From Mytilus edulis (lineage: Eukaryota): DNA of 64,000 bases. The stretch spans positions 20,274,001-20,338,000 of the forward strand of contig NC_092350.1 of the NCBI RefSeq assembly GCF_963676685.1, given 5' to 3'. Below, in pieces: positions 1-64,000 of the stretch. How positions within the stretch are numbered: position 1 is the first letter of the stretch; every line of letters starts with the position of its first letter. The notes beneath the pieces were generated by a model. It was not told the origin of the DNA. It did no database searches and was given only the letters and a program-made list of their open reading frames with translations. The translations under genes and the position numbers were made by a program.

Positions 1-238
1 TAAGTCAAGATATGAAGCCGACTTAACTGTATCTGTAGCATCCTTTATCTTAAAAGTGACATACTAAGTTTACAAACAAAAGCTGAGCAAATGGCATGAA
101 CTCTAAAAGGAGCGAGACCTGGTACGTCATACATTACCAGCCATCCAAATCTATATATACAGACAAAATGTTACAAATTGGAATAGGTCTAAGACGAAAT
201 GTATATATACAAAGACATATTTCAAATGTTGAACTTAC

Positions 239-3200
239 TTTGTGATTGTCCTTGACACTGTAAGTCAAGTTGTTGATTGAAGTCGCAGTCATAGATTTGA
301 CCATTCCAGTTGATGTTCATTAGGTTTCTACACATTAATCCATCTATTGTGTCTAGGTTGTAGTTTCTTACAAGTAACTCCATATAGTCTTTAAGCTCGT
401 TCCTTTTACATGCAAAAGAAAACACATGTTTTACTTTCGCACATTTTCTTGAAAAGCTAATAATCTTATTATATAAAAATTGAATAATTACTGACGGAAT
501 ACATGTAATCTGTCATACCAATTAGATTTTGGCATGTGCAACTGATGAAAAAAAGATGCCAAGGATGGCAAAAGGAGATTTAAATTCGTAAGTCTGAAAA
601 CGCCACTTCTAAAAAAAACAATAAATAATCAGACGAACAATACCAGTATAACAATCAAAACAAAATAGAAAACCAAAGACTGATCTTAACAACACTAACC
701 CCACCAAAATAGAGGGTGATCTCGGGTGCTCCGGAATGGTAATAAGATTCTGCTCCAGTTGTTGCACCCGTCTTGTTGCTTGTGTAATTAAAAAACCGGT
801 GATATGGTATTTTTTTTCGGTAATTCACATTCTTGGGAAAGGGGAAGAGTTTGTTTTTACGACAATTGGAACATATCCATCGTCATCTGTGTAAGAATTA
901 AGTATAATAGTTGAAACTCATATTCTCCTACAGACACGCATTTGCATTTCCCACGAATTTGACAATCCTGAGGATTACTTAGTCTGAACCGTTTATATAG
1001 CTTATGAGCATATATCATTTATTTCACATAAGGGTAATTCAAATAAAAGGTTTCAATTCTTTTTATCACATTAAAAAAAAATCACAGCTTCGCATTTTAA
1101 TTCGTTGATGCTCTAATTATATTATAGCGTATTTCTAGTACTGACCAATTTTAAAATGCCCAAGTTGGAATAGACATACAATTTTGGTACATTTTGTCTA
1201 ATTTTTGTGTATCAAAATTTGAATAAGGACATTCATATCCAAATTAAAAAATAAATATAGTAGAACAATTTTATAAAATCAATTTATATATGTAAAGGGA
1301 AATAACAAGTATTAAAAAAACAAATGAACTAAATACGACTATTTGTATGGTCTTTTTATATATATTGTGGATACCAAATATAGTTTGATATGAAACAAAA
1401 ACAGATTTTGTTATCCCCTTATATGCTGACACATTACTTACCATAATGATGATTTGAACATTTTTGGTGTTGTTTTAATATGGAACGTTTTCAAAACTTT
1501 AGTGTAAAGTGAACATCATATACAATCGTATATTAAAACCAACAGTATCTCAATCCAATAGAAATATAAATCATGTGTACACAAGGAAGCGATTAAACCA
1601 CGACTTCCAAGTGGTGAAGGTGGCATAATCTCTGCGAAAATATTAAAGATGCCATCACGAGTTGATGGACCATGAATGCATATCTGTTATCTGTTATCAC
1701 AGATGACGACGCATATGTTGGAAATATCGTAACCAAAGTCCCGTCTACTCTTCCTCGAATGTGGACTACTGAATTAAACTTATAACAGGGTTTGTACTTA
1801 TATGAGCAACATGATGGGTGCCGCATTTAGAACCGAATCAGCTTTACCTTCCAGAGCGCAAGTGTTCAACACTAGTATTTGGTGGTGTTCATCTTGCTTA
1901 ATAGTTTTATGTTTTCTATGTTGTGTTATGTATACAATTGTTTGTTTTTGGTCTTTTTCGTTTCTTTTTGCCATGATGTTGTCAGCGTAATTTTTGAAGT
2001 ATGAATGACCATATGGTATATTTCGTCCCTCCCTCGTATAACATGAAGAAGATCATGCTTATTTAAAAAAAAAAGATCATACATTTCAAGACATTTTGTT
2101 TGCATTTATAAAAGCTTTTTATATCAAGATTGCTACATCGTAACGAACATCGTAACGACATGTTCCTCGATGATGTGTAAATGATAAACAAATGGGGTTC
2201 AAAATGTAGCATTGTGGTACGATAGTCAAAATATCATGTTATAAGTCCAAAAGAACTGTATAAATCTTCAGCTCAAAATGATAGTACATGTGACGGCAAA
2301 CATTCATATCAAGTCTTTAGTATGAGAGATTTCCGTCAAATTATGTCAGAGAAGGAAGGTACGTCATTGTGATACAATAGTTTAAACACGTTCTTTGATT
2401 ACTCCCGTAAATATGGACAAATCAAAATGATGCTATAATGTGATAAACTACATGTGGTTTAAAATAATCCTTTTAAGTATGAGGATTTTCTGGCAATGAT
2501 CTCAAAGGATTTGCGTTCATAAGTTGACATCGTGATATAGTGAACAAAATTAAAAACGTCCATTTACACCAAAAATAATGTTCAAATCAAAATGAGATTG
2601 TAATATGATCATCTTCATATGATGCAAAACAACCCTGCAAAGTATGGAGGCTTTGTGTCATACGGTCTCGGAAAATTTGAGTTTACAATGTGTCAATGTC
2701 ACAATATTAAAACAAAGTGGTTAAAGTCCCATAACTCCCGTAAAATTATCAACTCAAAATAGGGTTAACTACATATAATGGCTGTCAAACGATCAGGTGG
2801 GTTGTTTTCTGAAGGTGTCAATGTAACAATAATAAACAAACGGTCAATGTCCTTTAGTCCATATTAATTGTTGAATTAAATTGCGTTTCAAAATGATTCA
2901 TTTCACATGATGGCAAACAATTATTACAAGTATGCAAGTTTTGTGTCAAATGGTACCAGAGAAGGTTCGCTAACAAGTGGTATTGGAACAATACTTAAAG
3001 GGCCAAGGTCTCAAAACTCCCTGAAAAATGTAGAAAATGTCAGTACAGTATGGTCAACTGCTTAGATCACAGAACATTCCTCTTACATCACTATGCAGGA
3101 ATATAGCCTAACATTACATTATTTTTTTATCAACAAGATCATTAAGATAATATATCTATAAATACTTCTTAATATATCATACCTTCGGTAAAGAAAATCA

Positions 3201-6200
3201 ACAAAACGTTTGATTGGCATATTTGTCATGGTGAACAGCTGCTTGAATTCTATTCCAAAATGTTCCATTAGTTCCGCCTTGTATTTCTCTGCTAACGGGA
3301 CCTGTGGTGGCGGTAGAAATCCACCTACAATAGAAATGTTGGAAGTACTTTCGTTCTATGGTGCATCGATTCATAGAACATTTTTGTATATATAATGTAT
3401 TTTCTTGTAGACTTGTCTTTCATTAATTACACTAGTCTAAATTCGAATTCAACTTACATGTTTGCTAATAATTTAAAAATACCAAAAAGAGTAGGGAAAT
3501 GGTCCCATTCGAAAATATTTCCCCTACATTGATTTGCTTACAGATTTTGTTTTTTGATTCGATTAAGGTCTAACAAGACAGACATGATTAGTAATACAGT
3601 ATAGCATAAATGTCAAGATCTCAAAAAAAAATTAATATGTTTTGTCAACATAATGTATAGTTGCCATCTTGATCAGCTGCAATTCTTAAACTTTATTATG
3701 AGTTCATGCATTGTTAATCAGTCTTCACACTCAAATTTTCATAGAACAGGCCAGGGGGTGAAGGCTGTACATTCTGAAACATCTTTGGAATTTCGGTTAT
3801 TCTGGTTAATGTTTTACTATGCTAATAAATTGGACAGATTATGCCCCTGATAAATTTGAGCTTACCTAATGGATTGTAAACCAAATCCAACTGCAAGTCA
3901 TCCTGTTTACCATAACCCAAAGAGTTGAGGACCAGTAAAGCATGGATGCTCTTATCAAATACTCCTTTTCCACGTTGCATGTTGACATTTTTAGCACTAT
4001 AACAAGGCAGTGAGGCTATAACATGCAGTTTGTGGTCGGCGAAGAACTGTGCAGTATCTTCTTGACCTAAACGACAATCATTATTAAACTAGGAAGAGCA
4101 AAACAAGAATTACTGAACAATATGATTATGAGGGGTTAAATAATTACTGTTATGAGTCGACTTTGTACTTGCTTACCATTAAGGAAACAAATGCATCTAA
4201 TCACAGATCCTATACACAAACTTAAGTAACAATTTCTATCACATTTAAATTTACACTTTTTACAAGTATAGTGGAGGAGTTGTTGTTGTGAAGTTGTGAT
4301 TAAGAAATTTCTGTTTAACTCTTTGACAGATTCATAACTTGATCTATTTCAGATATAATTTATTTTATAAATGTGACCTTCTCCTCTTGTTCGTCTTAGA
4401 TTCACTAAAAGTGTGGAACATTTGTAACAATAATGAAACAAAATCAATATATAATAACCAAAGTACCTTTGAGCACTATTAAAGAGACAATAATGTTTTC
4501 ATTTTGCAACATGAGCTAAAGCTTAAACATTTACTTGTTTAAGATCTCTAGAAAAAAATCAGGAATATTTTGAATCAGAGTAATCATCCTATTTCTCAAT
4601 ATGTAGACAATTTATTTAGAACAGACATGGTTTAATTTTTGATAAAACAGTTTTCTTGACAAGTATTGGTAATATACGCATGCACACCGACGAACTTGAG
4701 TGTATATTAATAAACTATTGCTTGACATGAGGATGAGGATGATCTAAAAGAGGACGAAAGATACCAAAAAGACAGTCAAACTCATAGATCGAGAATGTTC
4801 AACACATTGCACTGTTCTTTGTATGATTAATAGTGAAAGTGGAATAACTCTAATTTACCTGGTTCTAACAAAGAGGTTAAATTACTTCTCACAATAACGT
4901 CTCGACCAAGTTCTTTCCCTCTAGCTGCAAGATATCTGAATTCGGCATTTAGTTCTGGGGCGCCACCTGTGAGACGAAAATTATCATTTGGCATGATATG
5001 ACTATATATGGATTGCAAAAAACATCCCATTTTTCATGGCATACCGACTGGTTGGTTATTTTGCTGTACGTTCAATGGCAAATATATGGTAAAATAAAGT
5101 TGGTAGAAATTGTTAACTTACCGCTATGTTCTTAATAATATATTTTTACTATAATAACATGAGCATAGAAAATAGAATAGGACGTACTTTAATGAAGACC
5201 GGAATAACATCACCAAAAAAAGAAACAAGAAGAAGGACAGTTGACACTGAATGTAAAAGCATGAGAAAGACCTGGGATGAAATGGAGATGATTACAAAGG
5301 ACAGATAACAGTTGAGAGACCGGGTATCAGCATCATATGCCTGCCGGCATGAATAGGATTAATAAGTTAAGCAGTTAGAAAGTGAAACAAGAGTCAAATA
5401 TTTGAATTTTTAGCTAAATGGTATATAGTTAGTAAACGACAACCACTGAGCAAATTTGAATACATGTATACATTCATATAGCATTTATATTCAAACATTT
5501 ACTTGCCTTCTGTCTAAACATCACTTTTAATTTTCGAAGCACATGTACTTAGTTTAAAATAGATAACTGTTTTGTATTACAGTATATATAAGGCATCTAT
5601 TTCATTCAATTTTTCTGAAAATAATGAAAACAATAATAAACTAAAATCATATTTTTACTACCAAACCTACATCAAATGCACCGTAAAAAAATGTTTTTGG
5701 ACAGTTCTTACCTAGAAAAGATTCTGACTTTTACCTTTGAACATTATTTGACAATTCCACTCTAAAACAGATTTGGATAGCTCACAGATCCCACCCTATA
5801 ACATTACGAGAACTGTTTAGAACAGTTCTATTTCAGATTATTCTGACAGTGTCGCAAAGAGAATAGAACTGAACCAAACTGTATATCTAAAGTTTGATCC
5901 CCGCTTTGATATTTCTTTCTTCAAATCATTTGAAATGTATTGTTTTGTCAACCGTCATAGGTTTGAATCTTTACTATTTCCAACCTCTAGGGGTTAAGCA
6001 TATCCAAAAATGTAACCACTAAAACCGTAGCTTTCTCTCATATATAAGGGAGCTCTCATTATTTCACCACTTCATTTAAATGGTTTTACCTGTTAAATCC
6101 AGTATTGTTACAGACGGACTGTTTTCCAAGATCTCCATACATTTGACAGCTGTTTTATGGTCCATCATTTCTTTCCGTTTTGGCGATGATTCCACGTGGC

Positions 6201-9200
6201 AGTGATTACAAGCCTGGTTACAGTAGAGGCCTATGTTAATTTGCATTTGTTCACAAGGCTTTCTTGTTAGGGTTGATGGTCGAACTCCTGACAAATTAAA
6301 TAAACACAATGATGTAATATCTAAAATATTGTTATTTGTATGGAGAGTTGTCTCATTGGCACTCACACCACATCTTCCTATATCTATGATCCTAACAGAG
6401 TTGATACACATATCATTTCCTGCTAGCAAGACAAACATGTAACGGTAGGAACACAATACCTTTATTTGACTAATAAGATATAAGAAGATGTGGTATGAGT
6501 GTCAATGAGACAACTCTCCATCCAAGTCACAATTTGTAAAAGTAAACCATTATAGGTGAAAAGAACGGTCTCCCGACACGGAGGCTTAAGCTTGGATCAC
6601 ACCGACCAGCAAGCTATAAAGGGCCCAATATATGACACGTCTCAAACCATCAAACGGGAAAACCAATGGTCTAATATATATAAACAAGAATGCGTCCATA
6701 GAACACGGAGGCCCCACTCTCACGATCATTTTCTATTTTCAGTGTACCGTGACATTGGGGTCAAACATCGTATTTAAATTAGAAAGATCATATCATAGAG
6801 AACATGTATACTAAGTTTCAAATTGATTGGACTTCAACTTCATCTAACTCTACTTTGACCAAATATTTAACCTGAAGCGGGACAGATGGAGGAAGAACTT
6901 ACTGACCCACAGACCAGAATCTTTATACAGATTGATTGTTTTTGCTATATGGGTAAACTGTTTAAACCAATTAACCCATTAAGCAACACTGTATTTCATA
7001 AAAAGTCTGTACAAAATTTACCTACAATAAACACAAGTTTCTGAATTCAATGGTCATACCTGTCTTTTCCTCTGACTTTTGTTTCCAGAACTGAACAAAG
7101 TTTGGAACACCAAGGTCATCAAGTGCTCTTTGTCTTTTCTTTCTCTCTTCTTTTGTCATTTGTTTTTGGCCTAAGGTTTTCAGTTTCTCAGCTGTTAGTT
7201 TGAAGTCGGGGTCATTTTCCATTTCTTTCAACGTGTCCGGAATCAATGACCCCTATAGTAAATGCACATATTCTAGTTCAATGATAAATGGGGACCCATA
7301 AAGATAAAGCTAATCATTTGTTTTTAATTGATATTTTAGAACATAATATGAAATAACTACTTATATTGTTCCATATGGGAAAAGTTTAAATTTAGTATGC
7401 CATGATACAATTTACATGTACATTTGTATCTAATTTGTTAAACGTTTTTTTGCTACATGTTTCGAGGTAAAAAAGTGAGTTGGTGCCTAAGTGTTGTTTG
7501 AACTTTAAGTACTGTTATTTAAGAAACAAAGCAAACCAGAAAGAAAACAAATCCGAGACAATACTTCTTATTGGTTTCTTTTGGTTTTCTCATAGAGGCC
7601 AGCCCAGCGTTAGAGAAAATGGATGATGTAATTGTCCCAAATGATAACAAATAATCAGTAACAATTTTGTAACTAGAATGTGTTATCATTTTTTATTGTC
7701 ATGATTGTGTATATTTTTAAGAACACTTTTGATCCTATTCTGTGTACTTCTAAAAGTATTTATGCATACCTGGCTTTCAAATTTTTGATGTGAGCATTCT
7801 TAATGAAGGTAAATGCAGAAACAGTTCATTTATGTTTGGGATGTATGGTCTGGATACAACTGTGGGAAATTTGGAGGTTTGTGAGCACTTAAAACTTGTA
7901 TAGAAGCCAGGGTTGTTTTCACAAGTGATGTACATTTGTATACATGAATTTATATTTCATTTAAAAACTATATGCTTACTGTGTCATATTTATTTTTGTA
8001 ACAAATGTCTGTTCTATTATCAAAGGGGATGTTGGTAATCATCTAGATGTATACAGTTCATTTTGAAAACGCTCAATAATAAAAATTAGATGTAAAAATG
8101 TGTTTTTTGTTTATGCATTTTTTTGTTATTTTTTCAGAATTAAAATGTTTCATTTGCGAGAAATGATTGACAGGTGTGAATAGATGTAGAGGCTCCTACG
8201 GGGAAAGTTGTATCAAAAGGAAAATAACTTAATTCACAATGCCTATACATATTTTATAAATACGATATGTTGGCCTTATACTTAAAATTGAGTTTCTAAT
8301 AATAACATATAAAGGAACAGGACGTTAAAAGGGGGAAATAATATAACCATCAACGAAAACTCGTATAATTTACGGGATTGAAGTCTCAACAATTTGATTT
8401 AAACTTCTATTGAAAACAGTCAACTCTTGCATTGGTTGTTATTAGGCTTATTATTTTAAATTAGATGAAATATTTACGTTTTACAAATACAAATACAAAA
8501 TAGTTTATTGGCACAAAACTATTGAAATAATTGGCAACACAATATATTGTTAAAAATCGTCTTTATTTCTTTTTCAAATTATAAAAAAAATAAAATTAAT
8601 ATATTTAATTTTAATTTTCATTCTTATATTTAATTTTAATTTTAATTCTTATATTTAATTTTAATTTTTATTCTTTCTCTTTGAATACAAAACAATATTT
8701 TTCATTTATCTATCCTCCATAAATACTAATATATCTGTACAGGTAAAATTTAATTCTAATCAAGCTGGTACAGATTGATTTACGACCTTCCACTTGGATA
8801 TTGCACAGCATGTGTTTATTACACTGGGACAACTGTCGACCAGTCTGACATCTAGACGGATTAAGACATCCATAAAAATAAGTCCCTACCCGTACTGGTA
8901 ATACTCCACAATTTCTGAACTGTTGTACATTGTAAGAGAATTTAAACAACTGATAAGATTACTTTTATCCATTTTATAATTTTAAATGTATAGTGTACAT
9001 ACAAGTTCCTGTTTTAACTAATTTTTAGTTTTATCCTATTCTAACTCTGTTAATATTTTTTTAAATTTTAACCAGTAGATAGAATTTTAAATAACGCAAT
9101 TTCAAAAATAAACAAAATTTTTAAATGCGGTGACCATGCAGATAGGGTGGACTTCCAAAGAAGAAGAAGAAGAAGAAGAAGTAAGTGTATGATTTGCTTC

Positions 9201-9631
9201 AAGTATATTGCATACACATTCTGAATGTCAACTATTATTTTTTGACTGTCATTGACTGTACATATACATGTATGTTGACATTATGCGGTTGACATATAGA
9301 TTAAGCATACTCATGATAATATTAATGTTAAACATATCTGCAGACTCACCTTTGTCCTTTCTGCGAGAGCATCAAGACCAATCCATTTTCCAGAGACAGA
9401 GGGAGCAACTGTTTTTGGTTTTGACTTTGGCCTTGTCAACTTGTGAGATTCTACATTAATAGGTGTATTGTAATCAGGCAAATCAGGCTTCTGGGCTGGT
9501 GATGATTCTTTTGCTGCATCATCTTTAGATGTACTTCCTATACTTCTGGAATTTCCGAGGGTTCTAAAGTGGATTACATTACCATATCTGAGGTTAACTG
9601 TTCGATTTACGAATCTTAATAATAAACCCAT
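239..9631 (-). CDS. arsS: Spliced radical SAM / Cys-rich protein of the ArsS (arsenosugar biosynthesis; rSAM_SeCys, DUF3641) type; 3' end lies outside the window
   Basis: Hand-assembled GT-AG exons with consistent phases: 9350-9631, 7060-7252, 6090-6287, 4859-4966, 3866-4066, 3183-3324, 239-402 (1288 nt, open frame). Contains the CxxxCxxC motif QINIGLYCNQACNHCHVESSP, then LDLTGGAPELN, ASLPCYSAKNVNMQRGKGVF, LDLVYNPLGGFLPPPQ, TNMPIKRF and LMCRN...WNGQIYDCDFNQQL, all typical of this family. The symbol reflects family resemblance, not proven function. Confidence 0.88.
560..900 (-). repeat. Degenerate interspersed repeat (Penelope/SINE-like 3' module), inverted relative to the copy at 1600-2030
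   Basis: Reverse complement resembles 1700-2030 (acagatgacga...atgttcc; ttccggagcacccgagatcacc...tggtggggttagtgttg). Confidence 0.55.
1600..2030 (+). repeat. Degenerate Penelope-like 3' end / SINE-like repeat in an ArsS intron
   Basis: gccatcacgagttgatggac...tatctgtt..cacagatgac resembles the 'RHHELVDRY.ISVSQM' type C-terminus, similar to the end of the RT at 61088-61170, followed by the module shared with 560-900. Confidence 0.55.
5175..5372 (+). mobile_element. RTE-clade LINE 3' fragment (degenerate)
   Basis: Translates as IGRTL...PKKETRRRTVDTECKSMRKTWDEME..TKDR*QLRDRVSASYACRHE*D, matching the RTE C-terminal pattern, then a taag-like tail. Confidence 0.7.
6480..6690 (+). repeat. Abundant interspersed SINE-like repeat (aagaagatgtggtatga.tg.caatgagacaact...)
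   Basis: Related copies on either strand at about 6320-6385, 12100-12220, 30230-30420, 40140-40360, 46320-46430 and 58420-58556. Confidence 0.7.
8484..8950 (-). mobile_element. Probable LINE 3' end remnant
   Basis: Minus strand reads QFRNCGVLPVRVGT (resembles the LINE C-terminal 'FR.G.LP.R.ETGR' motif) and ends in AATAAA followed by a (TTGTAT)-type tail at 8484-8510. Confidence 0.4.
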
Positions 9632-10063
9632 TCCACAGACTAAAATTTTCGTTTACAGAATGTCTGGTAAACAGAAACAGCCGTACAACTGTCCAAAATC
9701 TAATAACTGGTAAAAGTCATCAATAAAATAACCAGTATTAAGAAAAATTATCCCGCTTATCAGCTTAATGTTCTATTGTTTGACATATGCAACATTGAAC
9801 TTCCACAAGTGCATTTTTCGTTGATTTATTTGTTCTCAATAGTGACCTTTTATAAAAATTATAAACTGAAAAAAACAACGGAAATGAAATGGATGTTATC
9901 CGTATTTAAAAAAGAGACGTCATCGATTTTTAAAAAAGTCTTTTCATGTCTAGATTCAGGATACAGTGGGCACTGCCAGTACTAGATCTATGTACCATGT
10001 TTACATGTATACCTAAATGAATAACTCCAAGTTAAAACCGTCATTCTTGAGGAGGATACATAG

Positions 10064-10699
10064 ACAATAATAGTGCATTGACTTGACATATCAACGATAT
10101 AAGGATGAGGCTTAGAAACGGGGAAATGCGAGGCTGTGCCGAGCATTTTCCCCGTTTCGGGCCGAATCCTTATATCGTTAATATGTCAAGTCAATGCACT
10201 ATTATTGTTTTTATACTGCAATCTTTAAAAAAAACATTTTCAATTGTTGTTTATTGTGTTAATGTTATTTATTTGATTTAAATATTTGGAAAAATCCCCT
10301 TTTAAAAAGGCCTCATATCACACAGACGGAGAAATATAAAACACGATGAAATGTACATCATTACCGCAATCAATGGTGAACGAATTCGTTGCAGACTAAA
10401 ATATCAACAATAAACATAAAACATAACGATTTATAGGTTGCAAACAAAAAAATATTAATAAGTGAAATATGTTTTCCCAAAAATTGCAAAAGAAACAAGT
10501 TTGAGTCGTTAAACGCATCGTTGTTTACATTAGAAACAAGAACAGGTTGAAAAGGTCGTATGAATAATTAAATATAATTTCGACAATTTCTATTTAAATA
10601 TTCATGAGGAAAAGTGATAGCAGGTCAGTGACTGTATATGGCATAGAAATATACAGTCAACGCATTTTGACTGCTCAAATAGAACGAGTGCAGTATAAA
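10064..10699. mobile_element. Non-autonomous element with a 145-bp terminal hairpin and short inverted repeats (Crypton-like architecture)
   Basis: 10064-10208 folds into a ~64-bp stem (acaataatagtgcattgacttgacatat... / ...atatgtcaagtcaatgcactattattgt) around gcgaggctgtgccgagc. tttatactgca (10210-10220) is inverted at tgcagtataaa (10689-10699). Further hairpin tgactgtatat...atatacagtca near 10629-10659. Crypton assignment is inferred. Confidence 0.65.
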
Positions 10700-11165
10700 T
10701 ACATTTTATGATTAAAAAATTGCCAATCATGAGACTATTAGTTATCAATTTAGGAGAATTAAGAGAATTGCCATAATAATAGATATAATTTATTTTATAA
10801 ATTTAAGATCATAAAAGTTATACATTATATTATATGACGTTAATCTTAACTAGGTATTAAACATATATTTCTTTATATGTCACTATGATTCGAAATAAAA
10901 AATTAATAGTCTAACACGACTTTCTAATATAACATCTAGCAAACGTGAAATAAGGCAGAAGTGTCAACACATTTGAAACAAAGCAAAATTTGCAAGAAAC
11001 ATGTTTCATTTATGTCCAATGTAAGTCCATTGAATTAATATCTTATCTTTGTTAATAACAAAGAATATCAAACATTTTTGCTGATATATATATATATATG
11101 ATAACGTTTAAATTCGTACAGGTGTATTTCATTTCTATCTGGATATACGGTTAACTTTTGTTTAA

Positions 11166-14100
11166 ATGTTTCGATACTTGATTTTTATTTCATTTTTTTG
11201 TTCTGGTTTATGCTGTTGTTTCCCAAAGCAATGGGAAGGATGGACATACCAAACATCTTCTCACACACTAAACAATGGATCTGTCATGTATGAAGAGGTT
11301 CGTATATATATATTAGTATATATATATTTGTTGTTTATTCAACTGCTGGATAATTGAATGGCTGAATTTGATTTTTGGAAAGAGGACTAGGAGAATTCAA
11401 AAAACGAATATCCTGGCATTAAAAGAGAAAATTAATATTCTGCAATTCGTAATGCATTACACAGATGTGTACAATAGTTAAAATTGTTTTTTAACAAAAG
11501 AAATAAGTGTGCGTAGCAACAAATGAAAGTGAATCAATCCGTAAAAAAATGTGGAATTCTTATTATTTCGGCCTTAAGTGGCTATGTATAAAATAAAATT
11601 GAGAATTGAAAATGGGATTGTGTCAAAGACACAAAATCCAGAACAAAGAGCAAAAACATCCGAAGGCCACCAATGGGTCTTCAACACAGCGAGAAAATCC
11701 AGCACCTGGAGGCGGACTTCAACCGGCCCCTAAATAAAAAATGTGTACTAGTCAATGTAGAATAAAGAAACACACAGCATTACGCACAGTAAAACTCAAT
11801 TTAAAAGACATCCGAGTCCGATGTCAGAATAGGTAGCAAAAGTAACTAAGCAAAATGACAATGATACACAAACTTACAAACTAACAAAGGACTACTAACA
11901 GTTACTGACATAACAGCAAATCTACTTATTCTTCATTAGATTTCGAAAGATTTCTGCCACGGTTGCTTAAGATCTAAAGCGCAAAGTAAGTTTCAATAAC
12001 TGCGAATACACTTATAGATGAGTACATTGTGTCTTTATTATTTTGTTAGTTTGTTTGTGCTTTGTGTCGATCTAATGAGGCAAACCTTTTAAACCGTGTT
12101 TTCAAATTGGAGTTTTGCTCATTGTCGATGGCCGTACTATGAGGAGCACTTGCTTACATCTACATAATTTGGTCTATGATGGAAGGTTGTCCAATCTTCA
12201 ATCGAACCACATCATTTTTTTTTAGTTCTATATTAATGCTGTCTATTTCTACTAAGAGAAATATTCTGTTCCTGGGGCGTATTGTTTTAGTCAACTGTAA
12301 AGATATTTGCTTGACTATTCTTGATAAATTCTGCAGATAAAAATTTAACTGATGTTGATGATTTTTCTTTTTTCTGTAGGAATCTAGGTCGGCGTCTGTT
12401 GACTATAGCAAAGGTTGTGTATATTACAACCAAACTATCAATACCAACAGTGGATTGACTGAACAGATCGTCCTCCAAGATTTCAATAAGGTTTACTATC
12501 TTTGAAATTCATTTGTATTGCGTTAAGTAAGATTGAAAGACGCTTTTGTAGAAGTTACTGTATGTCGCATTTTATATCAATTAATTCATCTTTACACATG
12601 AGATAAACCAGCTGATAGAAGTCGAAACAGAGATAGAAAAAGACAAGTTACAATCAATAAATTTAAAAGGTAAAACACCAACACTTTAAATATTAAACGG
12701 ATATCAAATATTACGACATGAAAGGTCTTGCAAGGTTTTTTGAAAATAAAAACGTTAAAATCACAAATTCAAAGATCCAGTCACAACACGTTTACCGTGG
12801 CAAAGTTTGTTTTGTTTCTTTATGAAAAATAAAAGTAATGTTTAAACGTCATAAATCGATTGAGAGAAAACAAATCCTGGTTACACACTAAAAACCTAGA
12901 AAAACACCTCAACTACAAGAGGGAAAAAGGGAACAACAAGAACACTGAAGTGCAAAAAAAATCAAACGCCAACATACATAGACTGTATTACACATTCTTC
13001 ATATTATTTCTAACGTAAATGTATTTCTGAACAAAAGTATTGCCAATTTGATCATTGACAACTAACTTTTAAAGAGGGACTCGATGTCTACATGAAGATA
13101 TTTTATCTTTTAGAATAAAGAGTACGTTATAAAAGATAATAAATGTATAACACTGAACCACACAACATCTGTTGAATTAGCATGTATACCAAGTAAGTGC
13201 AATGTAGATTTCAAGAAATTAAAAATATGATCGACACAATCAAAATTAAGTATTATCAATTGCTCATTCTGAGCAGTGATATATTCTCTATTCAACAGTA
13301 TCAAAAGTGACTACTTGAAAAAGTCCGCAATAACTACTCGCCCAGGGTTATAAAGACAGGTTACAAGCATTATGTTTGTCTTCTTTTTTTTTATATTCTT
13401 GTCCTTGCAAGCTTTTTGTACATGCTGGAGTTTCAGAAACAAGTGTTTTTTTTTCAAATCTTATATATGTTTTAATTGATTGCAAAATGAATGCCTTTGT
13501 AAGATAACACATCATATATTCCTACAATCATAATCGATTCAGCACTTTTGGCTATTTCTTGGAGGTCAGTTTTATTGGTTGTTAAAGTCGGAGTGCCCGA
13601 GAGCAACATTAAACGTCGACAGTAAAACTGACAATTACAACGCACCTGCCAATTCACAACCTCGGGTTTGACTGGCTTGTGATACTGTGGGTAAACTCCT
13701 TAGACTACTCGGCCATCGAGGCCCCTCATACAAATACAACTATAAAAATAGTTTTGATCATGGTTACTATCTCCCAAGAAGAAAACGAAGTCTTGTAAGT
13801 TATAGGCATATCTGACAGATTCAGTAGTTAAATGTACCACATGCTATTTCATCAGTTGTTCTGTCATGTTTTCTATTCCTAATACTTTAAAATGTTGGCT
13901 TTTTCTTCGGAAATAATCCTTTTAAAAAAGTTGTCCCAACAAATTGAATTACTTCAAATGACATTTTTCATCTGAATATGATGAATCATTCTTACTTAGC
14001 TTATAAAAATGTTGTCTTTCCTAATTGCATTGACGATCGTTAACAAATCGAGTTCACATACTAAAACGATATATCTATTCATCTCTATATATTGGGGAAT

Positions 14101-15941
14101 AATTATGCCAAGTAATAGTCACTAATTTCTAATATGTACTACAGAATGTGATTTCTTAATTTTATTTCAGTGGGATATAAGATACTGTCAAGGTCATATG
14201 TTGGCACTGGAATGACAAAAGTTAATGCAACACTTTACAAGTATATGGATATAACAGGAACGAGGTTTTTCTTTAAAGTTGTTGACGATGGCTGTATTCC
14301 TTTGATGACAGATACAGAAAGTCCAAACTGGATCGGAGGTAGAGAATTTACATTATTTTAAAATTCTGTTTACATTTCGAAAATCAGTTTAAAAAACGAG
14401 TGAATGTTTTGTTGACGATACAAGTGTGTGTATCAATAAAATTGGGAATGTGTCAAAGAGACAACAACCCGATCAAAGCGCAGACAACAGCCGATGGCCA
14501 CCAATGGGTCTTCAATGCAGCGGGAAACTCCCGCACCTGGAGGCATGGTGCAGCTGGTCCGAAACTCCGAAACTATTTGCAGAGTAGAATATTCCGTAAT
14601 TTATTTTTAGCAAAATAACTATATCTGTTGATTAATGTTAAAGAAAAGTCTGGCAATTGCTAAAACAAATGCATTTGGTAATACAGATCAAAATCTGCTT
14701 TCACAGTACGCGATTGAGAAATTTGTTGTGCTGAAATGGCATATGAGACAGAGCCAAGACTGATGTACACCATAGCCACAACAACTGTTTTAATAGCAAT
14801 CAGAAACATAGATCGTATCGTACGTAGAGACATACTGTTATAGGATAGACTTAAATTCTTATTAGGAAAATTCAATGAAAATCAGTGATCAGTTTTACAA
14901 AAAATCTAAAATTCATCATAAGTTACGAATACTAGAGTACATTCATAATCAACTGAAGTCTTAAGATGTTTTTGTGAAACTGAACTCTGTAACTTAGATT
15001 TAAAAGTTTTATGAAAGTCACATGGTATCATATCACTAAGTATTTTTACAGAGGGAAGTAAGAAGACAACAGTAACTTACATGGGAATCACAAAAGGAAT
15101 ACACGACCCAACCGTATTCAACGTACCAACTATTTGTGTAAGTATTGCAGTTATGATAAAATGATCAACCAAAACACTAAATCGATAAGTTTTGGCACAT
15201 TTTATAAATATTGAATTTTCGTTATATACCTCGATGCTGAACAGCATATTTTTTTTTTGCATACATTTTGATAGGTGTTTTTTTATACAAGACATTGGCC
15301 ACATTCAAAGTAATCCATTTGTACATATTGCTTTCATACAAAGCATCTGTCTTGCATTTCGCCTATGTGATGTAACAAAATGTTTCCATTAGAATATGCA
15401 TGTAACATATAAACACCAAGCTTTGTATTATACGTTGTATTATACAAGCACAAAACAGAAGTAATGTTAGTTTACTTTAAATCGTAAAGTTTAGTTTGTA
15501 GATGAGTATGTATGACAAAATTCAAGTTGAAGGTGAAATTGTAAACGTATATGAATGGTCCTATGTTTTATGATATCATTTGCGAATATCTAAATGCAAG
15601 GGAAAAGTAAAATCACAAAAATACTGAACTCCGAGGAAAATTCAAAACGGAAAGTCCCTTATTAAATGACAACATCCAATGATAAAACACATCAAAGGAA
15701 TGGACAACAACTGTCATATTGCTGAATTGGTACAGGCATTTTCAAATGTAGAACACTGTTGTAAATGCCAGCTTTTGCAACCATGAACTACTTTCCGAAA
15801 GTGACGAATTTGTTGATCAGTCTTGATGTTGAATGCCAAAGAAGATTTCTTTTTAGTTTATTTTTGAAATGTTGCATACAATATTCCTTTATTCGAACAT
15901 TCTATTAACAGTTTAATTTTGTTTTATTTCAGATGAAATGA
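11166..15941 (+). CDS. Ependymin-related secreted protein (EPDR family), about 194 aa
   Basis: Phase-consistent exons 11166-11297, 12380-12490, 13114-13192, 14171-14338, 15052-15137, plus a probable last exon 15933-15941 (MK*); alternatively read-through to TGA at 15162-15164. Signal peptide, then CCFPKQWEG, SVDYSKG, IVLQDFNK, ACIP, GCIP and the C-terminal GITKGIHDPTVFNVPTIC typical of ependymins. AATAAA near 16055. Confidence 0.85.
11590..11760 (+). repeat. Interspersed repeat (aaaattgagaat.gaaatggg...tgtgtcaaaga.ac family)
   Basis: Related copies at 14435-14560 and 28555-28640. Confidence 0.65.
15600..15760 (+). repeat. Interspersed repeat, with an inverted copy at 26770-26910
   Basis: aaatactgaactccgaggaaaattcaaaacggaaagtccct...tggtacaggcattttcaaatgtaga appears reverse-complemented at 26770-26910. 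Confidence 0.7.
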
Positions 15942-17439
15942 AAAACAAAGTTGGCTCTGTATAGGATCGATTTTTGTGGAATAATATAATGTAAAACTTT
16001 TCATTAAAAAGACAACATTAGATCGTGTAAACTTTTGAACACACAATCTCGTATAAATAAAACACTTTGTTGTAAAAGGCGATGCATGATAATCATTACA
16101 TAACATTAACACGTAGAAAAGTTATAGTATTTTAAGAGTACGCAAATGCACGTTTGCAAAACGACAAAATGCAGCTAGACCAACGGCGTTCAGTTGTTTG
16201 CGTATCATAAAGGTAGTGCGCAAAACACGACATACAATACAGCAACACGATATACTATATTCGCGTATGTTAAAGCAAAACGTTTCAACTTACACAACAA
16301 TGTGGTTATTGTTCTAATGGAATTCTTTGCAACAATAATCTATTATTGTGCAATCACATTGATTCTAATATGTTTTACAGCTCACATACGTATATATTTC
16401 GACAATTAACGTCTTGTGATGCTCGAAGCCAAAATGTATTAAAATCCAAAATAAGAATATCAGTTTCGTTGAAACAAGACAAAAAAAAAGAACCAGAAAA
16501 CCAAGTAGTTCTTGTTCCAAATGTGACGCACGTTATATTGCTCAAGCAAGAAAAAAACTGGTTACGCTTTAACCTTTCCGTAATGTTAAATTCGAGAAAA
16601 AGAGAACAGGGTTCAAACTTTTAAACATTATAAAACTACAAAATTAACTATTCAAAGATAAAATATTAAGATAATGTCCACACAAGGTTCATATGTGATG
16701 CTCAAAAAGGCCAAAGAAAGTACTAAGTTAAAGACCTAAACATCCGAATGGTTTTGTCAATTACAGCAAATCCAAATTTTCTTTAAATGAACAAATGATA
16801 TATTTTATAGTCTCATTTTTCAAACCTTGAACGAAGCAATGAAGTCTTATACATAACTTTGCGAAAATTCGGAGATCCAACACCATTGCTTCGGACATTT
16901 ACTATTGTGTGACATTTATGTGATTCTAAATACATACATCATTTCTGACAACTAGGTACAAACGTTCTTAGGCGGTTAAAATTTGGAATGTACTAAGGTG
17001 GATGATAGTTGCATGTTGTATGATAAAAATTAAAACCATAACCTAAAACTTCCGGTCGCAATAGTTGCATATTTCAATATTGATCTAGACGGAATATTTC
17101 TGATGTAAATAAATAACCAAAGATGGCAGAAAACCCCTTTCCCACCTGACGGACAAGACATCGTGGCAATTGTGAAACTTAAAAAGAGGCTATAATACTA
17201 TGGGGACAATCAAAACTAAGAAACGAAATACAATGAAAAGATGAGTCCGCAAAACATAACATAAAATCTAAAGATTGAGCAACAACTACGACAATTAGCG
17301 ACTTAATTGCCATGCTTCAAGTTTGAAAAATTCTAAATATAGGTACTGTACCAGTAAGGTGTGTGGCATCCATAACTTAATGTGTTAAAAGACTCTTATG
17401 CTATCTCAACAAACAATCTGCCTTTCAACTGTGTTCCGA

Positions 17440-17900
17440 GTGTTCTTTTATTCTAATGATGCAGCTTTCATACAGAAGCATCTCAGGACAAACGGAGAAA
17501 AAAACTATGTATCCTTTAAGTTAACTTTTCGGTATAAAGATAATGTCCTTTCATGGTTATAGATTATACACATTTGGTGAAAATGTTGACTACATCTATC
17601 CAGGCTGAACAAGAATAAGAGGCAAAGCAAACTAAAGATACAATTTCGTCTGTCTCGTATCTCGACTCATATCTGGAAACTGAAAATGCAGGTCGGCTCA
17701 GAATCATAGTTCAACGCCAAATAAGACAATTTTAGTATTCCCCATGTAAATTTTCCTTTTACGTCAGTATAGCAACAGCGCACCAGAGCCTGTATTTTGA
17801 ATATACACATTCCATGGTACGTTTTTTTTCAGGGCTTGCTTTTTTTTTTATCACGCATTCTTTAATGGAGATAAACTGCTTACAAGGAAGCTATAACACC
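17440..17900 (+). pseudogene. Heavily degraded Penelope-like reverse transcriptase remnant
   Basis: Residual motifs LTFRYKDNVLS, SYLDSYLE and VNFP are collinear with FTFRYIDDVLS, SFLDLYLE and INFP of the RT at 61088-61840; many stops and frameshifts. Confidence 0.65.
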
Positions 17901-19953
17901 AAAACTAGCATATGTTATTGAATATCGGTGTCACATATTACCGATACCCAGCAAACATTGTGGTGTTTCAATTACATAGTGCCTCGTTATCGCATGTTAT
18001 ATATTGTTTACTAAAAGGAATGGTTTGACAGTCAAGCAAATTAATTTTCGGAAGTCAGCTTAACTAAGATTAATTATTTTGAATGAATTTCGATCGCCAC
18101 AGACCAAAGCTAGATACTTGGACAATTTCAAATTTCGCTGGTAGATATCTTCCATTAATTCAAACATCATATAGTATAGTACCAGTCCTGGTTTATATGA
18201 TGAGTTTATATCCATATTCGTTTTCGATTGTGATATTACAGAATGAAACGTATTTGCACGAGCTACACGGCGGTTCTAAGTTTGGATCAGCAACTGCTAA
18301 CACTTCCGGAACATATGAGTTCTTAGGGTTCGTGTTGCTAATCTTCATTGTATACATGTGTAATGTTTTGTCATTGTTGTTTTCGTTATTCTTCGTTTGA
18401 CCTTTGTGTTGTTTGTATTGATTAGACTTATGAACTTTGATTACCTCTCTTTTTGTCGGATATCTTATATTTACTACTAACTTCCGACAAGTTACAACCG
18501 AAATTTTAAAACTTTACATGTTCTTTTGTAGTAGCAAAGAAATATGATAACGTTTAAATCATGTCTTTCAGAATTTAAGAAAAAACGTGTAATCTTTCAC
18601 AACCGAAACTATATTAGAATATTTCTTTCCAATGGTATTAAATTGTATCAATTTCGTCCATTTTACCGAGAATACAGAAGATTTAAAGTTAAAGGAAAAA
18701 GTAGTAAGTGTCCATTTTATTTTAAACCATCCAATCCAATTTAGCTTCATCTATATAGAAGGCAACAGACTTTGAACATTTTTGGCTGAAATTGTGTCAA
18801 TATTTGGTTAAGAAAACAGAATGAATAACATCGATAAATATATCTTATTTGACCCAAACAGTGGGGAACTTATGTTGCTTGTATAATTAATCAAGCATTC
18901 ATCAACTTTTAAACTGATGACATAACCGAAACATTTGTAGAGAGGTATTATACTAATAGATTATTTAACCTCTTTCCACTTTTACCTTTTCTTCATTGTT
19001 AATGAGTTTTTATATTTTTGTTTTATGTCTATTTCTCGGATACAATATGAAATAAGTCAGTCTTTTTAGTGAATAATAGGACTTAAAGTGTTCTCTTCCG
19101 TGAGGGATGCATTGGTCACCCCAGTTCACACTTGATACAAAAATTATCCCGGTTTGTGATTTTCAAAAATAGAAATGTTTATAGCGCAAAATTTATAACC
19201 CGTATCTGTCCACTGTAAATATTTAGATGCATTATTTTTAAGTCTGATTTTTTACTGCACTCCTGTGTGCTTTGGAGGTGTTCGATCACCATCATGCAAC
19301 CATGCACTTCGCTTGTTTGCAAATATTAAACGTCACTTGATCCAAATCGCACCCATTGTTCGCCAAAAAAAAAAAAAGCGACGTAAATCATATAGGGTTC
19401 ATAATTTGTCTTTATGCAGGCTTTTCAACTGGATAAATATACTTTAATATATCCATTTTGCTGCCGCTAATTTTATATGAGTAATATTATTCGTGACCCA
19501 GTGAATACGGTTACTGAACGTTTGTAAAAAATCTAAGTAACCTCATTAGATATATATTAGTTACGTCACATTGAAGACTTATTTTTAAAAGCAAACGTCA
19601 TATAGCAACAACCTCATATTAACTTCACTTTGGGTTCACATTGTGAATGGGGTATAAGAGTCTCGGAAAGGGCGAGTAGAACCCGATACATGATACATAA
19701 TATATATATTTTAAATTACTAGTATGTGAATATGCAATTACAATGAAAAATGGAGAAATTATATTAAAAAAAAATGTGTAGTGTACTTAAAAGTTAGAAG
19801 TAGTAGCAGAAAATATAAAATTCAGACTACCTAAAACAATAAAACATGCATTGTTCTGTGCAAGATTTCACATAAATTTTTTGGATATTAAAAGGGTTGT
19901 AGAAAACATGACATTAAAATTGTATGTAACGTTTGAAATATTAATAAACGTTA

Positions 19954-22107
19954 CTAAAATTCAATATTTAAGAAATCAGATACTAAGCTTAAACCTTTTT
20001 TCAAAACAGGCGGCACCGAACCACCCTCAACTAAAGGCTGCAGAATGTCAATCGCCGTATTTTTTGCAATACGTTTACCAGGATTAAAATGTTTAACAAA
20101 CAAATCCTTGTATATAAGAGGAAGTTTGAAGTAGAAGCGATAAAAATCCATTAATATGAAAACAGGTATTGTCTCATCAGCTTCTCGAATTGCTAGACAT
20201 AAATTAAGGATCGAATCCAGGTAATCCACCGAAGTTGTACTTTGTAGATTAAAGTCTTTCAGTAAACGAAGAGCCTTCCATTTTTCAAGGTTGTTTCCTA
20301 GATAATGATGGCAGAGAAATTGTAAATAATACATTCGTATCTGCGGATGAATAATTAGCACGTCCTCCTCAACATTTGGAGTTTGAGAATCTTCTTGATA
20401 AAACATTATATGTGGCTTTCCTTTTGGGGTAAGATAAAATAAATCCGAACACGAATGCTTAAATCGCTGCACAAAATGAAATCCAATTTTTTCCAACATT
20501 TTACTAATGGAGGGAGGCTTCAAACCAGGAGTTATTATCTGAGGTTTGGTCGAACTTTTATATTGACATAGTTGAATAATCTCAACAGCTTTTCTATGTT
20601 GTTTGCGTTGAAAAAAGAATTCGGCCAGTAGAAGCCAACCGGTATATGAATCAGAAAACGTACCTAGTATGGTATACCAAATGCATTTTTTGTAGTCTGG
20701 ATAGAATGTTTTATTACATTTTCGATTTTTTAACTTTGTGATATATCTATCATGGCATATCATAAATGGATAATGCTTCGCCAACGATCCGCACAGTTTT
20801 GAAAACCAAATGAAGCATATGTGCTTTAAAAGCTTACATTTTCTAGGAGACATTATAAAATAAATCGGCTGATATATGGTATTACTACCTCCATATCCTA
20901 TCCCATGCATATAATGTAAAAGCGGATAGATGATTAAGTCTATGTTACAATAGTTTAATTTGAACATTTTAGAAGTTAAAGGTGCTTCAATATGGTCAAA
21001 CAAATGTGAAAGAGTTTGTATTTGTTTTAAGGAACCATTTCCATTAGTTAAAAAATTACGTAAAAGTGATAGTAAAAACTTCTTTTTAGGTACATCAATT
21101 TTACCTTCTATCAAATTGTTGTTTGGTATAAAATAGTTCGGAAGGATATTGTACTGTATAAAAAATACTAGTCTTTTAATGCATGCTTGAAAGCATTCAA
21201 ACAATTTGGAAGGTTGCCATTCAGAAATCTGAGATTCTTCAATCATCCAGAATAATACTGTTTTCATAAAGTATGAACACAAGGAATCTTTTAATTTTTC
21301 GTGAACTACTAATACTTCTTTTAATGTATATTTTAGTAATGCATAACACATAATTTGTGTATGATTGAATGTATGAACAAGTTTTTTTTCCGCAATTGAG
21401 AAAGACATTCTCCATTCGTAAGGATTGTCCTTCTTGTTATTAAATTTACTTCCGATAGGAGCAAGTAATACATTATCTCGTACTATATCTTCAATCAGTT
21501 CTGTTGGGGGCCATTCATAATTGCGGGGTCTTGTTATCCACTCTACAGCTATTGTCGGCCACGAATGACATTTGTAAGTAGACAAGAAATCAAACGATCC
21601 ACGAATGGTAGAAGAACAAGGTCCATGTATCTCTGAAAAACTGTCCAATATTTTGCTCCGAGCTTTTGAAATATTCATGTCTTGTATTAAGTTTTTGTAG
21701 TGTTCATTTGATAATAAAATGTGGTTTCCAGAGTACACATGATTTTGTTTTTTACAATTTCTTTTTTTCAGATGTAGCTCAATATGCACATACCCCGGTG
21801 GTGTATTTTCGAAATTTAAAAAGAGTCCATATGGCAAGTCACTCGGTATTTCAGATTGTGTAGTGTATACTGTGTCGACCTGGTTGATATACATGATATC
21901 CAAGTCGCTCCCTGGTAAGTCTAAGCCTTCTGATTTACTTCCACTTGTCACTACTCGCCACTTAGGACTGTACTGTAAAGCATGATCTAGCACTTTAAAG
22001 AAAATTCGTCGTGCTCGGACGTCTTTTTCAGAGCCAACAATTTTGCAGAGAAAATCAAAAAGTTCTAGTGAGAAATTTGACTTCAGCGGCGCGGCTGGAA
22101 ATTCCAT
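19954..22107 (-). CDS. Mab-21 / cGAS-like receptor (cGLR) nucleotidyltransferase with a C-terminal helical (TPR-like) region, 717 aa
   Basis: Uninterrupted ORF. NTase signature SGSKSEGLDLPGSDLDIM, third acidic candidate in HGPC...GSFDF, Mab-21 motifs WP...EW..R.R...WP, EWRMSFSIAEKKLV, CSYFMKTVLFW and PNYFIPNNNL. A polypyrimidine-AG acceptor 2 nt before the ATG implies a 5'UTR intron. Confidence 0.92.
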   Translation of the reverse strand: MEFPAAPLKSNFSLELFDFLCKIVGSEKDVRARRIFFKVLDHALQYSPKWRVVTSGSKSEGLDLPGSDLDIMYINQVDTVYTTQSEIPSDLPYGLFLNFENTPPGYVHIELHLKKRNCKKQNHVYSGNHILLSNEHYKNLIQDMNISKARSKILDSFSEIHGPCSSTIRGSFDFLSTYKCHSWPTIAVEWITRPRNYEWPPTELIEDIVRDNVLLAPIGSKFNNKKDNPYEWRMSFSIAEKKLVHTFNHTQIMCYALLKYTLKEVLVVHEKLKDSLCSYFMKTVLFWMIEESQISEWQPSKLFECFQACIKRLVFFIQYNILPNYFIPNNNLIEGKIDVPKKKFLLSLLRNFLTNGNGSLKQIQTLSHLFDHIEAPLTSKMFKLNYCNIDLIIYPLLHYMHGIGYGGSNTIYQPIYFIMSPRKCKLLKHICFIWFSKLCGSLAKHYPFMICHDRYITKLKNRKCNKTFYPDYKKCIWYTILGTFSDSYTGWLLLAEFFFQRKQHRKAVEIIQLCQYKSSTKPQIITPGLKPPSISKMLEKIGFHFVQRFKHSCSDLFYLTPKGKPHIMFYQEDSQTPNVEEDVLIIHPQIRMYYLQFLCHHYLGNNLEKWKALRLLKDFNLQSTTSVDYLDSILNLCLAIREADETIPVFILMDFYRFYFKLPLIYKDLFVKHFNPGKRIAKNTAIDILQPLVEGGSVPPVLKKGLSLVSDFLNIEF

Positions 22108-23809
22108 TGCTAAAAAAGAGTCATTGCATGATCACTGAATAATCAAAACAAAACATAAAATATGCTTTGGAACAGTCATGAAATTGAGAATAAGTATGTT
22201 TAGACTTCTCAGTTAATGTATCATACATCATATATTATAAAGAATAAAAGAAAACATAACACATGTAAAAAATGTAGATACAAGGCAAGGATCATCAATC
22301 GTGCATCTAGAAACATAAGAACATCGCTACAATATAAACCAATAACCAACGAAATCATAGAAAAACGAAACAGTAATTATAAGCCACCTGGACCGAAAAA
22401 GTCTACATGTTTAGGAATATAAGGTATCTTCTGAAATTGATGAAAATTTACAGAAGTAGAACAAAAAATCTGAGAATGAAGATGTAGGAATATATTCCTA
22501 GCCCTAGATGTTCAAAGGGAGATAACCGATGTTACTTAATTGGAATTGTTTTAAACGGCTTTGTTGGTATAGATGAAACTTTACAAAGGTATAATGTACA
22601 CAGTGAAAGATTGTTTAATATATTTTGTAGACATAATACAAATTGTGATACCCTTTTGTGAGTTTACTTACAGTTCTTGTTGCTTCGAGTGTCACTGATA
22701 TAATAATTTTTAAAATGCGTATCAGATGTATAAAAATTAGTTTGTTGAGTTTGAGATATAAGCACCAACCTACCACATACACTGATATCTTTAAATCTGT
22801 AAAGCTAGATTCATAGGATATTGCATACAAAGTTTTTTAAATTAATTTACTAATGCATGTGGCATGTCTCCAGATGATTATGTTCTTATTTTCTGTCCTT
22901 GTTGGTTACTTTCTATATTTCTCTTTAGATTTACCATATATAATAAAATGTTATAGTAATAAGGAAAATGAAATTCTCTGCGCAAAAACGATTTAACAAA
23001 ATATACAATGAAATAGTCACTTACTTCAATAACTGTATGCATGCAACTTTACATGTTGACTGTAGAAATTGAAATGTTTTGTACTTATATATACCCATGC
23101 ACATTCAGTGTTGTTCATAAATTATGTGCATAAAGCTTTTTATTATTGTTAGACTTTTAGATATTCATATTAGTCATAGTCTATAAGATATTATTTCATT
23201 TACAAGGAAATTATCTTATCAATTGTGTCTTGTTTTTGTTTTTTTAATTCTTCCTTAAAATGAAAAGCCTATGTAAACGCATCGGTGGTCTCGTGGTATC
23301 TTGTGTGTCTGTGTGTGTGGAGGGGGGTATCAAGAGTAGCTGTTTCGGTTCTTATACATCATTGGCTTTCAAATATTCTGCTTTTGATTAAATTAATTGA
23401 CATTAAATTCAAACATTTATGACGTGTTTTATTTATTTTTAAGGTTTGTATGTGCATGTTTTGTCAGGAAAGATTGTTAAAATTGTAAAAGATCAATCTT
23501 ACTGTAGGTCACTATTCGAACCAAGTGTTTTTGTACGCTTCTAGTTACTTTACTGTATGTAGGTAATAAAGCACAACTTCAATTTTAAGAAAGATTTTAA
23601 AGATATTGCATTAGTATATATTAAACTGCATTCTTGTGTGGGTACACAGCGCTATGTGGAGGCTTCGCCTGAATGAAATTTCAGTTTATCATATAATGAT
23701 GCTGCTATCATTATTGTTTCTGTGTAAAATTGGATATCTGACAAAATCGTTTTTTAATGTGCATCTCAGTGAGCATTTCTTTAAATTTGTAGTGGATAAT
23801 TCTATTTTA

Positions 23810-24032
23810 ACACTTCGGTGTTGACATGAATATCAATTATATGGTCATTTTTATATATATTTTCTGTTTTCAAAACTTAAATTTTCGAAAAACTATGGAT
23901 TTTTGTATCACAGGCAAAGATAACCTTAGCCGTATTTGACAAAAGTTTTTGGAATTTTGGTTCCGCAATGCTCTTCAACTTTGTACTTGTCTGGCATATT
24001 AAATTATAATCCTGGTTCCTTTGATAACTGTT
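23810..24032 (+). repeat. Copy of the hammerhead-bearing repeat with the ribozyme segment deleted
   Basis: Collinear with 37125-37410 but jumps from ...tacttgt (23990) directly to ctggc, skipping the CTGATGA...GAAA core. Confidence 0.8.
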
Positions 24033-25499
24033 ACTATAATTTGAATAAAAAACATGTATTTAAAAAAACTAATTAATCACGAGCCGGACAGAAATATAAA
24101 CACAATAAATGAAATACATCTAGAACGCACTAAACTTGCAAGGATCGGTTCTATTGTTGGAGGTTAAGTTAAAATACATTTTGAGTGGGATTTTGACTTG
24201 AACATAGTTTTATTTCCGTGTCTCACGGTAACATCTTTCTTGTCACGTTTCTTTGGAAAACATTAAGGTGCGTCAATTTAAATAAAACAAAAGGTACGGA
24301 CGAAACAGTATCCCGTTTTAAATCTTGATTTAAAGATTCAATGTAATTATACTTTATATTTAGGGAAGTAGATAGTTTAACTTTTTTTTAAAGTATGAAA
24401 TAATTCAATTTCGAAGTATCATAAGATACGTCATCTTTGTTATCATCTTTGTGCAATTCTAGGGAAAATAAGATTATTTTTTCATCTCATAAATATTTGC
24501 TATTTTAAAATCATTTTCGAATACTTTTTTGGGTTTGTGTCATATAACAAATAATAAAGTACTTTTTGTATTAATTTTTTTCTTCAGAAAAGCACTTCGG
24601 ATAAACGAAATGTTGTTTTCATTTTTTTCTGCACTGGGTCGTCGATATCGCTGCATGCTGTCTATCAGTCTACAGAGAATCATTCGCTCAGTAATCGGTA
24701 CTTCAGTATTGACATACTATATAACAAATTTGTCTGAAATTCTACTTTCATAAATTCATAAATGTATCAGAAACTAAGGTTTAAACTACCCTGGATTGCT
24801 TCGACTATTATTTTAGTTATTTTAGGTCATACAACTGTTTCTATTCTTACACATAATTGGCATTCAACTTATTTATTCTTTTTTTTTTCAAAAACTTCTT
24901 TCTAATATTTGATAGTTGTACATGTATAAAGCAATACGTTCTATAATAAAATACAATAGTTCAGTAGCAAAGCTTTACAACTGGCATAATGTAAACAATT
25001 TGCACCCAAGCTAGCATATTCCTGTGTCAATCTTGAGAGATATTTTTTATAGCAAGTTTCTTTTTCAGTTTGTCCGAGCTGTTTATAATTTGTCCCTCTT
25101 TTGTGAAATGTTAAGCGTACAACTCTAGAAGATATCGATTAAGCTGATAATATACCCGCTACAACAACATTTACCGACTACATGGTAGAGTTTTGGGTTA
25201 AAAGATACTGCTTTTGGTAGAGAGCTATAATTCCCGTTCGAATTGTTTAACTTATTGTAATGGTTGGAGCTTTTATAGATTACTATACGGTATTGAATAT
25301 GGTCATTGTTGAAAGCTACTCGAAACCAAACACATATTTTATTTTAAATTGAGACCTGGCTGGATTAATAAATAAAAGACACACAATACTTGCTAGACCG
25401 ATTAGGTATACACAGAAAAAAGTGAAACACAAATGAAGGGGGACTTAAAACCGTCAATGTCGCATGCATAACATAAGCAGTACCAGAGCTGCAAAATGA

Positions 25500-26700
25500 C
25501 TGTGTTGGATATAAAACTGGCACGTTATTTCAACCCAAAAGAACATTAAATGAAAAGAGATATCCTGAATATGAAATCAGCTTAGACGGAGCTTGTGAAA
25601 TAAGAAATGCTTTTTTTTTTTTATCTCAGCTGGCGACATCAATCTACCGGACTAGAATTGTTTTATCAAAGAAATGAAGCTGCATATGCAAAGTGTAGCA
25701 AATAAATAAAAATGTGTTGGCATATTAGGTAATGAAAGGGTGGCGCAACTTGTAAACAAATCCACTAGATGGCCTCATTCACTTGACCTTGTTGTAATAA
25801 ATTATCTACAAAGCTTCATGAAACTGAACCGGACAATCAGACAAAGACACCATTTTTGCAGAAGTAAATGTAAACTCCCAGAAATCTTTCAAATCCGTCA
25901 TTTATACCGTTACACAGGAAAGCAAATTATGAAAATAATAGTTTATATCTAAATAACTCTAAAAGAGATCACTTTGATAAATGAACAGAACTCGGGAGTA
26001 AATAGGTTGTGGTTACATTCCCAAAAACTAAACTTGGCGAAAACATGTCTAAAAAATACCAAAAAAGACTAGATCACAACTTGCATCAAACGTCTAATAA
26101 GAAATAATAATTTATGGTATAAGATAATTAAAAACTGGAAATTGAAAGTATAAACACAAATTACAGTATAGTATAACCATCAGACCTGAACAAACCTCGA
26201 GAAATCCAACCTGAATAAATCAATGCTGGACATTAACATATCACACAAGGTCAGATGAGAGTAAAATACCACCACTAAATTCCAATGGAACTTTACACTC
26301 AGAACCCACAGAAAAAGTAGATATACTATAAACAGAGTATCTCAGAAGTAATTTCAATCAAAACCAACTGTTCAAACACAGAATTCTAAAAGCGATGACG
26401 CCAGGTGGCACTCTATAATGACTCCCTGCGTTATCAGTTTAAATAAGGGTATCGTTTAAACCAATGATAATCATTATAAACTACTGACTTGTCTAAATCT
26501 CTTATTTTGTACGAAAACCTTTGTCCAAATGTAATGAAAGATTGCGGAAGATGGATCAAGAACTGTCTTTGGCCTGATAATACAATGCATGTTCAAACAA
26601 CAAAGTTAACATGGAAATGTTAAAATCGGATCAGACGTTGGTTTATTTCGATATCGTCGTAAATAAATTGTGAAGATACGTGTAAATAAGAAAACGACAT
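25500..26700 (+). mobile_element. Possible degraded L1/Tx1-like ORF2 3' remnant
   Basis: A-rich coding-like tract with broken reading frames and a YLR...FQ.K...HRIL-like segment near 26335-26390. Weak. Confidence 0.35.
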
Positions 26701-27556
26701 TTACCTATCATTAACATCAACACATCACAGTTATAAAAACGATATAAATTTTGTTTAGTGACTAAACTTTCTTTTCTACATTTGAAAATGCCTGTACCAA
26801 GTCAGGAATATGACAGTTGTTGTCCATTTGTTTGATGTGTTTTATCATTTGATTTTGCCAGTCGATTAGGGACTTTCCGTTTTGAATTTGTCTCAGAGTT
26901 CAGTATTTCTCACAAACAAACACAAACAAACACACATATTCATATCCGAGTATGTGTCGTGCTCTCCTGTTTGCCGTGTTCAACAGTTAAACCATTCATA
27001 CTTTATAGTCAGCAATAAAGGAACCCAGCATAAAAAAAAAAAAAAAACGATTTAAGGAAAACATCTTACAAAATATTTACATATGATAGACAAAAACCAT
27101 CTTTGTTTCAGGCACATAAAAAAATGTAGAGGGATTAATAACGTTTGGTAACGTTCAATCTGCCACCTTTTAAGCCTTTTTGATAATGGTTCAGTCCTTG
27201 GTTTGAACGTTTTTTTCTAGATGTTGAGAGCATTTCCTTATAGTATTTATACATTTTTTCTCCAGCTCACGTTAAACTTGTCAGGGTTGATAGTCAAATT
27301 AAATATTGGATTATGGTCTAGATCAAACAATTTTGAAAAATTCAACAGTTATGATTTTCAGTAATGTTCTATAAGATGAAGGTACATATAAAAAGTTTTA
27401 TATCAAAGGTTAATATGTTAGAGTGTGTTGGAGTTTTTTCTCTCCACTTTAACGCTTAGGTCATTTACAAATTAATTCTAGTCAAAACAAGTTTCATTGA
27501 TGGACAATTTTAAGAAGTATGCACACACATCTCTTTGCCCAAAGGATAAGTTATAA

Positions 27557-30500
27557 GTATCATCGCCACCGGAAATTGGGTACTAACGAAGCGGAGAGAA
27601 ATAGAAAAAAAAGTAAACAAGTTAAGAATTCATTCAATTTAAAGCATTTCCACTCATTTGATGAGGGTGTCGCATAAGAAATGATTTTCTTATATATAAT
27701 TCTTTAAATATTAGGCCGATAAGTACAAAATTAATACAAGATTTTGTGTAATACTCCAAAACTTGCCACTTAGTACCGGAAAATTTCGAGGTCGATCGTC
27801 CTCTGTCGCCCCATTCTCAAGATACTGAACTGTTTTTCATTATTTTCCCAGACACGTTTTTAGATTATTATAGTGTGGCATCATATTTACTGAAATTTGT
27901 TGTCAAAAAGATGTATTTTAAAGAATATAGACCATAAAAAATAAAGTCTAGGGTACGGCAACTTGCTCGTGTTGACAAATTTACTGTATGGCAACTTGTT
28001 TTCAGCTGTACAGCAACTTGCTAATTTTAGAATAGTCATTTAACGTCCTTTCAAAGAAAATAAAGTATTAAGTTAAAATATCTAAGGTTTGAGGGGGGTA
28101 CCCTTTTATATTAAACTGTTTTTGTCCATTTCAAGGTTTTAATTTGTTTAAAACTGTTATTTGACTGATAAATTTTAAAAACTGTTAACTGTTTTCGACC
28201 CACTGTCTGTAATCGTTTTGTTAAAATTTGCAATGTTGTTCATAGGTGCTTGAGGACAGGATCCTGTTATGAGCCCCACCCCCTAGTCCCTCCCCCTTAT
28301 TATCATAAATCTCAGTCGACTATAGTCGAGATTCACGTTGATAGTAAACATGCATATTTAGAGTAAAAATATGGTATATTAGTATATATATGGTAAAAAT
28401 ATGTGATATATATTAAAAAATCTGAGATTTATGATAATAAGGGGGAGGGACTAGGGGAGGGGGGGGGCTCATAACAGGATCCTGTCCTCAAGCACCTATG
28501 ATATATGGAACTGTACATGTCTTTAAAAAATCTTTGAGTATAGTAAATCCTTGATAAAATTGAGAATGGAAATGAGGAAAATGTCAAAGAAACAGAAGCC
28601 CGACCAAATAGAAGAAAAAACCCAACGCAACGAGAAAATTATGCATTAGGGTGGGGTGTCAATTCACAGATAGGAAAAAAACTTAGAAACGACACTATTA
28701 TTATTCAACTATCTAAAAATCAATTCAGTTGTACAAAAACTTTCATATTTAGAAAATTCGCCATGGCTATAATGCGAAACTACACTTGTAACTGTGTATT
28801 GATATACCTGAAGCTATCTCCTAAGTGAGCAATCATTTAACTACAAAAAGGGGGTAGAAGTTCAATGTTTGTTTCTTGAAACATATAAATGAACCAAAAT
28901 TTAAAAAATGAAATAAATACAAGACTATATACAAATGTAGCAAAGGTTACGGACTCAAGTTGGGTCATGCAGGTGCAACAAATGCGGCAGTGTTAAACAT
29001 GTTTAGGGATATCTCATGCCCCTCTTTATACGTCTAACCAATGTAGTTATATCTGCCTTCTATTTGTAATGTACCCAAAACGTTAAAAGGAAAGGCCACT
29101 TCTTATCCGGTAAAACTCTGGTCAGTCCTATGATGAAAATAATTCAGATGTATATGGAATGTTTGATAAGTTATATTGACCCAGAGTACCTGAACGGAAT
29201 TGTGAAAAATAAATTACCTTTTCAATTTGCAATTCGTAAAATAACTGAACTGTGTGGCCTGGTAGACGAGGCCGAAAAATGAGCACTATAAGGTTCTCAA
29301 ATTGATGTCAAATTTTCTAGTCTAAGACTTCAGAAATGTAAAGATGGACCAAGGCTTTTTTTTTTATATCAGATCAGAGTTCTTAATTGGGACTTGGAGA
29401 TGAAAGAGCGCTTCAACTTGTGACACCTTACATGTTTTTTGTCTGATTTATACACTGGTTTTGATGATTTAAAATAAAAATCAGTAAACCTTCGTAATTC
29501 AAGTTTGCTACGACTGATGACATAAAACATTTACTAAACAATATACATAACCAGAAGAAGCCTCCATTTTGCTGTTTGAAGCATTTTTGATTATTGATGA
29601 CATAGTCCTTTTTCTTGGAGTCAATCACTCCGTCTGCTTTTCCATCCGTTCAATTGTCTGGCCATGTGTCAATAAAAACTTGTGGTACTTGCGTGTGTCT
29701 TCTGAAAATTAGTCAGCTTTATAAAAGATTCCTTATGGAGCTTGGCATTTCTGCGACTTTATACAGTGGTTTTCAAACTTTTGAATACATTGAAGATATG
29801 CACTTGCCCTTTTCATTGCTTTTGGGTTCTTTTGGAAAAAAGGGTAAATTAAAATTGCTGTTAACTCTTATCAGCATTTAAAATTTGTTGTTAACTGTTT
29901 TTGCCAAAATCGGGTAGTTGTGAACATGTTAACGGACCCCTCCTCCTATCTAATTATGCATTAGATAAAATGAATTAGATAGAAACACCATTTGCTTGAC
30001 AGCATTTAAGATGTATACAAATGAAATTTTTCAAAAAGAAACTGACAAGAAAATTAATTCGAAATGCAATTCACGATTTGTTTCTCCTTACTTTCGATGA
30101 AAACAAATCTTTTCTTAATTTTGTCTGTCCGAATTCTCGATCCTGTGGTTCGGTGGTTGTCGTTGCTTCATCTCTATCTTATTTTGTTGTTTTCATAAAT
30201 TGTTTTGTTACACTGTATATGAGTTAGGCCGTTAGTGTACTTGTTGAGTCCTTCCGCCAAATTTTTCTGTCGGTGTTTTTTATAGCCGACTATAAGGTAC
30301 GAGTTTTCGTTGTTGAAGGCCGTACGATAGCATATAATTGCTTGCATACACTTTATTTTATCCTGATGGATAGTTATCTTATTTGCTATCATACCACATC
30401 TCCACTGTTTTTATCTATAAAAAAAAAGCCAGCACCAACAAAAGATGAATGGACGGTTTATATTATTGAACTTACACAATTTCAACCTAACAACAAATAA

Positions 30501-31228
30501 GACAACAGTCGTTAGTAGTATAACGATATATAAATGTATTTAGGATAATATGGTTGAAAAAAACCTTTTTGTACAAAATCAAAAAGCGGTACGCAACGAG
30601 GCCTTCTGAACTGAATTAACGGCATATATTTAATAATATTTGACAAGTAAGACATTTGGTATATTTGTAAGCCTGTAAAGCTTTGATATCAACAAAATAT
30701 CGTCACTTGATATTATCTAAACAGCGAGTAATTTCCTCTTAAAATTATAATATATTGCAAGACGCCGTACAGACAAAAGTTGTTATTTTGCAATTCGCCG
30801 TACAACGTCCTGCAATTCGCCGTACAACAAACAAACAATGTTTTTGTCCATATTCTTTAAAAAACATGTTTTTGACAACAAATTTCAGTAAATATGATGC
30901 CACACTATAATAATCTAAAAACGTGTCTGGAAAAATAATGAAAAACAGTTCAATATCTTGAGAATGGGGCGACAGAGGATGATCGACCTCGAAATTTTCC
31001 GGTACTACATGTAAGTGGCAAATTTTGGAGTATTACTCAAAATCTTGCATCAATTTTGTACTTATCGGCCTAATAATTTAAAGAATTATATATCAGAAAA
31101 TCTTTTCTTAAGCGGCACCCTCATCACATGAGTGGAAATGCTTTAAATTGAATGAATTCTTAACTTGTTTACTTTTTTTTCTATTTCTCTCCGCTTCGTT
31201 AGTACCCAATTTTCAGTGGCGATGATAC
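27557..31228. mobile_element. Non-autonomous DNA transposon with ~375-bp terminal inverted repeats (foldback-like), 3.7 kb
   Basis: 27557-27932 is a near-perfect reverse complement of about 30847-31228 (gtatcatcgccac.g.aaattgggtactaacgaagcggagagaaatag...). Subterminal gtacggcaacttg / caattcgccgtac repeats. Confidence 0.9.
28240..28501. mobile_element. MITE with ~75-bp TIRs nested in the foldback element
   Basis: tcataggtgcttgaggacaggatcctgttatgagcccc...cttattatcataaatctcag is inverted at 28422-28501; internal palindrome tcgactatagtcga. Confidence 0.88.
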
Positions 31229-33964
31229 ACAGTGGAAATAGGGTTGTCTAAAATCCTTGCTTAAGACTTCTCTGTGCATGTTCGGGTTGTAGGAATACGC
31301 GCCCATCTATATTCTGAGATAAGATTTTTACTCTGATGCCTTTATATGAAAAGAGCCACGCTCTCTGCACGTTGATTGCCGATTGCTATAGCACGCTAAG
31401 AGGTCCGTTGTGAGCCTTATGCAAGGCTCAGTTCATGACCAATATTTCACAAAAAAAACTTCTCGAATATATATAGACCTTATCCTTTGGAATCATCGGA
31501 AGAAAGAATTCCTTTTCTTTGAAAAACAAAAATGCAAATATCTTTCTACTATCTGGTCAATAGACGCTTCACGAAAAATGTTACTAACCAACACCACTTC
31601 AAGCTATTCTGGACAGGATATATTGCAAGTTATCCTTCAGGATTTCACAATATCTTATTTTATTTCGAAAAAAAGAATACGTAAATAATTTAAGTGGAGG
31701 AAAATCAAATCAGCTGTTACACATATCACAACAAAGAATCAAAAGGACTTACATTGCATGCAATGATAAAAATTGGTATAAATTTAATATCTTCACTATG
31801 AACACTAGTACTAACACATAGCGATACAAAATGTTAAACGATAATCTTTCTATTTTAAAATACGGTATAATTTACTTTTATATACGAATGCATTCAGAAT
31901 CTCGAGAACATTTTGTATAATTGGTTAAAATCACAAGTTAAACCTGCATATTGGTTTTAATCGCTTTTATAATAGATATTATCTGAACTTTTGTATTTGT
32001 AAATTTATTCTCATAATTTCTATTTTACGAGCAAATTATTTGTTATATCCTCCAAAAACAAAGTTGGAATCCATTTTCTGTTTTATCATTCTGATTGTCT
32101 ATATGTACATACACGGAATACAGTATTATATATCGTCATAATAAGGGATACCCTACACAATTATTATGTTTGATATTCAATAATAAAGGACATCAAGCAA
32201 GCTAAAATGAATCAGCAATGAAAATTCATTTGAATTTCGTTAAAGGAAAGATAGATAACCCATTTTTTTTATTACTCAGCCTTATGATTCAGTAGTTAGT
32301 CACAGCAGCAATATATGTTACTTAAAAAAAAACGACTTTACAAGAAAAAAGTGAAAGAAGAACAGACAACATTGCAAGGGGGTGGGGTGGTGAGGCACAC
32401 GACAATTCAAATGAAATTTTATATTGAACAACAGTAACACAGCCGTTAGAAACCAATCTGACTGTTTCAAACACCGCCATCAAAAAAAGGTGCTACAAAA
32501 GTGTACACACCCTTCATAGTTGTTTTGTCAAAAAACGAGCTTGACAACAACTTTTACTTCGATGTCTAAAGATGACATTAAAGTGGTAAAACAATCCTTT
32601 ATTGGTGCTGATTTGTAAAAATAAATTCTGCACTGTACAGCTATCCAGATGGCCTTCAAACTGATTATATATATGAAGCTGATGATGTGTGTTACCTATA
32701 ACGTATAAAGCATTTGAAACGAACGTCAATGAAGGTATTTATATAGGTCGGACAATTGAAATAGATATTAATCGTTGTCTGAATAGCTGTGTGACTAAAG
32801 CTAAAACATAATTGACCCTTTTAAAAATTTTGACATTTTTGACTTAAAATATACGCAGAAATGAAAATAGTTAAAACTTAGATAATTTGTTTCTTATACA
32901 AAAAGGTGTTACTACAGAAAAACATTAAATGTACAATGTATGAAGAGAAAATACATCAAGGTTGAGGCCATATTTTTAGTACCATAATTCCTCAAAGCAA
33001 AAATATAGAATAGCCTATAAAAAATATCAATGGGATTAATCAGTAAGATGTCGGTAATTAGATAATTATTTTTTCTCTTTTCAGTAACGTTATTTCTGTA
33101 GCACAAAGCGAAGTTTTATTAGAATTTCAAATACTAAAAGAATAGATCAAAAATGATATTTATTATACACGGATGGCGATGGGAACAGAGACATATATTG
33201 GACTCTGGTGAGAACAAATGATTATTCTTGTAAGTCTGTCACTCAAAATTAAAATACCCAAAAAATAAATGTTTTATAATTATTGACCTTAAAAATTACA
33301 TATTGACATTTCCTTGATGATTATGACATAATAAATTTTTTTATGAAATGGATTCGAAATGTATCGCATACAGTATTTTGTGTTACAATTGCAGTATAAG
33401 GTTACAAGGGAATAACGAACAAATGCATAAATATGTTCAAAATTTTGTATATTTTCAGCACCTCTGCATATTCTTTATAACTATATGTCTTCATTCTCGA
33501 CTTTGAACGTTAAATGTTGCATTTTGTTGTAGGTGAGGAAATATTGGTAGTCGAATACTTTTGCGTTAAATCGAGATACGAAATCAAGCAGAAATTTAAT
33601 CCCTTGGTGTCGTTGATGTCGTGTAAGATTCGCTAAGTTTCTATTTATCAAACGAACAGTAAAATATGAAGTGCTGTTTACATTTACGCAATTGGATGAC
33701 ATTTAAAATATAATGTCTGTGTAAATGTAATACCGAGGTCATATACTATTGGCATGTTTTAGTTAATAGACCACGCAATTAAAATTGTACATACATTTCT
33801 TCTCAATTTACAATTTATTTTGCGTTGAAAATAGAAATAAAAAGTATTCCCAGATCTCCGATTACGCAAATTGTTTCTTTTTATGCATTACCAGAATGAT
33901 ATGTTTTACCTTAGACTAGAATAATACGGGAATATCATTCTTAAAGTTATGCATTGTAGTAAAT

Positions 33965-34240
33965 AAACCCATTATAGATACCAGGCATTTTGAACGCCAG
34001 ATGCGCGCTTCGTCTACTGTGACGTTGAATCACATAAATTTGAAGAACAAATAAAGTACGCAGTTGAAGAGTATTGAGTACCACAAATTACAAAATGTTT
34101 TGCCAATTGCAGCTATATTCCTTGGGTAGAAAAATATAATATTTTGAAAATTCAATTGTAGACAGTCAATTCATAAATGCGGCTGTATCAATGACAATAT
34201 ATGTCACCATATAAGTGCTGACTACTCGTCTGGGGATGCC
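33965..34240 (-). repeat. Degenerate antisense copy of the hammerhead-bearing repeat
   Basis: Reverse complement gives acgtcacagtagacgaagcgcgcatctggcgtt: the ribozyme 3' half is retained and the CTGATGA core is lost. Confidence 0.7.
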
Positions 34241-34785
34241 GTTTCATCAAGCCAGTAGATAATATAACTATTGGTTTCGCGAATTGACTTCAGATGTGAT
34301 TTGGACATAATATGCAGATCTATGAAGTTGTTCTAAGCTGAAAAAGAGACCAATTTCTTATATATTTTTCTTTAGGTATGAAAATATGTCCTGACGGAAA
34401 TTAATAATATCGTCAACACTTTATATATTTTCTTTTACATAGAATAGTACAATGTGAATATGGGAGGTTAACCAATGACTTTTTATTATTGCCATCATTC
34501 TATGTACTTCGTAGCCCTTACTTTAGACGATCCGTAATTGTAACATTGAGAGTAAAACGCTGTGGGTGTAAGTTAGATCCCTAATTTTCTTTAATTTGGT
34601 TTCTTTATCTGTTTTATCCTATGTAGCTTTATTTAAGCAATTTCTAATGAATAGTTACAGACAATTTATTCTAATCTCTCTGATGTTACAATACGACATG
34701 ATCGCAAACTGGTTTATTCAAATTAATACAGAATAGCCTTGTCGAAAGCAGAATGGCTTTTCTTATAATTGATTCTAATTATATA

Positions 34786-36652
34786 TGTTACAGGCATTTT
34801 CTAAATTTAGGCATTTTGTAAAATGACTGAATTTTTAGGCATTTTCTAAAATGCCTAAAGTTGACAGGCATTTTACAAAATGCCTAAAAAAACCTAGTCA
34901 TTTTGTAAAATGCCTGAAATTTTTAATGAAAATTTCACAAATTGCCTAGTCTGTTTCAAGCAAACTTGTGTAAATATAAAATACATAAAATAGATGATCA
35001 AAATCTATTGTAAAGCTACAAAAAAGGGTTGATTAAGATATCATTCTTTGAAAAAGTAGCCTGCAGGTTAAGTCTTTATGTTTTACTAGTTTTAATGACA
35101 ATAACTAGAAACTCCATAAAGCAACAACTTTGAGTAAGTACTCACTCTCTATTTCATTATTAACCTTCTTTGTATTATTATGGCAGAAGGGCATGTTGTT
35201 CTTACACCAGAACAAATATTTAAAATAAACAATTAATTGAAAATGCTAAACAGAAAAGTGTTATATGGAATAGAGAAAAATATAAAACTATTTTGAACAA
35301 AATTAAGATTGGAATAAAAGGACATTCTTCGGATTATCATCATATTCAAAGGTACATGTAGGTACATTTCTTCTGTTGAGCTATAAGTTATTTTAAAGTT
35401 TTCATAACAAACAGTAATAAGAAAATCTATAGGCTCCTAGGGGCCTGAATTGCTCAGCTGGCAAAATATTGAAAATAAAAATATGATGCACTCAAGGTAT
35501 ATTTTAACAATTGGTCAAATAAAAAAAGGACATTATCAAATAAGAAACTTTTATTTGGAATGAAAGTGGAGTTAAAGCGTACTTGGAAAACCATGCAGAC
35601 TGTGGTTACTTACTAGGCGTATCCTCTTAAGCCGTATTTTCTTACCCCTGTTAGAAATCCCCAGTCAGACGGCCAGCTAGCCTGTAACAGACTTCACTTC
35701 AAATGAGCAATCGATATGACATCCAATGAAAAGTAACGTTTCATCTTATCATACTTTCGAACATCCAGTTTTTGACTTGTGCACAGTACATACATGAGCT
35801 GTATTCAAAAAGGAAACATGTCTGAAACTATTACTTGTCATCTGTGTTCAAATGAAGAGGTTATCAGAAATGAAAGAAGGCATGCATCAGACTCCGTACC
35901 AAAACAAGCTGTCAGGATGAGAAATCTATCGGAAAGAGTTTTTGCAGAGGTGTTGGAGCGAATGTGTTAGTTGCAATTCCCTATGTGGATCGAGGGAAAG
36001 GAGACCCGCGTAATCTTATGGCTGTTGTTACTGGAAAGAAAGAGCATGGTTATCAACTGGGAATTAAAGATGGAAAACTACGTGGACTTTACACCAATAT
36101 CAGTTTGAACTGTCTTACAGTAATTTTATTGCTATTCAATCTGTAAATTATGATAATGAAATATCCTTTAGAAAAGCTGTCAGTAAAATTTCTTTGTGTG
36201 ATGGTCAGAGTTACACAAAATGTGTCTGTAGTGCTAGTGGTAAGACTAGATGTAACACTAAACGTTGTCTTTTCAAAAGTCAGAACAAATGTGTAACAGT
36301 CGCTGTCATCCAAACATTACATGTAGCAACAAATAATTGTCATCTTCAGTGTTAATGTAAATGATTTAATTACAATCATAAAACCGTAACTGTTTAAGTT
36401 GCATGCTATGTTTAATGATAGAATAAAATTATCTATTTGATATTTCCAGTCGTTAAATTTTGAGTACATTCCATTCAGTTTTAGTCTTTTAGGCATTTTG
36501 TAAAATGCCTTACAATTTTTTTAGGCATTTTGTAAAATGCCTGAAGAAAATAGTAAATTTGTAAAATGCCTAAATCTTGCAGGCATTTTAGAAAATGCCT
36601 AAAACTTTCAGTCATTTTACAAAATGCCTGAATTTAGAAAATGCCTGTAACA
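34786..36652 (+). mobile_element. Internally deleted Ginger2/TDD-type DNA transposon (KRBA2-like transposase remnant)
   Basis: TGTTACAGGCATTTTCTAAATT...AATTTAGAAAATGCCTGTAACA TIRs with TGT..ACA ends and a TATA 4-bp TSD. Subterminal aggcattttgtaaaatgcct palindromes. Frameshifted C-terminal VAIPYVDRGKGDPRNL, YQLGIKDGKL, GQSYTKCVC and CNSRCHPNITCSNK* (about 35800-36337); no integrase core visible. Confidence 0.85.
35547..35706 (+). pseudogene. PIF/Harbinger (HARBI1-like, DDE_Tnp_4) transposase fragment
   Basis: Reads TFIWNESGVKAYLENHADCGYLLG / (frameshift, DS missing) AYPLKPYFLTPVRNPQSDGQLACNRLH, matching the LLGDSxYPL.P.L.TP..NP.....YN..H motif. Confidence 0.8.
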
Positions 36653-37089
36653 TATACAACGTCAATGCTTAAAAGCGCTATTCTTTATAATTGACCTATT
36701 ATTGTTGCTAATTTCAATTGTGCTTTGAAGAGTTGTCATTTTATTATTTTCGGCTATTGTAGTAACTATTTGATAACATATATCATTCGACTTATCCCTT
36801 AATGATCTGAGAAAGCCGGACATAGGTCTTTGAGTGACATTATAGGTTTCTTTTCTTTTCAATATGAACAAATGAAAAGATAGGTGAAGCAGATGTTCTT
36901 AAATTGACCCTAATTTGAGAGGGACTAAGATAATTAAAGAGTAGTAAACCACTACTTTAGCTCATTGGTATTTGGGGAAATTAAAAAGTAATGTTCTCTA
37001 TTAAAACTATATGACTATCAATGGTTAAGATTGATACAATGTGGGCAAGGGTTGATGAAAAACCTAATACCATTCATCTCTTCCATACA

Positions 37090-37410
37090 ACTTGATAACA
37101 AACGGTTTACAGCCCAGTAGTCAACATTTCGGTGTTGACATGAATATCAATAATGTGGTTATTTTTATAAATTTCCTGCTTACAAAACATTGAATTTTAC
37201 GAAAAACTAAGGATTTTCTTATCCCAGGCATAGATTACCTTAGCCGTATTTGGCACAACTTTTTGGAATTTTGGATCCTCAATGCTCTTCAACTTTGAAC
37301 TTGTTTGGCTTTATAAATATTTTGATATGAGCGTCACTGATGAGTCTTATGTAGACGAAACGCGCGTCTGGCGTACTAAATTATAATCCTGGTACCTTTG
37401 ATAACTATTT
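37090..37410 (+). mobile_element. Retrozyme / Penelope-associated repeat monomer carrying a hammerhead ribozyme
   Basis: Well-preserved ~320-bp copy of a family with degraded copies at 23810, 33965 and about 39500; contains the hammerhead at 37331-37374. Confidence 0.8.
37331..37374 (+). ncRNA. Minimal type I hammerhead ribozyme
   Basis: gcgtca CTGATGA gtc-ttatgta-gac GAAA c-gcgc-g TC tggcgt: stem I GCGUCA/UGGCGU, intact core, stem II, very short stem III with palindromic ACGCGCGT; predicted cleavage after C37368 (GUC). Confidence 0.9.
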
Positions 37411-37804
37411 ACCTATCGTTTCCTACAGTTCTTCCTTACAAATAAGGAACTTCTAAGTCAAGGGATCACAAAAACATTAAAAATGTAACCTCTTCCTAAT
37501 CAGCAGCTATTGTCCTTTACCTTTAATAGCAATGTCATGGGTTGCTGTCACAAAAATTTTACTCCATATTTTCATGTCATGAACAATTCGGTCATGTCAT
37601 GAACGAAAAAAGGGGGACCAAATAATGATATCGTCCAAAAAATTGCGAAGAGAGATGACCTTTACCATTAAGAAACCCTTTATCAAACAAATTGCTTCTT
37701 TTTAAGCAGCAACTATTTTATCAATGATTTCTTAATAAGAAGCGTTTGTAACTAGAAGGTATTTATTCCATTATGCAGTTGCTTGCTAAATATTAACTGA
37801 AATA

Positions 37805-37930
37805 GAAATTCACAATGGAATCGTAATTATTAACTAAAAAAAGAAATTCACAATGGAATCGTAATTATTAACTCAAAACAGAAATTCACAATGGAATCTT
37901 AATTATTAACTAAAAAATGAAATTCACAAT
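37805..37930. repeat. 38-bp tandem repeat, about 3.3 copies
   Basis: gaaattcacaatggaatcgtaattattaact starts at 37805, 37843, 37881 and partially at 37919. Confidence 0.9.
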
Positions 37931-40755
37931 TTCTTTTTCATTAAGTTTACACTGGTAAAAATGCCACACATGTGAACATGCGTGACACATGCGTTTCACA
38001 TGTGTGTCGCACGCATGTGAAAGAGACGTTTCATGCCACGCATGTGACACATGTGTGAAAAACGAATGTGATACGCATGATATACACATGTGATCATGCG
38101 TTTCATATGTGAATCACATGTGTAAGGAAAAACACCTGTGATACATGTGTGATTTCTGCATACAAAAGGCATGGTGCCTGTATTAAAAATTTTGCAAAAT
38201 GTGTGATACGCATGATATACACATGTGATCATGCGTTTCACATGTGAATCACGTGTGTAAGGAAATACACCTGTGATACATGCGTGATTTCTGCATGTAA
38301 AAGGCATGGTGCCTGTATTAAATATTTTTCAAAATGTATTCCTATTTGTCCAATTACCATGATCGTTGACATGTATCGAAGTTCTAATGTGAATTAAATG
38401 GGTTATACATAGGTTTTCCATATATATATACACAGGCAAATTTTGTTCAGGTAAATTTCATGTGAGATTCACCTGAAACAAGCTTATACATGAAACTCGT
38501 GTTCAATTAATGTGAATTGAGCTCAGCTAACATGAAATTCATGTTAAATTGTTCATGTGAAGCTAACCTGAATCGAGCATTCGTATTAATTTTTCTAAAA
38601 TGAAATAAAAGTGAATTGAGCACCAATCACACAAATTCACAGTATTTGAGCATATTTTAGATTAAGTCAATGCTAATCTAGTGCACATTCTATTTTGATA
38701 TAAATAAATATTTTTCTTGGTCTTGACTATGTGTTCATACTTCAATTGTATTTTACTTTCTTGATCCTTATCAATACAAATCCAAACTCACAATATCTCC
38801 AATGCAAGAGATAAGATGTAATAAAACAAAGAAGGCAAGCAAATATCCAGGTTACCTTAAGTTCACTCCTAGAATTTTGTTGGTTATGTTCAAGTCGCAA
38901 TATTTTTTTAAAAAGTGATGTAAGGATTGGTAATTCAATTATAGAATATGTATGCACTGATGGATATTTCATTTTTATTATATATATATAAGTCATTTTG
39001 TGGTTATCAGTCATGAGACAATCCAATCCCATTGTGGAAATTGTCTTACTTGCAAAAGATGCCAATGCTTCTTTTAAAATTTTGAAGAAAAAAAGTAGTT
39101 TACCCTGCCACATATTCGTGTGCCTGTTTTAAGCTAGGGTTTCATTGGTTGTCTTAAGTTTCATCCTAATAAAAAGCATATCTAAAACAAAATTGTGTTA
39201 TTAAATAGCAGCTCTTTGATTGGTATAGACTCTGGTTAATTAAGTTGATCATGACATTGTTTAGACAACTGTTTATTGTTGAGGACTGTATGTTAGCACC
39301 TTAATGCCTTTCATATGTTTTTGTTGTTGTGTAACTGTCTGATTGATTTATACCTCATTTCACAAAAGCGGCATTATATTAATAAATTGAAATAGAAAGG
39401 TTCTGTTAAATATATTTGATATGCCATATTGAATGCCTTACAGTTATTTACAACTGTTTCCTTCTTATTTCAAAACAAAATTTGACAAACAACAAACATA
39501 TCTGGCGTATACACTAAATTTAGTCCTGGTATCTATGATGAGTTTTTTTTTATACCATTAGAAAATTTCAAAGTTTGGCTTCACAATAATATAAAAGTTC
39601 TTGTTATTTCAAATATTTATATAAAATTCAATTTAAAACATGCTGTGCATTATTTATTTTTAGACTATTATTGTCATTTTGACACAATAATTTGAATTTG
39701 AATTGTCATGATTGTATTATATTCTGAAAGTACTTGTGTTTGAAAAAATATACACAATATTTAATTCCATGTGTTTGAGATTTCTTGAATACATCACTCC
39801 CATATCATGTCTTTGTTTAAGAGTTCTCTCCTGCATGTATCTGCTGTAATTGCTATTTGTACCCACGGCTTCATTCATACATTTGCACTTATCCTTCTAA
39901 GATGTTGCTTGAATGATAAAATCCTGTAATACATTATCAGCCATCAGACTCTTGGAATACAGCTGCTGTAATTAAAAAAAAAAAATAACCATAAATTATT
40001 GGCTTACAATCAAGCAAAAATGATAACATAAATTTGATAAGTAATGATTTACCAAGCTTACATATATATATACATATATATCGTGTGAACAACTGGAGTG
40101 GAGAAATAATAGTTGTTGTTTTTGCTACATGTATTTATCATGGTTGTTTTTTTCGCTTTTATGTAAATCAGGCCCTTAATTTTCTCTTTGGAATTGTTTT
40201 ACATCTGTCATTCCAGGACATAGCTTGCTTGATGCTGTACTGGTTTTGCTCATTGTTGAAAGTTGTACATACATGTAAAGTGATCTTTAGTTGCTAACAT
40301 TCAGTCATTTTGACCTGATGAATAGTTGTCTCATTGGCAATGATACTACATATTTTCTTTTTTTTTTAAATAATAAAAACTAACTCTATTTATGCATGTG
40401 TACTACACATTACCTGTGTATATAATACGTATGACATTTGGACCTAAATGGCGACCAATTTAACCAGATACTCCGCAGGGTGCAGCTTTATACGACTGCA
40501 GAGGTCGAACCCTGAAGGTTGAGGCAAGTATGGACACAACATTCAAGCTGAATACAGGATTTACAGCTCTGAATTTGGATTCTGATTAAATAGTTGACAC
40601 ATCATAGGTTTCTGACACAGAATACATGTGGTCTAATGAACTTAATTTTTTTTTTTGCTTTTGAGCAATTTACTTTGCTGTTGAATATTAATCCTCTCAA
40701 AGAAAAAATATTTGAAGAAATTTTCTTTTTAAATTCTGAAATCTAAAATGAGAAA

Positions 40756-42533
40756 AACTAGAGGCTCTAAAGAGCCTGTGTCGCTCAACTTGGTCTATGT
40801 GAATATTAAAGGAAGCAGATGGATTCATGATAAAATTGTGTTTTGGTGATGGTGATGTGTTTGTACATCTTACTTTACTGAACATTCTTGCTGCTTAAAA
40901 TTATCTCTATCTATAATGAACTTGGCCCATTAGTTTCAGTGGAAAATGTTAGTAAAAATTTACAAATTTTATGAAAATTGTTAAAAATTGACTATAAAGA
41001 ACAATAACTCCTAAGGGGGTCAATTGACCATTTCAGTCATGTTGACTTATTTGTAAATCTTACTTTGCTGAACATTATTGTTGTTTACAGTTTATCTCTA
41101 TCAATAATAATATTCAAGATAATGACCAAAAACAGCAAAATTTCCTTAAAACTAACAATTCAGGGTCAGCAACCAAACAACGGGTTATCCGATTCATCTA
41201 AAAATTTCAGAGCAGATAAATGTTGACCTGATAAACAATTTTACTCCATGTCAGATTTGCTCTAAATGCTTTGGGTTTTGAGTTGTAAGCCAAAAACTGC
41301 ATTTTATCCCATGTTCTATTTTTAGCCATGGCGGCCATCTTGGTTTGATGGCCGGGTCACCGGACACATTTTTCAAACTACTAACCCAAAAGATGATTGT
41401 GGCCAAGTTTGGATTAATTTGGCCAAGTAGTTTCAGAGGAGAAGATTTTTGTAAAAGATAACTAAGATTTACGAAAAATGGTTAAAAATTGACTATAAAG
41501 GGCAATAACTCCTAAGGGGTCAACTGACCATTTCAGTCATGTTGACTTATTTGTAAATCTTACTTTGCTGAACATTATTGCTGTTTATAGTTTATCTCTA
41601 TCTATAATAATATTCAAGGTAATAACCAAAAAGAGCAAAATTTCCTTAAAATTACTAATTCAGAGCCAGCAACCCAACAACGGGTTATCCGATTCATCTG
41701 AAAATTTCAGGGCAGATAGATCTTGAACTGATAAACAATTTTATCCCATGTCAGATTTGCTCTGAATGCTTTGGGTTTTGAGTTATAAGCCAAAAACTGC
41801 ATTTTACCCCATGTTCTATTTTTAGCCATGGCGGCCATCTTGGTTTGATGGCCAGGTCACCGGACACATTTTTCAAACTACTAACCCAAAAGATGATTGT
41901 GGCCAAGTTTGGATTAATTTGGACCAGTAGTTTCAGAGGAGAAGATTTTTGTAAAAGATTACTAAGATTTACGAAAAATGGTTAAAAATTGACTATAAAG
42001 GGCAATAACTCCTAAAGGGGTCAACTGACCATTTCAGTCATGTTGACTTATTTGTAAATCTTACTTTGCTGAACATTATTGCTGTTTACTGTTTATCTCT
42101 ATCTATAATAATATTCAAGATAATAACCAAAAACAGCAAAATTTCCTTAAAATTACTAATTCAGGGGCAGCAACCCAACAACGGGTTATCCGATTCATCT
42201 GAAAATTTCAGGGCAGATAGATCTTCACCTGTTTAACAATTCTACCCCATGTCAGATTTGCTCTTAATGCTTTGGTTTTTGAGTTATAAGCCAAAAACTG
42301 CATTTTACCCCTATGTTCTATTTTTAGCCATGGCGGCCATCTTGGATGGTTGGCCGTGTCACCGGACACATTTTTTAAACTAGATACCCCAATGATGATT
42401 GTGGCCAAGTTTGGTTTAATTTGGCCCAGTAGTTTCAGAGGAGAAGATTTTTGTAAAAGTTAACGACGACGCCGGACGCCGGACGCCAAGTGATGAGAAA
42501 AGCTCACTTGGCCTTTTAGGCCAGGTGAGCTAA
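40756..42533 (+). mobile_element. Helentron/DINE-like non-autonomous element with ~500-bp internal tandem repeats (3 copies)
   Basis: Starts aactagaggctctaaagagcctgtgtcgctca; unit marker ttaaaaattgactataaag at 40981, 41482 and 41982; gacgccg microsatellite; terminal hairpin agctcacttggcc-tttta-ggccaggtgagct (42501-42531); inserted in an A-run of an older related element (about 40460-43580). Confidence 0.8.
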
Positions 42534-44920
42534 AAAATTGACCCCCACCCCAATTTTTTTTCCACGTCCCCCTTTCTCTTATTCCAAAAATGATCTCAAT
42601 TCAAAATTCTAACGGAGTTTGCAACAATAACTACTCATTTAAATACATCATAAAATATTAAAATATAAAATGTCATACAGTCATGGTTAGAATAAATAGT
42701 AACTTCTAAAAAAATAAATGGGGAATGTGTCCAAAAGGACACAGATGATGCCCCCGCTAGCATATAACGTTATAAAGGGACATAACTCAAGAACTGTAAA
42801 AGTGAAGCAGCCAAAAATTGAACTTAAACTGAGCTTAGAGGTAATAAGCATTATATACACATTTCATTAAATTTAGTTGAGACAAACATAAGTTAAGAGA
42901 ACAGAAACTTAAAAATTCTTCAATTTTTCCACTTGTAAAGGGGCATAACCCTAGAATAATAATCAGAGTGATTGTAATCACTGAATGGTGAAGATTGCTT
43001 TAATTTATCAGTTGGTAGTTAAGTGAATATTGCATTGTATATTGTACATTTTATATAGCCGACAACGTGATACAATATAAGAACGCAAACATTTTGCGGT
43101 CATATAAAAATGGGGACCAAATTAGAAAAAAACTCAATACAGGGTTTGATTCAGCATATTAAAGAACCCCAAGAATTCAAGAATAAAACCCCATTGAAAT
43201 TGGTCTAAAAATAAGCAACTTATACAACATGTACAAAGTATTAGAGAAGTATTGTTTTTGGCCCCTAATTCATAAACAGTTTGTGCCATAACCATGATAA
43301 CCCCCAAAATCAATCCCAACCTGTTTTTTTTTGGTATGGAACCTTCAAGTCCTTGTGGTACAATTTCAGAAAGATCCATACACTTTAATATACACAAGTA
43401 ATTGTCTGGAACCTAGGAAAATACTTATTTTGACCCCTTTTGGGCTCCATGTTCCTAAACTGTTGGGACCATAACCCTAAAATCAATCCCAATCTTCCTT
43501 TTGTGGGTTCAAACCTTGTATTTAAATTTCAAAGAGATAGAGATCCATTTACTTAAACTAAAGTTATTGTACGGAAACTATGTCCAGTGGCAAATATTTT
43601 ATGTATTCAAAACAAGAACAACTTGTCAATTCATAATATACATTGTATAGGCCAGTCTGACTATATATAGCTAGGTAGGTTTGTAATATATACAATGTAA
43701 ATGCTGATTATTTGAACTTCTGAGTGTGTGTGTATGGAGCAGGAGGGGATCAGGACAGGGTAAGGATGCCTTGAAGCATACTTGACATTGGAAAGAGAGA
43801 AAAATAAGCAAGTGTACATGTACAATCATACTTGAGAACAGAGTGCATCAAATTATTTATATATTTACTGCAATTCTGCAGATGAACATACTTTGATATC
43901 AGTTCTTTTTGCAGGACATTCACACCTACATGTACAGTACATGTTCACCAGTGGTTTTAATACTGTACTTTCCATTCTTTTGGTAACAAGCTAAAATTGT
44001 ATAAAATCTAAATTATTTAATCAAGAAGTTCATGAAGTCCAGACAAAAACTAGATGTAGTATGAACATATTGAACTGATGCTCACTAATTTATACCTTTG
44101 CAGAACTATATGTACTTTTACTTTTGAGTGACATGTAAGCAAACAACAGAAAGAAGATCAACAGCTTAGCTAATAAATATATGTACAGTATGAACTTTCT
44201 GGTTTTAATTTATCTATTCTGCTGTATACAGTTAAAAAATCCTTCTAGGCATTAATTACTGTCAGATGTTTATTAGATCTTGTTTTGCTGTTTTAAGTTA
44301 ATAGGCAAAAATGTTAAAATACACCATTTTGATATAGGAAAGACTAAACTCGTGCACATTAGAGCTGGTAGAAGTTTCTATAATTTTGATATTATTTGTC
44401 TCACTACACTAGCACACTACACTGTAAAAATTTTTTGAGAAAGAGCAGGTGCGATTTTTTTAATTTGAATTTAATGCACTACGGAAGAACTGTGTTCTCG
44501 GGCCTGTTGTCATTTGTGTTATAATCCGTACTTCAGGCATTTAACAAAAGAACAACCTTTCAATGTACATGTATCTTGCCAATGTGTGAATAAATTTACT
44601 GTCAAAAAACACGTCTTGTGTGTGTTTTTGTTAGATGCATTTCTGTTTTGTTTACTGTATAGATCTGGTGAGTTAAGCCCTTTTCACATCAATATACATG
44701 TACCAGGTTAGGTGGGTTTTGCACCACAAACTGCTAGCTATATAGTCTAGCCCCCATCACATCCTTCAATTAGTATGTGCCTGTCCCATGTCAGAAGCCT
44801 GTATTTCAGTTTGAATTGTTTTACAAATTTTTCGTTTTCATTTAGGGTCTTTTTATATACCAGACTACTGTAAATTCAGAAATTTGTGAGGTTTTTATTA
44901 GCATGATTATTGCTAAAAAT

Positions 44921-45987
44921 TTGTAAGGGTTCCGTGGAACCCAGTGTCTCGCCTATTTTTGCTGTAAATTGCAGGATCAACAAAAATGAGGGAAAAAATC
45001 AATAAAAATATTCCGCTTGATACCATGTTTGGATTGTAGGAAGCTTCTGTCCAAGTTTGGTAAAAAATCCTGGATAGTTTATGAATCTAATAAATGTTTT
45101 AAAAACTTTAACTCCAGACTGGATGTAATGTTAACTGGAAGAAAAACTAAGTCCATTTATAAGTAAAATAAAGATACACAGGTACAAAATATTAACAAAA
45201 TTTCCTTGTAGATACTAGCTTTTGATCATAAACAAGCTTCTGTCTTAGTTTGGTACAAATAAAAAATAGTATAAGAAAGTTATCAAAATTTTTAAAAATT
45301 TAACCAGAGTGAAAGTGTTGTTTCCTGGCAGAAAAAAAGTCCATTTAAAGTAAAATATGGAAAAAATGGATTTGTCATTTTACAAAATTTACTTCTGGAT
45401 ACTATCTTATGATCATAAACAAACTTCTGTCCAAGTTTGGTACAAACCAAGGATAGTTTAAGAGAGTTATTAAAATTTTAATAACTACAATCACAGAGTG
45501 ATGTAATGTGTTCCCGCAGAAAAACTAAGTGCATTTATAAGTACAATATGGAAAAAATGGAAAAAATGGAATTTTATTTTCACAAAATTTACTTCTGGAT
45601 ACTATCTTATGATCATAAATAAGCTTCTGTCCAAGTTTGGTAGAAATCCAGGATAGTTTAAGAAAGTTATTTAAATTTTAAAAACTTTAAACCACAGAGT
45701 GTATGTAACATGTGTAATGTTTTCCCGCAAAAAAACAAAATCCATTTATCATGTTTATAAGTAAAATACGGAAAAAATGGAGTTTCATTTTCACAAAATT
45801 TACTTCTGGATACTATCTTATGATCATAAACAAGCTTCTGTCCAAGTTTAGTAGAAATCCAGTATGGTTTAAGAAAGTTATTAAAATTTTAAAAACTTTA
45901 ACCACAGAGTGAATATTTGTGGACGCCATCACCGACGACGGAATGTAGGATCGCTTAGTCTCGCTTTTTCGAAAGGCTCGACAAAAA
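44921..45987 (+). mobile_element. Helentron/DINE-like element with ~190-220-bp internal tandem repeats
   Basis: gggttccgtggaaccc palindrome at the start; repeated unit gatcataaacaagcttctgtccaagtttggta; gacgcc/gacg microsatellite and a terminal hairpin-like end. Confidence 0.72.
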
Positions 45988-46114
45988 TAGGACAGAGTTT
46001 AGTTTTAAACGCAATAATTTAAACTCGCATTTTGAAATATTTTTTATGAATTTAACAGGATTTTTCTCAAAATCCTAAAAATTAAACTTGCATTTAAGTC
46101 TTAAATGATAAAAT

Positions 46115-46264
46115 CAGAGGTGGATTTAGGTGGGGGCCAGGGCCCCCCTTTTCTTGGAAAAATTTGGTTGATTATATAGGGAATCACTGAATCATGACCG
46201 GAGCGGGCCCCCTCTTAGGCAGTCAGTTGGTCCTCACTTATGAAAATTTCTGGATCTGCCACTG
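46115..46264. mobile_element. GC-rich MITE (CAGTGGCGGATCC family) with 5-bp TSD AAAAT
   Basis: cagaggtggattt...ggatctgccactg flanked by aaaat on both sides. Confidence 0.8.
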
Positions 46265-47726
46265 AAAATGGCAATGGTGGCAATAATAAATGCACACAAT
46301 ATTTCAGAATTTACAGTATATATGGTATAATGTATAGGCTTTGCTGATTGTTAAAGGATGTATAATGACGTATAGTTGTTAACTTTGATGTCATTTGATC
46401 TCTGATGGAGAGTTGTCTTTTCTCATTAGTGTTAACAATTTTTTTTTTTAAATAATTAGGTTATTTAAACATTACAATATAAGACACTTTTATTAGTATT
46501 AGGATTGGAAAACAAGTGAATTTTTACTTTTACAAATTCCTCTCATTTCTTATTGGCAATCATACATTTTCTTATTTTTATATTTACATTACCTTTCATC
46601 TTCTTGAGCAGTCCACCTCCTCAGTACAACAATGGGGTCCTAAAAGCATGATTTTGAGTTGGCTAAAAAACCTATAAGATATATTATGATACAATTAACA
46701 GGTTTCTTTACAATTATCTGGCAAATCACTAAAAAAATTAAGCATATATATAAGAGTAGTTAAATAAATGTATTCTCTAATAAATAAGTACATTTCCCCA
46801 GTTGACAAGGCAAACTAAGGAGGGAGCCGCAATATTGAATTGATTGGATCAACAAAGGTTCGATTTACTACAATGTTGTCATTAATAGAACAACACCATC
46901 TCCAATTCACTGTTTTACAGTGATTTTATCCAAATTTGAATCGAAGAGGCAACTTATTAACCTCCAATTTGTAAGTTTTCATTTGTATGAAGTCATATTT
47001 AGCCATGACGTCTTTGCGCGAAAATCATTCATAAAGTTTCACGGATTTTTTTTGTATGTCAAATTTATACATTTTTTCAAACTCCAGCGTATTATATCTT
47101 TTTGTTATCATGGTTATGAATTAGAATCGGAATACCAGTACTGTAGTCGAAGAGTTGTCACCGTCAATTGTGGATTTGACGGTTGCAAATGCAGTTTTAC
47201 TGGTGACAGTCACATTTTTTTTTAAATCTGGGTAGATAAGTTTTCATTTTTTAAAGTAGGGCAAGTTGGCAGACCTTTATAACATATATATAATTTTTTT
47301 AAATCCCACCTGCGGTTTCTCAATGAAATTTTTACAGTGTGCTGTACTACTTTTGGAACAAATTATATCAAAATTATAGAAAACTTCATCGGCTCTAACT
47401 CAAAATATGGACAATTTTATATATAGGGCGTCTTGAAATCTTTTGACAGCTTCTGAGGTGCTAATTTTTAACCTTTTTCAGCTGGACTAAACTTTACTTT
47501 CCTAAAAAAAAATAAGGGACCCAAATTTTTTTACACTATACATGTAAATTAATTTCACCCCCTTTCTTGCAATTTGAGGCATTAAATATGGAGAAATAAT
47601 TTTGGAAGGGGTATAAAAATTAATGGCAAGTAACCCACTGTCAACACTAGGGACTATATTCGTGAATAACGAAAATCAAAGGACGACAATTGCGGTCACG
47701 GATCTTATGCATCTTTATTGACAACA

Positions 47727-48938
47727 TAGAGTGCCGCCTGTGGGGTGCTCATTTTCGCCACATCTTTCCATGTTTTCTACAGTTTATGTTCAGGTCTAAA
47801 TGTTTTTGAAGTATACTGATATTTCTATATGAAGATAACTTCAAATGCAAAATATACTTAAGGTGGTATGGGAGTCTAAAATAAAAATGATAGAATTTGT
47901 TCATACTTTGCCAAAACGTAGTATCTATTGATAAATGTTCAAAAATAGAATAAAAACGATAGGTCACCGCGCATTTTCTCAAGCCACAGGACGTGACAAA
48001 ATGACACATTTTGTATGGATTATACAGGAAAAGACACCATTTTGTGATTAGAAACTAAACAAAATGATAGAATTGTTAAATACTTAAGGAAAAGATGGCT
48101 TTCAGACAATGTTTTGAGAATATCAAAAGAAAAGATATGGTCACCGTAGGTTTTTTCCGGTTAAAATACAAAATAGGAAAATTTCATGTAGAATACTTCA
48201 GAAAATGCACTGTTTTAGAGTTACCTCCCCTTTAAATGCCAATTTAATTTTTTTTTAAAAACAACCAAAAATAATCAACATTTGCAAAAATATTAATATT
48301 TATAAGTTATAATCTTATAAATTGGTTCTTTTAAATGAAAATTTACATTAAATATCTGCATTCCTGCATCAAATTTTGCTAGCTTGATAGAAAATATGGA
48401 CCTTTGATTCTCTGTTTTTTACAATCCAAGATGGAGGAAGACACCAATACCACCTTAAGCTTGAAAACCGGTTTGTTTTAAGAAAATCATCTGAAAAGTT
48501 ATATTAAAGGGTGTTTGAAATTTCCGGATGTTTTGTCAATGGGGGACACATATTCGCCGTTTTTACACATCTATTTAAAACCAAATAACCGCAGCTTTTA
48601 ACAATTTTTATCAAATCAATTGTATTATAGATGAATAGCAGACATTTCAAAGGTATAAAGAATTCAAAATTAGGGCATTCAGTCAAATATTTACTTAGAA
48701 ATACTTCTTTGAAATCGTGATTTTTATTCAGGAAATTGTCCGAAAATCGTTGTCCGTTTTTCTGTCATTTTCGGTAGGAGCCACAATTTTGTCTCAGTTT
48801 AAAAAAATATTATATTTGTTATAAAAATATAATTTACGGGTACATTTCTTCCATTTCAGCCATCCTTTGAAGTTTTTACACCTCAAAACCCTTAAACGGC
48901 GAAATTGTGTCCCCGGCGAAAATGAGCACCCCACTCTA
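47727..48938. mobile_element. Non-autonomous TIR element
   Basis: tagagtg...tggggtgctcattttcgcc at the left, ggcgaaaatgagcaccccactcta at the right. Confidence 0.7.
47862..48454. mobile_element. TTAA-flanked MITE (Kolobok-like)
   Basis: TTAA|ggtggtatgggagtct ... agacaccaataccacc|TTAA; GG..CC termini. Confidence 0.78.
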
Positions 48939-49259
48939 TACCATGTATACAGTAAAAAAAGAATATGAACTCGTGATACACACAGAAACCTTAACAAAAG
49001 AAATGAGCAGTGCCTTTTCCTATCATAAAAAAGTGCCCTGCCCTCCACCCCTTTTGATTTCTAGCTGGAGCACTGTATATATATTGATGTTGTATGGTTG
49101 TATTCATTTAGATTTTTCCCACGTAAGGTGAGTTGCCACTGTCATGATTGTTGGCAGGAGTATAATTAGGGATTGAAGTATGAGCATAAAAGATTTATTT
49201 AAAGTCAGTTATGATACTTACTTAATGATACTTAATGATGTTTTCCAGTACAGGATCCT

Positions 49260-52200
49260 TCACGGTTCCTCTTCACCAGACTCATATAATTGAATATTAT
49301 CTCCATTATTTCTGATGCTGCTTCCGGTTAATTCAGCTCGATAATCAGAATAATAGATTTCTTCGTACTCCCAGTATCTATCTAGCCTATTTTTGAATGA
49401 GTTTATAGATGGCGCTTTAGTTACTTTATCTGGTAACTTGTTCCATAATTTGGCTATTCTTACAGAAAAACTGTTTTTCCTCAGACTTGTTTTGAATCGT
49501 TGGTGGATGATTTTATTACTGTTTACTCTTGTGCTATGTCTATTTTCAGTGCTTGAAATTAATTTAAGGAATGAACTTGTTTCTGGATCGTAATTACCAT
49601 TTAGTATCTTATATGTCTCAATCATGTCCCCTCGGACCCTTCTATATGACAATGTTGGCAGCTTGAGTTTTTTCAGTCTTTCCGGGTAGCTCAATTTATT
49701 GAAACCTGGTATCTGTCGTGTTGCCCTTTTTTGTACATTTTCGATTTTGTCGATGGATTTCTTTTTAAAAGGTGACCATACAGAGCTAGCATAGTCTAAG
49801 TGTGTTCGCACTAATGTTTTGTATAGAGGTATGAAGATTTTTTCGTTTAAGTTTTTAAATGTCCTTCTAATTGCGGCAAAAGTTGAATTAGCTTTATTCA
49901 CTTTTTCGCATATGTGTCTTTCAAAGGTTAGATCTTCATCAATTACTACTCCAATATCTTTCTCTTCTTGACATTTACTTATATCATGACCTAATAGTTT
50001 GTAACTTGTCTTTTCTTCCCTTACCCCTCTACTTATATTTATGTGTTTGCATTTTTCTGGATGGAACTTTAACAGCCATGTATCACTCCATTTCTCGAGA
50101 TTTTTTAGATCATCTTGCAATATAATTTGATCTGTTTTGCTTTCAATAATTCTGAAGATTTTTGTGTCATCCGCGAATAAGTAGGCATCTGATGTCACGC
50201 AATCTGGCAAATCATTTATGTATAGAACAAATAACAGGGGACCTAATACTGAGCCTTGTGGAATTCCTGAGGTTACATCTTTCCACTCTGGTGTTTCCCC
50301 ATTAACTGAAACTCGTTGTTTTCTATACGATAGAAAATCTGTTATCCACTCTAGGAATGGATTAGTTATCCCAAAATTTTCGATTTTCTTAACGAGTCGT
50401 CTATGGGGTACCGTATCAAAGGCTTTCATGAAGTCTGTATATATGCAGTCAATCTCATAACCATTGTCTATAGCTTCTGTCCATTTATCTATTACCTCTA
50501 ATAGTTGTAGTGATGTCGATCTCCCAGAGATAAATCCGTATTGTTTGTTTGAAAATAGTTTATTTTCTTTCATGTAATTAATTATATGTTCTCTTATTAT
50601 TTTCTCCATTATTTTACAGACGACTGATGTGAGACTTACTGGTCTATAATTTTTAGCTTGTGATTTATTCCCTTTTTTGAATATTGCACTCACTAGGGCG
50701 CTTTTCCAATCCTTTGGAACTACTTTTTGTGTTAAAGATTGGCTAAAAATGATGCCAAGTGGTTCAGCTATACCTTCTTTGACTTCAAACAGCAGTCTTG
50801 GGTGTAAATTATCAGGGCCGGGTGATTTATCCGTTTTTATTTTTTGTAGGTGTTTCAAAACCAATTCAGTGCCAATATTTAATTCCTCTATTTTTTTGTC
50901 TAATGGAATGTGCTTAGGCTCTGGAATATTGCCTTGTGGTTCATTAGTGAATACGCTTGTAAAATATTCTGATAGTATCTCGGCCTTTTGTTTATTGTCA
51001 TCTGTTTTTTCGGATTTTACATCTTCTGTATCTACATGAAGGTCCCCTATACCTTCCCTGGTCTTTGATTTAGATTTTATGTAGCTCCATATAGCCTTTG
51101 GGTTTCTTTTGGCATTTTCAGATAATCCTTTTTCGAATAATTTCTTTTGTTTATTGACTGATGTTTTGGCCTGGTTTCTGACTTTATTGTATTCAGCTCT
51201 TGTTTCAGGATCTTGTTTAGTTATAATTTTTTTGGATAGAATATTTTTCCTTCTAATTAACTCCCTCGTCTTTTTATCTATGGGGAATACATTTCTCTTT
51301 TTTCCTATTTGTGTCATAGTTTTTGTTGGTACAAATCTGCTCTCTAATTCTTTTAAAATGGTTAAAAAATAATTCCAATTTTTATCAATGGAATTTTCAG
51401 CATTAAGCTTATTATGCCAGTCTATTTTATTCAGCTCTTGAATAAATTCTTTGTAATTTCCATGGTTGTACAGATTAGCTATTTTCGGTGCTCTTTTTAT
51501 ATTTACATAACAGTTAAAATCAAAGGATAGGACGCAGTGGTCACTTTTTCCAAGCGGGCTCATATATTCTAGGTTTGAAATCATCTCTTCTTCATTTGTG
51601 ATTAGTAAGTCAAGTGTATGGGGTGTGTCAGCTCCTCTCCATCTTGTTGGTTTTGTTGTGTGTTGGTACAGAAAATTATCTTGTAGTGCTTCCAGAAATT
51701 TATTTTCAGTGCTGTTTGGTCTATCCCCCTTTGTGTTCCATGTTTCCCAGTTTATTTCAGGATAATTAAAATCTCCCATGATGAGTATGTGTGAGTACCC
51801 CATATCTGTTGCCTCTGACATTAGGTCTACTAGCTTATCATTGTATTCCTTGGAACTGTTGGATGGGGTTCTATATATCAGACCCACAAGGAGTTTGTCA
51901 TTTTGATTAAGTTTTACTTTTATAAATAAATTTTCCTGAAACTCTGTCTTCATTGTAATTTCTGTAGCTTCTAGATTGGAGTCTACATACATTAAAAGGC
52001 CTCGTCCTTCATCTGACTTTATGTTTTTCTCAAACATTTTGTAATTTCCTACCTCTGGTATTGAATATTCCGCTGTTGATGGTTTATATCTATTAGCTTT
52101 CGGTTTTACTTCTGTTATCCCAATGATATTTGGTTTGTTGTCTCTTGTACGAACGATCAATTCTGACATTTTGTTGAATAGCTGATCTGCATTTGTATAA

Positions 52201-52334
52201 AAACAGTTCAATTTTGGTAGAACTGTAAAGTTATTTACATTGCCGTTAAAAACCTTTCCCTTCTTTTGTACATTTATAAGTACATTTTTTGTGTCTCTTT
52301 TCACCTTTTTATTTTTACTACTTTCCTCGCCCAT
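49260..52334 (-). CDS. LINE ORF2: APE endonuclease plus reverse transcriptase (CR1 clade), 1024 aa
   Basis: APE motifs CFYTNA, GITE, IYRTP, MGDFNYP, LDL and SDH; RT motifs KSPGPD, NYRPVSLTS, DFMKAFDTV, GIPQGSVLGP and LFADDTK; CR1-type C-terminus (ENVQKRAT, RRVRGDMI, WNKLP, FKNRLD). No stops. Confidence 0.96.
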   Translation of the reverse strand: MGEESSKNKKVKRDTKNVLINVQKKGKVFNGNVNNFTVLPKLNCFYTNADQLFNKMSELIVRTRDNKPNIIGITEVKPKANRYKPSTAEYSIPEVGNYKMFEKNIKSDEGRGLLMYVDSNLEATEITMKTEFQENLFIKVKLNQNDKLLVGLIYRTPSNSSKEYNDKLVDLMSEATDMGYSHILIMGDFNYPEINWETWNTKGDRPNSTENKFLEALQDNFLYQHTTKPTRWRGADTPHTLDLLITNEEEMISNLEYMSPLGKSDHCVLSFDFNCYVNIKRAPKIANLYNHGNYKEFIQELNKIDWHNKLNAENSIDKNWNYFLTILKELESRFVPTKTMTQIGKKRNVFPIDKKTRELIRRKNILSKKIITKQDPETRAEYNKVRNQAKTSVNKQKKLFEKGLSENAKRNPKAIWSYIKSKSKTREGIGDLHVDTEDVKSEKTDDNKQKAEILSEYFTSVFTNEPQGNIPEPKHIPLDKKIEELNIGTELVLKHLQKIKTDKSPGPDNLHPRLLFEVKEGIAEPLGIIFSQSLTQKVVPKDWKSALVSAIFKKGNKSQAKNYRPVSLTSVVCKIMEKIIREHIINYMKENKLFSNKQYGFISGRSTSLQLLEVIDKWTEAIDNGYEIDCIYTDFMKAFDTVPHRRLVKKIENFGITNPFLEWITDFLSYRKQRVSVNGETPEWKDVTSGIPQGSVLGPLLFVLYINDLPDCVTSDAYLFADDTKIFRIIESKTDQIILQDDLKNLEKWSDTWLLKFHPEKCKHINISRGVREEKTSYKLLGHDISKCQEEKDIGVVIDEDLTFERHICEKVNKANSTFAAIRRTFKNLNEKIFIPLYKTLVRTHLDYASSVWSPFKKKSIDKIENVQKRATRQIPGFNKLSYPERLKKLKLPTLSYRRVRGDMIETYKILNGNYDPETSSFLKLISSTENRHSTRVNSNKIIHQRFKTSLRKNSFSVRIAKLWNKLPDKVTKAPSINSFKNRLDRYWEYEEIYYSDYRAELTGSSIRNNGDNIQLYESGEEEP

Positions 52335-53278
52335 GGCGGTCCTCGTACTTTGAACAGGAAGTCCCCCGAGTTGTTTTCTTGAAGTTTTTTTGCCTCAGCC
52401 CACAGTCTCTTTTCTTCTTCTCTCTCACTTTTAGTAAGGTCATTGCTTACATTTACTTTTTGGTATTTGGGATATGATCTAATATAATGCATGTTTCTAA
52501 ATAGGGTTAGTTTTGAGTCTATGCTCTTCAAATGGACTAATAGAGGTCTGTTTGTTTTTTCTTTATCATATTTCCCTAGTCTTTGTGTTTTTCTGATGTT
52601 TTCAATATCCAATGTTATCTTGGCATCTTTAAAGAGTTGGACTATATTTTCTACATCATGTTCTATTCTTTCTTGTTTATTTTCCGACTCATTTTCTGTT
52701 ATCCCAAATATGATCAGATTATTTTCCCTTGTTTTTCTCTCATTTATTTCCTCTAGTACTGTGGTTACTGTTCCTTGATTTGGTAGCACTCCACCTTCAA
52801 TATCCTCGGATACAACATTAGCTACTGCCCCTCCATTTAATGCTTCTTCTTTAGCTATTTCTCTTACTCTTTCCTCGTCACATTTGTGTTTTATAATCTC
52901 CTGGCTAACTATATCTCTTACTTCTTCTTTATCACATTTCTTTTCTATGGCGATTTCTATGTCATTTATTCTTTGCTCGTAGTTGTCCATGATCTCTCGG
53001 CATCTCTCTTCGATTTTCAGATCAGTAACTATGTGTTCTTCAACTACTTGTCTACATGGGGCGCAGAACCACATTGTGTCTGAGTTACTTAATATTTCAT
53101 ATTCAGTTTTTGATTTATTTAAACACTTTATGCAGAAATGCTCTTTACATCTTTGACATTCAAGGAGTTTAGCGTCTTCATTTTTATATATCTTTTGGCA
53201 TATTTTGCATTCCCATGGGTCTTCCTTTTTTTGATCGCTTGTTGCATTTGAGGTAGATTTATTCCTTCTTGTTGCCAT
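52301..53278 (-). CDS. LINE ORF1: PHD-type zinc finger, coiled coil and RRM-like domain, 325 aa
   Basis: CKIC...CQRCKEHFCIKC...WFCAPC (Cys at the usual His position), charged helical region, RENNLIIFGITE, RLGK...RPLLV and NDLT..ER motifs typical of CR1/L2 ORF1. Confidence 0.92.
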   Translation of the reverse strand: MATRRNKSTSNATSDQKKEDPWECKICQKIYKNEDAKLLECQRCKEHFCIKCLNKSKTEYEILSNSDTMWFCAPCRQVVEEHIVTDLKIEERCREIMDNYEQRINDIEIAIEKKCDKEEVRDIVSQEIIKHKCDEERVREIAKEEALNGGAVANVVSEDIEGGVLPNQGTVTTVLEEINERKTRENNLIIFGITENESENKQERIEHDVENIVQLFKDAKITLDIENIRKTQRLGKYDKEKTNRPLLVHLKSIDSKLTLFRNMHYIRSYPKYQKVNVSNDLTKSEREEEKRLWAEAKKLQENNSGDFLFKVRGPPWARKVVKIKR

Positions 53279-53312
53279 AGCTACTACTATAGTTGATTTA
53301 TTTATTTTTATA

Positions 53313-53974
53313 TAGGGCTTCCCTAAATGAAAATATATTAATTTATTTATTTTATTTCATATAATAGAGCTTCTCTATTATTAAAATAAGAAATGAGTTA
53401 ATATTTTTATCTAGTATTTTAAAATTTAGGGCTTCCCTAAAAATAAAATTTCTCTAGATAATATTATTTATCTTCCTGATATTAGATAGAGCTTCTCTAT
53501 CTATAATTATTTTTTTCTAAGCTTGTTGTCCCTTTATTCTGCTCTTTCCTATGTCCTATATTAGGGCTTCCCTAATAGAATTGATCGTTAAGTTGTAATC
53601 TCCTTTCTATTTATCCGGACGAATAGGGCTTCCCTATTCATCTAAATAATTATGAAGTATGTTAATGTTAGATAGAGCTTCTCTATCTATTCTAGGCCCC
53701 CTATTATTTGTTCTATACTTAGTTATGCTAGCTATCTCTGTATGGTCTTTTATGTTGTTAATTCCTAGAAAAACAGGGCTTCCCTACTTTTCTAATATTT
53801 TATTCAATTTTTTAAATAACTTTTTAATTTATGATCTAATAGGGCTTCCCTATTCTTTTTATTATTTGAGTGATGTTGTTGATTTTCCTCTTTGCTTTAT
53901 AATTAAGGCTTCCTTAATTATATTACGCAGAATAATTCGGATCTAGTATGTTAAACAAGGCTTCCTTATTTAAC
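53313..53974 (-). repeat. Array of 11 stem-loops with invariant G-AAG-C loop and unique spacers; two more at 54877-54899 and 54965-54979
   Basis: Loop centres at 53319, 53371, 53433, 53493, 53568, 53630, 53679, 53780, 53846, 53910 and 53962; stems of 5-13 bp vary in sequence but stay paired. Confidence 0.92.
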
Positions 53975-54015
53975 TGTTTTTCTTGTTTTTATTGTCTATT
54001 TTGCTGGCTATTTAA

Positions 54016-54810
54016 TTAACATCCTTGCTCTGACAGTTCAAGTGCCAAATCTATGAATTTCAGCATCCACAATTCATTTACAGCTCTTATGGGATGTACT
54101 CCGTCCGATGTTAGGTTGAAATTCTTTCTATATTTAACTTTAGTGTCTCTTTTTGTCTTGTTTGAAAGGATAAAATCTTGAGAAATTCTTGGTGTAGAAT
54201 AAAGGCGATTAATCAATTTTAGGTGATCGTTGAAGTAGTCAATCTGTTCGCTTAGTTCTTTGTCTATGTTTGTTGCCAATTGGACTTTTCTGTGACCTTT
54301 GGTGGCTTTATTTACCAGGAGTGACGGATATGTCTTTTTTTTACTATTCACAATTAAGTTAATTGAATCTTTAGGTTTATTGGCCCTTGTGATCGAATAG
54401 TATGGACACTCTATAAAAAGCACTGTGGCAGATGGTTTTGTTGTTATGATTTGTTGTTTGAGATCCCTATATTGTGTTAAAGTTTCTTCTATATTTTGAT
54501 ACGGTGATTTTCTAAACTGGATGGTTTTGTTTATCTTCTGTGTAATTTCACATGTACCTAGCCAGATCAGTATTATTGGGTGATCCAAATCTTTCACCGT
54601 GTCTATGAGTGATTTTATGTGTTTTTTGTTGTCGATCGATCCTCCTCTCTTATACAACACTTTAAATTTTTGTCCAGTTGATTCTGGGATATATTCTTTT
54701 AGGCCCACCCCTTTGCTGTCCGTGAACAAGATAGTGTCTCTTTCCAGGTGTGCTCCCCTAACCCTTTGGTATATCTTTTTCCTCTCTTTAATTATCTTCC
54801 TCACAGACAT
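54016..54810 (-). CDS. Stand-alone SGNH/GDSL esterase-like ORF (ORF0) of the LINE, 264 aa
   Basis: Block I-like ILFTDSKG, block II-like KRGG, block III-like IWLGTCEI and block V SDGVHP, so Ser-Asp-His triad candidates are present. Confidence 0.8.
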   Translation of the reverse strand: MSVRKIIKERKKIYQRVRGAHLERDTILFTDSKGVGLKEYIPESTGQKFKVLYKRGGSIDNKKHIKSLIDTVKDLDHPIILIWLGTCEITQKINKTIQFRKSPYQNIEETLTQYRDLKQQIITTKPSATVLFIECPYYSITRANKPKDSINLIVNSKKKTYPSLLVNKATKGHRKVQLATNIDKELSEQIDYFNDHLKLINRLYSTPRISQDFILSNKTKRDTKVKYRKNFNLTSDGVHPIRAVNELWMLKFIDLALELSEQGC

Positions 54811-56264
54811 ATATATAATGATTGTTACTACGACTGTATATTACTTTAATAGACTATAGCACAAGCGGTGTAAATGAAAAATAGGGCTTCCCTATTTTTT
54901 GTACACAAACAGTATTATTCTAGGCGAACGCAAAAAACGAAGTATATAAATACAAAATATAATGATAGGGCTTCCCTATAATTATATAATTTAAATATCG
55001 GAGCAGAAAAGCGCAAAATACAGAATATAAATGTCAATTAACAATATGAATGTCCGGTTTTTCGGCAACGTGGTTTGACCACCAAATTCTGACGAAAGAT
55101 GATATAATCTACATTTTGGTGTTGGGATGATCAAAATTTTGTGTATATGCTATATAAAGGTTTTGATGATTCGTAAATGATGTTTTTGTTTATGGATGTA
55201 CACTGATTACCAACAATAACCACGGATTTAAATCTGATTTCTCTTAGCTTTTTCTTTCACAACTTCTAACCGGAACCGGAAGCTGTTATACATATATGTA
55301 TAACAATACAACATAATTAAGCTCTGTAGAGCTTTTATCCGACATATAAGCTGTCGTATAAAAGCTGAAGTTCAAATTATGGCATAGTAGCCCACATCTT
55401 ATATTTTTTACACAATTTATATAGTTCTATAAAAGAAAAGCAGAAGTTTTAGAAGCCCACTCCAAATTTTAGGGGCAAATGGGCTAATTTCAAACCTGGA
55501 TATTTAACCATTTGTTAACTGGATTTGATCAAAAGTTGCATATAAAGTGGGGTGAGTTGGTAAGGTAGTTCCCACTTGGATTTTCAAGAGTTTAGGGGGG
55601 GGGGCTATGATGAAAATGTTATCCTGCATTGTCGTTACTCTTTTTTTTGGGGGGGGAGGGGGGGTCCAGCTGGCTTTTAGATTTTTACTCAAAACTCGTC
55701 CTCTATATTTCAATTTCATCCAACCCCCAACCATCAAATGATAGATGAATGAGACTGAGCTCCCTAAAAAAGAGTGGAGCAATTTAAAAAAACAGCCGCG
55801 TTGTTAAAAAAAAGTGGGGCGTTTGGCGTTTTACCAGTGGGGCGAGCTTTATACTTGCTTCCGTTTTTGTCAATTTTTGACTGATTTTCGGGGTTTACAT
55901 GCATGACGTGGATAAAGTGACTATATATTTTATGAAAGTATAAAACTAGTCTAACATCGTCCTAAAAATGTGCATGATTATATTTACCTTTCATTGGACA
56001 AGTACAAAAAAGTTATCCGGATACATTTTTGTTGCGATGACTTTTTTAAATGTATGTTTCGTTCTCCGGTTTCTTCCAGTTAATCGGTAATGTAACCCAT
56101 TTCAGTATATCTGTTTACAATAGCTTTTTGAACCATCTGTTTGAAAAACAAAAGTTCTTTGTATCAACTGTCTGACCATTCAAACATCAGCAGACGAGCG
56201 TCCTTTCGCGTCATACTATACAAAACGACCACGGTGAAAAGATTTCCGGTTTTTCCGTATTAAG

Positions 56265-56430
56265 CTCGGGATTTCGGGATTTACCCCATCGGGATCCGGG
56301 AATTCTTTTTTTCAAATTTCGGGATCCGGGATTTAACTTTATTTAAATTCGGGACCTCGGGATTTCGTGTTTTTAAGCCCGGGATTTCGGGATCAGGACC
56401 CCTCCTACCCCCCCCCCCCCCCCCCTCATA
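56265..56430. repeat. cgggat-rich repeat end ending in poly-C (MITE fragment)
   Basis: About ten copies of cggga(t) within 140 bp. Confidence 0.55.
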
Positions 56431-56868
56431 TCATTTATGTGAGAGTTAACTTAGTCTGGAATCGAGAATGGGGGATTTAATAAGGACAAAAACAAATTTA
56501 GTTAAAAAGCAAAAATATAGAATAAAGGATCATTATTCTCAGAGCATATATAGTGTCTCTGGAAGATTCATGAGAATAAAGAAAAACTAAATAAAGGATA
56601 TTCAATCAATTATCTATTATTTATAACTCATTCACATTTTGTTCCATTCATAATTAAATAACTGTGCTGAGGGGGGCATGATGGTGAAGTTTGGAAAATT
56701 GACAAACGAGAATTACTCAGGCTAAATCATAGAATAATTAAATGTAACTGTTAGACAGTTAGAGTGTAATAAATAAAATATCATGTACATATATTTTACA
56801 AAATGAGGTCACAGAAAACACAGATTTTTGTTATTACTAATAAGAGTCTGCAATTTGAGTATCACTGT

Positions 56869-58297
56869 CAGTGGCGGTTCCAGAGGGTGGGGAAAAAGGG
56901 GGGGGGGGCGTAAAGGGGCATACGCCCCCTTTGCTTGGACTTTTTTTTTGTAAACTGATTAATCAGACAAGACTTCAAGACAAGACTTCGAGAACTTTGC
57001 CATTTCCCGTGTATTTTTTTTCATGCGACAATTCTTTACCTTGAATAAATGATGTTTTTTGCTGGTATTTACTGATTATGTTAAAGTCGCGTGATTCTCT
57101 ATAGTGGAGTTGACCAGTTCGCCGTAAAAACGTCACTCAGTCATTTTAAAATTCAAATTACAGTAACACATGGATAGACTGAGGATGACAATCATGACAT
57201 CTTCAAAGCGACACAGGATTGAGCAAGAATGACTGTATTGACTTCTATTTTACAATTCCACGAGACAGAAACGGTTATACTCTATTACACTTTCATAAAA
57301 AAAAAAAGCAATATTATTTACCTACGAAAACATGTGTTACCCAAAACGCCTCAGCCTATTTTAACTAGAAATAACATAGCTGAATGATGATCCTCAGTCA
57401 ACATAAGCTCTAGATACGAACCATTTGTTTGAGAAGGCAGTCTGAGATATTTGAAAGAAAAAATCTGACTGGTTTTTGCCTTTTAAAAACAAAAATTATG
57501 GCCGTTTCTGGATTGAAAACAATAATCTTGTCCACTTTTTTGCTTTAAGAAACGAAAATTTCGAACAGAATTATTTAGCATTAAATAAACATGATGAATA
57601 AAAAACCGGGCATATTTTTTTGGGGCGGGGTTTTGCATGTGTGACTGGAATGTCAACTTGTTTCGCCGAACTGATATATATTATATTTAATACCTTTTTT
57701 CAAGACCATACTGCAAGCAGCTGCTCAGTGGTTGTGGCCTTTATGTCTCCATTTGTCGATCGTCATTCATAAACTCGTTGTCATTTTAGACTTATTCGTA
57801 GCCTTTGGTTAATTTGGAACCCCTCACTTCCCTTAATTTTATTGGTTGAAACATTTGGATAAAAATTACTTGTTTGTCTTTCTTAAATCGTGTCAGTCGT
57901 ATTGTAAATTTCATCGAATAGCCCGGCGTATATCTGGTTTACAACAAGAAATCTGTGAGGTTATTCTAACTTAACATACAACAAACGAGAGTTTTCCATG
58001 TCTATTTTTTGCTGACAATTCCCACATGTAATTATATATCAGTACATAGCTTTGGTTCCATACTATCATTTTATGAAAGACAAATAATAGGGAGAATACA
58101 GCATAAAAATTTAAAATGTCCAAACCTTACACTTTACACCAACTTTAAAATATACATGCCCAAATAGGGAACCATTAAAAATATGCATTTTACACTTATT
58201 TTATATTTTTTAGCCCCAAGAAGTCCCATTTTCTTCAAAAAAATCTTTAAAAAACTTCGCTCCACCCCCCCTTTCTAAAATTCTGGATCCGCCCCTG
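56869..58297. mobile_element. Long member (1.4 kb) of the CAGTGGCGGATCC TIR family
   Basis: cagtggcggttccaga ... tctggatccgcccctg; TSD not clean. Confidence 0.6.
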
Positions 58298-59682
58298 CAG
58301 GCTGTGACCGTGTTGTCAGTGAATTAGATAGTTTACTATAAATCTGACAGAAATTCAGTTAAGAATCTGTGACAATTTGGATTTTCCTTGTAATATTATT
58401 AGGAAATGTCCTATAAATATAAAAAAAGAAGATGTGGTATGATTGCCAATGAGACAACTATCCACAAGAGACCAAAATGACACAGAAATTAACAACTATA
58501 TAGGTCACCGTACGGCTTTCAACAATGAGCAAAGCCCATACCACATAGACAGCTAGAAGTTTCAAATTCCTACTGCCTCATTCGCCTCCTTCATTTAAAA
58601 TTACATCATACGCGGATCCAAAACGGAAGGGGGGGGGGGGGGGCTAAATGTTGGACTTGATCTGTTTGTCCAAGGTTAAACAATATATTTTGTTTTATAA
58701 TTCTCAACTCATGTACTATGCAAACATTTTTAACACTATCTTCTCATTATATTCAACAAAAAGCTCACCAGTTCTTACAAAATGTATCTTCACATGTTTG
58801 TCAAATGACCAATCAAATCAAAATTTATTACTTACTAAATTTGCCGTGAAATATTCTAAAACATAAGTTGCCAAATGTTGAAGTTCCTAACTGTTTATAA
58901 TTCACAGTACCTGAATTCACTCATGTATCCCCCCCCTTCTTTTGAGAAAAAAATTGATTGATTATATAAGGAATCACTGAAGCATTACCGGAGCGGCCCC
59001 CCTCTTAGGCAGCCAATGGGCCCCCACTTATGAAAATTTCTAGATCAGCCACTGCTTATGAAAATAGTTGGATCCGTCACTGGCACAATTTTAGTTTTAT
59101 GTCATCGCAAGTCCAACGGGTTACTGTTGTTTTTATCCTCATTCTTTTGACTTTTCTCAATTTATTCCAATTTATGGCTGTAATTAACTACTACTTTAAT
59201 TGGTATCCAGTACCGTACGGAACGAAGTATGTAGACTAAGTGTTTGTCGTGATTTAAACACGATAGTAGTGTTTCTTTCCCCTAAACATCATGAGCCGCA
59301 TTGAACAGGAAAGATAACCTCAGACCCCAAACAGTTACACTCTGAAACATTTTCAAGTACTTTCTATATGCTCATGTGTATTTTCTTGTTAGCATAGTTT
59401 TGTACTTGGACAGATACTCAGAATGATCAACAATCATGTATTGGCAATGTTAATTGGTCACGTTTGTTTGACAACAACCAAACCAGGTAATTTTTAATTT
59501 TGATAGCCTCACATGTCATGCATGTACAATGTTAATGTATATATACATTCAGTCATTTTTATAACACAAGGGTTACAAATAAGAAAATCCTAAATAAGAT
59601 ATGCAAATCTATAACCAAGTGCCATAACTTACTGTATGAAGCACCTGTTTGTTCTGAGACTACTATAATACATATATATATA

Positions 59683-59850
59683 CAGGGGCGGATGCAGGAA
59701 TTTTCGAAAGGGGGGGTGCTAACCCAGGGCACCCAGGGCAAAAGGGGGGGGGGGGGTGCAAAACATATGTCCCGATACAAATGCATTGATCGGCAATAAT
59801 AAAGGGGGGTGCGCACCCCCGGAAACCCCCCCCCCCTGGATCCGCCACTG
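59683..59850. mobile_element. GC-rich MITE (CAGTGGCGGATCC family) in a TA microsatellite
   Basis: caggggcggatgcag ... ctggatccgccactg. Confidence 0.82.
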
Positions 59851-60507
59851 ATATATATATGTGTGTGTAACTGTAATAGTATTCTCAGATTTAGTTTAAG
59901 AATTATAAGGATTAAAGACATTGTTCAAACTCACAAACTTTACCAACGGACTTTACTCAGTTAGTGAGTTAATCGCCCTGGTTTATACATCACTAACCTT
60001 TAGAAAAAATGTTAAATCCTAAAATCATTGAGATATTTAATACTGATAAAGCTATATTACTATATTAGTCCTTCAAATTAATCTAGGTATCTGAAATTTG
60101 AAATCAAAGATGTATACACACATATATATTTACAAATTCCACCCTTATGACTCTACAAGAGATAAATATAAAACTTTTTGTAGTTGCATCTAATCCACTA
60201 TCAAGGGAGATAATTTATGCCAAATGAAAAGATTGGTAATAAAATCTTTTGATGATTATATGTGCCCCTTTTATGGAAAATCTTAAGACAAAGGTGAACA
60301 GCTTTAATGATTAAATTCTTCAAATAGAAAATGGAATAGATATTGGAATACATAAAATTCAGGTGAATTTGTATCTCATACTTGTATGTTACAAAAATTG
60401 AACTCAAGAATGTTTGTTATTGTGAATTGTTCACATGAATTTCATTGAAATTAGATTGTATTTAACATGTTTAACGTAAATTAAGATTTTCAATGGAATA
60501 CATGTCT

Positions 60508-60668
60508 CAGTGGCGGATCCAGGGGGGGGGGGTGTTCCTGGGGTTGGAACCCCCCCTTTTTTTTGGACGATCAATGCATTTGAATGGGAGCATATAGTTG
60601 GAACCCCCCCCCCCCCTTTACTCTGGGTTGGGAACCCCCCCTTTTTAAAATGGCTGGATCCGCCACTG
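60508..60668. mobile_element. GC-rich MITE with 5-bp TSD TGTCT
   Basis: tgtct|cagtggcggatccag ... ctggatccgccactg|tgtct; perfect 15-bp TIR. Confidence 0.88.
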
Positions 60669-61087
60669 TGTCTTGCAAGGTATAAGATGTTAATAAACAA
60701 TTTTAATTTTTTAATTTTTAATTTAATTTTTTTTTATGTGAATTTCACGTGAATAATCTATCGTAAAAATCCTGTGAAAAATTTTAATTTAACAAAATTT
60801 GCCTGTGTAATTTACACATGTGTTACACATGCGTTTTACTATACATGTGTTACACATGCAAATATCGCATGTGTCACATGCGTTATCTAACACATGCGTG
60901 ACACAGGTGTATTTCTGACACATGTGATTCACATGCGTGTGTTACGCATGTGAACGCATGTGTACAACACATGATTCCCATGCGTGGCAAGAAACATGTG
61001 TATTACGCATGTAACACACCTGTGACACATGCGTTTTTAGGCACATGCGTGACACATGTGTGGCATTTTTGCCCTAGTACGAAGAAT

Positions 61088-62211
61088 CTATACATCAAGA
61101 CCATTGTGTATTATTTGAGAAGTTGATACGGAATATTTATCAACAAGGTCTTGGTACCTTCCGATGAACTTTTTTAGAAAAAGAACGAGACGTTCTTTGA
61201 CATACCCCTGTTTCATCAACTTTCTACTCAGACACTGATGACGTATTACAAAGTCTGAGTAGGAGCTGCAAGCTCTTGAATATCGAATAAGTTGGGAAAT
61301 ATATATCCCATATGCAGGTGAAGTTGGTATATTGCTACTAAGGTGGGGGAAATTTATGGTTTCAAAATTAAAATCGTCTCGTTTGTCATAGATTCTGATA
61401 CTGAGATGACTGTGTAAGTCAAATTCGAGATATAAGTCTAAAAATGAGGCGGAGGAAGCCGTGTCTGTTGTTTCTTTAATCTCTAGTTCTGGGGGATATA
61501 TTAATGGAACCCAATCAGAAAAGTTCGGATTGTTTATGGAAAGAACATCATCAATATATCTGAAAGTGAAATTAAATAATCTGGCTTCTTTGATTCTCTT
61601 GTTTTTTACAAGTGTCTGGAGGAACTCCGATTCATATGAAAATAAGAAGAGGTCGGCAAGAAGAGGCGCACAGTTTGTTCCCATAGGAATGCCGACAATT
61701 TGTTGGAAAAGTCTACCTCCAAACTCAACAAATATGTTGTCGATAAGAAACTCCAGCATACTGACCACTTGTTCTTCTGTGTAGCATATCTTACCTTTTT
61801 GTTTGTCACTATTTACGAAATATGCCTTATGAAATCCCAAAGTAATAAATTTATAGCGTATGCTACCATTTTTATTTCTTTAAGGCGATTTTTCAATTTC
61901 ACATGGGGAATGGTGGTATACAGGGTTGAAAAATCAAAAGTTTTGATGGAACTTATTTCAGAAAAAGACCGAGATTTAAAATTGTCTAGAAGTTCTTTAG
62001 AATTTTTAAGAATCCACATATGGTTAATACCACTACGCGAGTAAACAGTTTCACAGTATTTCTGAAGACCCTCTTTCACTGCGGACAGAATTTTAGTCAA
62101 TCTAATGGACAATTCTTTAGTAGAACATGAAGATGAGCCAGCAATATACCGTTGTTTGTACGGAATTTTATGAAGCTTTGGTATCCAATACAAACAAGGT
62201 AAGTCCTCCGA
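61088..62211 (-). pseudogene. Penelope-like element reverse transcriptase, 5'-truncated, with one frameshifting deletion near 61873
   Basis: LYWIPKLHK..YKQRYIAGS, TFDFSTLYTTIPH, QIVGIPMGTNCAP, FRYIDD, YDKRDDFNF, SNIP..PAYGIYISQLIRY. The two track ORFs (61813-62193 and 61088-61840) join at LKEI / KNGSIRYKF. Confidence 0.88.
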
Positions 62212-63068
62212 TTAAGTGTCATCAAAATAAGCAGACTGTTTGTTTCTATGGTATCTTTTATTTCAAGTTCAACTAGATAGATGTGTTGACCAATTATCTA
62301 AACATCAATATATTTTTATATTTTTGTTGCTAATGGGCAAATAATCCTTTCTATATATTTTCAATATCTATGAATAATAAGTTAGCTACTATTCAAAAAA
62401 TATTCTTGATTTTAATAGACTTGTGGCTATTATAATTTATATCAAATAAAATTAATGGGGAACGTTACCAAATGCTAAAACTTTTCTAGTCATCTGGTCG
62501 GTACTGCTACCTATGTAAGCTATCATTCTTTCCTTTGGAAGGATCCTCGAATTGCATTTAAACACATTTTAAAATGTTTAAAACAACATGGCAAACAGAC
62601 AATGATCCTTTCCCTCATATATGTACATTGATGGTGACATTTTATTAGAACAACAAACGTCATGTGAAATTTTCCTTTTGCGTCAGTTTCATGTTTGGTC
62701 AATACGCAATTTTAATGTCTTGTTGAATAACTTCAACGAGCTCATTACTTTTAAACAAATTACATTGATCAAAAATTAATCTCACAAAGTTTGTCATGCA
62801 GGCATAAACAAACTTCAAAAATCAATTTTGTAGATTCTTCAGAGTGGGACAACTGTATGACAGAAGAAACATCATTTTGGAACTACAGATTGCCAAATGT
62901 AACTAATTAGATCGATATTAAACACACACTGGACGTGACAGAGTATATATATACCCATAAAAACTAAAAAGACACAAAACACATATCTTAGAGTACTCAT
63001 AGTTACTGACAGCTAGGTTAGTTTAAATCTAATAACTACTAATAAAATAAGCATGTGTCTATGACTAA

Positions 63069-63208
63069 CAGTAGCGGAGAGGGGTCCGGGAATTTAATCC
63101 CCTTTTCTGACAATCAATGCTTTAACCTGGGAACATATGGTTGGAATATCATCTCTCTTTTACTCCTAGGTTAGACCCTCCTTTTAAAAATGACTGGCTC
63201 TGGCCCTG
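63069..63208. mobile_element. Degenerate GC-rich MITE with 5-bp TSD ACTAA
   Basis: actaa|cagtagcgga ... tctggccctg|actaa; interior resembles 60508-60668. Confidence 0.75.
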
Positions 63209-63366
63209 ACTAACAATCGTGCATTAATTTACCATATGAATAGACATTATTAAATTAATCTAACGAGAGCAATACTGTGTACATATCACAGACAAGCAGG
63301 AAGTCATCATCATCTTCCAATAATTGTCAAGAGTCGAAGATGACTGTAGATATTGAAGTCTATCAT

Positions 63367-64000
63367 GATGTTAGATGTACTGTGCTATATACATTCATAA
63401 ACAAATAGTGATGTTAAATGTACTGTGCTCTATACATTTATAAACTAATATTGATGTTAAATGTATTGTGCTCTATACATTTATAAACAAATATTTATGT
63501 TAGATGTACTGTGCTATATACATTCATAAACAGATAGTGATGTTAACATGTTAGATGTACTGTGCTCTATACATTTATAACACATATTGATGTTAGTTGT
63601 ACTGTGCTATATTCATTCATCAACAAATAGTGATGTTAGATGTACTGTGCTTTATACATTTATAAACAATAGTGATGTTAAATGTATTGTGCTCTATACT
63701 TTATAAACACATATTGATGTATTGTGCTCTACACATTTATAAACAAATATTGATGTTAGATGTACTGTGCTCTATACATTCATGAACAAATAGTGACGTT
63801 AAATGTACTGTGCTCTATACATTTATAAACAAATAGTGATGTTAAATGTATTGTGCTCTATACATTTATAAACACATATTGATGTTAGATGAACTGTGCT
63901 ATATACATTCATAAACAAATAGTGATGTTAGATGTACTGTGCTCTATACATTTATAAACAAATTTTGATGTTCAATGTATTGTGCTCTATACATTTATAA
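63367..64000. repeat. 43-bp tandem satellite, about 15 copies, continuing past the window end
   Basis: Unit gatgttagatgtactgtgctctatacatttataaacaaatagt at 63367, 63410 and onward. Confidence 0.95.

Follow-up and report, generated by a model that had tools for sequence, protein, structure and literature searches.

An expressed ArsS-family gene in Mytilus edulis and its possible role in an animal arsenosugar pathway

Structure, expression and family identity of the gene

The window, the 64,000-nt stretch of the Mytilus edulis genome analysed here (NC_092350.1, positions 20,274,001 to 20,338,000), carries seven of the nine exons of an ArsS-family gene on its minus strand; the other two lie outside the window on its left side, giving 8 introns in all. 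The coordinates of the preliminary description, made from the DNA letters alone, were exact, and its claim of a clean spliced gene was borne out, as every boundary is GT-AG and the joined exons form 429 codons with no stop. Exon 1 begins with a 5'UTR part (9632..9830; an RNA contig extends to 9830) containing four short uORFs of 6-13 codons each, followed by a coding part (9350..9631) with the start codon, a presequence-like N-terminus, and the beginning of a eukaryote-specific extension. Exon 2 (7060..7252) encodes the conserved helical part of this extension and has no family match. The radical SAM barrel begins in exon 3 (6090..6287; TIGR04167 positions 2-60), which bears the previously claimed CxxxCxxC motif (C181/C185/C188; 6199..6222), reading CNQACNHC at residues 181-188 and invariant in 43/43 aligned relatives. 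Exon 4 (4859..4966; profile 62-96) includes a GGAPEL motif, exon 5 (3866..4066) covers profile 99-163, exon 6 (3183..3324) covers 167-210 and the start of DUF3641, and exon 7 (239..402) covers 214-264 and supplies the invariant C399 and C414. Intron 7 begins at 1..238 and passes the window's left end to exon 8 (minus strand; C7:20272949-20273074 of genome G000; L002 8449-8574) and the non-coding exon 9 (minus strand; L002 about 5395-7047). The gene is single copy, with a protein search of the mussel genome returning 8 matches, each an exon of this gene.

Expression was evident from raw RNA reads of run X24, in which all 8 introns were seen as spliced joints; this run is labelled with an organism code other than that of most matching runs. 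A single 3101-nt contig from run X2, which is presumed to be RNA, has all 8 joined as well.

Assignment to the ArsS family, proposed earlier from motifs, held in an HMM search: the protein scored 402 bits against the TIGR04167 cut-off of 300, matching profile positions 2-298 of 303. With the runner-up family at only 33 bits, it does not cluster with another radical-SAM family. Like ArsS (TIGR04167 rSAM_SeCys; Pfam Radical_SAM and DUF3641), the cyanobacterial DDMAA synthase, it combines CxxxCxxC, a C-terminal DUF3641 domain, and an HCxGCTAGxGSS(C/U) tail, and it keeps all 7 alignment-invariant cysteines. Identity to a cyanobacterial ArsS other than the characterised Synechocystis protein, encoded two genes from arsM, was 46% over 306 aligned aa. 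The mussel gene differs from cyanobacterial arsS in being spliced, nuclear, and equipped with a eukaryotic 3'UTR SECIS-like hairpin, and its product is about 160 residues longer at the N-terminus (presequence plus conserved helical region) than bacterial-type ArsS. The nearest clusters in an Atlas search were DUF3641 proteins, and RefSeq XP_071120086.1, an 'uncharacterized protein [Mytilus edulis]' of 464 aa, is identical up to an in-frame UGA.

The in-frame UGA and the origin of the gene

The HCxGCTAGxGSS(C/U) tail, for which the preliminary description had pointed to the missing last exon(s), was found in exon 8, the last coding exon, which reads HCFGCTAGMGSS-UGA-QGVTV-UAA. The TGA, a likely selenocysteine 465 (minus strand; C7:20272968-20272970), lies 19 nt upstream of the last junction. 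In the 3'UTR, 653 nt downstream of the UGA in the mRNA, is a form II SECIS-like hairpin (minus strand; C7:20270857-20270921; L002 6357-6421) that is spanned by transcripts in RNA reads, and the mussel genome contains five tRNA-Sec matches above cut-off.

An initial search of metagenomes, made with a single protein, brought up no relative in 42 stretches. Among the 155 loci of tail-bearing relatives that were compared, the site was UGA in 22, Cys in 133, and nothing else. The metagenome part of this set, the 75 of 80 loci with the tail, comprised 22 TGA, 53 TGC/TGT, and zero TAA/TAG, while the bacterial genome loci had Cys in 80/80. Since only UGA or Cys occupies this position, the mussel protein is very likely a 470-aa selenoprotein in which the 3'UTR SECIS directs Sec insertion at the UGA, with RefSeq truncating it at 464. 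Every TGA locus from the metagenomes (22/22) continues after the TGA with a short xG tail, as in the Cys forms. A relaxed SECIS pattern occurred at 12/22 TGA loci, compared with 17/133 Cys loci and 0/22 reverse strands, the Cys set being mainly bacterial and GC-rich and the TGA loci algal-type in 21/22, with the remaining 1 copepod-like. In databases, 41 of 58 proteins end at GSS and 11 continue through Cys; in a second set these numbers were 40/65 and 24/65. For the other named animals these data cover the end of the protein rather than the codon at the Sec/Cys site.

The alternative that the UGA is a genuine stop, making the 464-aa RefSeq protein complete and not a selenoprotein, draws on the hairpin itself. 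It scores below the Rfam cut-off (19.1 bits against RF00031 in a 301-nt scan, gathering score 35), has a folding z of about -2, and did not show up when 30 kb beyond the window's left end were scanned with Rfam at E up to 10. The form II pattern arose by chance in 20/300 simulated UTRs and 2/64 genomic tiles (3-7%). Searching the whole genome with RF00031 yielded 124 matches; many share identical scores and are probably repeats, which makes the result unusable for calibration. An AATAAA also precedes the SECIS core by 21 nt, so that some transcripts might lose the element. Set against these points are the restriction of the site to TGA or Cys in 155/155 tail-bearing loci, the conserved peptide past the UGA, the enrichment of the SECIS pattern at TGA loci, and the presence of the hairpin inside transcripts, and we regard a true stop as very improbable.

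An algal 'FeS oxidoreductase' selenoprotein family is described in PMC7539508; in the accessible part of that paper it does not figure in the list of 19 algal families reported from animals as well, and no arsenic function is assigned to it. Going by name alone, this family is probably ArsS: UniRef calls several algal homologues and one mussel homologue 'Fe-S oxidoreductase', and the algal-type ArsS loci found here likewise combine a UGA with the SECIS pattern.

The preliminary description had left vertical and horizontal origin to be separated by phylogeny, and the tree favoured the former. In this quick-method tree with SH-aLRT support, 29 named animal sequences from ten phyla, a sponge among them, formed a single clade (SH-aLRT 98) within algal and protist sequences including those of brown algae, a pattern that speaks for vertical inheritance; further back, there may have been an ancient transfer, either into early eukaryotes or into the animal stem. 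The names among the matches listed, at most 120 per search and mostly unnamed, included no vertebrate, insect, nematode, cnidarian or gastropod, and this is no evidence of absence. Because the ArsS family is known mainly from bacteria, contamination or recent acquisition from either a bacterium or an alga eaten as food was also considered. The eight spliced introns, the location on a 93-Mb contig, matches to mir-1990 and mir-1986 (which we take to be mollusc families) about 20 kb from the gene, and the sponge-containing animal clade all speak against it, and we consider it ruled out by the phylogeny and by the splice joints in RNA.

Predicted mitochondrial targeting and partner genes

Residues 1-36 (9524..9631, minus strand) have the 5 Arg and the lack of Asp/Glu claimed earlier, together with 1 Lys; acidic residues begin at position 37. 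The suggestion that they form a mitochondrial presequence gained support from this composition and its conservation across eukaryotic relatives, while import stays a prediction. At most 1 acidic residue together with a net charge of at least +3 was found in 26/31 named eukaryotic N-termini, compared with 16/468 internal 25-mers and 4/39 short bacterial-type homologues. Across orthologues the extension tends to be basic, acid-free, unconserved and non-hydrophobic (maximum hydropathy 0.44), and residues 1-45 have pLDDT < 50 in the model of a close relative, P0001; the extra conserved helical region of the eukaryotic form spans about 110 residues. From these features, the N-terminus probably directs the protein into mitochondria, which provide Fe-S clusters, SAM and reductant.

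An AS3MT/ArsM-type methyltransferase gene is present in the mussel genome on contig C4. Humans also have AS3MT (PMC5398495), so this gene alone says little about a pathway. On contig C1, a gene model of 11 exons with GT-AG introns and 509 aa is apparently a fusion of TIGR04282 and TIGR04283, the pair of glycosyltransferase families found alongside arsS in bacteria. Nine of its 11 exons match in order, covering profile positions 1-182/189 and 1-196/221, respectively. The summed exon scores of 125 and 141 bits lie below the cut-offs of 134 and 182; the ArsS exons, summed likewise, total 324 bits compared to 402 for the whole protein. The joined C1 protein, in which one glycosyltransferase exon was chosen by eye from 14 candidates, reached 155 and 173 bits, scored against locally built profiles only. 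Among 40 arsS-bearing bacteria, TIGR04282 exceeded its cut-off in 40 and TIGR04283 in 32, compared with 1/14 controls for each; the arsenosugar role of both families presumably rests on this kind of co-occurrence. Of the long homologues scanned, 6/8 were ArsS fused to an arsenite-methyltransferase-like domain. Unlike in bacteria, the mussel partners are unlinked, with the ArsS, AS3MT-type and C1 genes on separate chromosomes and their products in different predicted compartments, and the two glycosyltransferases are fused behind a predicted membrane anchor. The co-occurrence of AS3MT/ArsM-type and apparent glycosyltransferase-fusion genes with an animal ArsS in one genome is new here. It lends indirect support to the earlier suggestion that the mussel may itself make or modify organoarsenicals.

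A candidate arsenosugar pathway and its alternatives

The reading we prefer, at a probability of roughly 0.6, is that the gene encodes an expressed, vertically inherited animal Sec-ArsS, predicted to be mitochondrial, that adenosylates dimethylarsenite midway in an endogenous arsenosugar pathway. The route would run from methylation through radical adenosylation of dimethylarsenite to glycosylation. It is fairly likely that the protein would form DDMAA in vitro, with dimethylarsenite supplied by cytosolic AS3MT or diet, As(III) held by the C454/C457/U465 tail, and a 5'-deoxyadenosyl radical from SAM adding to arsenic. The membrane-anchored TIGR04282-TIGR04283 fusion protein would then, at even odds, convert DDMAA to arsenosugars or arsenolipid head groups.

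Bacterial ArsS chemistry is treated in the accessible part of PMC13598754. A model for the tail comes from the related enzyme ArsL, the arsinothricin radical SAM enzyme that also forms C-As bonds, in which As(III) is bound by C-terminal cysteines according to the part available of bioRxiv 10.64898/2026.04.29.721666. ArsL differs in moving an aminocarboxypropyl group to arsenite and belongs to a separate family, for which no match was listed in a profile scan of the mussel protein. No ArsS structure came up in the PDB by sequence search. The best structural matches to the model were the Twitch/SPASM enzymes SkfB, SuiB, BlsE, EpeE, anSME and MoaA (Z 14-16, rmsd 3-4 A across about 240 residues, reaching about residue 460). 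Identity to them is just 13-20% and the fold says nothing on function, but this likeness suggests that the tail cysteines may instead ligate a second Fe-S cluster.

Two other functions are compatible with parts of these data. With the same chemistry, the enzyme could have the narrower role of scavenging toxic trivalent methylarsenic in mitochondria by adenosylation, for detoxification or to salvage arsenic from the diet, the bulk of tissue arsenosugar being algal. As(III) targets mitochondrial dithiol enzymes, and both the predicted location and the unlinked partner genes are in keeping with such a role; retention of the fused pair of arsS-associated glycosyltransferases suggests instead processing past DDMAA, and we find the narrower role unlikely. 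Similarly doubtful is that ArsS, TIGR04282 and TIGR04283 make another adenosyl or ribosyl metabolite, such as a Se, S or P analogue, in eukaryotes and perhaps many bacteria too, with arsenic a side activity. Such a substrate would suit a family widespread among soil and marine bacteria, the extra helical region of the eukaryotic form, and the modest identity to the cyanobacterial protein. It fits poorly with the recurrence of arsenite methyltransferases as fusion partners and neighbours, the 7/7 invariant cysteines kept, and the orthologues in brown algae, which are classic arsenosugar producers.

Among the major arsenic species of seafood are arsenosugars and arsenolipids, commonly ascribed to algae and microbes; bivalve arsenosugars are usually put down to diet. 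Returning to the endogenous pathway, the relatives across marine invertebrates and the partner genes in the mussel genome indicate that these animals likely synthesise part of their arsenosugars rather than relying on diet alone. More tentatively, and at somewhat less than even odds, a complete selenium-dependent pathway of AS3MT, mitochondrial Sec-ArsS and fused glycosyltransferase may have been inherited from early eukaryotes by animals from sponges to amphioxus. A named animal gene set makes self-synthesis of arsenosugars by shellfish directly testable, and the C1 fusion is a candidate single-chain enzyme for the steps after DDMAA. The gene would also add a selenoprotein of the radical-SAM type, one that is cut short in database entries for many invertebrates, and through Sec-ArsS, selenium status would be linked to arsenic speciation. 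If this reading is true, part of shellfish organoarsenic would be animal-made, and the animal selenoproteins would include a family, ArsS, that works by radical rather than thiol-redox chemistry.

Family, structure and descent of the mussel ArsS gene

The preliminary description placed an ArsS homologue at 239..9631, a span matched exactly by seven exons on the minus strand of the window (G000:C7:20274001-20338000 of the 1.37 Gb genome), running from 9631 to 239 with GT-AG ends and 429 stop-free codons. Exon 8 lies left of the window (stretch L002, 8574-8449, minus strand) and reads ...HCFGCTAGMGSS-TGA-QGVTV-TAA; exon 9, also left of the window and on the minus strand, is non-coding. Raw RNA reads of run X24, which bears another organism code, joined the exons across all eight introns, and one 3101-nt contig from run X2, taken as RNA by guess, carried the same eight joints with no letter differences in the pieces listed. 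A protein search of the genome indicated a single-copy gene, whose product up to the TGA equals RefSeq XP_071120086.1 (Mytilus edulis, 464 aa), annotated 'uncharacterized'.

Profile searches upheld the proposed family. The whole protein scored 402 bits against TIGR04167, the ArsS profile, which has a cut-off of 300 bits; the next family gave 33 bits, and four other animal proteins scored 407-412 bits against TIGR04167. TIGR04167 was also the best family for each of exons 3-8, which tile profile positions 2-298 of 303, and the Pfam domains were Radical_SAM and DUF3641. A cyanobacterial ArsS encoded two genes from arsM, a protein other than the characterised Synechocystis ArsS, shared 46% identity with the mussel protein over 306 residues. 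Seven cysteines, namely those of the CxxxCxxC motif (three) together with C399, C414, C454 and C457, were invariant in an alignment of eukaryote-type relatives (43/43). A PDB sequence search found no ArsS structure; the model of a close relative, P0001 (mean pLDDT 78), matched Twitch/SPASM-type radical SAM folds (Z 14-16). UniRef automatic labels on some animal members are already ArsS-like. Judged by its sequence, the mussel gene is a real, well-supported animal ArsS orthologue.

The matches listed included named homologues in ten animal phyla as well as in brown algae, diatoms, cryptophytes and chlorarachniophytes. The question of vertical versus horizontal origin was addressed with a quick 101-row tree, from which 12 candidates without the full core were excluded and 29 long-branch or near-duplicate rows dropped. 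The 29 named animals formed one clade (SH-aLRT 98) adjoining algal and protist rows, and the branch setting apart 15 named bacteria, those closest to the eukaryotic profile, had a support of 91. Vertical descent within animals is thus well supported by this phylogeny.

Other minus-strand features of the window included a long single ORF of ~716 aa (19954-22131), whose product has a Mab-21 domain at its C-terminus and is probably a cGAS-like receptor; a LINE retrotransposon (49260-53356) in which both ORF1, with a PHD finger, and ORF2, coding for an endonuclease and a reverse transcriptase (1044 aa), are open; a 274-aa ORF with no Pfam match (54016-54840); and fragments resembling another reverse-transcriptase element (61088-62211). 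Tandem arrays occupied 40922-42464, 45344-45912 and 63366-64000, with periods of 500, 211 and 43, respectively. Some 20 kb beyond the left end of the window, matches to the mir-1986 and mir-1990 precursors (stretch L004, 8571-8632 and 8916-8981, minus strand) were clustered on the strand of the ArsS gene.

The in-frame TGA

The expected C-terminal tail was found in the last coding exon, with an in-frame TGA; for the accompanying SECIS a candidate hairpin was recovered, below the cut-off (19.1 vs 35 bits) and modest taken alone. This form II SECIS-like hairpin was the only one in the 3'UTR, 653 nt downstream of the UGA, and its pattern arose by chance in 20/300 simulations and 2/64 tiles. Among metagenome loci, the tail was visible in 75 of 80, with TGA at the site in 22, a Cys codon in 53 and TAA or TAG in 0. 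All 22 TGA loci carried on past the TGA with a short tail resembling the Cys forms; by best hit, 21 were algal-type and one copepod-like. A Cys codon occupied the site in 80/80 bacterial genome loci. A relaxed SECIS pattern, loosened only after the strict version matched 5/22 TGA loci, matched 12/22 TGA loci, 17/133 loci of a mostly bacterial Cys set and 0/22 reverse strands. Database proteins, judged from the protein end with the codon unseen, stopped at GSS in molluscs, a brachiopod, a nemertean, an annelid, copepods, hemichordates, amphioxus and a sponge, and ran on through Cys in echinoderms, a priapulid and brown algae. Five tRNA-Sec matches exceeded the cut-off in the mussel genome (C7:74.8-75.4 Mb and C1:49.15 Mb); the four on C7 had equal scores. 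Collectively, these comparisons suggest that the UGA very probably encodes selenocysteine (U465), making mussel ArsS a likely selenoprotein.

Two further features might help to control translation or the insertion of Sec: an AATAAA at L002 6434, which lies 21 nt 5' of the SECIS core, and a set of four short upstream ORFs in the 5'UTR (window 9720-9814).

Among the papers listed by full-text literature searches, none dealt with an animal ArsS. Selenoprofiles reportedly includes a radical-SAM profile, and Baclaocos et al. 2019 is said perhaps to list such a family in oyster. A table of PMC9312934 gives the ArsS family as a predicted prokaryotic selenoprotein. Neither 'radical' nor 'RSAM' occurs in the main text of a metazoan selenoproteome survey (PMC3473315) or of a 2026 vertebrate survey (PMC13134290). 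The algal survey PMC7539508 names an FeS-oxidoreductase selenoprotein family without counting it among the families shared with animals; its supplement may bear on this point.

Targeting, partner genes and a proposed arsenosugar route

A recount agreed with the earlier observation of five Arg and no acidic residue among the first 36 residues. In 26 of 31 named eukaryotic homologues, several of them close relatives of one another, the first 25 residues had a net charge of at least +3 and no more than one acidic residue, compared to 16/468 internal 25-mers and 4/39 short homologues. The N-terminal region was unalignable among homologues, low-confidence in the P0001 model and not hydrophobic. Mitochondrial import of mussel ArsS is likely.

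The genome search also located an AS3MT/ArsM-type arsenite methyltransferase gene (G000:C4:17244889-17261909, minus strand), in which an exon end is duplicated in short tandem within an intron near 17260000. Its product has an acidic N-terminus and is therefore likely cytosolic. Searches with TIGR04282 and TIGR04283, both named 'arsenosugar biosynthesis glycosyltransferase' by NCBI, returned one locus each, both at C1:85.431-85.459 Mb. The predicted model there (C1:85431200-85458949, minus strand) has 11 GT-AG exons, exon 8 being picked by eye among 14 candidates, and an open frame of 509 aa in which an N-terminal hydrophobic anchor precedes the TIGR04282 and then the TIGR04283 domain. Nine of the 11 exons matched the two families in order, with summed exon scores below the cut-offs. 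In 40 of 80 arsS-bearing bacterial genomes taken for comparison, TIGR04282 exceeded its cut-off in 40/40 and TIGR04283 in 32/40, compared to 1/14 controls each. ArsS was fused to an arsenite-methyltransferase-like domain in 6/8 hand-picked long homologues (P0210, P0238, P0240, P0254, P0283 and P0299, with domains in both orders). With the AS3MT-type gene, ArsS and the TIGR04282-TIGR04283 fusion, a homologue of all four families sought was therefore found in the mussel.

Two reports describe bacterial ArsS as converting DMA(III) to DDMAA by redox-neutral adenosylation (PMC13598754; bioRxiv 10.64898/2026.04.29.721666), and the latter describes C-terminal cysteines of ArsL that bind arsenic. By analogy, AS3MT or diet would supply substrate to mussel ArsS, which in mitochondria would adenosylate DMA(III) to DDMAA while C454, C457 and U465 hold arsenic. 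The tail cysteines could alternatively bind a second cluster. We put the whole scheme, from AS3MT or diet through a mitochondrial ArsS with an arsenic-holding tail to the fused glycosyltransferase acting after it, at a probability of roughly 0.6. The rest of the arsenosugar pathway may be encoded in the same mussel genome, with the fused glycosyltransferase a candidate for performing its later steps in an animal.

What the first reader, a model, noticed from the sequence alone, without database searches (positions are those of the whole stretch)
49211..55283. Three-ORF CR1-type LINE with a separate SGNH esterase gene upstream of a PHD-RRM ORF1
Established: SGNH esterase and PHD domains each occur within ORF1 proteins of some CR1/L2-like elements. 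Seen here: the esterase is its own intact 264-aa ORF (TDS...GTCE...DGVH), about 740 nt upstream of a complete PHD/RRM ORF1, and the same hairpin motif brackets it on both sides, tying it to the element. Inference: a tricistronic LINE in which a lipid- or membrane-interacting esterase, an RNA chaperone, the EN-RT and a structured RNA array act together.
Basis: partly seen in the sequence, partly recalled or inferred. Interest (0 to 1): 0.78.

Follow-up and report, generated by a model that had tools for sequence, protein, structure and literature searches.

The report
Three-gene mussel LINE with esterase
A jumping gene (LINE retrotransposon) in a mussel genome carries an extra, separate esterase gene in front of its two usual genes, and the sequence suggests that ribosomes skip past this first gene to reach the second, a way of making several proteins from one RNA that has not been described for LINEs.

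Summary
Window 49211-55283 (minus strand, 6073 nt) is a full-length LINE with three open frames. ORF0 (264 aa) has an SGNH-hydrolase fold. ORF1 (325 aa) is PHD + coiled coil + RRM + CTD, like L1 ORF1p. ORF2 (1024 aa) is APE endonuclease + RT. Thirteen hairpins with a G-AAG-C apex lie 2 before and 11 after ORF0.

ORF0 belongs to the mobile unit. Four copies on four chromosomes share the same 5' and 3' ends. 5'-truncated copies break inside ORF0. Families diverged to 35-58% ORF0 identity keep the same gene order.

New here: the 2005 nt from the 5' end to the ORF1 AUG hold 8 ATG against 26.4 expected. The ORF0 AUG is in weak context and the ORF1 AUG in strong context. This pattern recurs in 12 families, which points to leaky scanning.

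ORF0 relatives form a large family of stand-alone proteins. One was captured by an LTR retrotransposon.

The CR1 clade assignment, the enzyme activity and the hairpin function were not tested. The scan had already noted the hairpin array on another copy (s1-838860).

Verdict: a new variant of a known kind.

The parts
49211..55283 (-). Whole LINE copy, 6073 nt, with all three frames open
   Evidence: Homology to copies L031, L032 and L033 begins at 55283/55290 and ends at 49208-49219, with unrelated flanks. ORFs.
55268..55283 (-). 5'-terminal motif GCTTCCGGTTCCGGTT, a likely start-site or internal-promoter element (inferred)
   Evidence: It is the first bases of all 4 copies. The same motif lies 327 nt before ORF0 in the diverged L034 family.
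54811..55283 (-). 5'UTR, 473 nt, holding only one ATG (a start-stop mini-ORF)
   Evidence: 1 ATG against 8.2 +/- 2.1 in dinucleotide shuffles; 0 of 1000 shuffles were as low.
54965..54979 (-). Hairpin 1 (ATAGGG-AAG-CCCTAT)
54877..54899 (-). Hairpin 2, 10-bp stem, 66 nt before the ORF0 AUG
54016..54810 (-). ORF0, a 264-aa stand-alone SGNH-fold protein with S32, G56, C87 (in place of the oxyanion Asn), D236 and H239. Its AUG is in weak context (atatatATGt).
53279..54015 (-). ORF0-ORF1 spacer, 737 nt, 46% A, 2 ATG. It holds 11 GAAGC-apex hairpins at 53957-53967, 53898-53922, 53838-53854, 53775-53785, 53669-53689, 53621-53639, 53559-53577, 53483-53503, 53425-53441, 53361-53381 and 53313-53325.
   Evidence: The RNA fold gives -161 kcal/mol, z -8.66 against 20 shuffles, and all 11 hairpins appear in the MFE structure.
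52301..53278 (-). ORF1, 325 aa: PHD finger (residues 24-75), long helices (73-148), then an RRM-like and a CTD-like fold (about 171-325). Its AUG is in strong context (gtagctATGg).
   Evidence: Pfam PHD. AF2 model with pLDDT 83.2. The Foldseek top 10 rows are all human LINE-1 ORF1p (2yko E 3.5e-6), and Pygo/MLL PHD fingers also appear.
49260..52334 (-). ORF2, 1024 aa, APE-type endonuclease + reverse transcriptase. It overlaps the ORF1 end by 34 nt in another frame.
49211..49259 (-). 3'UTR of about 49 nt ending in a short direct repeat (CATTAAGTA twice), with no poly(A)
   Evidence: Read. The tail length differs by a few bases among the copies.

Best explanation
This is a full-length, evolutionarily young LINE of the CR1/L2 group in a mussel (Mytilus) genome. 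It is copied as a single RNA of about 6.1 kb carrying three cistrons.

Shown:
- ORF0 is a stand-alone SGNH-fold protein. It keeps the Ser-Asp-His triad and the block II Gly, but has an invariant Cys where SGNH enzymes have the oxyanion Asn.
- ORF1 is a PHD finger fused to an L1-ORF1p-like coiled coil, RRM and CTD.
- ORF2 is APE endonuclease plus RT.
- ORF0 is inside the mobile unit and under purifying selection.

Inferred, about 0.6: ORF0 and ORF1 are both translated from the capped full-length RNA by leaky scanning. A minority of scanning 40S subunits start at the weak ORF0 AUG. The rest pass through about 1.5 kb that is almost free of AUG and start at the strong ORF1 AUG. This is how ORFs I-III of rice tungro bacilliform virus are read. 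ORF2, whose AUG lies 31 nt before the ORF1 stop, must use another route such as reinitiation. I did not examine that.

Inferred, about 0.4: the 13 small G-AAG-C triloop hairpins (-5 to -15 kcal/mol each, too weak to stop scanning by recalled Kozak data) are repeated RNA docking sites for an element protein, ORF1p or ORF0p, placed just upstream of where ORF1p emerges. They would favour assembly of the RNP in cis.

By analogy only: the esterase would act on lipids or membranes, as proposed for the ZfL2-1 ORF1p esterase.
For: Unit and mobility.
- Four copies on four chromosomes (C7, C12, C11, C6) are 94-99% identical, share the first base GCTTCCGG... and the same tail, and have unrelated flanks.
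- All 8 of 8 loci of this family that hold ORF0 sequence are colinear with downstream element parts. Four of them are 5'-truncated, at element positions 118, 425, 745 and 1088, the last two inside ORF0. That is expected if reverse transcription runs from the 3' end of one RNA.
- The order ORF0-ORF1-ORF2 recurs in L034 (58/60/71% aa) and L036, and in far relatives L040, L044, L045 and L046. L037 and L048 have ORF0 followed by a PHD ORF.

Selection.
- Between families pN is 0.26-0.45 against pS 0.68-0.81 (saturated).
- L034 vs L036 gives dN/dS 0.25 and window vs L032 gives 0.23.

Fold.

Leaky scanning.
- The first 2005 nt hold 8 ATG against 26.4 +/- 3.7 expected (0 of 1000 shuffles as low). That is about 1 per 250 nt, against 2-11 (mostly 3-8) per 250 nt from ORF1 on. 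All ATGs in between open ORFs of 1-17 codons.
- In 13 loci from 12 families, ATG density between the two AUGs is 0.4-8.5 per kb, against 18-31 per kb afterwards.
- The ORF0 AUG has a pyrimidine at -3 in 13 of 13 and G at +4 in 0 of 13. The next AUG has a purine at -3 in 12 of 13 and G at +4 in 8 of 13.
- Internal Met is 11 of 3824 residues in 15 ORF0s, against 126 of 7306 in the next ORFs. Database homologues show 0.50% against 2.02%.
- Out-of-frame ATG in ORF0 is 47 observed against 69.0 expected from synonymous shuffles (11 of 11 at or below the mean). In the next ORFs it is 390 against 296.5.

Hairpins.
- 80% of cells are paired, against 67.5% in shuffles and at most 53% when the partner is slid.
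- The covariation score is 0.368 against 0.176, with 0 of 500 shuffles reaching it. Pair 11-19 is GC in 30 and AU in 8, never unpaired. Pair 12-18 is GC in 34 and AU in 4.
- The array is kept, in the sense orientation, in the four families of one 99/98-supported ORF0 clade, while the sequence between the hairpins has diverged.

RNA.
- Run X21 (RNA-seq raw reads, about 6% of the run read) laid 50 reads over 21 of 30 bins.
- Over 52200-54999 (ORF1, spacer, ORF0) every read has its first mate on +. In most stranded libraries this means RNA of the minus, sense strand.
- A 5612-nt contig of run X1 spans 49400-54870.
Against: - No experiment shows translation of either ORF.
- For the spacer alone the ATG count (2) is not below dinucleotide shuffles (3.0 +/- 1.2; 372 of 1000 as low), so depletion there cannot be separated from its TG-poor composition.
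- For the window's ORF0 alone the synonymous-shuffle test is not significant (98 of 300).
- The strand of the hairpins is not settled. G-U-type cells number 13 and A-C-type cells 14 over all ten pairs, although the inner pairs 7-9 give 10 against 2. Sense is the more stable strand in only 21 of 39 hairpins, with 6 ties.
- In the covariation alignment the four innermost pairs are paired by my selection rule (stem of 4 or more). Many hairpins are paralogues, so the shuffle counts are not probabilities.
- RNA depth is very low (0-3.6x). Run X24 gave only 5 reads. X1 is only guessed to be RNA, and a contig across genes does not prove one transcript.
- ORF0 shows no sequence match to any solved SGNH protein. 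The profile search found 4 unrelated hits. The ZfL2-1 esterase 4c1b is not among the rows listed.
- The oxyanion Asn is replaced by Cys, so activity is uncertain.
- No clear target-site duplication was seen.
Confidence: 0.7

Rival explanations
1. There are two transcription units within one element. The full-length RNA serves for ORF0 and as the transposition template. The hairpin-bearing spacer is an internal promoter, a monomer-like repeat array, that drives a shorter ORF1-ORF2 mRNA. The hairpin palindromes would be protein-binding DNA sites.
For: The spacer is a 737-nt array of 11 similar palindromic units at 49-101-nt spacing directly upstream of ORF1. Repeated 5' subunit arrays are reported for some vertebrate CR1-group elements (PMC13343379, passage seen). 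The strand of the hairpins is not settled. RNA depth over ORF1 (2.4-3.6x) is slightly above that over ORF0 (0.5-2.3x).
Against: A separate ORF1 mRNA would not need ORF0 itself to be AUG-poor and Met-poor, yet this holds in 12 families. It would also not need a weak ORF0 AUG in 13 of 13. Stems change by compensatory pairs while the apex stays fixed, which fits a folded strand better than a sequence-read DNA site. Families with short spacers of 110-286 nt and no hairpins (L040, L044, L045, L047) keep the AUG pattern. Reads also lie over the spacer and ORF0.
Confidence: 0.15
2. ORF0 is a non-catalytic SGNH-like domain. Like the OSK domain of Oskar (named as a non-catalytic SGNH protein in PMC3905857), it would serve as an RNA- or protein-binding module, and it would be the protein that docks on the hairpins. 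This rival concerns ORF0's function only and is compatible with the three-cistron reading.
For: The block III Asn of the oxyanion hole is replaced by an invariant Cys (C87) in all 19 aligned members. The window ORF0 has no Pfam GDSL hit, and only 3 of 19 members touch Lipase_GDSL_2, below the cut-off. The hairpins flank ORF0 on both sides.
Against: The block V Asp and His (D236, H239) are kept in at least 90% of members, and the block I DSK(G) serine motif is present in the rows that cover it, except the most distant one (P0030). The model superposes on active esterases at Z 14-16. Far relatives of ORF0 without GAAGC hairpins (L040-L048) keep the same motifs.
Confidence: 0.15
3. The adjacency is by chance. 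ORF0 would be a host gene or the remnant of another element next to an ordinary two-ORF LINE.
For: Solo ORF0-like frames without a downstream ORF exist (L038, L039, L041, L043). An ORF0 relative sits in an LTR retrotransposon.
Against: Four copies share both ends. Truncation points lie inside ORF0. The synteny is conserved across families and the 5'-terminal motif is shared.
Confidence: 0.02

Closest known systems
Esterase-type (type IV) ORF1 proteins of CR1, L2 and RTEX LINEs, e.g. zebrafish ZfL2-1 (Schneider et al. 2013, PMC3905857, passages and section 12 read; Kapitonov & Jurka 2003, seen only as a reference entry)
   Same: Both have an SGNH-fold esterase encoded upstream of the EN-RT gene of a LINE, with the Ser-Asp-His triad and the Gly kept. 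Platelet-activating-factor acetylhydrolase is among the structural neighbours (Z 15), the same comparison that paper uses.
   Different: In ZfL2-1 the esterase is a domain of ORF1p, fused to a coiled coil and an Arg-rich motif. The paper describes that class as lacking defined RNA-binding domains. Here the esterase is a separate 264-aa protein without a coiled coil, and the element also has an RRM-type ORF1. The oxyanion Asn (N195 in ZfL2-1) is Cys here. No sequence similarity to 4c1b was detected. Metcalfe & Casane (PMC4120745, passages read) found esterase ORF1s only in vertebrate subgroups.
CR1/L2-lineage ORF1 with an N-terminal PHD plus a Transposase_22-like part (type IIC of Metcalfe & Casane 2014: CR1 subgroup 5, L2 subgroup 6)
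   Same: A PHD finger is followed by a coiled coil, RRM and CTD. The best structural match is human L1 ORF1p 2yko, the same template as in that paper's Table 1.
   Different: That paper describes no further gene upstream of such ORF1s. [quoted passage not shown] Its additional files were not seen.
Bdelloid rotifer Vesta LTR retrotransposons and Athena elements with a GDSL esterase ORF3 (Rodriguez et al. 2017, PMC5408684, passages read)
   Same: A stand-alone GDSL/SGNH ORF acts as an accessory gene shared between retroelement classes. In this mussel an ORF0 relative sits in a gypsy-type LTR element that exists with and without it.
   Different: There the esterase is ORF3, downstream of pol, with the canonical S-G-N-H residues. 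Here it is the first gene, upstream of ORF1 or gag, with Cys for Asn. Leaky-scanning signatures and hairpin arrays are not reported there.
Leaky scanning through AUG-free ORFs I and II of rice tungro bacilliform virus and badnaviruses (Pooggin & Ryabova 2018, PMC5902531, passages read)
   Same: The first start codon is weak, the upstream long ORF is nearly devoid of internal AUG over 0.9-2.5 kb, and a stronger AUG follows downstream.
   Different: Those are plant pararetroviruses and were tested experimentally. Here the host is an animal LINE, a few AUGs with short ORFs remain, and nothing has been tested.
   Same: It describes the same G-AAG-C hairpin array around an extra esterase gene and proposes protein docking sites.

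Membership tests
SGNH/GDSL hydrolase superfamily | Three-layer alpha/beta/alpha SGNH fold | tested here: met
   AF2 model pLDDT 87.4. Foldseek PDB gives 60 hits at E <= 0.001, and the listed ones are mostly GDSL/SGNH enzymes. The best VIA-align row (Z 17.7, rmsd 2.5 A, 179 residues) is a designed scaffold, and SGNH enzymes follow at Z 14-16.
SGNH/GDSL hydrolase superfamily | Block I Ser nucleophile, block II Gly, block V Asp-x-x-His | tested here: met
   TDS(32)KG, G56 and D236-G-V-H239. G56, D236 and H239 are conserved in at least 90% of the 19 aligned members. Their placement in the active site of the model could not be measured because no coordinates are returned.
SGNH/GDSL hydrolase superfamily | Block III Asn (oxyanion hole, GxND) | tested here: not met
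   The block reads G85-T86-C87-E88, and C87 is invariant in 19 of 19 members.
SGNH/GDSL hydrolase superfamily | Match to the Pfam GDSL models above the gathering score | tested here: not met
   The window ORF0 has only DUF4729 at E 0.019. Lipase_GDSL_2 is touched by 3 of 19 members, best E 1.1e-4.
Type IV (esterase) LINE ORF1p, ZfL2-1-like | Esterase fused to a coiled coil within ORF1p, which then lacks an RNA-binding domain | tested here: not met
   ORF0 is a separate frame 737 nt upstream of ORF1. It has only one short N-terminal helix before the fold. The element also has an RRM-type ORF1. Of the 150 best family representatives, 145 are 301 aa or shorter, i.e. stand-alone.
Type IV (esterase) LINE ORF1p, ZfL2-1-like | Common descent with the transposon esterases (transposon-specific positions H191 and S228 of ZfL2-1) | not testable with these tools
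   No sequence hit to 4c1b at E <= 10 with the family profile. The reference alignment is in a supplement that I could not see.
CR1 clade of LINEs | ORF2 with an N-terminal APE endonuclease and an RT | tested here: met
   Exo_endo_phos_2 at 150-268 and RVT_1 at 555-784.
CR1 clade of LINEs | RT groups with CR1 references in a phylogeny (Repbase/Dfam) | not testable with these tools
I therefore write 'CR1/L2 group'.
CR1 clade of LINEs | 3' end with a short tandem repeat instead of poly(A) (recalled as typical of CR1/L2) | tested here: met
   The tail is ...CATCATTAAGTATCATTAAGTAAGTATC, with no A run, in 4 of 4 copies.
L1-type ORF1p (coiled coil-RRM-CTD) | Fold match to LINE-1 ORF1p | tested here: met
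   The Foldseek top 10 rows are all human L1 ORF1p (2yko_A E 3.5e-6, 217 columns). The RRM-only entry 2w7a scores 1.2e-3. The Pfam Transposase_22 model is not hit.
Leaky-scanning polycistronic mRNA (RTBV-like) | Weak first AUG, AUG-poor upstream cistron, stronger downstream AUG | tested here: met
   the numbers are in the For line.
Leaky-scanning polycistronic mRNA (RTBV-like) | Both proteins made from one capped mRNA | tested here: inconclusive
   Low-depth sense-biased reads lie over ORF0, the spacer and ORF1, and one contig spans all three ORFs in a run only guessed to be RNA. There are no translation data.

The most novel reading that the evidence does not exclude
A large, old lineage of lophotrochozoan retroelements uses an 'ORF0-first' design. 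A nearly AUG-free and Met-free esterase cistron with a deliberately weak start codon is followed by an AUG-free spacer, then a strong ORF1 (or gag) start. One capped RNA thus yields a little esterase and much ORF1p by leaky scanning, a translation strategy not described for LINEs.

The spacer has been filled at least twice independently with arrays of small hairpins: G-AAG-C triloops here, and AGCAAG/CTTGCT stems with 7-nt loops in the L037 family. These would serve as multivalent docking sites that nucleate the RNP in cis.

The ORF0 cassette is portable, having moved between LINEs and a gypsy-type LTR retrotransposon.
Probability: 0.4. Interest if true: 0.8.

Novelty: new variant of a known kind. 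Interest (0 to 1): 0.66.

Why it matters
How LINEs express more than one protein from one RNA, and what the esterase found in some LINEs is for, are both open questions. The published view is that the esterase replaces an RNA-binding ORF1p (type IV). It is also placed, within the Jockey/CR1/L2 superfamily, in vertebrate subgroups only.

This element shows the esterase and an L1-like RNA-binding ORF1p side by side as separate genes in a mollusc. The two functions are therefore complementary, not alternative.

The genome-wide signature of weak ORF0 AUG, AUG-poor and Met-poor ORF0, and strong next AUG gives a concrete hypothesis for tricistronic expression that a reporter can test. The co-varying hairpin arrays offer a defined RNA element for studying LINE RNP assembly and cis-preference.

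The LTR-element variant with and without ORF0 is a natural experiment on what the module contributes.

Tried and rejected
- **Sequence searches of ORF0 against solved structures.** The single sequence and the family profile gave only unrelated weak hits (ribosomal S14, FAM32A). Sequence alone does not show the SGNH relationship; the fold search does.
- **ZfL2-1 esterase (4c1b).** It did not appear among the rows listed. I do not read this as evidence of different origin, because the crystal is a domain-swapped dimer according to PMC3905857.
- **Pfam DUF4729.** It was hit at E 0.019 by 2 of 19 members. I treat this as noise.
- **Target-site duplications.** I looked for them. Only 4-5-nt coincidences appear, so none is claimed.
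- **G-U versus A-C strand test of the hairpins and sense versus antisense stability.** Both are only weakly in favour of the sense strand and are reported as such.
- **Window vs L033 in the dN/dS script.** This pair gave nonsense values because an internal stop shifted the codon index. I dropped it.
- **First reading of L042.** I first read it as 'ORF0 upstream of gag-pol' and then doubted it, when a second locus (L049) lost homology right after ORF0. One search resolved it: 3 loci carry LTR-ORF0-gag contiguously and 6-7 loci lack a 915-nt piece with ORF0.
- **CR1 versus L2 placement.** It was not attempted because no named RT reference set was available.
- **Literature.** Six searches and passages of seven papers found no three-ORF LINE with a separate esterase and no leaky scanning in LINEs. 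Repbase and Dfam entries, the Kapitonov & Jurka 2003 text (not held) and all supplements were not seen. Prior description there cannot be excluded.

Full report
**1. What is there.**
On the minus strand of window 49211-55283 lie three open frames. ORF0 is 54810-54016 (264 aa), ORF1 is 53278-52301 (325 aa) and ORF2 is 52334-49260 (1024 aa). Pfam finds a PHD finger in ORF1 (E 4.8e-6), and Exo_endo_phos_2 (8.1e-16) and RVT_1 (3.7e-35) in ORF2. ORF0 has no hit above threshold.

The genome (G000, 1.37 Gb) is a mussel. The best database match of ORF0 is a Mytilus edulis protein at 97% identity.

**2. Boundaries and mobility.**
The ORF0 protein finds at least 153 places in the genome. Three other full-length ORF0 copies, on contigs C12, C11 and C6, were fetched with flanks.

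- Homology to the window runs from 55283/55290 to 49208-49219 at 94-99% identity.
- All four copies start with GCTTCCGGTTCCGG and end in the same short repeat tail, and their flanks are unrelated.
- L032 and L033 keep ORF0-ORF1-ORF2, with breaks in ORF2. L031 has an internal deletion joining the spacer to ORF2 residue 262.
- Four further loci are 5'-truncated copies starting at element positions 118, 425, 745 and 1088, the last two inside ORF0. All run on colinearly into the spacer and ORF1.

So 8 of 8 loci of this family with ORF0 sequence are colinear with the rest of the element. The truncation pattern is what target-primed reverse transcription of one RNA containing ORF0 would leave. No clear target-site duplication was seen.

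**3. ORF0.**
An alignment with 18 database homologues (29-59% identity) shows the motifs (T/S)DSKG, G56, WLGTC87E and D236-G-V-H239.

- The AlphaFold2 model has pLDDT 87.4 and pTM 0.83. One disordered loop lies at 150-177.
- Foldseek against the PDB gives 60 hits at E <= 0.001. The rows listed are mostly GDSL/SGNH esterases, acylhydrolases, PAF acetylhydrolase or peptidoglycan O-acetyltransferase, with a few designed scaffolds among them.
- VIA-align gives Z up to 17.7 (rmsd 2.5 A over 179 residues) for a designed scaffold, followed by GDSL/SGNH enzymes at Z 14-16.
- Sequence searches alone do not see this.
- The oxyanion Asn of block III is an invariant Cys, while Ser, Gly, Asp and His are kept.
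- Between families pN is 0.26-0.45 against a saturated pS of 0.68-0.81. Two pairs with usable dS give dN/dS 0.23-0.25.
- A profile search of 1.84 billion representatives finds 1080 relatives at E <= 0.001, 519 at 1e-10 and 130 at 1e-30. Of the best 150, 145 are 301 aa or shorter and are matched nearly end to end. The stand-alone form is thus the rule in this family.
- The protein-atlas neighbours are unnamed clusters recorded mostly from Mollusca and Annelida, followed by GDSL clusters.

**4. ORF1.**
With 28 homologues the model has pLDDT 83.2. It shows a zinc-finger part, helices over 73-148, a disordered linker, and two alpha/beta units over 171-325.

The Foldseek top ten rows are all human LINE-1 ORF1p (2yko E 3.5e-6; the RRM-only entry 2w7a scores 1.2e-3). 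Pygo and MLL PHD fingers match the N-terminus. In the scheme of Metcalfe & Casane (PMC4120745) this is type IIC (PHD + Transposase_22-like), not the esterase type IV.

**5. Hairpins.**
Thirteen hairpins with the apex G-AAG-C lie in the sense strand, 2 in the 5'UTR and 11 in the spacer. They use all 13 GAAGC words of these non-coding parts. None lies elsewhere in the window.

- The spacer RNA folds to -161 kcal/mol (z -8.66 against 20 shuffles), with all 11 hairpins in the MFE structure.
- Single hairpins are -4.9 to -15.2 kcal/mol.
- The same apex with other stems occurs in the same places and orientation in L034 (9), L036 (10) and L035 (7). It does not occur in L037-L042. These four families form one ORF0 clade with 99/98 support.
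- On 39 hairpins, 80% of cells pair, against 67.5% in shuffles and at most 53% with slid partners.
- The two inner variable pairs switch G-C to A-U without ever being unpaired. The covariation score is 0.368 against 0.176, with 0 of 500 shuffles reaching it.

Caveats: the four innermost pairs are paired by my selection rule, paralogues are not independent, and the strand tests are weak. The earlier scan note s1-838860 reached the same description on another copy.

**6. AUG pattern.**
From the 5' end to the ORF1 AUG (2005 nt) there are 8 ATG, about one per 250 nt. From ORF1 on there are 2-11 (mostly 3-8) per 250 nt. Dinucleotide shuffles give 26.4 +/- 3.7, with 0 of 1000 as low.

The ORF0 AUG context is atatatATGt, the ORF1 context is gtagctATGg, and the ATGs in between open 1-17 codons.

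Across 13 loci of 12 families:
- ATG density between the two AUGs is 0.4-8.5 per kb, against 18-31 per kb in the next 1.5 kb.
- -3 is a pyrimidine in 13 of 13 ORF0 starts, and +4 is never G.
- The next start has a purine at -3 in 12 of 13 and G at +4 in 8 of 13.
- The extreme case is L037, with one ATG in 2562 nt.

ORF0 proteins hold 11 internal Met in 3824 residues, against 126 in 7306 for the next ORFs. Database homologues show 0.50% against 2.02%. Synonymous-codon shuffles expect 69.0 out-of-frame ATG in 11 ORF0s and 47 are seen. The next ORFs have 390 against 296.5.

For single genes the test is mostly not significant, and the spacer alone is not below its dinucleotide expectation.

The pattern matches the published signature of leaky scanning in rice tungro bacilliform virus: 900 nt without internal AUG, a weak first start, and context rules at -3 and +4 (PMC5902531). 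My searches found no report of this in LINEs.

**7. RNA.**
Of the runs offered I laid two raw RNA-seq runs and two contig sets on 49400-55399.

- X21, with about 6% of the run read, gave 50 reads in 21 of 30 bins. Depth was 0.5-2.3x over ORF0, 0.65-1.6x over most of the spacer and 0.75-3.6x over ORF1.
- Between 52200 and 54999 every X21 read has its first mate on +. The tool notes that in most stranded libraries this means RNA of the opposite strand, here the sense strand.
- X24 gave 5 reads.
- One X1 contig of 5612 nt covers 49400-54870 with 27 differences. Another X1 piece, flanked by adapter sequence, ends at 55272, 11 nt from the element's first base. X1 is only guessed to be RNA.

This is compatible with one transcript but does not prove it.

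**8. Wider setting.**
ORF0 relatives precede other LINE genes in many families.

- L040, L044, L045 and L046 have ORF0, then a 518-895-aa ORF (weak PHD/RING matches in three of the four), then an EN or RT ORF.
- L037 and L048 have ORF0 followed by a PHD ORF.
- L047 has ORF0 directly followed by a 1158-aa EN-RT ORF.
- L038, L039, L041 and L043 are solo remnants.
- L037 has its own array of 21 hairpins with an AGCAAG/CTTGCT stem and a 7-nt loop.

A gypsy-type LTR retrotransposon (gag, RT, RNase H, integrase) carries an ORF0 relative between its 5' LTR and gag at 3 loci. At 6-7 other loci the same family lacks a 915-nt piece holding it. LTR repeats lie 8.0-9.5 kb downstream. This ORF0 nests within LINE-borne ORF0s in the tree.

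The parallel case is the bdelloid GDSL ORF3 shared among retroelement classes (PMC5408684).

**9. Comparison and novelty.**
Esterase domains within ORF1p of CR1, L2 and RTEX elements are known (PMC3905857; PMC13343379). PHD and L1-like ORF1s in CR1/L2 lineages are also known (PMC4120745).

The following appeared in none of the texts I could search or read:
- the esterase as a separate first cistron together with an RRM-type ORF1;
- the Asn-to-Cys change;
- the AUG-poor, Met-poor ORF0 with a weak start;
- the hairpin arrays;
- the capture by an LTR element.

I rate the finding a new variant of a known kind. CR1-clade membership remains untested.

Noticed in passing
L042:3848-6000 (G000:C13:52822847-52824999) and the loci listed: A gypsy-type LTR retrotransposon family exists in two forms. 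Three loci carry a 245-aa ORF0-like esterase gene between the 5' LTR and gag. Six to seven loci lack the 915-nt piece that holds it. The LTR part recurs 8.0-9.5 kb downstream.
   Followed up: partly
L037, minus strand (G000:C3:49265000-49274900); spacer between the ORF0-like gene and a 931-aa PHD ORF: A different hairpin array: 21 copies of the stem AGCAAG/CTTGCT with a 7-nt loop (GATAAAG, GTAAAAG or GTAATAG) in a 1746-nt spacer. Only one ATG lies in the 2562 nt between the two start codons.
   Followed up: partly
L031 (G000:C12:81182500-81192400): An internally deleted copy of the window family. The 5'UTR, ORF0 and 9 spacer hairpins are joined to ORF2 from residue 262, so window 53405-51553 is missing. 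It is probably the copy described in the earlier scan note s1-838860.
   Followed up: partly
L047 (G000:C10:7218500-7224499): A two-gene relative. An ORF0-like esterase is followed after 278 nt by a 1158-aa EN-RT ORF, with no ORF1. The N-terminus of the big ORF (MKYTLLLFLASSLALHIINA...) looks like a signal peptide.
   Followed up: no
window 55268-55283 and L034:4663: The 5'-terminal motif GCTTCCGGTTCCGGTT is shared by two families whose ORF0 proteins are only 58% identical. It holds two CCGGAA-type cores on the opposite strand. From memory these are ETS-like; this was not tested.
   Followed up: no
window 55284-55366, just outside the element's 5' end: Two palindromes lie in the flank: a 22-nt perfect one at 55284-55305, and 15-nt arms at 55330-55344 and 55352-55366. 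They are not shared with the other copies' flanks.
   Followed up: no
window 52301-52334: The ORF2 AUG (context gccgccATGg, strong) lies 31 nt upstream of the ORF1 stop in another frame. ORF1 holds 28 ATG, so ORF2 cannot be reached by leaky scanning and needs another mechanism.
   Followed up: no
P0112: A 330-aa Mytilus galloprovincialis gene model named 'PHD-type domain-containing protein' matches both the ORF0 profile and ORF1. It is probably an annotation that fuses parts of the two cistrons.
   Followed up: no

Follow-up and report, generated by a model that had tools for sequence, protein, structure and literature searches.

A conserved RNA hairpin array in the leaders of a mussel LINE

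Introduction

The RNA recognition elements known in LINE retrotransposons are single stem-loops at the 3' end. In "stringent" LINEs of the broad CR1/L2 group (UnaL2, ZfL2), the element's own ORF2p recognizes a specific small hairpin at the extreme 3' tail of its RNA and uses it to start reverse transcription (PMC4176376). Non-coding sequence with repetitive or regulatory character also lies upstream of or between LINE ORFs, as in the ~200-bp tandem promoter repeats (monomers) of the mouse L1 5' UTR and in the L1 inter-ORF region, and translation of the downstream ORF is unconventional in these elements. Arrays of small hairpins have been described in other kinds of RNA. Single-stranded RNA viruses carry multiple packaging-signal stem-loops, among them the dispersed signals of the MS2 type, the alphavirus nsP1 stem-loops with GGG loops and the dispersed signals of coronaviruses (bioRxiv 10.64898/2026.06.18.733228). 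The Xist A-repeat and roX-box arrays of long non-coding RNAs repeat a conserved, hairpin-forming core about 8 times, separated by low-complexity spacers of variable sequence and length, and act as multivalent modules for protein recruitment (for MLE and hairpins, see PMC4710571). Finally, small basic proteins or peptides read the operator hairpins of phages. Binding of the MS2 coat protein couples translational control to assembly, whereas an arginine-rich helix is the reader of boxB in the lambda N peptide.

How the proteins of a LINE pick out their own RNA (cis preference) is an old open question, as is the role of the esterase carried by CR1/L2-type elements. Here we describe a LINE of the mussel Mytilus edulis whose leaders carry 13 copies of one small RNA hairpin next to a predicted esterase ORF. 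The element lies in a window of 64,000 nucleotides (RefSeq assembly GCF_963676685.1, contig NC_092350.1, positions 20,274,001 to 20,338,000), and all coordinates below without a contig prefix refer to this window. An initial annotation, made from sequence alone, had proposed that the region 53313-54979 holds regularly spaced, covarying G-AAG-C hairpins with unrelated spacers. We tested whether the array is real, whether relatives retain it and which functions the evidence favors.

Results

A three-ORF LINE with accessory domains

Nucleotide alignments (blastn) to other genomic copies delimited a 6.07-kb element on the minus strand (49213-55283), in which homology spans a 5' UTR, three open ORFs separated in part by a long leader, and a short 3' UTR. 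The 5' UTR (54811-55283, 473 nt) precedes ORF0 (54016-54810), which encodes a basic protein of 264 aa (pI 9.8) with DSKG and DGVHP motifs and a conserved, K/R-rich N-terminal helix. Pfam and PDB sequence searches with ORF0 returned no match, and its identity came only from the predicted fold: the AlphaFold model (pLDDT 86.5) had GDSL esterases and PAF-AH as its top Foldseek hits, consistent with an SGNH/GDSL esterase. A 737-nt inter-ORF leader (53279-54015) separates ORF0 from ORF1 (52301-53278). ORF1 encodes 325 aa with a PHD finger (Pfam), a coiled coil and an RRM and CTD like those of L1 ORF1p; the top Foldseek hits of its AlphaFold model (pLDDT 83.6) were the human LINE-1 ORF1p trimer (2ykp/2yko). 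ORF2 (49260-52334, 1024 aa) overlaps ORF1 by 34 nt in another frame and carries an AP endonuclease followed by a reverse transcriptase (Pfam Exo_endo_phos_2, 8e-16, and RVT_1, 4e-35). The 47-nt 3' UTR (49213-49259) ends in short direct repeats (UAUCAUUAAG-like), with no poly(A), as in CR1-like elements, and no copy of the hairpin.

These features match those of CR1/L2-group (Jockey superfamily) LINEs with accessory PHD and esterase domains, including an ORF1 of type IIC (PHD plus coiled coil, RRM and CTD; PMC4120745), except that the predicted esterase is here a separate ORF rather than part of ORF1. The name CR1 used in the initial annotation is therefore right as an architecture, a statement that does not extend to phylogenetic placement of the reverse transcriptase in the CR1 rather than the L2 lineage.

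Thirteen hairpins with one loop on the sense strand

The observation made in the initial annotation held in every detail. All 13 inverted repeats are present and all have the same orientation, with a CTT loop on the plus strand and AAG on the minus, element-sense strand. When G-U pairs are allowed, the stems are 5-14 bp long. Two hairpins lie in the 5' UTR: hairpin 1 (54965-54979, auaggg-AAG-cccuau, 6 bp) and hairpin 2 (54877-54899, 10 bp), which score 32.4 and 35.9 bits, respectively, with the covariance model described below (R1). The other eleven fill the inter-ORF leader. In the order of the element's sense strand they are hairpin 3 (53950-53974, 11 bp, UAAGG/CCUUG with one U-G pair), hairpin 4 (53898-53922, 11 bp, UAAGG/CCUUA), hairpin 5 (53838-53854, 7 bp, UAGGG/CCCUA), hairpin 6 (53765-53795, 14 bp including G-U pairs), hairpin 7 (53669-53689, 9 bp, UAGAG/CUCUA), hairpin 8 (53618-53642, 11 bp and the most stable at -15.4 kcal/mol), hairpin 9 (53559-53577, 8 bp), hairpin 10 (53483-53503, 9 bp, UAGAG/CUCUA), hairpin 11 (53425-53441, 7 bp, with stem position 5 variable among copies), hairpin 12 (53361-53381, 9 bp, UAGAG/CUCUA) and hairpin 13 (53313-53325, a 5-bp core 35 nt upstream of the ORF1 AUG). 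The stem variants and the different outer arms noted previously are real, and the apparent mismatches at 53766-53794 and 53950-53974 are G-U pairs on the minus strand only.

The centre-to-centre spacings in the leader are exactly those first reported (52, 62, 60, 75, 62, 49, 101, 66, 64 and 52 nt) and are more even in this copy than random placement (CV 0.22, P = 0.001), although regularity was not significant in two related lineages (C and E, below). The pattern RGCTTCY occurs 33 times in the window against 13.5 +/- 3.9 in shuffles, and thirteen of those hits are clustered here, all on one strand. In the RNAfold minimum-free-energy structure of the leader all 11 hairpins form (z = -8.7). Palindromes fold on either strand, however, and the antisense fold was also better than its shuffles (z = -5.9).

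We also asked whether the array is a decayed tandem repeat or minisatellite. Tandem Repeats Finder reported no ~60-nt repeat, and pairwise local alignments of the spacers scored no higher than those of shuffled spacers (mean 15.9 against 15.4; best pair 25 against a shuffled maximum of 26). Hence, the array is not a simple tandem repeat, as the initial annotation had argued. Its description as a repeat-spacer architecture is only a visual analogy; the stems vary, the spacers range from about 20 to 90 nt and faint traces of a duplicated two-hairpin unit remain.

Covariation and strand asymmetry

Covariation was examined in 33 non-redundant hairpins from four lineages. In this set 87% of cells were paired against 70.5% in shuffles, and 64 cells carried a change on both sides against 24.9 expected. 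No shuffle of 500 reached either value, and sliding the partner column dropped pairing to 24-53%. The loop is an invariant AAG closed by G-C, and the upper stem has a fixed orientation (5'-Y-A-R-R-G / C-Y-Y-U-R-3', with purines always on the 5' arm), so that the top five pairs never flip, whereas pairs 6-10 flip freely between AU, UA, GC and CG. The lower stem is of free sequence that only has to pair, and this asymmetry between upper and lower stem is recognition-like. To assign the strand, we took without selection all 42 GAAGC sites in the arrays of four families plus the 5' UTR of the window copy. The first eight stem positions held 18 G-U pairs and 2 A-C mismatches (P = 4e-4), which points to structure in the element's own sense RNA.

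Restriction to one clade and conservation across lineages

The covariance model R1 scored the 13 sites at 29-36 bits and nothing else in the window above 14 bits. All 63 genomic copies of the exact 13-mer lie in this LINE clade. Of the 66 genome-wide model hits, all but one lie beside esterase homologues or in fragments of this clade; the lone model hit is at C8:36843915. A search of Rfam 15 over 48000-56500 on both strands gave no match at E <= 1, and literature searches found no description of such an array in a LINE.

Every copy of the window's own family (family A) that spans the whole spacer without an internal deletion carries the array, so that it belongs to the template RNA rather than to a separate insertion. 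Four further lineages (B, C, D and E), one of them on a metagenome contig, keep 7-13 hairpins (about 10 in E) at the same position between the esterase ORF and ORF1. Their esterase is 45-61% identical, ORF1 49-60% and ORF2 63-76%, yet the leaders align between lineages only at the hairpins. This comparison leaves out an extra lineage at C6:11524275-11525886 and many esterase families of ~30% identity. In contig L056, a 35%-identical esterase homologue is followed by two hairpins and then by an ORF that is not an ORF1 homologue. The second of these hairpins has the same GGG-AAG-CCC top and the first has an ATTG loop, and so the motif travels with the esterase module. Within family A, hairpin columns vary in 2.6% of positions against 8.3% for spacers (P = 0.003), but the same constraint was not significant in lineages B and C.

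An A-rich, AUG-depleted leader

The inter-ORF leader is 46% A and contains 2 ATG against 12 CAT in 737 nt. The leader of lineage C has 2-3 ATG against 8-9 expected (P < 0.01), and the 5' UTR of the window copy has one ATG against 7.9 +/- 2.0 in dinucleotide shuffles. The decayed metagenome copy L055, in contrast, shows no AUG depletion. The depletion shows that the leader is probably scanned by ribosomes, which favors a link to translation over an IRES that bypasses scanning.

Discussion

A putative multivalent protein-binding platform

We consider it most likely, with a probability of roughly 0.5, that the array, which diverged relatives keep at the same place, is a selected, undescribed multivalent platform on the element's own RNA for a protein that would recognize both its sequence and its shape. 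In this view, several copies of a basic element-encoded protein would dock side by side at about 50-65-nt intervals, the candidates being the ORF0 protein, through its K/R-rich N-terminal helix, and the trimeric L1-like ORF1p. Docking would nucleate the retrotransposition RNP in cis and, because the copies sit in the two leaders that ribosomes must cross, it would also tie RNP assembly to translation of ORF1 and ORF2, as a phage coat-protein operator does. What our analyses establish is the presence of the hairpins, their covariation and strand, their restriction to this clade, their conserved position across diverged lineages and the AUG depletion; that a protein binds them, which protein this is and what follows from binding are inferences from sequence and predicted structure alone.

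Several observations temper this reading. The motif is invariant while ORF0p and ORF1p have diverged to 45-50% identity (35% in L056), which would suit a highly conserved host factor as well as, or better than, an element protein. The esterase domain of zebrafish ZfL2-1 did not bind oligo(A) RNA stably (PMC3905857). Furthermore, L1-type ORF1p is known as a protein that binds nucleic acid without sequence specificity. The mixed results for constraint within families and for spacing regularity also weigh against it.

The interpretation offered in the initial annotation is therefore supported only in part. It correctly placed the structures in the element's sense RNA and correctly excluded a simple tandem duplication. 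The functions that it listed as examples of a protein-binding or processing array (ORF1p/ORF0p loading, RNP packaging, internal initiation on a tricistronic RNA, or cleavage into small RNAs) remain hypotheses on present evidence.

A bolder version of the platform model, which we regard as possible but unlikely, is that the hairpin is the cognate operator of the ORF0 protein. Its N-terminal helix would read the G-AAG-C top, the array would load many copies of the protein on the element's RNA, and the lipid-binding esterase fold would take the RNP to membranes. This would be the first sequence-specific RNA-recognition system in the leader of a LINE and the first mechanistic role for the retrotransposon esterase, whose function has been open since 2003.

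Alternative readings

The best surviving alternative, though a tentative one, is a translation element that lets ribosomes reach ORF1 on a presumed tricistronic RNA, either by reinitiation after ORF0 or by recruiting ribosomes or initiation factors inside the leader. The hairpins would then bind a host translation factor or the ribosome. The array fills the whole gap between the ORF0 stop and the ORF1 AUG, further copies precede ORF0 and none lies elsewhere. The leader is A-rich and AUG-poor, the hairpins are weak enough to be scanned through (-7 to -15 kcal/mol) and the invariance of the motif suits a conserved host partner. On the other hand, AUG depletion points to scanning but not to a need for the hairpins, a true IRES would not need an AUG-free leader, and L055 lacks the depletion. 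This reading is compatible with the platform model rather than exclusive of it.

Less likely is a platform for a host factor acting after transcription in the nuclear export, stability or localization of an intronless retroelement RNA, comparable to the CTE, RTE or MTE export elements of retroviruses and murine retroelements. Retroelements commonly carry multi-stem-loop export elements (PMC4588558), the motif is conserved across very diverged element proteins and many copies would add avidity. However, the near-complete restriction of the motif to this LINE clade, with no host transcript seen to use it, argues against it, and the known export elements are single complex folds, not arrays of one small hairpin.

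We find it improbable that the array has no RNA function, being either the remnant of a ~60-nt tandem duplication or a set of DNA palindromes that propagate and persist by DNA-level processes such as snap-back synthesis, gene conversion or palindromic transcription-factor sites of an internal promoter. The even spacing and the traces of a duplicated two-hairpin unit point to an origin by duplication, hairpins are no more conserved than spacers within lineages B and C, and one copy has a deletion that starts and ends in hairpins. Yet the spacers have randomized while the hairpin core stayed identical across lineages whose proteins are only 45-76% identical, and the array is kept at the same position in every lineage examined. 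The 18:2 excess of G-U over A-C is not expected for double-stranded DNA sites, and covariation of the lower stem out to 8-10 bp is not explained by the half-sites of a dimeric transcription factor. kappaB- or ETS-like sites are likewise rejected because the UAGAG variant lacks the core and the strand asymmetry argues against DNA sites. Other readings were also discarded: a CRISPR-like array, because the repeats vary and this is a eukaryotic LINE; an intron fusing ORF0 to ORF1, because copies made from the RNA keep the array and the deletions differ between copies; and kissing loops, because AAG is not self-complementary. Least likely are processing sites that separate the cistrons or release small RNAs, for although the layout superficially resembles processed arrays and nothing in the data excludes an endonuclease that recognizes the loop, stems of 5-14 bp fall short of the about 20 bp or more of miRNA- or siRNA-type precursors and are too short for Dicer- or Drosha-type substrates, and cleavage in the leader would destroy the full-length template when copies with the complete array are the ones that retrotransposed.

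Significance and comparison with described systems

The hairpin is small, sharply defined, restricted to its clade and evolutionarily conserved, and its position next to the esterase gene brings both cis preference and the role of the esterase within reach of direct tests. It also adds a candidate new RNA family to a phylum whose mobile elements are poorly studied. If a host factor were the reader, the motif would mark a host-retroelement interface in bivalves.

As in the packaging signals of single-stranded RNA viruses, several short stem-loops on the sense RNA share a loop and top-of-stem motif while the stems and the intervening sequence vary, and in those viruses their number gives avidity for a multimeric protein. 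Here, however, the host is a non-LTR retrotransposon with no capsid, the copies are clustered in leaders rather than dispersed through coding sequence, and any binder is inferred. The Xist A-repeat and roX-box arrays share the repeated core and variable spacers, but they are host regulatory RNAs with other motifs and partners and no relation in sequence. The phage operators resemble this hairpin in that recognition is through the loop and the orientation of the upper stem, as is proposed here, and ORF0p has a K/R-rich helix as a possible counterpart to that of lambda N; loop and stem sequences differ, and the resemblance is one of analogy. Among LINE leaders, L1 monomers are DNA promoter repeats that align along their whole length and L1 inter-ORF spacers are tens of nucleotides long, and neither is an array of one covarying hairpin. 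The 3'-tail stem-loop of UnaL2 and ZfL2 provides the precedent for a LINE-encoded protein that recognizes a specific small stem-loop in its own RNA, and in the same broad CR1/L2 group, but that element is a single hairpin at the extreme 3' end, whereas the hairpin described here occurs in 7-13 copies in the 5' UTR and inter-ORF leader.

Hairpins in the leader sequences of the element

We read the stretch on both strands and identified on the minus strand, which is the sense strand of the surrounding element, 13 hairpins of the form stem-G-AAG-C-stem with stems of 5-14 bp when G-U pairs are allowed. Eleven of the hairpins lie between the stop of a 264-aa ORF (54016-54810) and the start of a 325-aa ORF (52301-53278), and the other two lie upstream of the 264-aa ORF. 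The centre spacings are exactly those listed in the initial annotation, and its observation of a hairpin array is confirmed. The pattern RGCTTCY occurs 33 times in the window, compared to 13.5 +/- 3.9 in shuffles, and 13 of these hits are clustered in the array on one strand. Tandem Repeats Finder did not detect a repeat of ~60 nt, and the ten internal spacers are no more alike than shuffled spacers. The spacing of the hairpins in this copy is, however, more even than random placement (CV 0.22, P = 0.001). Elsewhere in the window (41139-42154, minus strand), three near-identical small hairpins (aauuuu-AAG-gaaauu) lie exactly 500 nt apart, suggesting a tandem repeat of ~500 bp unrelated to the LINE.

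Organization of the host element

Comparisons with other genomic copies placed the element at 49213-55283 on the minus strand (6.07 kb). The element starts with a 5' UTR of 473 nt, whose extreme 5' end (55278-55284, minus strand) reads AGCUUCC. This sequence is complementary to the GGAAGCU found at the UAGAG-type hairpins, and its core (GCUUCC) matches GGAAGC at the others, although a single 7-mer match could well be due to chance. The first coding region, ORF0 (54016-54810, minus strand), had no sequence match in Pfam or PDB, but its AlphaFold model (pLDDT 86.5) matches GDSL/SGNH esterases and PAF acetylhydrolase, and the sequence carries the DSKG and DGVHP motifs. ORF1 (52301-53278, minus strand) encodes a PHD finger followed by a predicted coiled coil and RRM-CTD module whose best structural matches are the human LINE-1 ORF1p trimer. 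ORF2, which overlaps ORF1 by 34 nt, encodes an AP endonuclease and a reverse transcriptase. The element terminates in a 3' UTR of 47 nt that ends in short direct repeats and has no poly(A). The genome is that of a Mytilus, and the closest database proteins are from M. edulis and M. galloprovincialis. The architecture is that of the CR1/L2 group (PMC4120745), an assignment that holds at the level of the group rather than of the exact lineage. Esterase-type ORF1s were found in that study only in vertebrate subgroups, which makes the presence of a separate, upstream ORF for the predicted SGNH esterase in a mussel element notable in itself.

Evidence for structure in the sense RNA

We aligned without gaps 33 non-redundant hairpins from four lineages to test for covariation. 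In a 10-bp helix, 87% of the cells pair, compared to 70.5% in column shuffles, and 64 cells carry changes on both sides, compared to 24.9 expected. None of the 500 shuffles reached either value, and sliding the 3' partner by 1-3 columns reduced pairing to 24-53%. The inner five pairs were part of the rule used to select the hairpins; the outer pairs were not, yet they still pair in 24-30 of the 33 hairpins using AU, UA, GC and CG. The top five pairs never flip orientation (5' arm Y-A-R-R-G, 3' arm C-Y-Y-U-R) and the AAG loop is invariant, whereas the lower pairs flip freely. This is the pattern of a site read by a protein at its top and needing only a helix below. To assign the structure to a strand, we examined without any pairing filter all 42 GAAGC sites in the arrays of four families plus the 5' UTR of the window copy. 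The first eight stem positions of these sites hold 18 G-U and 2 A-C (P = 4e-4), which points to the sense RNA. Further, all 11 hairpins form in the RNAfold minimum-free-energy structure of the 737-nt leader that separates ORF0 and ORF1 (z = -8.7), although the antisense strand also gave z = -5.9. Single hairpins contribute -7 to -15 kcal/mol.

Specificity and genomic distribution

A covariance model of the 27-nt hairpin motif, built from the alignment, scored the 13 sites at 29-36 bits and nothing else in the 64-kb window above 14 bits. Rfam had no match. All 63 genomic copies of the exact 13-mer UAGGGAAGCCCUA fall in elements of this clade. As a control, we searched for the 13-mer read backwards (ATCCCGAAGGGAT), which occurs 62 times against a rough, composition-based expectation of about 10; some other repeat family probably carries it. 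A genome-wide scan with the model, in which only the best 150 candidates were scored and whose counts are therefore lower bounds, returned 66 significant hits. All but one of them lie beside esterase homologues or in fragments of this clade already recovered, and they include a further lineage on contig C6. The exception, on contig C8 (36843915-36843941, plus strand; 34.2 bits), is the only strong hit that is not next to a detected esterase homologue or a known fragment of the clade.

Conservation of the array

The family represented in the window comprises 7 copies at 90-97% identity, and other lineages keep the same layout of esterase ORF, hairpin array and ORF1. Lineage B (loci L045 and L046) has 7-8 hairpins and proteins that are 56% (esterase), ~60% (ORF1) and 76% (ORF2) identical. 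Lineage C (loci L047, L048, L052 and L025) has 11-13 hairpins and identities of 45-50%, 49% and 63%, respectively. Lineage D (locus L049) lacks ORF1, has only partial esterase and ORF2 sequences and carries 3 hairpins. Lineage E, on a metagenome contig (L055), has about 10 hairpins, an esterase 61% identical and an ORF1 58% identical; ORF2 is not covered by the contig. Between lineages the leaders align only at the hairpins, in a many-to-many fashion, except for a weak trace of a two-hairpin unit. Thus, the spacers have randomized while the 13-nt core stayed identical. Two decayed copies of a sister family (~80% identical) on contig C11 (L050, 24812000-24821999; L051, 31343000-31352999) have the first ~115 nt and the next ~180 nt of the leader separated by about 3.9 kb, presumably by a nested insertion inside the array.

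Every copy of the window's family that spans the whole spacer without an internal deletion retains the array, so it is part of the template RNA and not an intron or a later insertion. One copy (L008; contig C6, 2694697-2697906) lacks the sequence corresponding to 53488-53904, and both deletion end points fall inside hairpins (53483-53503 and 53898-53922). Other copies carry different internal deletions (53709-54185 in L007 and 51552-53406 in L006). The hairpins may act as recombination or template-switch points. Among five copies of the window's family, hairpin columns vary less than spacer columns (2.6% against 8.3%; P = 0.003). The same test was not significant in lineage C and showed nothing in lineage B. 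The case for selection therefore rests mainly on the comparison between lineages.

Clues to function

The sense strand of the leader is 46% A and strikingly poor in AUG, with 2 ATG against 12 CAT and 4-9 of the other permutations outside the hairpin cores (TGA, with 3, is also low). Lineage C has 2-3 ATG compared to 8-9 expected from dinucleotide shuffles (P < 0.01), and the 5' UTR has 1 compared to 7.9, but the decayed contig L055 shows no depletion. This avoidance of AUG suggests that scanning ribosomal subunits probably cross the array to reach ORF1, arriving either after termination at ORF0 or on a shorter transcript. The hairpins occur only in the two leaders, and none lies in the 3' UTR. 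Among the proteins that could read them, ORF0p is basic (pI 9.8) and has a K/R-rich N-terminal helix that is conserved in close relatives, whereas ORF1p has the predicted L1 ORF1p fold. A link to the esterase is suggested by contig L056 (JYMV01011404.1), where a 35%-identical esterase homologue with one in-frame stop is followed (positions 740-900) by two hairpins with a bulged A and covarying lower stems. The first has an ATTG loop, and the second has the same GGG-AAG-CCC top. Next comes an ORF of 433 aa that is not homologous to ORF1 (hhalign probability 0.3%). On this single case, the motif travels with the esterase module.

Interpretation

We interpret the array as a multivalent protein-binding platform on the element's sense RNA, placed in leaders that are probably scanned. 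The most likely reader, in our view, is a basic protein encoded by the element, either ORF0p or ORF1p, whose binding would nucleate the RNP in cis and feed back on translation. That a protein binds the hairpins, which protein it is and what follows from binding are all inferences from sequence and predicted structure. The interpretation in the initial annotation is partly supported by these results: they support structure in the element's own sense RNA that is not a simple tandem repeat, whereas the multivalent protein-binding or processing function that it proposed is inferred. A host factor acting in translation, export or stability is a serious rival because the motif does not change while the element's proteins diverge. 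A functionless decayed repeat, DNA-level palindromes and small-RNA precursors all fit poorly with the strand asymmetry, the lower-stem covariation, the short stems and the retention of the array in retrotransposed copies.

Comparison with known systems

Full-text literature searches did not identify any description of such an array in a LINE, and the papers examined on CR1-group ORF1 and esterase diversity do not mention hairpins or stem-loops. None of the closest analogues in function is related in sequence. They include the multi-hairpin packaging signals of RNA viruses and core-plus-spacer arrays such as the Xist A-repeat. Also analogous is the 3'-tail stem-loop that stringent LINEs use for ORF2p recognition (PMC4176376), which is a single copy at the other end of the RNA.
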